Source: Nemertoderma westbladi
Lineage: Eukaryota; Animalia; Xenacoelomorpha
Direction of reading: 5' to 3'
DNA: 49,300 nt
Assembly: GCA_032718475.1 (NCBI GenBank)
Contig: JAUCBJ010000482.1
Coordinates: forward strand, 1-49,300
The translations under genes were made by a program, and so were the position numbers. The notes under the pieces were generated by a model. The model had not been told where the DNA came from. It was given only the letters and a program-made list of their open reading frames with translations, and ran no database searches. Of the stretch, positions 1-49,300 are shown piece after piece. Within the stretch, counting starts at the first letter, position 1. Each line of letters opens with the position of its first letter.

Positions 1-1755
1 CTAAATACCTCTGTGTATTCATCACTCCAGCATATGATGCCGCCGTTGATACTTCTTGATAAGTAAATGGAAGCCTCCGTTTGATGATTTCCAGGTGGGC
101 CTCCTGGTTAATATTAAAGAAACCCCACCAGAATTCCTGGGCCTTCATTCGCTGCCGCGTCATGACGCCGACATCGGCCCACTCCTCGAAGATCTTAAAC
201 TTCTCCTCATCGTCCATCCAGTCGCACTGGCATCTGTAGTGCCCCCGGAAGTTGCACTTAGAACACCGGTTATGCAACCATGGACACGCCCCCATCCTGT
301 GACTCGACTCGCGGCAGTAGAGGCAGCTCGTCCCCTCCTGGAATCGATACAAGCAGCTCCTTTCCTGGTGAGTAAGCCTCCCGCAGTAATCACAGCTGAG
401 TACCAACGCGTCCCGCCCCAAGTCGTCCTTTGCCCCAGACGATCTCCTCGGTCTATGGAGCCGCTGGTAAGCAAACTTCTGGACTGTTTTGGCGATCCTT
501 CCATCCACCCCAACTCTCGCCCCAGAGACTCGCCCGAGCTCCCTGATGCCCACTGCAAATCGTCCAAGGCCTGGGCCTCGAACCCGTAGCCCTCTCCTCT
601 AGCTTCCGCCTCTCTTTCGTCTGCCTCCCTCCTTTCTCGTCTAGCGATTTCTTCCAATCGCTTCTCCTCTTGTCTATCCGCCTCCAGCTTCTCCCACCTC
701 TGATATGGTGTATCCACCTCCCTGTCTACTAGATATCGGCAGTTGTAGTATACCGACTCGCCCTTCAGCCCCGGGTGGTCTGCCAGACCCTCGAAGGCCA
801 CTTTGAAGGCTCTTCTGTAGTTCAGGGGTGATCCCGACAGCAGAAACGCCGTTGGCTCTCTTCCGATAACCACGGCCATGAATAGGTTTAGTAAACCTAT
901 CATTATCCAATCCTCCTGCAGGATATATCGCTTCTGATATATCTTTATCGCTCCTCTCTGGAATTGATACACCTCCTGTTAGCCCGGCCTCGCTCCCCAC
1001 TTCAGCGAGTTCGCCAACTCCGCTCCATACTCCTCCCTGAATTTACCCCAGTCCATCGGCTTGTGGCAGATGAGCCCCATTAGCTGGCCCATCGCCACCG
1101 CTCCACAATGTCCTGTGTTCTCTACTAGTCCCAACCCGGCTGGCCCTGTCATAGCCATGTAGACTGCTTGCAGGTCCAGGAGGTTGGGGGTCTCCGGACC
1201 GATGATCCTCTCCGCATCGTCGCGGATCGCCGATCCCACCTTCATCGTCGACTTCTCCCTTACTACGTTTTGCACCGCCCTTGGCAACCAGTTCAACTCC
1301 GGCCCGCTCTTCTTCCCATACGTTCCCAGATCAAAGAGGAATATGTCCCCATTTGGCGCAGCCAAATGCAGAAGAATGGTTCTGGCTGACCCCGCCGACC
1401 CTCTCCTCGAACCCTCGTCGTCTTCCACGGTCACTTCGTCGTCTAGGACCATGTATCCTCCCCTGCTGACGGACTCTACGAACCTCTTCCAGTCCTTTAT
1501 CGGTGGTTCCCTCAGATACTTCGGTATCCCGAACTTCGCCTGGTCTCCCTTTACCACGTAGTGGAAATGCTCGAGGATCGCGTTGTCTAGCGACGGCGTC
1601 CCGTAGGTCCCGACCAGCCGCCTCTCGTGCACCTCCCTGAAATGGTCCTGCAGCGCTTGCGCCTTGTGACCCTTCTCTAACCGCTCGTAGTATCCCCTCG
1701 TCTTCTCCTCTGGATGCCTCTCGGTGAAATCTACTAGTATCTCCTTTCCACCCAT
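1..1755 (-). pseudogene. Degenerate DEDD-type 3'-5' exonuclease + triple CCHC zinc-knuckle gene, homologous to the ORF at 24735-28460; runs off the window edge
   Basis: ORF 979-1818 (ATG at 1755) has YMVLDDE, LHLAAPNGDIFLFDL, LPRAVQNVV..KVGSAIRDD and LDLQ. It continues in frame past a single TAA (981-979) into ORF 160-972 (RYILQED). After a frameshift upstream of ~400, my manual translation of another frame gives CDYCGRLTHQERSC, CLYCRESSHRMGAC and CSKCNFRGHYRCQC (394-224), then FEEWAD..WGFFNIN, open to position 1. Confidence 0.75.
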
Positions 1756-2861
1756 TTCCACCTTAAAACTGCACATACAGTAATATAACAGGAGAAAGTT
1801 GAGCAGTGAATAAAACAAAACGACTTATACTATGGCACTATTGATAATGAAACAATTTACTGTCACACAGGCCTAACAGGCTGCTCTAAACAGAAAGGCT
1901 AGTTGAATGGTGTAACCATGGAAATTGCAGTTCAACGACTCCAAGTGCAAGGACATGACAATCTAGGTTCGAGAAATCCCCAAGCAACTTACACAATGAA
2001 TAGACGGCCACTTTCATCGACAAACGAGGAACAACTGCCTACTGAACCTAATGGTGGACCACCCAAAAGCGAAGGAATTCCCTCCCTTGAGAACTTATCT
2101 TATAAACTTCCTCAAGTTTCTCATTAATAATGTTACCGAAGTTAGCGACATGGTGTATGAAAGATTATCTCCGCTTATAGCTCGACCCCATTCGCAGACG
2201 AACTGCTTCCGGACTTCAGTATTACCCTACGACTGCTGTGTGACTATTCGCGAGTACGTTGTCACCCTTTTTAGGGGAACTACCGGGTTGGTTAGCTGGC
2301 CCGCGGGATTCTCGCTGATGGAATGGTTGAGTGCACGACTCCATCTAACGGACGGTAAACGAATCCTAGAGTAGGGATGCGGCGCGGGTTTGTCCGGTAT
2401 AATTACGTGTATAAAATCACTTCCTATGGGGTACACGTTTACGGACGCGAGCGTAAACGTTCTGGACAATTTACGCGAGAATATTCGCATTAACAGCCTC
2501 AACTCGAAGTCTTCTCAATGCAAACAGAATCATCAGCTTCTAAATGGTTACATTAGAGTGCAGATTTCAGCAATCCATCTTGCTGCGCTTATTTTTCTTG
2601 CACACTATTAGAAATCCAACTACTCATGCATTGTTTACTCAGTTGCTGGACAACGCTGGTCTTATTACTGTTTACGAGAACATTGACAGACCCGAGTTGT
2701 TCTATTACGACATGAATCAACAATTTTATCTCCTTAAAATAAAAATGAGCTCCCCTTTCAAATAATTATTTAATGCAAATTTTGTTATTCTGTATATTCG
2801 CGGAATGGAAGTGTTAAGCGACGGAGAACGAATGAGGAGGAAGAACTTCGAGAACGTCATT

Positions 2862-3674
2862 ACCATTATCAAACTCATGCTAACCCAATTTATAAAAACT
2901 TAAATATTTTACCTCTCGAAAAAGTATTCGAACTTGAAGTGGCTAAATATATGTATGATATTAAAAAAATGAAAAAAACTAAAGCATTACAAAATTTATT
3001 TGAACAAACTAGTTCCATCCACAGATATAACACTAGATCAACTTCTGCACAAAATTTTTTCGTTCCACGTGTAAGACTACAGCTCACCCAGAAATCCTTA
3101 AAATTCACTGGCCCTAAAATATGGAATGCCCTCCCTAGCGATATAAAAAATGCTAAATCAAAAAAACTCGTTTTCATATAAATTAAAAAAAATATTCCTC
3201 CAGACCCTATCTTAAAAAATACCTAGAGACATTTTATTTTTTTAATTACACTCCATAAACAAACCATATTACAATAAATACAGTTAATTAATTAATTAAT
3301 AGATTATTATATTATGCAGATGGATACGGCAGTTTCGGATTCGGTCAAACCGGCACATTTTCCGGCAGGGATATTTACCAACAACAAAATCTAAAATACA
3401 CAATAAAAATTTTAACGGATACAACCGATAACTTCTCGATCCATAACCCCCCCCCCCCCCCCCCCCCGGTCAACTCGTACATATGGAGGGAGCTCTACTA
3501 GCACTGCTACTACTCCCCCCCAGTGTACATAACACCCTTATAATCATTATTGTGCTCTAAAGTTCTAAAAGTATGTACATATATATTCAATATTCTACCT
3601 TTAATTACTATGAGTGCAATCATATATAGACGGAAGAGAAATAAATAAATGAATAAAAAATAAAAATAAAAAAA
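2862..3674 (+). mobile_element. 3' fragment of a CR1/L2-group LINE (ORF2 C-terminus, 3' UTR, A-rich tail)
   Basis: THANPIYKNLNILPL..HRYNTRS..SLKFTGPKIWNALPSDIK is a typical CR1/L2/Crack ORF2 C-terminus. G/C stem-loop near 3485-3521; (AAATA)n/polyA tail at 3639-3674. Confidence 0.75.
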
Positions 3675-3785
3675 CGTAACCTGGACGAGGATGGTAACGA
3701 TTTACGGCCGTACGAAGTAGTCAGCTACCGTAAAACCCAACGTGACCCTCGCCCCCTCCCCCAACGTCGCTCAGCTCCAGCGTTT

Positions 3786-4079
3786 GTGGTGGGGACAGGT
3801 AAAGGGAGTCAAGCTGGGGGTTTGAGTGCGGCCCCAACGGACATTTTTGTCTTTCGGTTGGAAAAGGGAACCAAAGCGTTGGAGTTGATTGAGAACCTGA
3901 AGGCGCATGGTATCAACATTGGAGCGGAGGCCTTGCAACGGAAGTCACCGCAGGACTCAAGGTTAGCCAGCTTTCGTATAACTCTGTCATCTCGCGACAT
4001 CGACAAAGCGCTTGAGCCGTCTACTTGGCCTCCTGGGGTGTGCGTGAGGAAGTGGATCTATGGCGGAAGCCGGAATTAG
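3786..4079 (+). pseudogene. LINE ORF1 C-terminal RRM-like remnant
   Basis: DIFVFRL..ASFRITL..LEPSTWPPGVCVRKW resembles the C-termini of CR1/L2-group ORF1 proteins; lies immediately upstream of ORF2. Confidence 0.65.
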
Positions 4080-4117
4080 GTTATGCCTACGAGCCATTCG
4101 TTCGGTAAACTAAAGCG

Positions 4118-7019
4118 ATGGCTACCGGAACTATTCCAAGTAACGGTCAATCGAGCTCTAATATTTTCTGTGTATCTTCCTACAATAGTACAGGTTTATC
4201 ACCAGATAAGCTCGAGTTTATTAAAGTTATTTTACTAGGGTCGGATATTGTATGCTTACAAGAACATTTTGTTCTGCACGATAATATCTATAGGATTAAG
4301 AAAGAGTTTCCCCAGTCTCAGTATCATTGTATTGTTCAGCCTGCTACGTAGATAAAAGAGACAATTTTGTCTCAGATGAGTTGCTCAAGTTATTTTGCGA
4401 TATTAAAGATATTATAAATTCAGTAGAATGTGCCAATGTGTTAATTGTCGGTGATATTAATGCAGATTTCTCCCGTACATCGTCTCATGTACATGCAGTC
4501 AGCCAATTTCTACAGGAATTAAATTTTGGCCGTATGTGGGATATATTCCCTATTGATTTCACTTATACTTGTGTCAGGGAACAGACTGTGTTTCATTCTA
4601 CGTTAGATCACTTTTTTGGTAATAGTATTTTACTCGACAATGTTGTGGAATCAGATGTGGTACATTCCGGTGCCAATTTATCTTCACACTGCCCAATTTT
4701 TATAAAGTTTGATATTGGTGTTTTAAATATGCCGGCTGGTAATTTAACTGGTAATAGCAGTAATAAATGTCGAGCTAATTTGAAACGAGCCTCATGTGAA
4801 AAACAACGTGAGTTTAGTGCTAAATTAACTGGGGCACTGAATAATTTGGAATCTTTTTCGGACATTTCGTTGTGTAACAATGTTTTTTGCACCGATTGCA
4901 GTCATAGAGTAGATATAGAAAAATACACCATGGATATTCTGGAATCGATTGATAGTAGTTCTAGTTGCCTTGTTAATGGTCGAGGAAACGGGTCTGGGGG
5001 TTCATCTGATTCATCCGACCGGCCGATTCTGCCAGGCTGGACTGACCATGTTAAACCTTTCAAAGAAGAGGCCATCTTCTGGCACAGTTTATGGGTTTCT
5101 GCAGGTTGTCCCAACGCGTTCCAGAATCCACATTTGTTTCATATGCGGCGGTTAAAAAGGTCTGCTGATAAGGTTCGCCGTGATAAACTCATACAGGCAT
5201 GCCTTAAGAATAACACGGATATATTTAAGGAAATCAAGAAACTTCGTTCTGTGCCTAGCGGTGCAAGTTCGACTATTGACGGCTCTTGTGATCCGCAATC
5301 CATAGCTGATAGGTTTTCTGATATTTATTCGAATCTTTTTAATCAACCTTATGGTTCCGATGTAGAAAAAATGAACGATACAATTTCAGAGAAGCTGAGA
5401 GGGTGCTCTACTGATGATTTGCCAAGTATTTCCCCGGAATTGATTTCTGAGGGTCTTCATAGACTTAAAAGTTCAAAGTGTGACGTCACATTTGGATTTG
5501 ATTCTGATTGTTTAATAAATGGACCTCCCGAATTACGTGTACATCTGAGTAAATTATTTAATGTTTTCTTATCACATGGCTACGTTCCTCAGTTCATATT
5601 AACGTGTGTAATCATTCCACTCATTAAGGACAAGTTGGGCGATCAGAATGTTTCGAATAATTATAGAGCGATTGCACTCTCGTCGTTGTTGATCAAACTT
5701 TTTGAATGGGTAATGCTTCTTTCGCAGTCAGAATGTTTACTATTGGACGAACTGCAGTTCAGTTTTCAGTCAGGTTCTAGTACTTCTCAATGCACCTGGG
5801 CCGCATCTGAGGTCGTGGGGTTCTACTCGAGGCATTCGACTCCGGTTTATGGCTGTCTACTGGACCTGTCGAAGGCATTCGACATGGTCGAATGGTGCAA
5901 GCTGTTTCTTGAACTGTTGAAAAAGGGGGTTTCGGCGTTTTTCCTTAGAGTGTTAATATGGATATATAGTAATCAATCCTGCTGTGTGCGTTGGCAAAAT
6001 TCTGACTCTAATTCAGTTCAGTATTTCAAACGGCGTTAGGCAAGGCTCGGTGGCTAGCCCCATTCTGTTCTGTATTTTATTGGATAAGCTGATACACAAG
6101 CTACGTACTTCGAAAGTTGGGTGTCATATTGGAAAAATTTATCTTGGTATATTAGTCTACGCTGATGATATTTTTCTCCTCTGTCCGTCTATTACTGGTC
6201 TTCAATATATGGTTTCTATTTGCGAGGATTTCGCTAAGGATAATAATCTCGTCTTCAGCACAAACCCTGAACCCGCGAAATCAAAGTCAAAATGTATTCG
6301 TTTCGATTCAGTGTGGATTGAACCAAGTAATCACATTAATTTAAAAGGTGTTGATCTTCCATGGGTCCAAGAGGCGTTACATCTAGGAAATTTAATAGAT
6401 TATAAGAACACAATGGAGTCTGACATTACACGTAAGCGCGGTCAATTCATAGGAAAACTCAACTCCCTTCGCCAAGAATTTTATTTTGCAGACCGGTACC
6501 AACTGTGTAATATCCAACGTTTATATGCAACGAGTTTTTACGGCAGCAGTTTATGGGACCTGTTTTCTCCACGTGTACTAGAATTTATAGCGCTTGGAAC
6601 ATTAACATTAGGATTATTTTTGGTTTACCTCGATTAACTCACAGATTTATTGTTGAAAATTTAGTCAATTTTATGCATCCCTGTATTATGTTACAATCGA
6701 GATTTGTGTCATTTAGTTTTAGTTTACGGTCTTCAATTAAACCATCCATTCGTTTTTTGGCTGAATTGTGTTTGTTCGATTGCAGATCGCGAGCCGGTTG
6801 TAATTTAAGAAAAATTGGTAATTTGTGCAATTTCGTAATTTACGGTCATTAACTGTTAAGAATGTAAAGCAATTATCATATGTTCCGTGCGGTATTGATA
6901 ACTTATGGAAGGTCAATTTATGTAAAGAATTAATCAATTGTATCTCAGATAACTGGGAGATCCCTTATTTTAGTACAAACGAGTTAAACGATATATTGGA
7001 GTATATAGCCACAGTGTAA
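4118..7019 (+). pseudogene. LINE ORF2 (apurinic endonuclease + reverse transcriptase), split by frameshifts and an internal deletion
   Basis: APE motifs SYNSTG, IVCLQEH, IVGDINADF, LDHFF and SSHCPI (SDH position altered). RT motifs NYRAIAL, LDLSKAFD, GVRQGSVASP and YADD. Pieces: 4118-4351, 4327-6039, 5984-6637, 6553-6852, 6825-7019. Confidence 0.9.
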
Positions 7020-8148
7020 ACGATTTAATATTATTTTTTATGTATTTGTCTCATATTGGTTGTGCATCTATTCTATTCATGTGCCATCATTAACCCTGGT
7101 TTGTCTGTTCCTGTTGGCTCTGTATTTACTTACTTTACACTCTATTTGTGCTACCTAGTTATTAGTATACTTTTCTACGCTGTACTTATTACTGTGTTAA
7201 TAACGTACGATATTAAATTAAATAAATAAAATAAATAAACAATGTTATATGTGCCAGCCGGAATCACTGTGACGTCACACACATTAAACAGCCATCTGAG
7301 TTCCTTGATATTTTATTTCAAAATGCTCAAATCTTTCAACATTCGACTAATAAGTATGCTATTTCGCTTTAAATGTCATTCTTTCTTGTATTAATTCATT
7401 TCGATTATTTCATTTCTTTTAATAAAAACTACCGGTTTTTTAGAATTAAAAAAAGCACTTTTTTCACTATAAAATATTACTATTATTTTGCTTGAGTAGA
7501 ATTTTTTGAGAACCTGGACGTGAAATACTTTGAGAACTATTAGCAAAAGAACCATAAAATTAGAAGGCTTACTACCCAGTCACACTTACGTTTCTATCTT
7601 ACGGCCTATGTTCAGTTAGTAAATGGCAGTGAAGGTTAAGGGAAGATACTACTGTAAGATATGTAAAACCATATAACTCACAACTACTGTATAATAGTAT
7701 AACAACATAACACATAATATAACAATATAAAATATAACATACTACTAACTCCTCCGCCATTTTTCACTCAAATTCGATAATTTATGGCTCATTTGAAAGG
7801 TTATTTGAAGATCTTGAAAAATTATCCAGCACATTTTTGAAAAAGAAATTTGTTAAATTTTTTTGCAAATTTTAATTAATTAAATTAAAAATTGATAATT
7901 TAAAAAATTGGCTAGATAATTTTTGTAGATTCAAAGGTACTGAGTTCAAAAAAGTTGGATAAATATTAAGCTGTTTTAAAAAAATCTCCCGAGGGAGTAC
8001 CCACCACCACCCCCCCCCCCCCCCCCCCCCCCTTAAAATCAGCATGCATCCCTGAAAACATTAATAACCTGAAAATCAATGTATTTATTTATTTGATCAG
8101 TTACAAATATAGTTCAGTACAAATACAACAATTGAGTTACCAGTAACT

Positions 8149-10038
8149 TTAAGATTTATGAACAGAATTGATATGGGTGTTTAGGTAGCTTTGTCGACTG
8201 AATTCTTTATTACAATAACCGCACTTATGTTTGATACCTTTATGTATAGAATCGACATGCCGGTTTAGGTCTTGTTTGCAACTGAATTCTTTATAACAAT
8301 ATCCACAGTTATATTTGATATTTTTATGTATAAAGTCGGCATGTCGGTTTAGTTCGGCTTTTGAACCAAATGATTTTCCACATTCGGAGCAGCTATATTT
8401 GATGATACCTTTGTGGACAAAGTTAACGTGGATGTTTAGACTCCTTTGCAGGCTGAATTCTTTATTACAATAATCGCATTTATGTTTTATATCTTTGTGA
8501 ACGGATTCGATATGTTGTTTTAGTACGTGTTTGTAACTGAATTCTTTATTACAATAATCGCATTTATGTTTTATATCTTTGTGAACGGATTCGATATGTT
8601 GTTTTAGTACGTCTTTTCTAGCAAATGATTTTTCACAATGAAAACAGTTGAACTTGATATCTTTATGGGAGTAGTTGATATGGACGTTTAGATTCGCTAC
8701 CTTGGTGAATTCTTTATTACAATAACCGCATTTATGTTTGATATCCTTATGCATAGAATCGACATGTTGTTTTAGTACAGCTTTTCTAGCAAATGATTTT
8801 CCACAATGAAAACAGTTGAACTTGATATCTTTATGGGAGTAGTTGATATGGATGTTAAGATTCGTTAACTTGGTGAATTCTCTATTACAATAACCGCACT
8901 TATGTTTTATATGTTTATGTATAGAGTCGACATGGTGATTTAGTACGTGTTTGTAACGGAATTCTTTATTACAATAACCGCACTTATATTTAATATCTTT
9001 ATGTATAGAGTCGACATGGTGATTTAGTACGTATTTGTAACGGAATTCTTTATTACAATAACCGCACTTATATTTAATATCTTTATGTATAGAGTCGACA
9101 TGTTGTTTTAGATTGCATTTTGTAGCAAATGATTTTCCACAATCGGAGCAGCTATACTTGATGATACCTTTGTGGACAAAGTTAACGTGGGTGTTTAGAT
9201 TCCTTTGCTGACTGAATTCTTTATTACAATAACCGCACTTATACTTGATATCTTTATGTACAGAGTCGACATGTTGATTTAGTACGTGTTTGTAACTGAA
9301 TTCTTTATTACAATAACCGCATTTATGTTTTATATCTTTGTGAACGGATTCGAAATGTTTTTTTAGTTCGGTTTTTCTAGCAAATAAATTACCACAATCG
9401 AAACAGTTGTACTTGATTTCTTTATGAAAGTACTTGACATGGGTGTTTAGACTCCTTTGCTGGCTGAATTCTTTATTACAATAACCGCACTTATGTTTGT
9501 TATCTTTATGGGTAGCGTCAACATGCTTCTTTACATAATTTTCCATTTTAAACAGTTTCTCACAATAATCGCATTTATACTTATTCTTTACATCTTTATG
9601 AACGGATTCTATATGTCTCTCTAAAAGTTCTTTGTTATTAAATAATTCATTGCAATGCAAACAGGAACTGGTGTCTGAAGAAGATACCAAGTCCCCAACC
9701 GTTTCATTAGAACTACCGAATTCTGTTGTTGCACAACTGATTGTCGCTTCTGTGCCTTCGGTTTCAATAGGCCTACCATACGAACAGTCTGGACTGTCAT
9801 TTTCCCGTTTTTCAACAATAAAATAATCTCCTGATGGTTCATAAGAAATATCTTCGTCATCTAGTACAGGGACAACATTTACTCTACCGAACAAATTGTT
9901 GTGATCTTCGATGGTAGATGATCCGTAAACGCACTTCTCTTGTTTAACATCAAGAAAATGGGTAGTGGTTTGTTCTTTCTTTATAATTATACCGCCACCA
10001 GATGATTTATCTTTCAATAAATTAATATGTTGATCCAT
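8149..10038 (-). CDS. Intronless tandem C2H2 zinc-finger protein (18 fingers), ~629 aa
   Basis: Uninterrupted ORF with first ATG at 10038. 18 CxxC-x12-H-x4-H units, mostly 28 aa, with KDIK(Y/H)KC linkers; acidic N-terminus; minus-strand AATAAA at ~8084-8093. Confidence 0.9.
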   Translation of the reverse strand: MDQHINLLKDKSSGGGIIIKKEQTTTHFLDVKQEKCVYGSSTIEDHNNLFGRVNVVPVLDDEDISYEPSGDYFIVEKRENDSPDCSYGRPIETEGTEATISCATTEFGSSNETVGDLVSSSDTSSCLHCNELFNNKELLERHIESVHKDVKNKYKCDYCEKLFKMENYVKKHVDATHKDNKHKCGYCNKEFSQQRSLNTHVKYFHKEIKYNCFDCGNLFARKTELKKHFESVHKDIKHKCGYCNKEFSYKHVLNQHVDSVHKDIKYKCGYCNKEFSQQRNLNTHVNFVHKGIIKYSCSDCGKSFATKCNLKQHVDSIHKDIKYKCGYCNKEFRYKYVLNHHVDSIHKDIKYKCGYCNKEFRYKHVLNHHVDSIHKHIKHKCGYCNREFTKLTNLNIHINYSHKDIKFNCFHCGKSFARKAVLKQHVDSMHKDIKHKCGYCNKEFTKVANLNVHINYSHKDIKFNCFHCEKSFARKDVLKQHIESVHKDIKHKCDYCNKEFSYKHVLKQHIESVHKDIKHKCDYCNKEFSLQRSLNIHVNFVHKGIIKYSCSECGKSFGSKAELNRHADFIHKNIKYNCGYCYKEFSCKQDLNRHVDSIHKGIKHKCGYCNKEFSRQSYLNTHINSVHKS

Positions 10039-10900
10039 TATCAAATCTTCAGTAAAACTTAATCAATACATTAAATACAGGTGGCAGTAGTTTTAGGTAT
10101 ATCAAGCTTTTCATTAAACCCAATTTGTTTATAATGTCCGATATCAGTACTATACATCTATATCGTATCAGTCGTATAAAAACACTTTACGGGGTCATAG
10201 GCTGGAGCCTGTATTACATATAGAAGCACCTATATTTATAAACATCGAGGCAGAAAACAATAGTTGGATATTTTTTTTCCGATGAAAATTCGAAATTTTT
10301 TAATTCACAATGCAAAATGAAACGCCAGAACGCGAGCAAAACTCAAAGCGAGCGAAATTTCGACATTTGAGCAATCTGACAATGCAAAATGCTTAAATTT
10401 TTTGTGGCAAATTATTTTTCTCATTTCTGCACTTTGCATGCATGTTAACTTTTTTATACCTCATCTGCCTGTCCACGCACTTTATGACTTTTGATATTTT
10501 GCACAGATTACTGCGCACTTTTGGTGTCTTTCACATAATTTCGCGCACTTTTATTTCAATTCCACATGCTTTTACCGTGCACTATATCAAATATGCGCAC
10601 AACGTGTTGCGATGCAGCCTGGAACTGGGGGGGGGGGGGGGGGACTTTCCTACGCTTCCTGGAGTTCTTCCTTTGCCTGTACAGCTGTATATATCTGACG
10701 CTGACAGCCTGATGATATTTCACTTTGCTGCTTTGTACAGTTGTATTCTTTGAGCTGTTGAGACAGTTGCTGCAATCGATTGGCGAGCGAAGCGAGCCGA
10801 GAAAATTTTACACAATTATATTTATAATGATATCACCTTAATGAATTTTCCAGCCACGCCTGCACCACGTGCAACGTGGGGTGATTTTTTACGGGTGACA

Positions 10901-11485
10901 GACCGAACGTAATCAGGATCGAATGTAACATAGTTTTTACGAATCGAACGTAACCTCAATTATGTTACATTGGATCCTATAACTATGTTACATTCGATCT
11001 ACAAATTACTAAGCTCGAACGTAACATACATTTATTTCAGTTGTGTTTTGATTTCAGGAGTTAACCGATGAAATGCTTCGTTTATTTACAGGAAGAAACA
11101 GTTTGGTGGTGGTGAGTACAAAACAAAGACCCATGCTGCCATGAGACACAATTACGTGACCTGCAATCTTGTAACATGTGTTAACTTTCGTTTATTGTTT
11201 TGGTTCCCCCAACTGCCAACACGCCTCTATAACCTGCTCCTTTCAGCCTTTAAATAAAAGTAACCTGCATAATCTTGTAACATCTGTTAACCTTGGTTTA
11301 TTGTTTTGGTTCCCCCAACACGCCTCTGTAACCTGCTCCTTTAAATTTGTAAATGGCAATGTTACATTCGAGCTTAGTAATTTGTAGATCGAATGTAACA
11401 TAGTTAAAGGATCCAATGTAACATAATTGCAGTTACGTTCGATACGAAATAACTATGTTACATTCGATCCTGATTACGTTCGGTC
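10901..11485. mobile_element. Non-autonomous TIR element (MITE-like) with ~125-bp imperfect inverted repeats
   Basis: GACCGAACGTAATCAGGATCGAATGTAACATAGTT... at 10901 is mirrored by ...AACTATGTTACATTCGATCCTGATTACGTTCGGTC ending at 11485; no clear TSD. Confidence 0.75.
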
Positions 11486-12950
11486 ATGTATCCATTTTTT
11501 ACTTATAACCAGAATTTTGGTCTTTCTGGAGTTAATAAAAAGACCAACACTAGAAGCAGCATGTTCTAATGAGCTGAGGAGCCGTTGGGCTCCCTCTAAT
11601 GATTCTGAGAGTACTCCTAAGTCATCAGCAAAGTCTAGATCAGTTAGGTACTTGGCAGGATTTCCTCGACTTCTGGAGCCAGTAGGTGGAGTTATCATCA
11701 CCCCATCATCATTATGATGATCTAAGGACATGCGTAGAACATAGTCAACCACAATAATGAACAAGAATGGTGCAAGTGTGTCTCCTTGGAGGACGCCCCA
11801 TAACACTTCAAATGGTTCTGTGTCACCGTCAACAGTAGACACAAATGTTGTCGAACCATCGTATACTGATCTGATTGCTGCAATAATTTCATCAGGAATC
11901 CCATATAATGAAAGTATGCTGAACATACGTGAGCGAGAGACTGAATCAAAGGCCTTGAAGAAGTCAACAAAGATAACAGCCAGATGCCTGTCTTTCTTTT
12001 TTGATAATTCTTCAATTATCCTTCTAAGTGCCAAAATGGGCTCCATGGTCCCACGACCTTTACGGAACCCATTCTGATTTCCACGGAGCAGTCTCTCAAT
12101 GGGATCCCTGATGCGATTTAATAGAATCCTATTGTATAGCTTTGCAGCAATCGAGATCAATGAGATTCCCCGAAAAGAACCATAGAGTGTTAGGTTGCCC
12201 TTCTTGGGAACTGGCACCAACTTATTTGTTTTCATTTCTTGTGGGACTCTTGTTGTTCGGTACATGTCTACTATGATCGGATAGATGAGCTTTAAACACT
12301 CAGGTATTTTAAAGACCTCAGGGGGAACACCATCTACTCCACTGGCACGATTGGTCTTAATGCTCTTTGCAGCAGCCTTCACTTCTGCAAAGGAGATATC
12401 GCCAATGGGAATATCTGGGAGTACAGACTCAGACACTTTTACTTCTATAAAGTTATCAGGCAATACCCTGTCATTATTGAGGAGCTTTTCAAAGTGGGCT
12501 TTCCAACCATTGAGGCGATCGGCTGATGATTCAGCCTTAACCTTGGTGGTTGGTTGGCTTTTCCGCCCAGTAAGCAGATTGATTGATTTCCATGCCTGGG
12601 ATGATTGCCTGCTGTCGTCAGCATCATTGATGGCATCAACCTGTTGGTTTATTAGCTCCTGTAGATTAACAGAGTACTGCCTGTTCAGGGACCTAGATGC
12701 AGCCTTAACTGCATTCTTGGCCGCTGTAGTCTGTTTGAGTCGGGACTCTTTCTGCGCCCTATGAAGGTCATTTCGGCACTTCTGAATTTTGTTGTCAGTC
12801 CAGGGGGCCCTTTTCCTGTTTCGAGGGTATACAGGAACTGTTTCACCTGACGCCTGATAACGCCTACTGCACGCGTGATTCGTTGCTGCACGCACCAGAT
12901 ATGGTCGAAAACTGCCATACTCTGCAACCTGGCGGTACAGTACCGGTACT
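11486..12950 (-). pseudogene. RTE-type LINE reverse transcriptase fragment
   Basis: PVPKKGNL..FRGISL, NQNGFRKGRGT, FVDFFKAFDSV, GVLQGDTLAPFLF, DLDFADD; truncated shortly after FADD at the TIR element; no endonuclease seen. Confidence 0.85.
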
Positions 12951-14237
12951 ACAGACTGACAGAGGTAGGAGGGGTAGGAGATTTCGCGCAGTATTTCTGC
13001 TGTGCGCGCCAATCTCGCGCAGAATTTCTGCTGCACGCGCCAATCTCGCGCAGTTTTTCTGCTGCGCACGCGGATTTTGCACTGTTTTCGACTGCGCATT
13101 TTTTTCTAGCCAGATGCCTGTCTTTCTTTTTTGATAATTCTTCAATTATCCTTCTAAGTGCCAAAATGGGCTCCATGGTCCCACGACCTTTACGGAACCC
13201 ATACTGATTTCCACGGAGCAGTCTCTCAATGGGATCCCTGATGCGATTTAATAGAATCCTATTGTATAGCTTTGCAGCAATCGAGATCAATGAGATTCCC
13301 CGAAAAGAACCATAGAGTGTTAGGTTGCCCTTCTTGGGAACTGGCACCAACTTATTTGTTTTCATTTCTTGTGGGACTCTTGTTGTTCGGTACATGTCTA
13401 CTATGATCGGATAGATGAGCTTTAAACACTCAGGTATTTTAAAGACCTCAGGGGGAACACCATCTACTCCACTGGCACGATTGGTCTTAATGCTCTTTGC
13501 AGCAGCCTTCACTTCTGCAAAGGAGATATCGCCAATGGGAATATCTGGGAGTACAGACTCAGACACTTTTACTTCTATAAAGTTATCAGGCAATACCCTG
13601 TCATTATTGAGGAGCTTTTCAAAGTGGGCTTTCCAACCATTGAGGCGATCGGCTGGTGATTCAGCCTTAACCTTGGTGGTTGGTTGGCTTTTCCGCCCAG
13701 TAAGCAGATTGATTGATTTCCATGCCTGGGATGATTGCCTGCTGTCGTCAGCATCATTGATGGCATCAACCTGTTGGTTTATTAGCTCCTGTAGATTAAC
13801 AGAGTACTGCCTGTTCAGGGACCTAGATGCAGCCTTAACTGCATTCTTGGCCGCTGTAGTCTGTTTGAGTCGGGACTCTTTCTGCGCCCTATGAAGGTCA
13901 TTTCGGCACTTCTGAATTTTGTTGTCAGTCCAGGGGGCCCTTTTCCTGTTTCGAGGGTATACAGGAACTGTTTCACCTGACGCCTGATAACGCCTACTGC
14001 ACGCGTGATTCGTTGCTGCACGCACCAGATATGGTCGAAAACTGCCATACTCTGCAACCTGGCGGTACAGTACCGGTACTACAGACTGACAGAGGTAGGA
14101 GGGGTAGGAGATTTCGCGCAGTATTTCTGCTGTGCGCGCCAATCTCGCGCAGAATTTCTGCTGCACGCGCCAATCTCGCGCAGTTTTTCTGCTGCGCACG
14201 CGGATTTTGCACTGTTTTCGACTGCGCATTTTTTTCT
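11978..14237. repeat. Near-identical tandem duplication, 1130-bp unit (11978-13107 / 13108-14237)
   Basis: Matching ORFs offset by exactly 1130 (e.g. 12285/13415); only two substitutions noticed; the unit comprises an RTE fragment plus part of a GCGC-rich element. Confidence 0.95.
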
Positions 14238-14278
14238 GCGCCGCGTCGCGTTCGGCGCACAAAAAAGTCACTTAGCAC
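14105..14278 (-). mobile_element. Terminal part of the GCGC-rich DNA element seen intact at 40722-41297
   Basis: Reverse-complement match to ~40727-40919, including the TGCTAAGT terminal motif; partial duplicate at ~12975-13107. Confidence 0.75.
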
Positions 14279-14566
14279 GAATTCCTACGAATTACCCAAA
14301 AAAACACAAAATTACCCAAAAATACACAAAAAAAATAAAAAAAAAACACCAAAAATTTACCCAAAAAAACACAATATTACCCAAAAAACTTACCCAAAGA
14401 GACAAAAATAATTTATATCCTATAAAAAGGTATAACAGTATAGAATTATATTCCCTAAATGCCGTGAATTTTCAAAATTTTATTTTTATTCGAATTAACT
14501 TTGTAAAAGATTACATTGAGTCCTCATTTGTATTTGTTATATCTATTGTACGCCTATTAGTCAAGT

Positions 14567-14653
14567 GGTTCAGTAGCTCAGTCGGTAGAGCGTTGGAAAT
14601 TATATGTGTAGTAGGTATTGAGTTCGAATCCTAGTAAGTGCGAATTATTTTTT
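14567..14653 (+). other. tRNA-like Pol III unit inside the LTR (second copy at 29464-29550)
   Basis: A box/D-arm TAGCTCAGTCGGTAGAGC from 14574, B box GAGTTCGAATCC at 14620-14631, T6 at 14648-14653. Acceptor and anticodon stems do not pair, so this is not a functional tRNA. Confidence 0.7.
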
Positions 14654-14719
14654 GTGCAGAATTTCAACTCATTTAAATTGACCGCTACAAATTAAGTTGC
14701 ATTTGTCTGTACCTAGATT

Positions 14720-14870
14720 AACCAATGAGACTGCAGTTATTAGATTGTAACCAATGTCGTGCAAATTATATATTAGCTGGACCAATAGTTATCTTTAAAA
14801 ACCTGTTAGAACCTATAGAACAATCGAGAATTTTCTCGATTGATTGCAGCACAAATTTGGTATATAAAGG
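14720..14870 (+). promoter_or_regulatory. Putative LTR Pol II promoter: 3 CCAAT boxes, HSE-like palindrome, TATA box
   Basis: ACCAAT at ~14721, ~14750 and ~14781; AATCGAGAATTTTCTCGATT at 14822-14841; TATATAAAG at 14861. Confidence 0.55.
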
Positions 14871-16338
14871 TGCGATTTGTTCATTAGTTATCTTATCTTA
14901 TATATCTGAGATTTAATTATTCTGAGTTATCTGATATTTGTTTATTCTGTCATTAGTTTTCAGATTACATTTTGTATTATTATCTGCAATAAATTCAGAA
15001 ATACCGCTACCTGCTTTTCTTTTCACCATGATTCACTACGGTGAACACTCTTAGGAACAGGATGGCCGGCTAGAGATCGGGCCGCAGCAATGAACGGGAA
15101 CATCGAGGGAATGTAGACAGGAGACAACCCGCAATACCACCTTAGTTATTCGCCCATCGCCTGAAAGGTTAGACAGCGTTCGACGCCTTGCTACCTAAGC
15201 GTAAGACCAAAGATCAAAGGTAGAAGTAGTGACACGCTGTGAGCCCAAAATTACATCTTAGGGACTGTACTGTCTTAATTCAGGAAAAACCACAGTAGAC
15301 CTTCACATTCCTACGGGGGAGAGCGCAGGCAGATACTAGTACGCAGATAGGACGTAGGCACACCGGTACGAAGCATACACATTGGTAGGGTGCAGCAAAC
15401 TGTACGCCTAACTCTTGCTAAGTGCAGGTGCGTTTGCGACTATTTGCAGTACAACGGTGTCCATTGCATTAGAACTTGTAGGCTAGGAGGGTTGCTGTGT
15501 TTCACCTGAATTAGGATTGTACCGTTCAGGCGGTAGGGCAGTTTACAACTAGGCGCAAATAAATTGAGGCTATTAGGGATATACTAACATCTACCGTGTC
15601 CCCGCCAACGTCCTGATAGGAAGTTACCCAGCCTACCTAGGTGACTAAAATTCTAGATAAGAGCCAGGATAGCTATTAGTAACTGTACGCCTACTGTAGT
15701 AAACTAACACATTTCTTCTTAGTATTAGGGGCCTGGTAAATTAAAATTGCCGAATTCTGGGCGTAGCATTAACCTTATGCCTGAATTTGAGTCCTGGAAA
15801 TACGCAAGAGGGGAAGGAACCTTATCATTCGTGAGTATTGGACCTACAAGTTATAAAATTAGAATATTCGTAAAATGCACACCGTACCCAGTAATTATAT
15901 ATGTGAAGGAGCAAAACTGCTTTGACTGTTCAGAATTAACACACGCGCGTTAGAAATTATTTACACCTCAAAATATATAAAATTAACTTTTGTCCGTACT
16001 GTGCTTTGCCCGCTAGTTAGACATCTCCAAATCTCTGCCTCTGTACCTAGCTAGCGTCTCTTTCGCCCAACCATATAAATCACACCGCGGCAAAGTATAC
16101 GAGCCTCTTAGTCCGTCAGTGAGTCAGCCTGATTTTAGGATTCGCTGCGCGGGATTTTGTTTTATCGAAGTTTGTCTGCTCGTAGACTGTTTTCTGCCTC
16201 ACCGGTTATAAGAGATCGATACTGCAATATATTCGCTTACTTAGAGTTTACTGTTTTGGTGAGAAGGTCGGATTTATGATTTGATTCACAAACTTTACAG
16301 TAGGATATTGCAGGTATTGTTACTGTCTCTTCGCATCA

Positions 16339-16349
16339 GTAGGAATGTG
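16339..16349 (+). promoter_or_regulatory. Non-canonical primer-binding site complementary to LTR positions 15304-15314
   Basis: GTAGGAATGTG directly abuts the LTR end and is the exact reverse complement of CACATTCCTAC (15304-15314); no TGG-type tRNA PBS is present. Confidence 0.65.
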
Positions 16350-17150
16350 TTTTACTGAACTACGGTTCGGTTGGACTAAAGTTATTTGAAAATTTTGTAT
16401 TTTGAGGTAAAAGTTTATATTTGATTGGCTAAGTGCTAATTTTTTGACATAAAATTTGATTTGTACCGCGTGTAAAATATTTTTTGGAATTGAATACCGG
16501 TGTTTAAAAAGGGTTTAAATACCATATTGTACCGGTACAAAATTTTTCGTAAAGGTAAAACCTAACTCTTTTGTTTTTCAGGATTCAGAACTCATTTCTA
16601 GACTGTAACGGGAGCAAGACCGTGTTTAGCAAGTTTGGGAGATAGATAACTCAACAACTTTGGTTGGGAAAATCGCGCTTCGTCCGCAACGCTGAAAACG
16701 GAAAGGTTCACGTCCGGTTTGTATCTGGGAATCTGTTTTTCTGGAGAATTATTGGAGTGGGTGAGTTCGAAAAGTTGCATAAATAAGTTAGGCATTACCG
16801 TATTAGTTAAAAATTATTGTGGGTTCCACTGTCTCAAGTATTTATGCATTCCGTATGATTTCTTTGTTCATTGCTGAATTAGTCCGTATTATTGTATTTA
16901 ATTTACCTTTTGATAACGCATATCGTTATCCGATTTATTTGTTATAAAATTGGCCGCTAGGCTAATTTTATTATATACTTATACCGTGACATTTATTTGC
17001 TGTAAAATTGGCCGTTTAGGCTAATTTTATCCATCTGCTATAAAATCGGCCGGTAGGCTAATTTTATATGACTGTAATTAGTACCGTTTAGATAAAATAC
17101 GGTAAGTTTGATACTTTGACACTCACTTTACTTGACTTACAACTACCGAA

Positions 17151-19679
17151 ATGAGTGACAAACAAGACTATACGAAGAATACACCTACCGACTATGACTC
17201 ATGTGACGCGGATAAGTCAGCAGCGGAAGAACAACAGGGGAAGACTCGCGAGCCTACCGAACCTACACCGTGTGCGTCACCAGTACATCCAACGGGAGTA
17301 CCGGATGCCGTAGTACGAGGCGACGGCAGGACCGAGGACTTTCTAACTGTTCCGCAACCTAGATACAGGGAAACGGACATGGTAAGTTCAGCAGGAAGCC
17401 AGGAGAGTGTGGTTAGAAGCGTCGGCGGTTACATGGCGCATATTACCAGGAGTATTGGAGAAGGCCAACGCATATTAGACGAGTTGACCGCTCCGATGTC
17501 TCGATTCGAGTTCTACACCCTCCAGGTTAGAGTACAAAGTAGAGTACACAAGTCCGTAGATAACCTAATTGGTCTACAAGATCTAGCTAGACAGAGACAG
17601 GACATGGATACTCAGCTTAGAATCCTCGAGAAACTAATGATCACTAGAGAGAAACTGATTCAGTTTAAGTCGACGATTAGGCAGGTACAACAGGAACAAG
17701 CGGACCAGTTGTTAGGTGAGTCAGTTTCGGACGAATTATTGCAACCCGAGGAAGAACAGGAACTGTATAGGCTAGATGGACAATTGAAACACCTGATGGA
17801 TCACTTACGTATGTGCGGCGAAGACGTCGGCGATTTGGAAACCGTGCCGGAATATACGAGGGAAATTTCACCCGTACGAATCGAATCGGCAACGGGAATA
17901 TTGGATCAATCGTTGGTAAGTATTCGTAGCGAAATTGGCGAGGGAAGTATGGTCACGTCAGAAGTTGCTCGACAACAGCAAGAATTCTACCGACAACGAC
18001 GAGAAATGGAGGAACAAGCTCAACTTCTAGTGATGCAGGCAGCAGTAGAGGAAGAGAAGCTACGCGTTGCGAATGTAGCGAGAATCTCTCATCTACAGGA
18101 ACAAGCTGAATTAGAAGCAGCTGAAATAGAAAGGTTAGAGGTAGACATTGCCCGACAAGCGGCAGCGGCAGCAGCCGAGTTAGAGCGACAAACGGCAGCA
18201 GCCGAGTTAGAGCGACAAACGGCAGCAGCCGAGTTAGAGCGACAAACGGCAGCAGCCGAGTTAGAGCGACAAACGGCAGCGGCAGAGTTAGAGCGAGAGA
18301 GGTTAGTTTCGGAAGCACGGGCCGAAATGAAAACACGGCAAATAAAAGCTCAATCCGCTATACGACAAGCTGAGTTTGAGGCGCAACGACAACAAACGGA
18401 ACAACGAGAGAAGACAGCTAAACTTCATTTCGAACTCGAGAAGAAGGCGAGAGAATTAGCGAACGCCGAGGAAGATCTGGATCAAAAGGCCCGCGATCGA
18501 TCAATGAGATCTCGAGACGGACATGACTTGGACCAGATAGAGGTAAGACATCGCCAAATTCAGGAACGGAAGAAGGAAGGAAGCGTAGGAGCACCCGGAC
18601 GGGAACGACAATTAGTAAAAGATTTGTGTCAACGATTCCCACAAGTAACTCCTATGTTTGCACCAATTATGACTAAGGAACCTGTTTCGATTGCTGGTAG
18701 TAGTAATATTTCTCCTATCCATGGCGCGACGGAACACAGGTTTGTTATTCCGGACAAGTTTACATCGCCAAGAGCAACGTCGTCGCCTATTCCGAAAGTC
18801 AAGGTAAGTAACCCGCCGATTACAGATCGTAGTAGTTTGTTGACTGGACCTGCACCACTGACGACTAAACAGGTGAGTCCACCATCGACACCTAAACCCG
18901 TTACACACTACGCTTACCCAATGACGTTTCGACCTACAAGGCCAGTCGATTCAGCTGTTACTCGACCACCGAACCAATTTACATCGCAATCTACGACTTC
19001 GAGGAATACTTGTGAGCCTACCGAACAACGGAGAACAGTGGATACGCGACCGGTTCAGTTTACATCGCAATCTACGACTTCGAGGAAGACTTGTGAGCCT
19101 ACCGAACAACGGAGAACAGTGGATACGCGACCGGTTCAGTTTACATCGCAATCTACGACTTCGAGGAAGACTTGTGAGCCTACCGAACAACGGAGAACAG
19201 TGGATACGCGACCGGTTCAGTTTACATCGCAATCTACGACTTCGAGGAAGACTTGTGAGCCTACCGAACAACAGAGATCAGTGGACGATGTTCCGAAACG
19301 AAACGTCAGAATTCGTACGACACAACGGACGCGAGCACGTCGACCACCATATCCAGATGATAGTAGTACTTCGAGCGAATCGGATTACCCGAAACGCGAG
19401 GTATTTAGAACAGGGGCGGCCGATGAATATAAACGCGAGCGTTCAGACAACTCCTTTGTAGACAATCCTCCACAGAATACACCAACACAGAAGGCGTTAC
19501 AACCAACGGACGCAATCAGTACACAACAGTTCGCCGACATCCTGCGACCAGTTGTTAACAAGTTGGCTCAGATCGAGGAACGCTTGGAGGAAGTTCACAC
19601 CGACAGTTCGAGAAATTCCGAATTCGAACACAATAGAAATCCAAAGGTTCCGCAAAGACAAATACCATCGACCAGCTAA
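17151..19679 (+). CDS. Gag-position ORF (coiled-coil and low-complexity N-terminal part), 842 aa
   Basis: First long ORF after the 5' LTR. E/Q/A/R-rich coiled coil, AAAELERQT repeats (~18160-18297), 81-bp repeats (~18978-19287); no CCHC knuckles. Confidence 0.75.
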   Translation: MSDKQDYTKNTPTDYDSCDADKSAAEEQQGKTREPTEPTPCASPVHPTGVPDAVVRGDGRTEDFLTVPQPRYRETDMVSSAGSQESVVRSVGGYMAHITRSIGEGQRILDELTAPMSRFEFYTLQVRVQSRVHKSVDNLIGLQDLARQRQDMDTQLRILEKLMITREKLIQFKSTIRQVQQEQADQLLGESVSDELLQPEEEQELYRLDGQLKHLMDHLRMCGEDVGDLETVPEYTREISPVRIESATGILDQSLVSIRSEIGEGSMVTSEVARQQQEFYRQRREMEEQAQLLVMQAAVEEEKLRVANVARISHLQEQAELEAAEIERLEVDIARQAAAAAAELERQTAAAELERQTAAAELERQTAAAELERQTAAAELERERLVSEARAEMKTRQIKAQSAIRQAEFEAQRQQTEQREKTAKLHFELEKKARELANAEEDLDQKARDRSMRSRDGHDLDQIEVRHRQIQERKKEGSVGAPGRERQLVKDLCQRFPQVTPMFAPIMTKEPVSIAGSSNISPIHGATEHRFVIPDKFTSPRATSSPIPKVKVSNPPITDRSSLLTGPAPLTTKQVSPPSTPKPVTHYAYPMTFRPTRPVDSAVTRPPNQFTSQSTTSRNTCEPTEQRRTVDTRPVQFTSQSTTSRKTCEPTEQRRTVDTRPVQFTSQSTTSRKTCEPTEQRRTVDTRPVQFTSQSTTSRKTCEPTEQQRSVDDVPKRNVRIRTTQRTRARRPPYPDDSSTSSESDYPKREVFRTGAADEYKRERSDNSFVDNPPQNTPTQKALQPTDAISTQQFADILRPVVNKLAQIEERLEEVHTDSSRNSEFEHNRNPKVPQRQIPSTS

Positions 19680-19687
19680 TCCACCAG

Positions 19688-22600
19688 GTGAGTTTAGAAC
19701 TTGGGGAGAAGACGAGTCAGCTAGAGATTCCATCGACGACAGATGATAACGCCGGAAGGCTTGCGAGTCTACCTACCCCAATAACCTCAACAATACCTGT
19801 CGATATCGATGATGACGCGTTGAGAAATCATCAAGTGGAACAAGCTGCATTGGACAAAGAATTAACGGAGAAGACTATCAGGTGGTTAGAACAAGATACA
19901 GCTGAACCTGGTAGCTACGAACCATGTATGTCGGAACAAGAGAAACAATCTTTGAGGATCATGGAAGATACTATCCGCCAGACGGAAGACGGACATTATG
20001 AGGTAGGGATGTTATGGCGTAGCCAAAGTCCTAAACTCATAAATAACTATCCACTAGCTTTAAGACGTCTACACTCAATACGGCAACATCTATTAAAGGA
20101 CGAGAAAGCCCATCTGCAGTACAACACTCAGATGGAGACGTATTTGACCAAGGGATACGCTATCCGAATGACTAACCCAGAGATAGTGACTAACCAGACA
20201 TACTACTTGCCACATCACTTTGTGAGACACCCCGACAAACCAGACAAAGTACGTGTAGTCAATGACTGTGCTGCTCTGTTTGAGGGAATGTCCCTCAATA
20301 GCGAGTTGATGGATGGACCAAACATGAATAATTATCTTATGGGGGTGATTATGCGCTTCCGTCAGCGTCAAGTAGCTTTTACTTGCGACGTTGAAGCTAT
20401 GTTTCACCAAGTGAGAGCGTTAGAGCGAGACAGAGACAGTTTGAGGTTCCTCTGGTACCCGGAAGGAGACTTAAGTCTACCACCGGTGACTTACCAAATG
20501 CAAGTTCGCGTTTTCGGTGCCAGGGACAGCCCAAACTGTACAATGTACGCCCTAAAGCAAGCCGCTAGGGATCAGAAACACCTGTATGACCCAGAGATAA
20601 TTAAGATTGTGGAACGTGACTTTTACGTCGACGACGGTTTACAGAGTTGCGACACAGTAGAACGTGCTACTACAGTAGCACATCAATTACGGGACTGCTT
20701 AGCGGGCGGAGGTTTTAACCTCACCAAATTCGCCTCAAACAGTGCCGAATTAGTAGACTCATTCGGAACGACTGAGCGTGGAGGTGGTGACATAGACCTA
20801 GAGTTCGAACCACTACCGACGACCAAGGTGTTGGGGCTCTTTTGGGACCCAAACACGGACAACTTTCGAGTGAAGGTGAGACTGGACAGTCAAGAAAACA
20901 CACTGACAAAGAGATCATGCTTGTCAAAATTGAGCCGATTGTTCGATCCATTAGGATTCATCAGTCCAATAATACTGCAAGCCCGCATTTATATGCGCAG
21001 TATTTGGAAGGATGGACTGACATGGGACGAGCCGATCTCATCAGACCAAGTGGACTTATGGAAGACCTGGGAGGCAGAATTATCTTCGCTAGAGGATTAT
21101 TCCATACCCAGAGTCTACTTTCCATTACAAACAACATTTCCTGACAACTTGGAATTACATTGTTTTTCGGACGCCAGTGACAACGGTTTTGGTGTGGCAG
21201 CGTACTTGCGCAGACAAGTAGACTCAGAAGAATTCGATGTTTCGCTCATTACTTCTAAGGCAAAAACAATGCCTACTAAGTATATGACGACACCACGAGC
21301 TGAGCTACAAGCCGCAACCCTGTCCACCACCATCGTGAACCTTATACAGACAGAACTACAGTCAAGTTTACAGATATTTTATTGGACTGACGCGACATTG
21401 GTTTTATTTTACATAAACAACGACACACTTGAATTCAAGACATTCGTAGCTAACCGTCGCGCAGAAATTCTAGACCGTTCAATAAAGGAAGATTGGCGAC
21501 ATTGTCCCGGACCACAAAACCCAGCCGATATTGCGTCGCGAGGAATGATGCCTGAGGAATTCTGTAAACCGGAGAACAAAGAATTTTGGCAACACGGACC
21601 ACAATTCTTACAAAGATCAACACTAAATTGGCCACCACTATATGACAACAAGTCTAACACTATCCCTAAGGACGCCGAAATCAAAAAACCAAAGAAAGGG
21701 AAAGCAAAGAAAAAGACGGCGGCTAAACTCAAGAAGAAACCGAAGGCGAAATGGAAAGATATAACTTCAAAGGTCAAGAACGGAAGACTTGCGAGCCTTT
21801 CTACACCAGACATATCGCCAGACGGTCAACCAGACACGTTACTAGACAGCCAACCAGACATTTTGCCAGACATATCACAAAATGTTCTACCAGACACTAG
21901 TAACATATTGACAAACAGGAAAGCCGCAGTTTCCCTATTGGAGCGGCCTTCTATTGACAAACAGCCAGACACGTTACCAGACGTATCGCCAGACACGTTA
22001 CTAGACGGTCAACCAGACGTTTTGCCAGACACGTCACTAGATATTTCGCCGGATGTTCCGCGAAACATTTTACCAGACATGTCACAAAATGTTCTACCAG
22101 ATACTAGTAACATATTGACAAACAGTAAAGCCGCAGTTTCCCTATTGGAGCGGCCTTGTATTGACAAACTACCAAATTTGACACACTTGAGCAACCACAA
22201 GCACGGTGAAACCTCATGTATTACAGATGTGGGTAGTACCTACGCTAATGTAAATACAGGTGTTACTCTGCGCTCAAGAGACATACCAAACTTGCAACCT
22301 ATGGTGAGACCTGGGATTAATGTCGGCAGAAAAATAAGTTTACCGAAACCCACTGACCCCATAGAGTTCAAACCACCATTAACGATCGACTTACAAAGTA
22401 CTGACAACCAGGGTAAGAAGACGAAGAAGGACAAATTACTTGTAGACCCGGACGGATCAACAGTCGACAAGGGAATACTTACCGGCGGACCCGTGGGCCC
22501 TTCTAGTAAATCAAAACCTTCCAAATTCTTTGACTTACCTGATGACGTCACAAATACTCACGTCGACCGTATTGTAAACCTAACAGATTCTTGGACAAAC

Positions 22601-24070
22601 GCTTGCCGAAAATTAGCATGGATTGTACGTTTTGTACAATACGTTAAAGGCAAACGAGACTTTACACGTCGACTTACATTGGCTGAGATTGACAGGTGTG
22701 AAATTAAATTAATTCGCCATTACCAACTGCGATATTTCGCACGCGAATTCACATCTATAAATCAAGGTCAACCAATCAAGTCGTCACCAATATTGAGTTG
22801 GAGTCCGATAATTTATAATGGCTTAATTTGTCATAAATCTCGGCTTCAAAACATTGACTTTAACACAAACTTTAGATACCCAATAATAATACCGCAGCAT
22901 CACGAACTACAACGTGCAATGATACTGGACGCACATTTACATCTGAAACACGCTGGAAGACACCACTGTCTTTCCTACTTACGTACAAGATTTGTATTAA
23001 TTAGACCCAGTAAAGCATTAAGTTCAGTGACACGTACGTGTATTATTTGTAAAAAGGTACATTCTAGAATAGGTACCCAAGAAATGAGTGAACTTCCACA
23101 AGCACGACTTCAAGCATTCAGACCACCTTTTACAGAGACTGGAATTGATTGCTTTGGTCCCATACATACGAAACGTGGACGTATACTAGTAAAACGCTGG
23201 GGACTGATTTTCACATGTATGTCCAGTAGGGCAGTTCATATTGAACGTGTGATGGATCTTTCCACCAACGCGTTTATACTAGCATTGCGGCGATTTATCG
23301 CTAGACGCGGACTAGTGAAATGCTTGTACTCAGACCAAGGGACAAACTTTGTTGGTGCTCGAAATGAGATTGCTAGAGCCTTTAAGAAATTAGATCATGA
23401 TCAAATCTCGAACGAACTACAACCTCACAAGATTGTTTGGAAGTTTAATCCTCCAGATAGTCCATGGAGAGGCGGAGTCTGGGAGAGATTGATTAGATCT
23501 ATCAAAACGGCAATGGCAAAAGTCATTCCAGTAAACCACATATTGACAGACGACCAACTGACAACATTGTTTGTTGAAATCGAGGCAATACTAAATACTA
23601 GACCAATAGTATTAGTACCCGATGACAAACAATCCCAATTTGCTTTGACACCGGCACACCTGCTTATGCAGGCACCGACAACATTGACGCCTATTTCTAT
23701 TCCAATAGAAGGCGATAGCTACGGTAGAAAAGCGTGGAAAATCACGCAACTACTAGCTAACAAATTCTGGGAAATATGGCAAAACCATTATTTGCCCTCT
23801 ATTTCTGCCAGAACAACATGGTACAACAACACCCGCGCATTAAAGCCGGGAGATCACGTGCTGTTAGCGGAAGTGAATCTAAAAAGACGCTTCTGGATAA
23901 CAGGTGTTATTTTAGACACACATCCATCTATGGACGGAGTGACAAGAACTGTGACGGTACGGACAATTGACGGTCGTACAGTTGACAGACCGACTCAACG
24001 TCTCATACTTCTTGAAGAGACTCGTAACGAGTCTGGAGACTACAAATCTCCAACTAATATTAGTAAATAA
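19688..24070 (+). CDS. pol: BEL/Pao Pol: reverse transcriptase, RNase H, integrase (no protease seen)
   Basis: RT: YYLPHHFV, KVRVVNDCA, DVEAMFHQV, FYVDD (TAC at 20624). RNase H: HCFSDAS, PRAELQAA, WTDAT, NPADIASRG. IN: H..H..CIIC, GIDCFGP, YSDQGTNF, GGVWERLI. The GTG start is probably not a true initiation site. Confidence 0.95.
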   Translation: MSLELGEKTSQLEIPSTTDDNAGRLASLPTPITSTIPVDIDDDALRNHQVEQAALDKELTEKTIRWLEQDTAEPGSYEPCMSEQEKQSLRIMEDTIRQTEDGHYEVGMLWRSQSPKLINNYPLALRRLHSIRQHLLKDEKAHLQYNTQMETYLTKGYAIRMTNPEIVTNQTYYLPHHFVRHPDKPDKVRVVNDCAALFEGMSLNSELMDGPNMNNYLMGVIMRFRQRQVAFTCDVEAMFHQVRALERDRDSLRFLWYPEGDLSLPPVTYQMQVRVFGARDSPNCTMYALKQAARDQKHLYDPEIIKIVERDFYVDDGLQSCDTVERATTVAHQLRDCLAGGGFNLTKFASNSAELVDSFGTTERGGGDIDLEFEPLPTTKVLGLFWDPNTDNFRVKVRLDSQENTLTKRSCLSKLSRLFDPLGFISPIILQARIYMRSIWKDGLTWDEPISSDQVDLWKTWEAELSSLEDYSIPRVYFPLQTTFPDNLELHCFSDASDNGFGVAAYLRRQVDSEEFDVSLITSKAKTMPTKYMTTPRAELQAATLSTTIVNLIQTELQSSLQIFYWTDATLVLFYINNDTLEFKTFVANRRAEILDRSIKEDWRHCPGPQNPADIASRGMMPEEFCKPENKEFWQHGPQFLQRSTLNWPPLYDNKSNTIPKDAEIKKPKKGKAKKKTAAKLKKKPKAKWKDITSKVKNGRLASLSTPDISPDGQPDTLLDSQPDILPDISQNVLPDTSNILTNRKAAVSLLERPSIDKQPDTLPDVSPDTLLDGQPDVLPDTSLDISPDVPRNILPDMSQNVLPDTSNILTNSKAAVSLLERPCIDKLPNLTHLSNHKHGETSCITDVGSTYANVNTGVTLRSRDIPNLQPMVRPGINVGRKISLPKPTDPIEFKPPLTIDLQSTDNQGKKTKKDKLLVDPDGSTVDKGILTGGPVGPSSKSKPSKFFDLPDDVTNTHVDRIVNLTDSWTNACRKLAWIVRFVQYVKGKRDFTRRLTLAEIDRCEIKLIRHYQLRYFAREFTSINQGQPIKSSPILSWSPIIYNGLICHKSRLQNIDFNTNFRYPIIIPQHHELQRAMILDAHLHLKHAGRHHCLSYLRTRFVLIRPSKALSSVTRTCIICKKVHSRIGTQEMSELPQARLQAFRPPFTETGIDCFGPIHTKRGRILVKRWGLIFTCMSSRAVHIERVMDLSTNAFILALRRFIARRGLVKCLYSDQGTNFVGARNEIARAFKKLDHDQISNELQPHKIVWKFNPPDSPWRGGVWERLIRSIKTAMAKVIPVNHILTDDQLTTLFVEIEAILNTRPIVLVPDDKQSQFALTPAHLLMQAPTTLTPISIPIEGDSYGRKAWKITQLLANKFWEIWQNHYLPSISARTTWYNNTRALKPGDHVLLAEVNLKRRFWITGVILDTHPSMDGVTRTVTVRTIDGRTVDRPTQRLILLEETRNESGDYKSPTNISK

Positions 24071-24734
24071 TTAGGAGTTTACAAATAGATTTCCACGTAC
24101 CTGTACACTGTAGTAAGGACAGCGGTAGAATTCCATTGTCTTTTATATGTGAACATTGAGGGTAGTACCCTTATGTGTCACATAGGAGCGGGATTTGTAG
24201 GTATAAGAAATGGAATTCTACTTGGAACTCACAATATTGAGACATTTTCGAAAATTTAGACAATCCATTTGGATTTGAAAAATTTTAAAATTTTCTCCAG
24301 TGAATAGATTTCAGGGTACAGTCGGGTGGAACTTAAAATTAGAGAAACAAGAGAGGAAGACTTGCGAGCCTTTCTTAAAATTTTAATTAAATTTTACACG
24401 GTCTTGTTTCAATAAGTTACGTCAATAAATAGACTCCCCTATATTTATTACTAATTCTTGATTGCTTATTTTCTGATAATAGTTTGGGATCAAAAAGTGA
24501 GTATTTTAGACTCACAGCCAGTTTAGCCCAAATTCGTTTTTATTTCGGCAAAAAAAAATTTTAGATAAGAAGCAGCGTGTCATTAAAGAAACCCTAGATC
24601 TTAGGCTATGGGTAGGAGGTTAGAGCGTTGTCGAGCCCAAAGGGCAGACGAAACTCTCACGTCTCCTCACAACTAACTACAAACTCTGTTGTATTCCCTC
24701 TAGTAGTAATGATTATGTAACCACACCTCTAATT

Positions 24735-27700
24735 ATGGAGAAAGGGATACAAGGAGAGCCGAGATGGGGATATGATATCCAAGAGGAGGCAGCAGCGCCA
24801 TTCGAAAGATTTGGAGCCAAGGACTACACTATATTTGGTATAAAAGAATTATCAGAAAGTACAGCGAAACTCGCGAGAACTAAATATGACTCAAATGTAT
24901 TAAAGAGAAGACAAAATGCATTAAACGAAAGAATCGAAAGTTTGCGCAAAACCTTCAATGAACTTTACCCGTACGACGCTTTGTGTGATACGGGAGACAT
25001 TAGCGAAGACCCCGATACTGAAATTAGTCGTTTGTATCATACCATGCAATACCTAAAGGCGCACGAACCTATGCCCGCGGTACGCGATGAATTCGATGGA
25101 ATGCATCTTTACAGACGAACTCGAGGGGATGATAGAGAAACCAAGGAAGCATTTTCAGTTTATAAACTTTATTATCAATGCGGTTCTTGTATGCGCGAAC
25201 AACGAAATGCGATTCCGATGCGTTTGAATAAGGAAAATCCCGAACCGATATTGGCGAGGTGTTCGAACCATCAACAACTACGCTACCAGGAAGGAGGGTA
25301 TCCTTTATCGAATCCATATCATTCATTTGCTATGACCGGACCAAAGGCGGGAGAAACTGTCGTTTACCCACCCAAGGTTGTTGAACCCGATGTATTTGAA
25401 CTTACGCTGGACGAGGCAAATCAGTCAACCCGCGAAAAGAAAGAAGCTCTTAGCCTATACAGAGCCTACAAGGCTTTCGAGAAAGGTGAGATGGAAGAAT
25501 GGGGCGGAAGACTCGCGAGCCTACCTTACCATTGGACGTCACACGATCAAACTCCAGCTAAGGAGATGACACCGGAAGTTTTCGAGAGCATAAACTTTGC
25601 TCAAAACGTTATTCAGAGACTACAGATTGCATCCCCGGAGAGGACAAGAGAAATGCAACCATATAGTACTTCAACTACGAAACCATTGAGTACGACACTC
25701 AATTTTCCTATTAGTATACCAGTCCGACAGGATACGACGTACGAAATACCCATCGTGGATCATCCAGAAATCATTTCAAACTTGGAGTTTCTTCCTGCAG
25801 TTGTTTTCAGCGATATGAGTAAGATATATGATTTACGTAGACATATTACTCAAAAGGTTGTGTACAACGTTCCACCTCATATTCAAGACTTCAAGGAACT
25901 GGATAGAGCTGGTGCCGATATAGCTCCGAGTAATTTGAAAGGATATTTAACCAAGACGATTCGTTTATGGATTGGAACCGGAACCTTCGAGTCGGATACA
26001 GATATTGCCGCGGATTGGCGAGGTAAGGTTATTCGTTTCGAAGATGATAAGGACATAGAGAAGATTTGGCAACCTTCGGAAGAATTGTTGGATGAATGGA
26101 ATAGAACGTTTAGATCGTTTCAGGAAAATGGTTACATGTTTTACGATAACGAGGGCGGCAGTCATCAACAGAGTTTGACTTCTAAGACTATACAAATTAG
26201 AGCGGCGGACGGAGTCCTGCACGTTTTCAGTAGACAGAGGAGCGACAAACGAATGCCGATACCTCCAGCAAATACAAAGCGACACCATCTTATCACTGAC
26301 ATAGTAAAGAAGATGGACCAAGCTTGTAATATCGACGCTAGAATGCTACCGAAGATGGTAAGAAACATGATTTTAGATAAAACTGTTGTAAAGATTGGAT
26401 CAGGAGTAAGGGAGGACTTAATTAGCGACTTCGCCGGCATGACGGACAGCGATGACCGACTACCGACACCTTACGTCGACACTCGACCTCTTATTTTGTG
26501 GTCTATAGAACAGGGATATTTTCGTGAGTATAATACTCAGAAGACTGGAACTGGATACATTTCCTACCTGTTATTCAATTGGGATTATAAGGAAAGTAAG
26601 AGAACCAAGTATATTGAGACTTATGGAGAAGGTGATACTCCAGATATGAGTGAGTTTGAATCACAGCTCAAATGGAGAGGATGCGTGTATTGGGCTATTA
26701 CGTCACCTCCAAGAGCGGTCTTACAATATTATTTAGCAATAGAGTCGTCAGTAAATGTTTGCCTAATCGCCGACATTGTGTCTCGGACTCTCAAAAGACA
26801 TCCACTTTGTCTCGGAGAAGATCATACGTTCTACATGGAAGGGAGGATTCATACCGACGTGTTTAGACGATTCCTCGAACCCTTCTACAACTCCGACGCT
26901 CAGTGTAATGCCTTTACTCGAGCAGGATTTAGTATATTTCGAGACGTGTATCTTCGCTGTGCGGGATCTCTTATCGAAAGACCATCTATGTTTACATTGT
27001 TACCCTATGAAGGAGAACGTATCGTGGAGATTACGGATGAATCACGGCAGACGCGCGCGCCTATCGGTCACCTTGGTGATGATTTCGAAGTAACTACTAC
27101 GATCACTGACGATCCTTTAGAGGAACTTCTTGAGATAGAAAGGAACCTCCCGAAGAAATCTCAGACGGAGATTCGACAACTTGAAGCAACAGATGCTATA
27201 GTTTGTATACAACCTTCAGAAACCTACCAACCCATAGATCCAGATGATTACGATTATAGTGTGGGAGGAAGCGCTCGACCGATTGGAGATCTTATATACG
27301 AACGAGTGTGGTACCCTGCCAATACGATGTGTGGTAAATGTGGCGTCGCTGGACATCATATGACAAAGTGCAGTGGAAAGCACATTACTACGACTCAGCT
27401 AATCTGTGGATGGTGTGGAGATCAAGGGTCTCATACCTTTTATACTTGCTGGAGATTTATGGCTCAATGTACTTATTGCAATATAAAAGGACATCGAGCA
27501 TCTGAATGCCAACTAAGAGATATACCCTATGAACACGAATCTGTAAAACTCGTGAGAAAATTATTCGATGAGTGGGAAGATTTAGCCGACGAACATGTAT
27601 CGGCACAAAGAAGACGATTTCCGATGAGGGCGCATCTTGGATTTTGGGCGGTAAATCCCCAAACGATGATGTCGGAAGGATACATCTCCGCTATGCCCCA

Positions 27701-28460
27701 ATATGACGAACTTATCGAGGTAGTCGATATTTTGCCCCACGACAGTGGATTCCGAGTAGTGCGCGAGTATCTACTACAGATTCACCCGGATAACAAAAAC
27801 ACGTGGAATTTTCAGAAAGTCGTTAATCGCATCACGTATGGTGAATTCGATCGTTTCCGAACTGAAAAACGGAATAAAGGAGCTTGGTTAACCGTCGCAT
27901 GGGCGTACCGAGCCGCGTTTTACCATAAACGTATACGAGCGAGCGTATTCGAGGAAGAGGAGGTCCTAGAGGCGACAAATATACCAGCCACTCCGGTTGC
28001 GCCGTCTGCACGTCACCCTCGGGAGGACGGACAGGGTAGGATCATACGGGTCCAGAAAGTTAGCCAACAGTTAAAGAAGTCTATTAATATAGAAGAACGC
28101 AAGGGAGCTGAGCCGACCATTCGAATTACTCGGGATACGGTATCGCTTCCTAGAGAACCAACAGGAGGATCGGGACATACACCAGCTGATCAAAAGGGGG
28201 CGCAAGCTACTCTTGGGTCTGCGTCGTGCGCTTCTCGCGCGTTCCCAGACGTTCTACCAACTGTAGTGACAACTGATCGGTCACGAGGAATCGGTCGAGG
28301 TTTTGGGATGCCAAATAGACGAATTTGCGAGGAAATGGTCGCACCGTCTCTCAACGTCCAAACGAAACCAGTGACTCGCCCCACAAGTCCCATATCGCGA
28401 GCAAAGTCACCTGTGCGCAGTTTTCGAGGACGCGGCAGGGCTCGATCAACTAAGCGATAA
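24735..28460 (+). CDS. Extra ORF3 (1241 aa): DEDDy-like 3'-5' exonuclease domain + three CCHC knuckles + basic tail
   Basis: MFYDNEG (ExoI DxE, ~26136), TIQIRAADG, LPKMVRNMILDKTVVKIGSGVREDL (ExoII), YVDTR, QYYLAIES (ExoIII-like, ~26727). Knuckles CGKCGVAGHHMTKC, CGWCGDQGSHTFYTC and CTYCNIKGHRASEC (27330-27509). No signal peptide or transmembrane segment seen, so not env-like. Confidence 0.8.
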   Translation: MEKGIQGEPRWGYDIQEEAAAPFERFGAKDYTIFGIKELSESTAKLARTKYDSNVLKRRQNALNERIESLRKTFNELYPYDALCDTGDISEDPDTEISRLYHTMQYLKAHEPMPAVRDEFDGMHLYRRTRGDDRETKEAFSVYKLYYQCGSCMREQRNAIPMRLNKENPEPILARCSNHQQLRYQEGGYPLSNPYHSFAMTGPKAGETVVYPPKVVEPDVFELTLDEANQSTREKKEALSLYRAYKAFEKGEMEEWGGRLASLPYHWTSHDQTPAKEMTPEVFESINFAQNVIQRLQIASPERTREMQPYSTSTTKPLSTTLNFPISIPVRQDTTYEIPIVDHPEIISNLEFLPAVVFSDMSKIYDLRRHITQKVVYNVPPHIQDFKELDRAGADIAPSNLKGYLTKTIRLWIGTGTFESDTDIAADWRGKVIRFEDDKDIEKIWQPSEELLDEWNRTFRSFQENGYMFYDNEGGSHQQSLTSKTIQIRAADGVLHVFSRQRSDKRMPIPPANTKRHHLITDIVKKMDQACNIDARMLPKMVRNMILDKTVVKIGSGVREDLISDFAGMTDSDDRLPTPYVDTRPLILWSIEQGYFREYNTQKTGTGYISYLLFNWDYKESKRTKYIETYGEGDTPDMSEFESQLKWRGCVYWAITSPPRAVLQYYLAIESSVNVCLIADIVSRTLKRHPLCLGEDHTFYMEGRIHTDVFRRFLEPFYNSDAQCNAFTRAGFSIFRDVYLRCAGSLIERPSMFTLLPYEGERIVEITDESRQTRAPIGHLGDDFEVTTTITDDPLEELLEIERNLPKKSQTEIRQLEATDAIVCIQPSETYQPIDPDDYDYSVGGSARPIGDLIYERVWYPANTMCGKCGVAGHHMTKCSGKHITTTQLICGWCGDQGSHTFYTCWRFMAQCTYCNIKGHRASECQLRDIPYEHESVKLVRKLFDEWEDLADEHVSAQRRRFPMRAHLGFWAVNPQTMMSEGYISAMPQYDELIEVVDILPHDSGFRVVREYLLQIHPDNKNTWNFQKVVNRITYGEFDRFRTEKRNKGAWLTVAWAYRAAFYHKRIRASVFEEEEVLEATNIPATPVAPSARHPREDGQGRIIRVQKVSQQLKKSINIEERKGAEPTIRITRDTVSLPREPTGGSGHTPADQKGAQATLGSASCASRAFPDVLPTVVTTDRSRGIGRGFGMPNRRICEEMVAPSLNVQTKPVTRPTSPISRAKSPVRSFRGRGRARSTKR

Positions 28461-29336
28461 AAGGGAGGGCAAGGGTGGATGGAAGACTCGTGAGCCTTTC
28501 TTGTGAATTTGTGATTTATTTGAATTATATGTTTTATATTTAATTAGTAAGTTTTGTATTCTGGAAAACTCATATTTAGTAAGATTTATATTTAGTAAGA
28601 ATTTATGTTTGTAAGAATTTATATTTTATATTTGTGATTATTCCGAACTTATGCAATTTATATTGTTCCGAATACTATGCAATTTATATCTTGTAAGCAG
28701 TATTTGTATTTACAGTGAAATAGAAAGTAAGAGTAGATGGAAGACTCGTGGGCCTTTCTTATAGTTTCATTTGTAAAGTGTTATATTTTGTATTTAGAAA
28801 GTTTTATAGTTAGAAAGTTTTGTGCTTAGAAAGACTCATATTTGTAATTATTCCGAACTTATGCAATCTACATTTAGGCACGAAAGTATTTGTAATTATT
28901 TGAATTTATGCAATATTTCAGATGCAATAGTAGATGGAAGACTCGCGAGCCTTTCTTATGATTTTCATTTATTTGTATTTGTAATTGTTTGAATTTATGC
29001 AATATTGAGATGCAATAGTAGATGGAAGACTCGCGAGCCTTTCTTATAGTTTCATTTATTTGTATTTGTAATTGTTTGAATTTATGCAATATTGAGATGC
29101 AATAGATTTATATTGGTGAATTTAATTTAGATTTATATTGTACTTACTTAGTAAAGCCTTAACTACGTAAAGTTTGAATTTGTAATTATTTGTATCGAAT
29201 CATTATGTAGAAAGGAAGTATTGTTTGAAATTTAATTGTAAATATGTAAGTACGCCCTAAGTATTCTATAGTTTGATTGATTATTGGTGAAAACCGTATA
29301 TTTTATGCACGATAATATCCTGTTTTCATGGAGCGG
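28461..29336 (+). repeat. AT-rich 3' UTR with ~88-bp imperfect tandem repeats carrying the GGAAGACTCGCGAGCCTTTC hairpin; ends in the PPT
   Basis: Hairpin copies at 28481, 28739, 28936 and 29024; GGAGCGG at 29330-29336. Confidence 0.7.
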
Positions 29337-31235
29337 TATAGAATTATATTCCCTAAATGCCGTGATTTTCAAAATTTTATTTTTATTCGAATTAACTTTG
29401 TAAAAGATTACATTGAGTCCTCATTTGTATTTGTTATATCTATTGTACGCCTATTAGTCAAGTGGTTCAGTAGCTCAGTCGGTAGAGCGTTGGAAATTAT
29501 ATGTGTAGTAGGTATTGAGTTCGAATCCTAGTAAGTGCGAATTATTTTTTGTGCAGAATTTCAACTCATTTAAATTGACCGCTACAAATTAAGTTGCATT
29601 TGTCTGTACCTAGATTAACCAATGAGACTGCAGTTATTAGATTGTAACCAATGTCGTGCAAATTATATATTAGCTGGACCAATAGTTATCTTTAAAAACC
29701 TGTTAGAACCTATAGAACAATCGAGAATTTTCTCGATTGATTGCAGCACAAATTTGGTATATAAAGGTGCGATTTGTTCATTAGTTATCTTATCTTATAT
29801 ATCTGAGATTTAATTATTCTGAGTTATCTGATATTTGTTTATTCTGTCATTAGTTTTCAGATTACATTTTGTATTATTATCTGCAATAAATTCAGAAATA
29901 CCGCTACCTGCTTTTCTTTTCACCATGATTCACTACGGTGAACACTCTTAGGAACAGGATGGCCGGCTAGAGATCGGGCCGCAGCAATGAACGGGAACAT
30001 CGAGGGAATGTAGACAGGAGACAACCCGCAATACCACCTTAGTTATTCGCCCATCGCCTGAAAGGTTAGACAGCATTCGACGCCTTGCTACCTAAGCGTA
30101 AGACCAAAGATCAAAGGTAGAAGTAGTGACACGCTGTGAGCCCAAAATTACATCTTAGGGACTGTACTGTCTTAATTCAGGAAAAACCACAGTAGACCTT
30201 CACATTCCTACGGGGGAGAGCGCAGGCAGATACTAGTACGCAGATAGGACGTAGGCACACCGGTACGAAGCATACACATTGGTAGGGTGCAGCAAACTGT
30301 ACGCCTAACTCTTGCTAAGTGCAGGTGCGTTTGCGACTATTTGCAGTACAACGGTGTCCATTGCATTAGAACTTGTAGGGTAGGAGGGTTGCTGTGTTTC
30401 ACCTGAATTAGGATTGTACCGTTCAGGCGGTAGGGCAGTTTACAACTAGGCGCAAATAAATTGAGGCTATTAGGGATATACTAACATCTACCGTGTCCCC
30501 GCCAACGTCCTGATAGGAAGTTACCCAGCCTACCTAGGTGACTAAAATTCTAGATAAGAGCCAGGATAGCTATTAGTAACTGTACGCCTACTGTAGTAAA
30601 CTAACACATTTCTTCTTAGTATTAGGGGCCTGGTAAATTAAAATTGCCGAATTCTGGGCGTAGCATTAACCTTATGCCTGAATTTGAGTCCTGGAAATAC
30701 GCAAGAGGGGAAGGAACCTTATCATTCGTGAGTATTGGACCTACAAGTTACAAAATTAGAATATTCGTAAAATGCACACCGTACCCAGTAATTATATATG
30801 TGAAGGAGCAAAACTGCTTTGACTGTTCAGAATTAACACACGCGCGTTAGAAATTATTTACACCTCAAAATATATAAAATTAACTTTTGTCCGTACTGTG
30901 CTTTGCCCGCTAGTTAGACATCTCCAAATCTCTGCCTCTGTACCTAGCTAGCGTCTCTTTCGCCCAACCATATAAATCACACCGCGGCAAAGTATACGAG
31001 CCTCTTAGTCCGTCAGTGAGTCAGCCTGATTTTAGGATTCGCTGCGCGGGATTTTGTTTTATCGAAGTTTGTCTGCTCGTAGACTGTTTTCTGCCTCACC
31101 GGTTATAAGAGATCGATACTGCAATATATTCGCTTACTTAGAGTTTACTGTTTTGGTGAGAAGGTCGGATTTATGATTTGATTCACAAACTTTACAGTAG
31201 GATATTGCAGGTATTGTTACTGTCACTTCGCATCA
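29337..31235 (+). repeat. 3' LTR (1899 bp)
   Basis: Direct repeat of 14439-16338, followed by the AACAG TSD. Confidence 0.95.
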
Positions 31236-34200
31236 AACAGTATAAACTGATAAGTTAGGCCTATCAGCCTATACTGTTAGGCCTAGGACTATAGGCGTAG
31301 GGTTCCTATGTGTTTCGGTAGTGCGATTTAGTATTTTGGTTAGGTTAGATATTGTGTATTGAATAGGCCATCATACTGCCATACATAGCAATACCGGTAC
31401 ATCAAATCAATACGATTTCCAAATCAACCAAGTCAGTAAGCACTGGCTGACCGATACCGTACCGTAGGCTGGTAGGTCAGTATGTAGCCTATAGGCCTAG
31501 GCCAACTGCCAACCATCAGGCATCAGCCGGTTGGAAAAATAAGACTGTAACCTGTGTTCTTTGGTTATTGTTTATTGTTTTGGTTAGAAAAGCCTGCTAC
31601 TGTCAGACTGTAACCTGCTCCTTTCCATTAATTAAGAAATCTGATTTTGCATGCTGTCTGGCAGTCTGGGTGGGTAGGCTTACCGGTAAACCGGTGGCAG
31701 TAGGTCATTAAAGGAATCTTCAAATTAACAAAATGCAATATTTTGAAAAAAGTGAAAACTGAAAAGTGAAACTCTTCTTAAAATTAACCTAAATCTTATA
31801 GTAGATACATTGTTTATGAAAAACATTTTTTTTGTCTTTTTGGGTAGTTTTTTTGGGTAATATTGTGTTTTTTGTGTTTTTTTCAGTAATTTTTTGTATT
31901 TTTGTGTATTTTTGTGTTTTTTTTTTGGGTAATATTGTGTTTTTTTACGTAATTCTGTAATTCGTAGGCAACCGCAACCAACGGTAGTTAATTATGAGTA
32001 TGACGCTTACTTTTGAATTTTCGCTGAAAAAATATAGCAAACCATAGTTTTCTGCCTCATTTTTGATAAATCTAGGTGTTTCTAGATGTACCGGTATCCG
32101 GCCTTTATAAAACTAGGTGTTTATTCTAGCTGTATGTGTTTCCACTTTCCAGGTGTTTCCAGTCATTTTCCAGGCTGCCAGGGTTTTCAGCTTTTTAGTA
32201 GGGTAAACCGGGGTTGTATGGCCATGTGGGTTGTATGGCCACCCTTGACATAAAGTGCTATAACTTTACTTTATTTTAATGTCTGTCAGTTTTTATTACT
32301 TCTAAATGAAGCTGAATAATTTTCCAATAAAATGACATATAAACCATATCTTCAATTGATTCCATTATTTTACAGTGACATGGCAAAGTTTCCGTTCATG
32401 AAAAAGTGTAACTTTTAGGTTTTGTGAATTTAGAGTAACACACACTAACAGGTGCCTTCTGGAACAAGTTAATGCTTGACCATATTGCAATGATGTTGAA
32501 TAGTATGTTTATTAAATTATAATTAATAGGCCTAAATAATTTAATTTATTCGATTTCGTTAACTTTTAGATGAGTTATTTACCCTCAAAAAATCATGGCC
32601 ATACCACAGTCGGGGAGAAGTTCTATTTTCAACTAGATAAGAGCCAGGATAGCTATTAGTAACTGTACGCCTACTGTAGTAAACTAACACATTTCTTCTT
32701 AGTATTAGGGGCCTGGTAAATTAAAATTGCCGAATTCTGGGCGTAGCATTAACCTTATGCCTGAATTTGAGTCCTGGAAATACGCAAGAGGGGAAGGAAC
32801 CTTATCATTCGTGAGTATTGGACCTACAAGTTACAAAATTAGAATATTCGTAAAATGCACACCGTACCCAGTAATTATATATGTGAAGGAGCAAAACTGC
32901 TTTGACTGTTCAGAATTAACACACGCGCGTTAGAAATTATTTACACCTCAAAATATATAAAATTAACTTTTGTCCGTACTGTGCTTTGCCCGCTAGTTAG
33001 ACATCTCCAAATCTCTGCCTCTGTACCTAGCTAGCGTCTCTTTCGCCCAACCATATAAATCACACCGCGGCAAAGTATACGAGCCTCTTAGTCCGTCAGT
33101 GAGTCAGCCTGATTTTAGGATTCGCTGCGCGGGATTTTGTTTTATCGAAGTTTGTCTGCTCGTAGACTGTTTTCTGCCTCACCGGTTATAAGAGATCGAT
33201 ACTGCAATATATTCGCTTACTTAGAGTTTACTGTTTTGGTGAGAAGGTCGGATTTATGATTTGATTCACAAACTTTACAGTAGGATATTGCAGGTATTGT
33301 TACTGTCTCTTCGCATCAAACAGTATAAACTGATAAGTTAGGCCTATCAGCCTATACTGTTAGGCCTAGGACTATAGGCGTAGGGTTCCTATGTGTTTCG
33401 GTAGTGCGATTTAGTATTTTGGTTAGGTTAGATATTGTGTATTGAATAGGCCATCATACTGCCATACATAGCAATACCGGTACATCAAATCAATACGATT
33501 TCCAAATCAACCAAGTCAGTAAGCACTGGCTGACCGATACCGTACCGTAGGCTGGTAGGTCAGTATGTAGCCTACAGGCCTAGGCCAACTGCCAACCATC
33601 AGGCATCAGCCGGTTGGAAAAATAAGACTGTAACCTGTGTTCTTTGGTTATTGTTTATTGTTTTGGTTAGAAAAGCCTGCTACTGTCAGACTGTAACCTG
33701 CTCCTTTCCATTAATTAAGAAATCTGATTTTGCATGCTGTCTGGCAGTCTGGGTGGGTAGGCTTACCGGTAAACCGGTGGCAGTAGGTCATTAAAGGAAT
33801 CTTCAAATTAACAAAATGCAATATTTTGAAAAAAGTGAAAACTGAAAAGTGAAACTCTTCTTAAAATTAACCTAAATCTTATAGTAGATACATTGTTTAT
33901 GAAAAACATTTTTTTTGTCTTTTTGGGTAGTTTTTTTTGGGTAATATTGTGTTTTTTGTGTTTTTTTCAGTAATTTTTTGTATTTTTGTGTATTTTTGTG
34001 TTTTTTTTTTGGGTAATATTGTGTTTTTTTACGTAATTCTGTAATTCGTAGGCAACCGCAACCAACGGTAGTTAATTATGAGTATGACGCTTACTTTTGA
34101 ATTTTCGCTGAAAAAATATAGCAAACCATAGTTTTCTGCCTCATTTTTGATAAATCTAGGTGTTTCTAGATGTACCGGTATCCGGCCTTTATAAAACTAG

Positions 34201-34718
34201 GTGTTTATTCTAGCTGTATGTGTTTCCACTTTCCAGGTGTTTCCAGTCATTTTCCAGGCTGCCAGGGTTTTCAGCTTTTTAGTAGGGTAAACCGGGGTTG
34301 TATGGCCATGTGGGTTGTATGGCCACCCTTGACATAAAGTGCTATAACTTTACTTTATTTTAATGTCTGTCAGTTTTTATTACTTCTAAATGAAGCTGAA
34401 TAATTTTCCAATAAAATGACATATAAACCATATCTTCAATTGATTCCATTATTTTACAGTGACATGGCAAAGTTTCCGTTCATGAAAAAGTGTAACTTTT
34501 AGGTTTTGTGAATTTAGAGTAACACACACTAACAGGTGCCTTCTGGAACAAGTTAATGCTTGACCATATTGCAATGATGTTGAATAGTATGTTTATTAAA
34601 TTATAATTAATAGGCCTAAATAATTTAATTTATTCGATTTCGTTAACTTTTAGATGAGTTATTTACCCTCAAAAAATCATGGCCATACCACAGTCGGGGA
34701 GAAGTTCTATTTTCAACT
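30550..34718. repeat. Tandem duplication, ~2083-bp unit (3' third of the 3' LTR + flank)
   Basis: Identical ORFs at 30644 and 32727 (offset 2083); junction at 32633-32634 with CT microhomology; creates a partial third LTR at 32633-33318. Confidence 0.95.
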
Positions 34719-35203
34719 GAGTTGAAATTTCAACTTTATTTTTTAAAATTCAACTTTTTATTAAAATTCAACTTTTGGAGTATAGTTTAAAATTCAACTT
34801 TTTTTTAAAATTCAACTTTTGGAGTAGCTTTGGAGATACTGAAATATGGAATTGGAATCCATTACTGGTATTCCATTGTATAATAATTATGACAAACAGC
34901 GGTAATTTCATACATCTAATAAATTCCCGTAGTATTTCAGCTAATTTGCAAATGTAATAACTTAAAATGTTTTCAAAAAAAGTATTCCCGACGGTGAAAG
35001 TTTTTATTCCATCGGTAATGAGAGTTAATTTTTCGAGTTAGATCCATAAAAACAATAAAAACACACCTTCTGTAACGTCTTGGGCTCTTGGGACCCTTCT
35101 GTGCCTCCTGCCATTTTAGAGTTGAATTTACAACTTAAAAGTTGAATTTAAAAAAAAAAGTTTTAAATTTCAACTCAGTTGAAATTTGAACTTCTCCCCG
35201 ACT
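34691..35203. mobile_element. CAGTCGG-ended MITE with TACCA 5-bp TSD
   Basis: TIR CAGTCGGGGAGAAGTTC...GAACTTCTCCCCGACTG; subterminal AAATTCAACTT repeats; TACCA on both sides. Confidence 0.85.
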
Positions 35204-35370
35204 GTACCACCCCACCAAATTTAGACGTTGGGATGGTATGGTATGGCCACGTAATAACAACTGATAGGGACAGCCCATTCCCATTAATACTGGTAAAAGC
35301 TACTTTCAGTCGGTGATATAGGCGATTTTTGACTTATTCCAATTTTGGAACTTTGTGCGAGGGTGGATTC

Positions 35371-36173
35371 TAGGGCTCAATCGGAGTTGGAATTTGGCCG
35401 GAGCCGGAGCCGGAGTTGGACAATTTGGCCGGAGCCGGAGCCGGAGTTTTTCAAAAATTTTAAAAATTTAATTATTTATTTAAAAAAAATAAAGTATGGT
35501 TATCGTTCGCCAATCGCTCAAAATCAATCATACTGTAGGTCTAATTAATTTCATAATTTATAGATTTACGAATTTTCAATTTAAAATTTAACTAATTAAT
35601 TTATCACGGACAGACGGCCTGACGTGACGGCTAAAAATTACCTACAGTAGCCTACCTAACTCACTAACCGTGGTAGAGATGTGTACTGTAGGTAGCCTAC
35701 CGTACGTGTACCAGTACCTACTGCAGTACAGTATGCTGGCAGCTGGCATGGCATGACAGCAGTAAATGGCTGCAGTGGTACAGCTACAGTGTACATTCAT
35801 AGCATTTACAATTTTTTACAGTAGGCGGTAGGCTGGTAGCGGTAGGGCTGAAGGGCCAATCTGTAATAGTCTGCTAGTCAGCCAGCTGGCCAGTACCAGT
35901 ACTGCAGTACAGTCAGTCAGTCATTGACTTTAAGTAAATACTGCAGTACTGCAGTACCGGTATTATGCTTGATATTGAAGCTGTACTACAGTACTTACTT
36001 CAGTACTTATAGTGTAAATAATTGTTCAGATTAGAATATGCACGAAATATAATATACAGTAATACTTTATTAAAAAATTAACTCCGGCAATATTTTTACC
36101 GGAGCCGGGCGGAGCCGGAGGTGCCAAAATGGCCGGAGCCGGAGCCGGAGGCCGGAGCTCCGATCGAGCCCTA
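35371..36173. mobile_element. hAT-type MITE (TAGGG...CCCTA) with 8-bp TSD GTGGATTC
   Basis: TIR TAGGGCTC(A/G)ATCGGAG; CCGGAG subterminal repeats; GTGGATTC at 35363-35370 and 36174-36181. Confidence 0.9.
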
Positions 36174-36524
36174 GTGGATTCCGAAATCGGAATACACTCC
36201 AAAATTGGACTTTTCTAAGTTAAAAAAAATATTTTAAAGTCCAGCAAGTATATTTCCATCATAAATTCTATCATTTTTCAATAAATATATGATTGTTGTG
36301 CCAAATTCATTATTCCTACCATGCTTTTGCAGAAATGTATTCATACATTCCAAAATTGGACTTTGTTTGCAGAGATGCTATGGAGGATGACTGCTGTAAC
36401 ACTAGTAACAAGGTACAGGGGTCGGGTCCGACCATAAGGCTATATGGGCATGACTAGAGCTGTACCCTGTACAGCACAGTTCTACGCTAGAAGCACAGCT
36501 GCAGCTAGACCCTAGACCAAGCTG

Positions 36525-36780
36525 CAGCTTGGTCTATTGGTGACATTCCTGGGCTTCCAATTAGGAAGCCCTGTTTCGATCCCTAGATGGGGCACGCCAG
36601 CCTGGGCACGGTATGGTGCACAGGGGCGGGGCAGCACTGTTTGAGCACAGCTGCACAGTCTGACAGTGCTTTAAATGCTTCATCAGCCTAGACCATCCCT
36701 AGCTTTCATCCTTGTGAGTGGTCGATAAATGGGAACCAAGGCAACTTTGGAAAAGAAAATGGAAGAGGTTTACTATAGAA
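36525..36780 (+). mobile_element. Degenerate tRNA-derived SINE
   Basis: A-box-like TTGGTCTATTGGT, B-box-like GTTTCGATCCC, and GCTTTCATCCT..GGTCGATAAATGGGAACC, which resembles a conserved central motif of animal tRNA-SINEs. Confidence 0.5.
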
Positions 36781-36904
36781 TATCATCCATGATCATTGAT
36801 CAGGCATTCCTTGGCTTAATGAGCCTCAAAAGATTATCCCATTCAATCTGTCAATATCATGAATTGGGGTGTTAGCGATGATGGAAAATATATAGACATC
36901 TTAA

Positions 36905-38575
36905 TCGTTTCAATATATTGTTTTAGTGAAGGCCTTTGAACCGTTTCAACAGATTGTTTCAGTATCTCACATACTGCGCGAACGCGGAGGTATCTTAAAC
37001 GTTTCAACAGTTTGTTACACAATTTTGGAGTACGCCACGTGCTGCGCGAAGGTCTCTCAAACGTTTCAACATATTGTTACACAATGTTACAGTAAGCCAC
37101 GTGCTGCGCGAAGGTCTCTTAAACATTTGAACAGCTTGTTATACAATGTTACAGTGCGCCACGTGCTGCGCGAAGGTCTCTCAAACGTTTCAACAGATTG
37201 TTTCAGTACCCCCATGTGCTGCACGAAGGTCTATTAAATGTTTCAACAGCTTGTTAACAATGTTACAGTGCGCCACGTGCTGCGCGAAAGTCTCTCAAAC
37301 GTTTCAACAGCTTGTTACACAATGTTACAGTAAGCCACGTGCTGCGCGAAGGTCTCTTAAACATTTGAAAAGCTTGTTACACAATGTTGGAGTACGCCAC
37401 GTGCTGCGCGAAGGTCTCGTAAACGTTTCAACAGCTTGTTACACAATGTTACAGTAAGCCACGTGCTGCGCGAAGGTCTCTTAAACATTTCAACAGTTTG
37501 TTACACAATGTAGGAGCACGCCACGTGCTGCGCGAAGGTCTCTTAAACATTTGAACAGCTTGTTACACAATGTTACAGTGCGCCACGTGCTGCGCGAAGG
37601 TCTCTTAAACGTTTCAACAGCTTGTTACACAATGTTACAGTTCGCCACAAGCTGCGCAAAGGTCTCAAACGTTTCAACAGATTGTTTCAGTACCCCATGT
37701 GCTGCACGAAGGTCTATTAAACGTTTCAACAGCTTGTTATACAATGTTACAGTGCGCCATGTGCTGCGCGAAGGTCTCTAAACGTTTCAACAGATTGTTA
37801 CACAATGTTACAGTAAGCCACGTGCTGCGCGAAGGTCTCTTAAACATTTGAACAGCTTGTTACACAATGTTACAGTGCGCCACGTGCTGCGCGAAGGTCT
37901 CTCAAACGTTTCAACAGATTGTTACACAATGTTACAGTGCGCCACGTGCTGCGCGAAGGTCTCTCAAACGTTTCAACAGCTTGTTACACAATGTTACAGT
38001 AAGCCACGTGCTGCGTGAAGGTCTCTTAAACATTTGAACAGCTTGTTACACAATGTTACAGTGCGCCAAGTGCTGCGCGAAGGTCTCTTAAACATTTGAA
38101 CAGCTTGTTACACAATGTTACAGTGCGCCACGTGCTGCGCGAAGGTCTCTCAAACGTTTCAACAGCTTGTTACAATGTTACAGCAAGCCACGTGCTCCGT
38201 GAAGGTCTCTTAAACGTTTCAACAGCTTGTTACACAATGTTACAGTTCTCCACATGCTGCGCGAAGGTCTCAAAAGTTTTAACAGATTGTTTCAGTATTT
38301 CACATACTGCGCGAAGGTCTCTCAAACGTTTCATAAGATTGTTACACAATGTTACAGTATCGCATGTGCTGCACGAAGGTCTCTTAAACGTTTCAACAGA
38401 TTGTTTCAGTATCCAACGTGCTGCACGAAGGTCTCTTAAACGTTTCAATAGATTGTTACAGTGCCCCACATGCTGCACGGAGGTCTCTTAAACGTTTCAA
38501 TGGATTTGTTTCAGTATCTCACATACTGTGTGAAGGACATGGAAGGTATCTTAATCATTTCAACAGATTGTTACA
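36905..38575. repeat. Satellite array, 62-bp unit (with shorter ~52-bp variants)
   Basis: TTGTTACACAATGTTACAGTGCGCCACGTGCTGCGCGAAGGTCTCTTAAACGTTTCAACAGC repeated; period 62 (37561 to 37623). Confidence 0.95.
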
Positions 38576-39244
38576 GTTCTAGTTTTTAAAATCTATTTAC
38601 GTATGTCAGTATGTACATTGACAAAGTGAAACAAAATAGAGTAAATAAGATAAATTTCATTCAGAAAGACAACTGTGGACTTAAAGTGCTAAGTGCTGTT
38701 ATGTGCTGTTCAATAGAAACAATACGCTACCCATTCTGCCATTGTCCTGCAGTGTACTGTACGTACAGTAGTATAGCAGTATAGCTGTATAGTGCTGATG
38801 GAAAGACAAAATTGGACCTAAAGTCCAAAATTGGATGTGCAAAACTTTAAATGTCGGTTATCTTTGTGGTGCACCGTGAAATTTTCTCGTGCACGGTTAA
38901 AACTCTTATTTTGTAGTAAAGAACATGTAGGTTAAATTTCAGATCCCGTCTGAAAAAATTGTAGGCCGTGGAAAATTCACTGTAATTCATATCAAAATTA
39001 ATTCCGATATTGGAATGGAAGTCCAATTTTGACTTAGCAAGTTCCAAAATTGGATCAAGTCCAAAATCGCCTATATCACCGACTGGTATAGGTCTGTCAG
39101 TCAGTCGGTAAGTCAAAAATTGGACTTGAGTCCAAAATTGGACTTCGACTCCAGTTCAAGTCCAAAATTGGACTTCTGTGAGTCCAATATTGGACTTCAA
39201 ATCAGCCAATTGTTCCAGGCAGCCAGGGCCTTGGGTAATTGGGT

Positions 39245-39485
39245 AATTCCAGCCAGTGCATAATCTTGTACTTTGGCAGCCTCATGGAGTGAATAAGCAT
39301 GGTGGACAGCCCATGACTTTCTTGAGACGCATCTTAAAGGACACTGGCCTTAAAGATGCGGATGATCTAGCAAATGTCATGGGTGATAGGGAGTTGTGGC
39401 GGTGCAATTTTGTTGACAAGCCGGCACAGCATTCTTAAAAATGCAGCTGCAATGCAGCATGCCGATCCTAGTAGTAGTAGTAGTA
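39245..39485 (+). mobile_element. RTE-type LINE 3' end with (TAG)n tail
   Basis: QPVHNLVLWQP..KDTGL..LANVMGDRELWR; TAG repeats at ~39469-39486. Confidence 0.7.
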
Positions 39486-40379
39486 GGATCGGGCGGGATT
39501 TTTTTTCTTTAATCGAAAATATATCAAAAGATAAGAGTTTTGAACAGGGGGACCTGAAATTCACCAGGGGGAACTTTTTTTATAAGGCTTTGAATTTTTA
39601 CAAAAGTCCAATATTGGACTTTAAGTCCAATTTTGGACGTGACATTGAGAATCGAACTTAAAGGTACATGAAGCATGACAGATGAGAGACAGCCAGACAG
39701 CTGTTAAGTTATGGAAAGTTACCTTTGCAGCTCTGTATGTATCTTCAGTGTACTGACTGTACTGCATACTGTACTTAGAATATAATGGTACATTCTACAT
39801 TCTAGCATTCTAGGTACTTTGTAGTTGTACTTTACTTTTAGCATAGGCCTATTATTTAGTTTACAATTTACATTCATGTTATGTCTAACCTTACATCCTT
39901 ATGTACCCAGGACTTTATAGTGTCTTTAGGACTAGATTAGATTATGCTCCAACAAATATTTAATTACAAATTATATTTGGTGGACTGGTGGATACTGGTA
40001 GCAATGCCAGGTTAGCCAACTGCAGCTGCTGCTAAGGCTAACTACAGTACAAGCTACGATTTCGTCTAAGGCTATGGGAGCCCTATCAGAAAGAAATACT
40101 ACAAGTTGATGCTACCACCATCTCTTCTAATTTTTCCATACAACATGAAGGGTATTATAAAACGGCTGGATAACAGGCAGACAGGATAATGAAATGGGAT
40201 TAGTAACTGATTAACGTGTTGGGGTCTCCACATAATAAGTACAGAAGTAACAAGTAACACACGTCATAATCATAAACCAATTGAGGGAAAGGAACAGGTT
40301 ACAGAGGCAGGCTTTTCTAACTAAAACAATAAACGGCCACTTTTGACTTTACCAATTGAAGGAGCCCTATAACCTCACC

Positions 40380-40713
40380 ACATACTACTACTACAATCGG
40401 CATGATTCATTGCAGCTGCATTATATATATAGGCCCTATTATGTATTAGAATGCTGTGCCGGCTTGTTGACAAAAGTGCGCCTCCACACCACAACTCCCT
40501 TACACTGTACACTCTTACAGCCTTATCACCCATGACATTTGCTAGATCATCCGCATCTTCAAGGCCAGTGTCCTTTAAGAAAGTAAGAAAGATGCGTCTC
40601 AAGAAAGTCATGGGCTGTCCACCATGCTTATTCACTCCATGAGGTGCACTGGCTGGTCCTGACGGCTTAAAGCGATGTCCTGCAAAGCGGAGGCGGCTTT
40701 GTTCTAGTGGCAA
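40380..40713 (-). mobile_element. Second RTE-type LINE 3' end, inverted relative to 39245-39485
   Basis: SRLRFAGH..GGQPMTFLRRI..KDTGLEDADDLANVMGD; (TAG)n tail at ~40384-40395. Confidence 0.7.
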
Positions 40714-40721
40714 CCTTGGGG

Positions 40722-41297
40722 CCCGTATGCTAAGTGATTTTTTTGTGCGCCGAACGCGACGCGGCGCAGAAAAAAATGTGCGCCTGCGCAGTCGAAAACA
40801 GTGCAAAATCCGCGTGCGCAGCAGAAAAACTGCGCGAGATTGGCGCGCGCAGCAGAAATTCTGCGCGAGATTGGCGCGCACAGCCCTGACAGCAGAAATA
40901 CTGCGCGAAATCTCCTACCACGTACCTGCCTGCCTACTGCTGTACTGGCTGACTGGCCTAAAGCACACCAAGCAGCCAAGTAGCAAGTAGGAGGCTTATT
41001 ATTTCAGTATTTCTTACAGTCTTATCTGTATTGTCATTACCCTGTTACCGGTAGTCGGCAGACTGCCAGGGGTAGCGGGTAGGTCTACTTACCGGTACTG
41101 ACTTAGTGCTGTAATGCAAGTCTGAGCCGTGCTATCAATTTTCTGCGCCTGCGCCTGTCGCGCCGCGCTCTAAATTTTCTGCGCCTGCGCGCTGCGCGGC
41201 GCTGCGCTGCGCTCTCAATTTTCTGCGCCTGCTCCAAATTCTGGAAAAAATTGTGCGCCGAACGCGTTCGGCGTACATGCCCTACTTAGCAGAATGG
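40722..41297. mobile_element. GCGC-rich MITE with 8-bp TSD CCTTGGGG inserted in an RTE remnant
   Basis: CCTTGGGG at 40714-40721 and 41298-41305; imperfect 14-bp TIR (CCCGTATGCTAAGT / CCATTCTGCTAAGT). Confidence 0.75.
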
Positions 41298-41940
41298 CCT
41301 TGGGGGAACCAATGACTGAATGAGACACCTCCAACTCCAATGTTATATAGTGTCTGGTTGGAGATGCAGAGATGTGTGCATTGTACTGTACTTGACACAG
41401 TGAACCTAATCAAAACAATTAGTCAATAAACATTAACTCAATAACATAATAGGTTACAGTTTACAGTACCGTAGTCTTACTTTTGCCATACGAAAATACC
41501 ACAGGTATGGCAGTATGGGTATGAATGAACTAGGCCTATACAGCTATAACTCAACTACAACTACGCTACCGCGGCGGTATACACCGCTAAGGCAGTAAGG
41601 CTACCACAAAGCTATACCACTATACTGCACTACCGCAAAAAGTAACTACTGACTGACTGATGTCTGACTGTACGTGTGCGATCCCTGTTTATAATACATA
41701 TAACTGTATAATATTTAATTTGATCATTAATACTGTAATATAATGTTGCATTGTAATTATGTAATATATATGTACTGATACGGGATGCAGTTTTGATTTA
41801 AATACCGACATACAATATGGCAGCATGGGTACACTTGGAGTTGTACTAAAGTCCAATATTGGACTTTGGAGTCCAAAATTGGACTTGAAGTCTAAAATTG
41901 GACTTGAAGTCCAATTTTTGACTTCTCACCGACTGTCAGT

Positions 41941-42464
41941 CTGTAGATCTATGCTATTACTAACCGTACAGATAGACAGATAGATATCCGTTAATTGATT
42001 ATGTAAAGCAGTAAAGAGCCCCCCCCCCCCCCTCCCCACCCATCTACAAAATTAATTACGGCAAACTCAAGGCTAAATAACAAACAATGTTGCTCCGGTC
42101 CGGCCCCGGCTCCGGCACTTTTAGGTTGCTCCGGTCCGGTACCCGGCTCCGGCAAAAAAAATTGCTCCGGTCGAACCCTAATATCAGTAGGCCTATACAT
42201 ACAGGTATAGGTCTGTCAGTCTGTAGATCTATGCTATTACTACAGTACTAGATAGACAGATAGATATCCGTTAATTGATTATGTAAAGCAGTAAAGAGCC
42301 CCCCCCCCCCCCCCGAGCAATCTGCAAAATTAATTACGGCAAACTCAAGGCTAAATAACAAACAATGTTGCTCCGGTCTGGCTCCGGCCCCGGCTCCGGC
42401 ACTTTTAGGTTGCTCCGGTCCGGTACCCGGCTCCGGCAAAAAAAATTGCTCCGGTCGAGCCCTA
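41941..42464. repeat. ~280-bp tandem duplication containing right ends of a CCGG-rich hAT-type MITE
   Basis: Two copies ending GCTCCGGTCGA(A/G)CCCTA, at 42180 and 42464. Confidence 0.75.
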
Positions 42465-43089
42465 CAGATTACCGGTACTACAAATGGCCATTTTTTTATA
42501 TAAAACCACTGAATCAACCTACAGACCTACAGGTAGAGCATGAAAAAAAATTATGATATCAACTGATCAATGTAGAATCTGACAATTATAAAATGTGGAA
42601 TAACTAACAATTAGAGAAGGTGGAATAATACACCTACGGTATATTGTATCACAAAATAATATAGAATTTATATTTGGGTTTCAAAGATCTGGAGTTAAAT
42701 AAACTGACAAAGTAAAGTCTGTATACCTGTACTGCTGTATAGGCCTACTGAGTACTGATATAATATAATCTATATTATATATAGGGGCCTACGGTCATTC
42801 GGGTACTGCCTGACAGCCTGGCCGATGTCTGGATGTACTACTGTACTAGCTAACTGGCAGACTGGATTGGAACTAATTATGTTACTGCAGTACTGGTAGC
42901 AATTAAAGTTAGGTCTGCAGTCTTGGGTAAGTGGATGACTGTCAGACTCATAGGCCTACAGCTGTACAGCGAAAGACAGTCAGACAACAGGACAATGCAA
43001 CAGCAATAGGTCAGACTCATAGGCCTACAGCTGTACAGCGAAAGACAGTCAGACAACAGGACAATGCAACAGCAATAGGCAGATGGGCC

Positions 43090-46024
43090 TAGGAACTTTC
43101 AGTCCCAATGGGGCTGGCCATGACAGCTGAATTGGGGCTGGACAAAGCCGCAGAAAATGGTCGGTTTGCTTAGCAATCCAGCCCCATCTCCCTTTGGATG
43201 GGCTGGACTGTCTCAAGCGATAACTACAAAATATATCCTTAAAATATATCCAGCCCCATTTTATCCTTTGGCTGGAATCCATTTAGAGTGTGAAATTGAT
43301 TCTTCATCTACTCTAGACATGACCTGAGTGGGAGTAGTGATAGACTGATGATAGTTATACTACTGTACTATAGGAGGATATGTAGATAATCCAATTCCGC
43401 CTATATCTTACTACACACTACGGTTGGTAAAATTAATAGAACTCGCTTGTTGGCTCCTGTACTGCTGTAATAATCAATAATAAAGATAGCATGTTGCTGA
43501 ATTCATACATGGTACTTGGCTGCTTGCTGTAAGTACATACTCAACATTCACTAACTGCACTAAACAGTATACAGTTCGACAGTTCGCAAATTGCTAATTG
43601 GGGCTGTGGGGTGTCGTTTCAGCCATCTCATATAGGGTTAATGTAAAATGAATATTGAAAAATTAGTGCCCGAAACGCTAAAAGTAAATATTTTACTGTT
43701 TAGTTTATGGTTCGAAAAGCCTGCCATTATACTGTAGCCTGTTAATTTCATTTAAAGGGCCCATGTGAATGTGAAGAATGCCGACTATCTGCCGTTATAT
43801 TTCACTTTGCAATTACCACCATGTGAAGAATACCAGGTTTTCACCCAAAACACAGGTTACAGAAGGGCTGAAGGGGGGGGGGGGGGGGGGGGGGGGAATA
43901 ACAGCACGGTACCAGTATAATGGGCTCCGAGCTTAGTTTATTGCTACAATGTTGGCAAATACAAAGTTACACGTTCGTGGGGCCTTCGCGCAGCACGAGG
44001 CCCAGTTATTAGATACAAATTAAAATTGAGCGACTGTATCACAAAATCAGGTTTTGAGAAATTTACCCACACCACCAATCAATCAAAGAAAGGGGGACAG
44101 TACGTGTTAACCCCTTTTAATCTCCCCCCCCCCCCCCCCCACCCTTCCCAACCACCAATACATAACCGCGACATCTACCACCCACGGAAGGGTAGCACGA
44201 ACTTATTTCCAATCGCACGTTAAATATGCAAAGCCAGGTGGTTTATAGGAATATAATAAACGCAGTACTCGTTTTCATTATAAGCCTCTTTGCGTTCGTC
44301 CTGTTTTGTATTTAAATATATTGCTTAAACGCAGGCTAGGACGATCTTTATAATACTAATAACTAGGGATGCGATCAATATGTGAAGCCAGGTGGTTTAT
44401 ATAATAATTTAGTCAACGCAGTACTCGTCTTCATTATATGCCTCGTTGCGCTCGTCGCTTGTCCTGTTTTGTCATAAAATATTTTTCCTAAACGCAGACT
44501 GACGATCTTTATACAGTTATAACTATGCGAAGTTTCGAAACTGTGCGAGTAACTGTTGATACATCTATGTGGAGATGTGTGATATGTGGAGATATTGTGA
44601 TACAATGCCAACGCATCTAATGCCGATGTAGTAATATGGGTATTGAAATAATATTAAATCAATGTACACTCTTAAAGCTGCAGCGAAAAAATGTAGCTAA
44701 TTTCCTAGGTTACATTTAAAATAATAATATTATTTTTAAGAACATTAATTTTACTAATTTGCAAAAATTCAATTAAAAAATAACCAGACATATACATTGT
44801 GGAATAAACTATTTCAGAAGCCTACAACAGCCATGCCATGGATGGTATTTATGTTATTATATCTGTCATTTACCTGATATAGCAATACAACACTTATAGT
44901 AGAGTCAATGTTGGGATGTTGGATTTAAAGAATGCTGTCTGGGCTGGAATAGCAATACTGGTTGCCTATTACAATTCCTCTCTGGTTAGTCTACAGCCAC
45001 AACTCCCAGCTAGCTCCAAACCAGCAGAGACTTGACCAATAATCATTCCCAGCAAATGGCTGCCTTAACACACATCCTTCCATCTATGTACCAGCATGTT
45101 GGCCAATAAATGAGCAGTATTTAATGAGAATCAATTTTTTACCCCGTTTTAATTACTTTAGATCAATCAGTCAATTAAAGACACAATTATTAAAGCAAAT
45201 CACTTGAACTAATTAAAAACTATAATAGAATGGCGTATGTGGATTACATCTGTATAATTTTTAAGTATAATTATTTAAATCTTATACTGTAAAACAATTA
45301 ATTTCCTTTAAAAGGCAGGTTGAAAATGGTGTTTTTACCGTAATCAACTTAATTAACTAATTAACTGCTATTATCTTAGCTTCTCGAAGGCCACACGGAA
45401 ATTCTACTTGGAAAATTTCTAAACTTTTGCCAAACAACATGTGTACCATGTTTGGATAGATTTCATCAAAGATTGGCCGAGTTATTAACGTTTAAAATTG
45501 AACGCGACAGAACGACAGGTTGATTAATGGTACCACTACGCTAAGGCTCACTCACTTCGTGGCTCGCCCCATATGTGATGGGTATCTATATGGGTTGCCA
45601 TACTAGGCTGCCCAGTCCTTATCCTTAACATTACACATTGACAGCTTGAGGGATATTTATATTGCATAGATATAGCCCACTACAGGACAGCCCTGGGCAA
45701 TTAGTCTGTCAATCACAGCCAAAGGAGCCAAGGTTTTAATGCTTTGGTAAAAACTTGTTGTCCAGCCCATTAGGGGCTGGAATTTAATTAAAGTCGTAAT
45801 TAAAATAAAACAGTACATAAAAATTATTTTTTTTCGCATACAAACGATACTACCAACTGAGCTCTATCTACTCATGTAACTTTCATAACAGCATAATGCC
45901 GGCGTTTTGTATTTTTTATCGACATTTATAATAACATTTTGTATTGAATTTCAATGGGATGTTTGATTTTCGTCCAGCCTCATTGGGGCTGGACATCCAG
46001 CCCCAATGGGACTGAAAGTTCCTA
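43090..46024. mobile_element. Non-autonomous TIR element (TAGGAACTTTCAGTCCCA termini)
   Basis: TAGGAACTTTCAGTCCCAATGGGGCTGG at 43090 is mirrored by CCAGCCCCAATGGGACTGAAAGTTCCTA ending at 46024; GGGCTGG subterminal repeats; the terminal TA may be the TSD. Confidence 0.75.
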
Positions 46025-46029
46025 ACTGT

Positions 46030-49000
46030 CAGTCGGGCACTTTGTCAATATTGACATGTTGTCAATATTAACATGTTCCATGTCAAAATTGACATGATGT
46101 CAATATTGACATGTTTTGATCATAAATTTTTTAAATATTGTGATTTAAAAAGTAAAAAATGTTTTTTTGTAAAGAGAATATCTATTTTAATTAAAATATT
46201 GTTGAATCCAACCATTGTATATTGTTGTTTGTAATAATTTTAATGATATGTTTTATTGCATGTCAATATTGACATCTAATGTCAATATTGACATGAACGC
46301 TGGGTTCTTATCTTCATTTCACCCCCACCAAATCTATTTAGAGGCCTTCAAGTAGCATCACAAATACTGAAACGAACTGTCAAAACGCTTTAGCTAGAGG
46401 CATTCTTGCTGCATTATAAATACTGAAATGAGCTTTTGAAACTATTCAGGCCTTCGCGCAGCATGTTAAATACTGAAAAAGAGCTACTAAAACTGTTCAG
46501 AGTCCTTTGTGCAGCATGATAAATGCTGAAAAGTGCAGTTGAAATTGTTCAGAGGGTTTCATGTATCATGAGAAAAATGAAAAGAACTGATAAAACTGCG
46601 CAGGGCACAGGGGCCTTCGCACAGTTTGAAAAATACATAAAATATCTCTCAAAGCTGCTCAGAGGCCTTCGTGCAGCATGATAAATGCTGAAAAGGGCTG
46701 TTGAAACTGCTAAAAGACCTTCATGCAGCAGGAGAAATACTGAAAAGAGCTGATAAAACTGTTCAGAGTCCTTCGTGCATCACGATAAATGCTGAAAAGG
46801 GCTGTTATAACTGCTAAAAGGCCTTCATGCAGCATGAGAAATACTGAAAAGAGCTGATAAAACTGTTCAGAGTCCTTCATGCAGCATGATAAATGCTGAA
46901 AATAACATTTGAAGTCGTTCAGAGGGCTTTGTGCAATATGAGAATGCCGAAAATAGCTGTTGAAACTGTTCAGCTGCCTTCGTGCAGCATGATAAATGCT
47001 GAAAAGGGCTGTTGAAACTGCTAAAAGGCCTTCATGCAGCATGATAAATACTGAAAAGAGCTGATGCAACTGTTCAGAGTCCACAAGGCAGCATGATAAA
47101 TGCTGAAAATAGCTGTTGAAACTGTTCAGAGGCCTTCATGCAGCATGATAAATGCTGAAAATGGCTGTTGAAACGGCTAAAAGGCCTTCATGCAGCATGA
47201 GAAATACTGAAAAGAGCTGATAAAACTGTTCAGAGTCCTTCATGCAGCATGATAAATGCTGAAAATAACATTTGAAGTTGTTCAGAGGGCTTTGTGGAAT
47301 ATGAGAATGCCGAAAATAGCGATTGAAACTGTTCAGATGCCTTCGTGCAGCATGATAAATGCTGAAAAGGGCTGTTGGAACTGCTAAAAGGCATTCATGC
47401 AGCATGATAAATACTGAAATGAGCTGATAAAACTGTTCAGAGTCCTCAAGGCAGCATGATAAATGTTGAAAATAACATTTGAAGTTGTTCAGAGGACTTC
47501 ATGCAGTATGAGAATGCCGAAAATAGCTGTCGAATCCGAATCTGTTTAGAGGCCTTCGTGCAGCATGAGAAATACTGAAAAGAGCTCATAAAACTGTTCA
47601 GAATCCTTCATGCAGCATGATAAATGCTGAAAAGAACAGTTGAAATTGTTCCGACAGTCCGAGGGCTTCGTGCAACATGAGAAATGTTGAAAATAGCTGT
47701 TAGAACTGTTCAGAGACCTTCATGAGTTCATGCAGCATGAGAAAGGCTGAAAAGAGCTGTTGAAACTGTTAAAAGGAATTCGTAAAGCATGATAAATGCT
47801 GAAATGAGCTGTTTAAATTGTGCATGTGAAATGCTTTGAAACAGTAAAAGGTTTTGAAACTGAACTGTACTGAAGCCTTTGCGATCGTCGCAATTTTCCA
47901 ACTATGCAAACACGAATTGTGGAAACAATTCAGAGGCCTTCGTGCAGCATGGGAAATACTGAAAAGGACTGTTGAAACGGTTGATAAGGTATACCGATAG
48001 ATACTGAAACTAAATGCCAAATAATATAAATGATCAGACCACCCTAAAAACATACAGTAGCTGTTAACACTGTAACATGCCAAGCCAATCGCCAATACTG
48101 ATAAACAACAACACTCAGACACTGGGCAGCTGGGAGGTACGAGAGATGGTTGGGGGTAGGGAGAACTACTATTATTTATTTATTACTTCTTTAAAGGGGG
48201 GGGGAGGGCCGGAGGGGGGGGGGGGGACTGGACGCAATAAAAATTCATCCCTCTCCAGGCTGCCAGGGGAAATTGGACGCAAATAATAACAGATGATTAC
48301 TCTCAAAAATAAAACTGTAACCTGTTCTATTTTGTTAGTTAAATTTTTTGGTTAAAATAACGTCAAACGTGCCATTGTAACCTGCTCCTTTCCCTAAATT
48401 GAGAATTTAACAATGAGGTGGGATATCAATTCGCCAAGGCCAGAAGGCAGGTTTTGCGTCAAGTCCCCCCCCCCCCCCCCCCCTCCCTGTCTCAAGGCAG
48501 CAAGCAGGCAAGGAACCAGAGATGATAAATTTATTGTTACCAAATTATTAAAAGCTGTTACACAGTGGGTGTTACAGGTGTTAAGTGGATAAGACTGTTA
48601 AGTATAGCCTAAGATATATTATAAAAACATTAGGCCTAAGCGTAATCCAGCAATCTGTCAGTATGTACTGATGTATCTTTCAGTCTTTGTCAGGTATAAA
48701 TTATACCTAGTTATACTGTTATACAGTTATAGTATAGTCTATAGGGTGGTGTGGTGTGTGGCCTAACCCCACACTTAACTGTTCTCATCATTACATGTCA
48801 ATTTTGACATGTATGTCAATTTTAACTTGAGAAAAACTTTAAGTATTTATATTAACTAAACGGCACGGTGAAAAAAATTTCTGCACGGTCAAAAGTTTCT
48901 AATATACTTATAATTTCGATTTTTATATTTAAAAAACACGTCTGGAAATATTTGAACACGTCAGGTAAAAAAATGTCAATATTGACATGTCCATGTCAAT

Positions 49001-49107
49001 TTTGACATGTCCATGTCAATTTTGACATGCCCCACTGCCCCATCCTGGAGAAACTGGCTCTACATGTCAATATTGACACATGTCAATATTGACAAAGTGC
49101 CCGACTG
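46030..49107. mobile_element. CAGTCGG-ended non-autonomous element with ACTGT 5-bp TSD, containing a satellite
   Basis: TIR CAGTCGGGCACTTTGTCAATATTGACA; palindromic ATGTCAATATTGACAT subterminal repeats; ACTGT at 46025-46029 and 49108-49112. Confidence 0.9.
46340..47990. repeat. Satellite array, 52-bp unit
   Basis: GCTGTTGAAACTGTTCAGAGGCCTTCGTGCAGCATGATAAATGCTGAAAAGG variants; period 52 (46697 to 46749). Confidence 0.95.
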
Positions 49108-49300
49108 ACTGTACAGTGTTTAGCCTACGGCCATACCGTAATACAGTCGGCAGTACAGTCTGCCAGTAGACAGTAGACGTTGATCAGTTCGCAGACGGAC
49201 GTCCGGTGTCTGGCTGTATGTTTGCCTTGCCTATCCATGTAGCTATGCATCGTGCAGCACAAATACTTTTTGCCGGAGCTCCTGCACCTAATTTGACCGG

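Follow-up and report, generated by a model that had tools for sequence, protein, structure and literature searches.

A primer-binding position complementary to the element's own LTR in a BEL/Pao-type retrotransposon of Nemertoderma westbladi

In a BEL/Pao-type retrotransposon of Nemertoderma westbladi, the first 11 nt past the 5' LTR are exactly complementary to a segment inside that same LTR, and a comparable self match, in other letters, is found in most of the BEL/Pao relatives for which an LTR end could be defined. Taking all readings of this arrangement together, we regard priming from the element's own RNA, in one form or another, as highly probable. The element was identified in the window, i.e. 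the whole stretch of 49,300 nucleotides that was analysed (contig JAUCBJ010000482.1), to which all coordinates below refer.

The element and its primer-binding position

The LTR retrotransposon is 16.8 kb long (14439-31235) and is bounded by a 5' LTR of 1900 bp (14439-16338, + strand), delimited by LTR–LTR comparison, and a 3' LTR of 1899 bp (29337-31235, +); where the 5' LTR ends (16338) was set by the point of divergence from the 3' LTR flank. It is flanked by a 5-bp target site duplication (14434-14438, +, with its partner copy at 31236-31240), and readings of 7 or 9 bp are also possible; on the 5-bp reading the termini are TA...CA and not TG...CA. The LTRs differ by 4 substitutions and 1 indel, and the insertion is therefore young. 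Its three ORFs are all open. ORF1 (17151-19679, +) occupies the gag position and belongs to no recognisable family (a Pfam search gave no match), whereas ORF2 (19637-24070, +) encodes a BEL/Pao reverse transcriptase (RT), RNase H and integrase (PF05380, 1e-42; PF18701, 2e-20). PF05380 is present in all of the best 120 ORF2 homologues, and identity to the best homologues is at most 43%.

The ICTV profile of the Belpaoviridae gives LTRs of 0.2-1.2 kb, a genome of 4.2-10 kb and an 18-nt primer-binding site (PBS) for tRNA-Arg or tRNA-Gly, and describes BEL/Pao replication as tRNA-primed and poorly understood (PMC8742986). The present element agrees with this description in having two LTRs with a target site duplication, a Pao-type Pol in which RT and RNase H precede integrase, and a third ORF. 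It departs from it in its 1.9-kb LTRs and total length of 16.8 kb, and in having neither an 18-nt site for a tRNA-Arg/tRNA-Gly 3' end nor recognisable gag capsid/nucleocapsid and protease domains. No capsid, nucleocapsid or protease was recognisable between ORF1 and RT (17151-19900), and the gag/protease part (residues 1 to ~770) of 6 of 6 homologues had no significant match anywhere in the element, so that these domains appear either lost or diverged beyond detection. The element would thus be named BEL/Pao-type on Pol alone. In a tree built without an outgroup, from which 4 of 80 loci were left out as too short, it stands on a long branch next to both self-pairing families and families with TGG sites.

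The pairing reported in the first-pass annotation is exact: the primer-binding position (16339-16349, +), which begins at the first base past the 5' LTR, pairs over 11 nt with 15304-15314 (+), the candidate self-primer, whose predicted 3' end is C15314. The annotation was also right that there is no TGG-type tRNA PBS, the first TGG after the LTR being at 16372, 33 nt away; the primer-binding position is not of tRNA type and starts with GT, as in most self-pairing relatives, and ARAGORN found no tRNA. On the + strand the complement of the PBS is unique except for the copy in the 3' LTR (30201-30211). With 11 nt at offset 0, the pairing falls within the rule of an earlier search for self-priming elements (PMC6317226), which asked for 10 bp or more, 0-5 bp past the LTR.

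When the LTR was shuffled with dinucleotides preserved, 6 of 20,000 shuffles reached an 11-nt match, or 27 of 20,000 when offsets 0-3 were allowed, and Markov models of order 0-4 gave an expected chance of 0.5-4.8e-4. Among the internal 11-mers, 10 of 12,986 have a complement in the LTR, the PBS 11-mer counted in. In the wider test used on the relatives (see below), 2 of 300 shuffles reached the focal match. Depending on the test, the chance of the focal match therefore spans 3e-4 to 7e-3. An additional pairing of 15293-15299 with 16351-16357, proposed in the same annotation, exists on paper but does not exceed chance: shuffled flanks reached it in 1187 of 3000 trials for that side, 1356 of 3000 for the other and 1277 of 3000 overall, and random real flanks did so in 243 of 3000. 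Extension of the duplex on either side of the 11-mer was rejected since shuffles equal it and copies vary there; only the 11-mer counts, not its flanks. Two other candidates were also discarded, namely a primer built by splicing in this element (best junction match 9 nt, with poor splice sites) and an LTR-borne ribozyme or other known RNA family (Rfam gave 6 matches, each of them far under its cut-off).

Variation among copies was assessed over 15245-15375 in four runs from three studies, counting variants present at 1% or more. This segment holds 8 substitution and 7 indel variants, none of which lies within 15293-15314; an additional G immediately after 15314 is one of them. The purine-rich tract that straight away follows the predicted cut (15315-15328, +) is highly variable, with 5 substitution and 5 indel variants, nearly all of which are changes to, or insertions of, purines. 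That the 11-mer is free of variants counts for little, as the same holds for 15245-15276 and 15329-15369; it is consistent with constraint and does not prove it. Among the 40 variants listed out of 203, none falls in either 11-mer. In run X1, a group of loose-end sequences carries a T at position 15306, where a G-U pair would remain, and in a similar group of 3 contigs from run X2 the 3' end of the 11-mer appears disrupted.

Several other features of the window were observed. Between 17239 and 29024 there are 11 copies, at up to 2 mismatches (14 at up to 3), of a 17-nt motif whose core is of the CTCGCGAG type. Every copy is on the + strand, and the copies are spread over the three ORFs and the UTRs; neither the remainder of the window nor 673 kb of relatives contains the motif. 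A weak tetraloop hairpin can form from it, and it is possible that it represents a packaging or protein-binding signal. U3 carries a tRNA-like Pol III cassette (14574-14653, with a copy in the 3' LTR), which has an A box at 14574, a B box at 14620 and six T at 14648 and which matched nothing in ARAGORN or Rfam. From 30550 to 34700 there is a tandem duplication with a 2083-bp period, either real or an assembly effect, in which the final 686 bp of the 3' LTR recur together with its flank. Tandem arrays lie at 8155-9533 (84-nt units), 36895-38510 (62) and 46330-47987 (52), the last two being related and in opposite orientation.

Self-pairing in BEL/Pao relatives

Relatives were collected as 93 loci with a Pol alignment, all of them distant (about 35-43% Pol identity to the element); the viral contigs searched contained no relative. 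The LTR end could be defined from repeats in 19 loci, 10 others were scanned without fixing that end, and the 64 without a usable LTR were not counted. A single pipeline was applied to the relatives, accepting offsets of 0-5 and matches that were either contiguous or ran across GT-AG sites. An own-LTR match of 10-14 nt starting 0-4 nt past the LTR was found in 14 of the 19 relatives with a defined end, which represent about 12 groups. Each of these matches was reached by 0-6 of 300 shuffles, and when the PBS of one family was paired with the LTR of another, only 2 of 370 combinations matched, both between sister families. Loci L081-L093 are BEL/Pao-related contigs inside records titled as bacterial MAGs and are most likely host DNA that entered the bins.

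In 11 of the 14 (L008, L013, L014, L022, L024, L038, L044, L075, L081, L082 and L091), the match exists solely across a GT-AG splice junction within the LTR, and the LTR intron is kept in both LTRs where both are present. The remaining 3 (L004, L072 and L086) have a contiguous match, as does the focal element. As for the misses, L015 (11 nt) and L039 (10 nt) match only under a looser splice filter; in L071 the donor region is changed in the 3' LTR and kept in the 5' LTR; and L016 and L027 have tRNA-type TGG sites and no self match. These counts are to be read with the facts that the 3' LTR of L039 stops at the contig end, that L038 was assigned the primer site of its sister L018, that the LTR end of L091 was set by likeness to L024 and that the LTR start of L016 is undefined. 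The splice filter was fixed after the first relatives' results had been seen and is thus partly tuned; all 4 loci obtained after it was set match, one of them being the sister of L024. In the scan with a free LTR end, 8 of 10 loci match, with 0-2 of 20 shuffles reaching each match. Of the 14 relatives that match, 11 have an A(A/T)TAAA word at the site or downstream of it, and 3 lack one.

On the PBS side, 12 of 15 duplexes open with GT and 3 with AGT, the focal element being among the 15; a GT start is likewise seen in 5 of the 8 free-end matches. In the sisters L081 and L082, two paired positions differ and each PBS matches its own LTR. Compensatory change between PBS and LTR in related families, which the first-pass annotation had named as a check on its proposal, is what these comparisons display: complementarity is kept with different letters. 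On these comparisons, the focal 11-mer very probably represents the same feature in contiguous form. The annotation had also inferred an independent evolution of self-priming; an origin special to this element is not supported, as the feature is widespread in the sampled lineage. The same comparison bears on the view that the focal pairing is a chance match in one element and that priming is really done by a fragment of a host tRNA or by some other small RNA. Events with odds of 1 in 1000 are to be expected in a large scan, and half-tRNA primers are known in other groups (PMC6317226); however, most relatives have a self match in different letters with the GT start that they share with the focal element, and we consider an accidental match very improbable.

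Transcription, splicing and folding of the LTR RNA

Motif scans placed a candidate main promoter at 14722-14890 (+), with three CCAAT words, a TATA word (14861-14868) and an Inr-like word at ~14884. Its use is suggested by a splice. The available sequencing data are contigs of four runs from one organism that cover the LTR; contigs cannot show start sites, and the two deepest runs covering the LTR contain many variants. One contig of one run, X4, joins 15167 to 16582 with 22 letters on its short side. The corresponding GT-AG intron (15168-16581, +, 1414 nt) contains a branch-point-like word, a pyrimidine tract and AG, and spans both primer site and PBS, so that the splice seen in this run removes both. 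X4 is labelled 'DNA?'; that it is RNA is suggested by the joint together with a step in depth at the acceptor and an excess of A>G over T>C (42 versus 19 places, compared with 22/27 and 20/23 in X1 and X3). Runs X1, X3 and X5 did not show the joint, and X5 has no cover at either 11-mer.

If the joint is real, transcription therefore starts upstream of it, most simply at the CCAAT and TATA promoter near 14886, and 15304-15314 is probably not the 5' end of the RNA, unlike in Tf1. Downstream of the primer site is an AATAAA (15558-15563, +), whose copy in the 3' LTR (30455) would supply the overlap that strand transfer requires. Second TATA and Inr-like words are present near the LTR end (16074-16120), and X4 depth rises over 16118-16319. 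X1 and X3 contain a variant in which the end of U5 (16274-16338) is swapped for 26 other letters and which is kept from 16338 on. A second donor-like site, at 16761, coincides with the end of an X4 contig, and 24703, just ahead of the ORF3 ATG at 24735, resembles an acceptor; with these two sites, ORF3 may be made from spliced RNA.

Folding predictions cut against a simple model in which the two sites pair in cis, with the reservation that long-range folds are unreliable. In the fold of 14886-16420 the probability of the primer–PBS helix is 0.0, because the primer site is partly sequestered in a predicted long rod-like hairpin (15291-15499, +; -90.5 kcal/mol, z -6.4, 0 of 200 shuffles) and the PBS in a predicted 9-bp local hairpin (16336-16358); forcing the helix costs 26 kcal/mol. 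It was also absent when two long cut pieces were co-folded. The helix does form in RNAs starting at about 15285-15306 or with shorter pieces: for every start tested from 15285 to 15306 the best fold contains 9-11 of its pairs, and for RNA starting at 15304 it dominates the ensemble (0.75-0.99 per pair). These results keep alive the readings with a second start or with a primer supplied in trans.

The account that we favour, on balance probable if only just, is that an 11-nt primer comes from within the unspliced RNA and is released after C15314 by the RNase H of the element. What is observed is that the two sites are complementary, that no TGG site is present, that relatives have the signature in changed letters and that a splice seen in one run removes both sites; from these we infer priming itself, the steps after pairing being modelled on Tf1 and on general retroelement replication. 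Transcription would start near 14886, placing the 11-mer about 420 nt inside the unspliced RNA; spliced RNA would serve translation only, and unspliced RNA would retain primer and PBS. The 11-mer, on the same or a second packaged RNA, would anneal to the PBS once the 15291-15499 hairpin had been opened, and RNase H would cut after C15314, by analogy with Tf1. RT would then copy about 1,020 nt (16338 back to 15315) and jump to the 3' LTR, which would need an RNA ending past 30212 (AATAAA at 30455). Plus-strand synthesis would recopy the PBS from the primer in each cycle, and this would keep the two sites matched and enforce the covariation seen. The element would then carry, in contiguous form, the primer that most relatives build by splicing.

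A more strictly Tf1-like arrangement, in which a second start at about 15285-15304 would bring the 11-mer to the 5' end of the RNA or close to it and RNase H would cut after base 11, is the one proven in Tf1 (PMC7175516), and it draws on the predicted dominance of the helix in RNA from 15304 and on the Inr-like word at 15303. That word, noted in the first-pass annotation, is indeed in the sequence, but no TATA word lies near -30 of it, the spliced form begins upstream of 15165 and one X4 contig is continuous over 15247-15430. The GT-AG joint from 15167 in X4 places at least one start upstream, contrary to the start at 15304 that the annotation had envisaged; moreover, in the spliced relatives such a first exon would measure just about 3-7 nt. 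We judge this arrangement unlikely.

The alternative predicted partners of both sites (hairpins 15291-15499 and 16336-16358) also bring in an RNA switch, whereby the pairing would serve splicing, packaging or translation and priming would proceed from, e.g., the LTR-edge hairpin; in fungal GalEa elements a hairpin of this kind stands where the PBS would be (PMC5445492). However, the duplex in the element and the 14 relatives ends 0-4 nt from the LTR edge, a shared end that has the geometry of a primer, and no alternative primer site is present, which leaves a pure switch with little probability.

ORF3 and comparison with known self-priming systems

ORF3 (24624-28460, +) is predicted to contain a WRN/DEDDy-like 3'-5' exonuclease (about 26130-26750) and three CCHC-type knuckles. 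DEDDy enzymes are recognised by the motifs ExoI (DxE), ExoII (D) and ExoIII (YxxxD). Atlas features of the nuclease region resemble PF01612 clusters very closely, with 30 of 30 named matches being PF01612, and those of a longer region resemble WRN-type 3'-5' exonucleases strongly. Two word-index searches returned no ORF3 homologue; against 50% representatives there were 3 matches, of which only P0123 covers the nuclease part (E 3e-4). ORF3 and P0123 have in common the DxE and D motifs and the three knuckles, and the acid of the last motif is E in ORF3 and D in P0123. The exonuclease had no Pfam match and nothing significant in PDB sequence searches, and structure predictions for ORF3 gave no usable model (pLDDT 32 and 29). 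Going by the Atlas features and the motifs shared with P0123, ORF3 looks like a WRN-type exonuclease.

A link between self-priming and the ORF3 nuclease had been part of the first-pass annotation. The relatives do not support it: an ORF3 homologue was found in 0 of the 93 loci, the gap between pol and the 3' LTR measures 70-459 nt in the 19 self-pairing or same-family relatives measured, and since self-pairing relatives lack ORF3, ORF3 is not needed for self-pairing. This also weighs on the possibility that the primer acts in trans, short LTR transcripts (from the 5', 3' or solo LTRs) annealing to the PBS and being trimmed by ORF3 to C15314. Short primer pieces do co-fold with the PBS region in the predictions, a separate spliced primer RNA would explain why the intron is kept in both LTRs of the relatives, and the very close WRN-type resemblance and zinc knuckles of ORF3 would suit the trimming; DEDDy ORF3s have been proposed, in the accessible part of PMC5408684, to process the 3' ends of element RNA. 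However, the relatives without ORF3 would need another enzyme, and the ORF3 activity is itself a prediction for which the structural models have pLDDT of 32 and 29. We regard trans priming of this kind as improbable.

A third ORF with a DEDDy-type exonuclease, such as is predicted for ORF3, is found in the bdelloid elements Juno and Vesta, where its role is a proposal (PMC5408684, part of the text). These belong to other lineages, and the ORF3 described here additionally has the three knuckles; a term search of the accessible text of PMC5408684 returned no mention of a PBS or of self-priming for Juno and Vesta.

Self-priming has been described or predicted for Tf1/sushi, Tcn1 and TAR elements (PMC6317226, PMC4600332, PMC6934838, each in the text available). 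In Tf1 the self-primer consists of the transcript's first 11 bases (PMC7175516, in part). Tf1 and Tf2 of Schizosaccharomyces pombe, Tj1 and other members of the Tf1/sushi group are like the present element in that an 11-nt LTR-adjacent PBS pairs with the element's own LTR RNA and there is no tRNA site (PMC7175516, PMC4600332; parts of both). However, Pol of Tf1/sushi is that of a Ty3/gypsy chromovirus, whereas Pol of the element is Pao-type, so that the element is not a Tf1/sushi member; furthermore, the complement in Tf1 is the 5' end of the RNA, whereas here one spliced form, known from contigs only, appears to start upstream. Plant TAR elements of the copia group (Houba, Osr-1) and the Tcn1 chromoviruses were predicted to self-prime by the same rule of at least 10 bp at 0-5 bp after the LTR; they belong to other superfamilies, and a splice-built primer is not mentioned in the portion of PMC6317226 consulted. 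The Conserved Hairpin Site of fungal GalEa elements is similar in that a short hairpin lies at the LTR edge and a tRNA PBS is lacking; no LTR complement to the hairpin site was found there, whereas the element and its relatives have one (PMC5445492, in the accessible text). For BEL/Pao elements no report of self-priming was found in the literature searched, a search with supplements, Repbase and most subscription papers outside its scope, and term searches of the accessible parts of PMC3118150, PMC554778, PMC6238403 and PMC12440569 returned no mention of a primer site.

As a tentative and in its full form doubtful generalization, a broad animal BEL/Pao lineage may prime with an internal piece of LTR RNA, mostly assembled by splicing; in this element the primer site would be intron-less and gated by the hairpin and by the intron spanning primer and PBS, with trimming by its own 3'-5' exonuclease. 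The element offers a testable case, predicting RNA with its 3' end at 15314, RNA with its 5' end at 15315, and strong-stop DNA of ~1,020 nt. If self-priming is confirmed, it would have arisen in BEL/Pao too, with a primer taken from inside the transcript and mostly built by splicing, and the start of reverse transcription would be tied to host splicing. It would also explain BEL/Pao elements without a detectable PBS and provide a simple rule for finding them.

Follow-up and report, generated by a model that had tools for sequence, protein, structure and literature searches.

A predicted DEDDy-derived nuclease gene in the env position of a BEL/Pao retrotransposon family from Nemertoderma westbladi

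Background

DEDDy exonuclease genes are already known from LTR retrotransposons. ORF3s of this kind were published in 2017 for the bdelloid elements Juno1/2 and Vesta2/5, and also for Athena/Terminon; they follow pol in the place of env, have no transmembrane segment and carry one catalytic D-to-E change (DEED), and the report did not show an activity or a benefit for them (PMC5408684). A DnaQ-like accessory exonuclease is likewise found in the DNA transposons Dada (DEDDy, inside the transposase) and KolobokD (DEDDh), with a proposed action on DNA ends (PMC3706591, PMC9587614). BEL/Pao elements (Belpaoviridae), in contrast, canonically hold gag, pol and sometimes an env-like third gene and nothing else, within 4.2-10 kb and between LTRs of 0.2-1.2 kb (PMC8742986). 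Here we describe a DEDDy-derived third gene in an element of BEL/Pao type, located in a window of 49,300 nucleotides (the whole stretch analysed; contig JAUCBJ010000482.1 of assembly GCA_032718475.1). The initial annotation knew of no such architecture in BEL/Pao elements; this overstated the novelty for LTR retrotransposons as a whole, although we also found no BEL/Pao case in the literature, the bdelloid LTR elements belonging to the Juno and Vesta clades (PMC5408684).

Results and Discussion

The element and its genes are arranged as follows:

14434..14438, + strand, 5' target-site duplication AACAG
14439..16338, + strand, 5' LTR of 1900 bp with termini TA...CA
15304..15314, + strand, candidate self-primer, an LTR 11-mer that complements the primer-site position (pairing extendable to about 15293)
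16339..16349, + strand, position of the primer-binding site, lacking TGG at its start and able to pair with LTR 15304-15314
16758..16766, + strand, leader splice donor G/GTGAGT, intron start 16761
17151..19679, + strand, ORF1 in the gag position, 842 aa, without knuckles or a Pfam match
19637..24070, + strand, pol frame with RT (YVDD), Peptidase_A17, Integrase_H2C2 and DUF5641, no protease motif
24673..24703, + strand, ORF3 acceptor TAG with branch point CTAAC and pyrimidine tract
24735..28460, + strand, ORF3, 1241 aa, uninterrupted, downstream of pol (whose stop is at 24070) and upstream of the 3' LTR
26067..26834, + strand, DEDDy-derived exonuclease domain, aa 445-700, with D471, E473, D561, Y666 and E670
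27330..27509, + strand, three CCHC-type zinc knuckles, aa 866-925
27972..28457, + strand, basic tail, aa 1080-1241, net charge +18, with RGIGRG and RGRG
29330..29336, + strand, GGAGCGG, short purine-rich tract at the polypurine-tract position
29337..31235, + strand, 3' LTR of 1899 bp
31236..31240, + strand, 3' target-site duplication AACAG

The two LTRs were identical at 1895 of 1899 aligned bases and both flanks of the element read AACAG. In pol, the order RT-RNase H-integrase and the Pao-type domains were recognized by Pfam matches (Peptidase_A17, E 1e-42; DUF5641, E 2e-20; Integrase_H2C2 below the cut-off) and by the YVDD motif at aa 330. Judged by these sequence features, the retrotransposon family carrying ORF3 is of BEL/Pao type and young. 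It shares with the Belpaoviridae the LTRs, the pol order, the Pao-specific Pfam families and a third gene in the env position, and differs from them in its size (16.8 kb, with LTRs of 1.9 kb), in the absence of a tRNA-type primer site and in a third gene of nuclease fold where theirs is env-like (PMC8742986). The copy examined also departs from the described Belpaoviridae in having no Gag capsid/nucleocapsid or protease that we could recognize: the three + frames between 16339 and 24070 contained neither a CCHC knuckle nor a protease-like D-x-G motif, and an internal deletion near 19673 has probably shortened ORF1. The copy is thus probably a deleted BEL/Pao derivative and, since Gag knuckles and protease are absent, probably non-autonomous, although its ORF3 is intact.

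The description of ORF3 in the initial annotation held up; the splice signals, the loss of Gag knuckles and protease from this copy and the pairing of the primer site with the LTR had escaped it. The frame is open over its full length, contains no introns, and bears FYDNEG, KIGSGVREDL, YVDTR and YYLAIES starting at aa 469, 553, 580 and 665, followed by knuckles at aa 866 (CX2CX4HX4C), 891 (CX2CX5HX4C) and 912 (CX2CX4HX4C); two or more knuckles appeared in none of 5000 shuffles of ORF3. An env identity was rejected, as the best 19-residue hydropathy was 1.38 and no R-x-K/R-R site occurred, so that neither a membrane anchor nor a furin site was seen. No significant Pfam match covered aa 1-440 or the tail. 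The knuckles weakly matched nucleocapsid knuckles in a PDB sequence search, and we considered that they might be the displaced nucleocapsid of the element's own Gag. This was discarded on account of P0003, a distant ORF3 homolog retrieved at E 5.7e-5 out of 1.84 billion (24% identity over 485 columns), which has the exonuclease, the knuckles and a post-knuckle motif in common with ORF3; the same exonuclease-knuckle fusion being present there, the knuckles belong to ORF3. Further homologs were scarce. Word-index searches yielded no match among 4475 and 2543 candidates and P0003 alone among 7174, no ORF3-related locus was found in metagenome or viral contigs, and a tblastn search of phages gave two matches at chance level. 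Two other candidates, P0002 and P0004, were set aside as matching only in the knuckles.

Residues 445-700 very probably adopt a divergent DnaQ/DEDDy fold, as had been proposed. In an alignment of 45 rows including 43 bacterial members, D471, E473, Q487, K553, D561 and W653 were invariant in every row. The ExoI DxE (D471/E473) lay at a strand end and was in register by hhalign, and D561 provided the ExoII aspartate. When the ORF3/P0003 pair was compared by hhalign with 70 bacterial PF01612 domains, ExoI and ExoII aligned in register (P 0.0015), at a score reached by none of 150 column shuffles. The Atlas features pointed the same way, with PF01612 clusters making up 24 of 30 matches at 0.92, although the Atlas share of 165/256 fell below the 170 that same-family matches typically give. 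The sole NCBIfam match of the domain was DNA polymerase III epsilon over ExoI (E 0.036). Other searches were negative: PF01612 did not exceed the Pfam cut-off in ORF3 (P0001) or P0003, HMM scores were 2.7 and 3.8 bits, PDB sequence searches with ORF3 returned nothing significant, and neither the stand-alone sub-profile (33 and 16 of 300 shuffles were equally high) nor that of the Pol I group was significant. Taken singly, each sequence test gives weak support to the fold; identity to the bacterial members is 9-19%, and the domain contains two long insertions. At ExoIII, ORF3 reads Y666xxxE670 where P0003 reads YxxxD, which agrees with the E-for-D change noted at the outset, and for this reason we file the domain as a DEDDy-derived, non-canonical member; the 45-row MAFFT alignment sets ExoIII one residue off, and global hhalign failed.

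Structure searches agreed with the fold. A single-sequence AlphaFold model of aa 401-760 (pLDDT 32.6) was left out of the fold search, and the usable model (pLDDT 65, falling below 50 at aa 620-669 adjoining ExoIII) is partly circular because it was built on the bacterial DEDDy alignment. With that bias, it matched a DnaQ-like fold with Z 13.0 and rmsd 3.5 over 165 aligned residues. The proposed assignment to the WRN/EXD2/Mut-7/EXD1/Egalitarian branch fared less clearly with the same alignment-biased model, in that Foldseek ranked EXD2 first, whereas VIA-align Z scores for that branch, Nibbler, EXD1 and Egalitarian included, were tied at about 10-13 with RNase D and Rrp6. ORF3 shares the predicted fold and the ExoI/ExoII residues with these cellular proteins (EXD2, WRN-exo, Nibbler/Mut-7, EXD1, Egalitarian, RNase D, Rrp6), and differs from them in its YxxxE ExoIII, its two insertions, the knuckles after the domain and the lack of a detectable HRDC, for which no match was obtained at E up to 10 in a region whose divergence could hide one. 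For P0003, all 10 rows of an Atlas structure search were PF01612 clusters (TM 0.73 and 0.70 by targets of ~210 aa). This match is independent of the alignment on which the ORF3 model was built.

ORF3 could also be a passenger, either a host gene that was captured or motifs matched by chance, and play no part in the element; the finding of a single distant homolog, to which three word-index searches added nothing, as well as the existence of exonuclease-deleted copies (in three of four runs), would fit this. The variation among copies argues otherwise. ORF3 was present in all four runs, and contigs about 82-84% identical spanned it as well as ORF1 and pol. Twenty-nine of 40 listed variants were synonymous (0.295 expected, P 2.5e-8; pN/pS about 0.16), none changed the five active-site residues and one was silent in the D561 codon; ORF3 is under purifying selection. 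Moreover, one contig (X4, with 29 letters on its short side) joined 16760 to 24704, just before the ORF3 ATG. The donor is one of eight GGTRAGT sites in the internal region, and the acceptor one of three with branch point and pyrimidine tract among 947 AGs. The joint may come from a transcript itself or from a spliced RNA that was copied back into DNA, and env-style splicing from leader to ORF3 is probable. Because of the synonymous excess, the covering contigs and the leader-to-acceptor joint, ORF3 is a gene of the element family and not a one-off capture; the passenger explanation, which we hold to be very improbable, is already largely refuted by these data, together with the absence of introns.

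Judging from the residues kept, catalysis was somewhat more probably retained than lost, despite the ExoIII glutamate. Were it lost, ORF3 would be an RNA adaptor resembling EXD1 or Egalitarian that only binds RNA, directing the element's transcript into the germ line or protecting it. The replaced aspartate, the large insertions and the tied rank of Egl and EXD1 among the structural neighbours suit such an adaptor, and EXD1 is an inactive DEDD fold that binds single-stranded RNA (PMC4712191). However, EXD1 has lost the acidic set (SDLN, AELE; PMC4712191), while ORF3 keeps D471, E473, D561 and Y666, its E-for-D change preserves a carboxylate, P0003 has the full D-E-D-Y-D set, and the bdelloid ORF3s, which have a D-to-E variant of their own (DEED, against DEDE here), were judged possibly active (PMC5408684). 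We regard a pseudo-nuclease as improbable.

A role in replication is also unlikely, though less so than the adaptor. ORF3 inside the particle would trim 3' ends of the element's nucleic acid, above all a self-primer excised from the LTR, which it would shorten to the primer-site duplex, or else cDNA ends before integration. TGG is absent from the first 20 bases 3' of the 5' LTR and no 18-nt tRNA-Arg/Gly primer site was found; the 11 bases at that position are instead complementary to LTR 15304-15314. LTR-complementary 11-mers are rare (just 10 of 12987 internal 11-mers), and the duplex of -23.5 kcal/mol was equalled in one of 215 controls. Since the pairing extends upstream and ends where a G-run follows, a self-primer would need a precise 3' end. 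A tRNA-like LTR stretch was dropped as a candidate, being recognized by neither ARAGORN nor Rfam. The likeness of the knuckles to those of nucleocapsids (weak matches) and the end processing suggested for the Dada and KolobokD domains (PMC3706591, PMC9587614) would be in keeping with a replication helper. On the other hand, a separately spliced protein requires a route into the particle, and canonical BEL/Pao elements contain gag, pol and sometimes env alone (PMC8742986).

We believe that the best explanation, at a probability of about 0.45, is that ORF3 is the product of an env-style spliced RNA and a predicted DEDDy-derived nuclease that acts in trans against small-RNA silencing of the element. 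The 3'-5' exonuclease would trim or hold host small RNAs and thereby weaken silencing, while RNA or silencing granules would be bound through the knuckles and the basic RG tail; the exonuclease-deleted copies are compatible with action in trans. The target itself, whether piRNA/siRNA, precursors or sliced fragments, is a guess to which we give somewhat less than even odds. Nibbler, EXD1 and Egalitarian, as tied neighbours, were counted toward it. Mature piRNA 3' ends are methylated and resist such enzymes, which was counted against it. So was the bdelloid case, in which copy number is not clearly linked to the presence of the ORF (PMC5408684). However, a pool of DEDDy ORFs is common to LTR and Penelope-like elements, whose replication differs (PMC5408684), and this points to a step that both share. 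A more specific proposal is that env was replaced by an active small-RNA nuclease made from a spliced RNA, whose EXD2/Nibbler-like domain was acquired separately and which combines a DEDE site with three knuckles. It would be an enzymatic anti-piRNA factor of an animal LTR element, and we hold this to be less probable than not; in a bolder, replicative version, the same enzyme may mature the LTR-derived self-primer.

Conclusions

The pattern of retrotransposon DEDD nucleases now extends to another LTR superfamily. Compared by description rather than by sequence, ORF3 here differs from the bdelloid ORF3 in its triple CCHC knuckle, where a Cys-His-Cys motif was described, and in two additions, a splice joint that fits expression in the manner of env and a signal of purifying selection between copies (PMC5408684). 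That unrelated elements acquired such genes more than once suggests a pressure that they share, small-RNA silencing being the most plausible one. The reason for which retrotransposons carry DEDD nucleases has been a standing question since the bdelloid report, and an intact ORF3 in a young family makes it testable by a simple nuclease assay.

The BEL/Pao element

With its LTRs, the element spans 16,797 bp of the window and is flanked on both sides by the target-site duplication AACAG. It comprises:

14439-16338, 5' LTR, ends TA...CA
17151-19679, ORF1, internal
19637-24070, pol frame, internal
24735-28460 (+), ORF3, internal, 1241 aa
29337-31235, 3' LTR, ends TA...CA

The LTRs are identical at 1895 of 1899 aligned bases, plus one gap. 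Because pol contains YVDD, Peptidase_A17 (E 1.4e-42), DUF5641 (E 1.7e-20) and, below the cut-off, Integrase_H2C2 (Pfam and motif searches), its predicted domain set marks the element as BEL/Pao. ORF1 gave no Pfam match, and neither a CCHC knuckle nor a protease-like motif was found in any forward frame of 16339-24070. In-frame tandem repeats are present in ORF1 (18139-18327 and 18968-19285) and in the stretch of pol that separates RNase H from integrase (21806-22103).

This copy is incomplete. ORF1 terminates in a different frame from pol, the two LTRs being near-identical, and one contig of sequencing run X4 carries 157 unmatched letters before 19673. Together with the missing knuckles and protease motif, this points to a probable internal deletion where ORF1 meets pol (window ~19673). 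In that case the copy was probably either mobilised in trans or shortened only once in place.

Elsewhere in the window there are a single-exon C2H2 zinc-finger array (8149-10038, minus strand; 629 aa, 16 Pfam stretches), non-LTR reverse transcriptase fragments (4534-6637, plus; 11474-14229, minus) and two related minisatellites in opposite orientation (36892-38577, 62-bp; 46342-47996, 52-bp). Two near-perfect tandem duplications, at 30550-34718 (2083 bp, taking in the final 686 bp of the 3' LTR) and 11978-14237 (1130 bp, within a non-LTR reverse transcriptase), are either recent events or assembly artefacts.

A predicted DEDDy-derived domain in ORF3

The four exonuclease motifs and three CCHC knuckles described in the initial annotation were all found, and none of 5000 shuffles of ORF3 had at least two knuckles. 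The reported absence of envelope hallmarks also held, as no transmembrane segment or furin site was found. A CxxC...CxxH spacing at 25179-25271 (aa 149-179) is a possible extra zinc site in the N-terminal third, which has no domain assigned.

Pfam gave no nuclease match for ORF3, and the sole NCBIfam match of aa 441-740 was DNA pol III epsilon (E 0.036). When aa 400-760 were searched by Atlas features, clusters of the DEDDy family PF01612 made up 24 of 30 matches (0.92; 165/256 shared), the top two rows being unnamed clusters. An exhaustive search with ORF3 found three proteins, two of which were dropped as homologs since their knuckles alone match. The third, P0003 (558 aa, a single unnamed record), aligned to aa 536-999 at 24% identity; it lacks the N-terminal third and shares the exonuclease, the knuckles and a motif after them. 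Its motifs VDTES, KAGSDMRQD and YLRGD form a complete D-E-D-Y-D set, and in the pairwise alignment E670 of ORF3 occupies the ExoIII aspartate position. That ORF3 is a pseudo-nuclease acting as an adaptor is unlikely.

Profiles were built from all 70 fetched bacterial PF01612 domains (29 RNase D, 31 stand-alone, 10 Pol I). Both ORF3 and P0003 outscored 300 of 300 shuffles with the pooled HMM, though at 2.7 and 3.8 bits only; the group sub-profiles were weaker. With hhalign, the pair matched bacterial PF01612 over 94 columns (P 0.0015; 0/150 shuffles as high), with ExoI and ExoII in register; global mode failed. In an alignment of 45 rows (ORF3, P0003 and 43 of the 70 domains, ExoIII set one residue off), D471, E473, Q487, K553, D561 and W653 were invariant.

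Single-sequence AlphaFold of the exonuclease region gave no usable fold. Guided by the 45-row alignment, the model reached pLDDT 65 (<50 for aa 620-669), and is partly circular, being built on DEDDy proteins. On this partly circular model, Foldseek ranked the cellular DEDDy protein EXD2 first (E 1.4e-4) among four matches at E <=0.001; viral 3'-5' exonucleases matched too, and VIA-align placed DEDDy proteins of the WRN/EXD2 and RNase D/Rrp6 branches level at Z 10-13. For the Atlas model of P0003 (mean pLDDT 0.44), 10 of 10 matching rows were PF01612 clusters; TM values against single-domain targets were 0.73 and 0.70, all below the tool's bar for family naming. The combined sequence and structure searches make a DEDDy-derived domain in ORF3 a well-supported prediction. 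The first row of the P0003 search, a euglenozoan cluster, joins PF01612 (100%) to zf-CCHC (61%), so the exonuclease-knuckle pairing occurs in other eukaryotes too.

ORF3 as a family gene

Contigs of all four runs cover ORF3. Since contigs ~82-84% identical fall on ORF1, pol and ORF3 alike (on ORF3, 122 differences in 645 letters in X1 and 180 in 981 in X3), a sister element family is suggested, by contigs too short to span ORF linkage. Among the 40 best-supported of 70 variants at 26100-26800, each judged singly, 29 were synonymous (0.295 expected, P 2.5e-8; pN/pS ~0.16), and none altered D471, E473, D561, Y666 or E670; farther 3', 6 of the 9 variants listed were synonymous. It is highly improbable that ORF3 is a passenger. 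Copies with aa ~47-725 or ~52-762 deleted were present in X1, X4 and X3. We regard ORF3 as a real, well-supported DEDDy-derived accessory gene of this BEL/Pao family.

Expression and priming

One X4 contig, its run type guessed, connects position 16760 directly to 24704, the skipped segment being bounded by GT..AG, with 29 letters on the short side. The donor G|GTGAGT is one of eight such sites. Of 947 AGs, three come with both a branch point and a pyrimidine tract, and the acceptor is one of these; the ORF3 ATG lies 31 bases beyond it, after a three-codon upstream ORF. Env is usually made by such splicing. Spliced messages are also the typical source of ORF3s according to PMC5408684. The leader holds another strong branch point and acceptor (16562-16581), implying a further putative intron whose donor would lie in the LTR.

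Immediately after the 5' LTR come 11 bases that can pair with LTR 15304-15314, and TGG is absent at this primer-site position. Comparable complementarity was found for 10 of 12987 internal 11-mers, and 1 of 215 control 20-mers paired as strongly; between 16339-16357 and 15293-15314, 7 more pairs are possible across a small loop. LTR self-priming in place of a tRNA is thus a candidate mechanism. Such a site offers a concrete substrate for ORF3 as a replication helper that trims the element's primer, a role we consider somewhat unlikely. Separately, a stretch resembling a tRNA or SINE head, with words similar to an A box and a B box, was seen by eye at 14566-14635 and in the 3' LTR copy; ARAGORN and Rfam gave no match to it.

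Possible function and novelty

The ORF3 tail is basic and bears RG motifs, a type of motif that can recruit Tudor proteins. Our best reading, at a probability of roughly 0.45, is that the product would act in trans as an RNA exonuclease against host small-RNA silencing. The case for it is indirect, drawing on this tail, on the probable separate expression of ORF3, on the existence of copies without the exonuclease, and on the pool of DEDDy ORFs common to bdelloid LTR and Penelope-like elements (PMC5408684).

That paper describes DEDDy ORF3s in the bdelloid LTR clades Juno and Vesta and itself suggests 3'-end processing and a silencing role. No description of an exonuclease ORF in BEL/Pao was found in the literature, with supplements, Repbase and subscription journals outside the scope: 'exonuclease' and 'nuclease' do not occur in the main text of PMC3118150, whose supplement sequences could include such ORFs, nor 'exonuclease' in that of PMC13524379. 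A DEDDy-type accessory gene has therefore been published before, its BEL/Pao setting is a new variant, and the function of ORF3 can be put to experiment.
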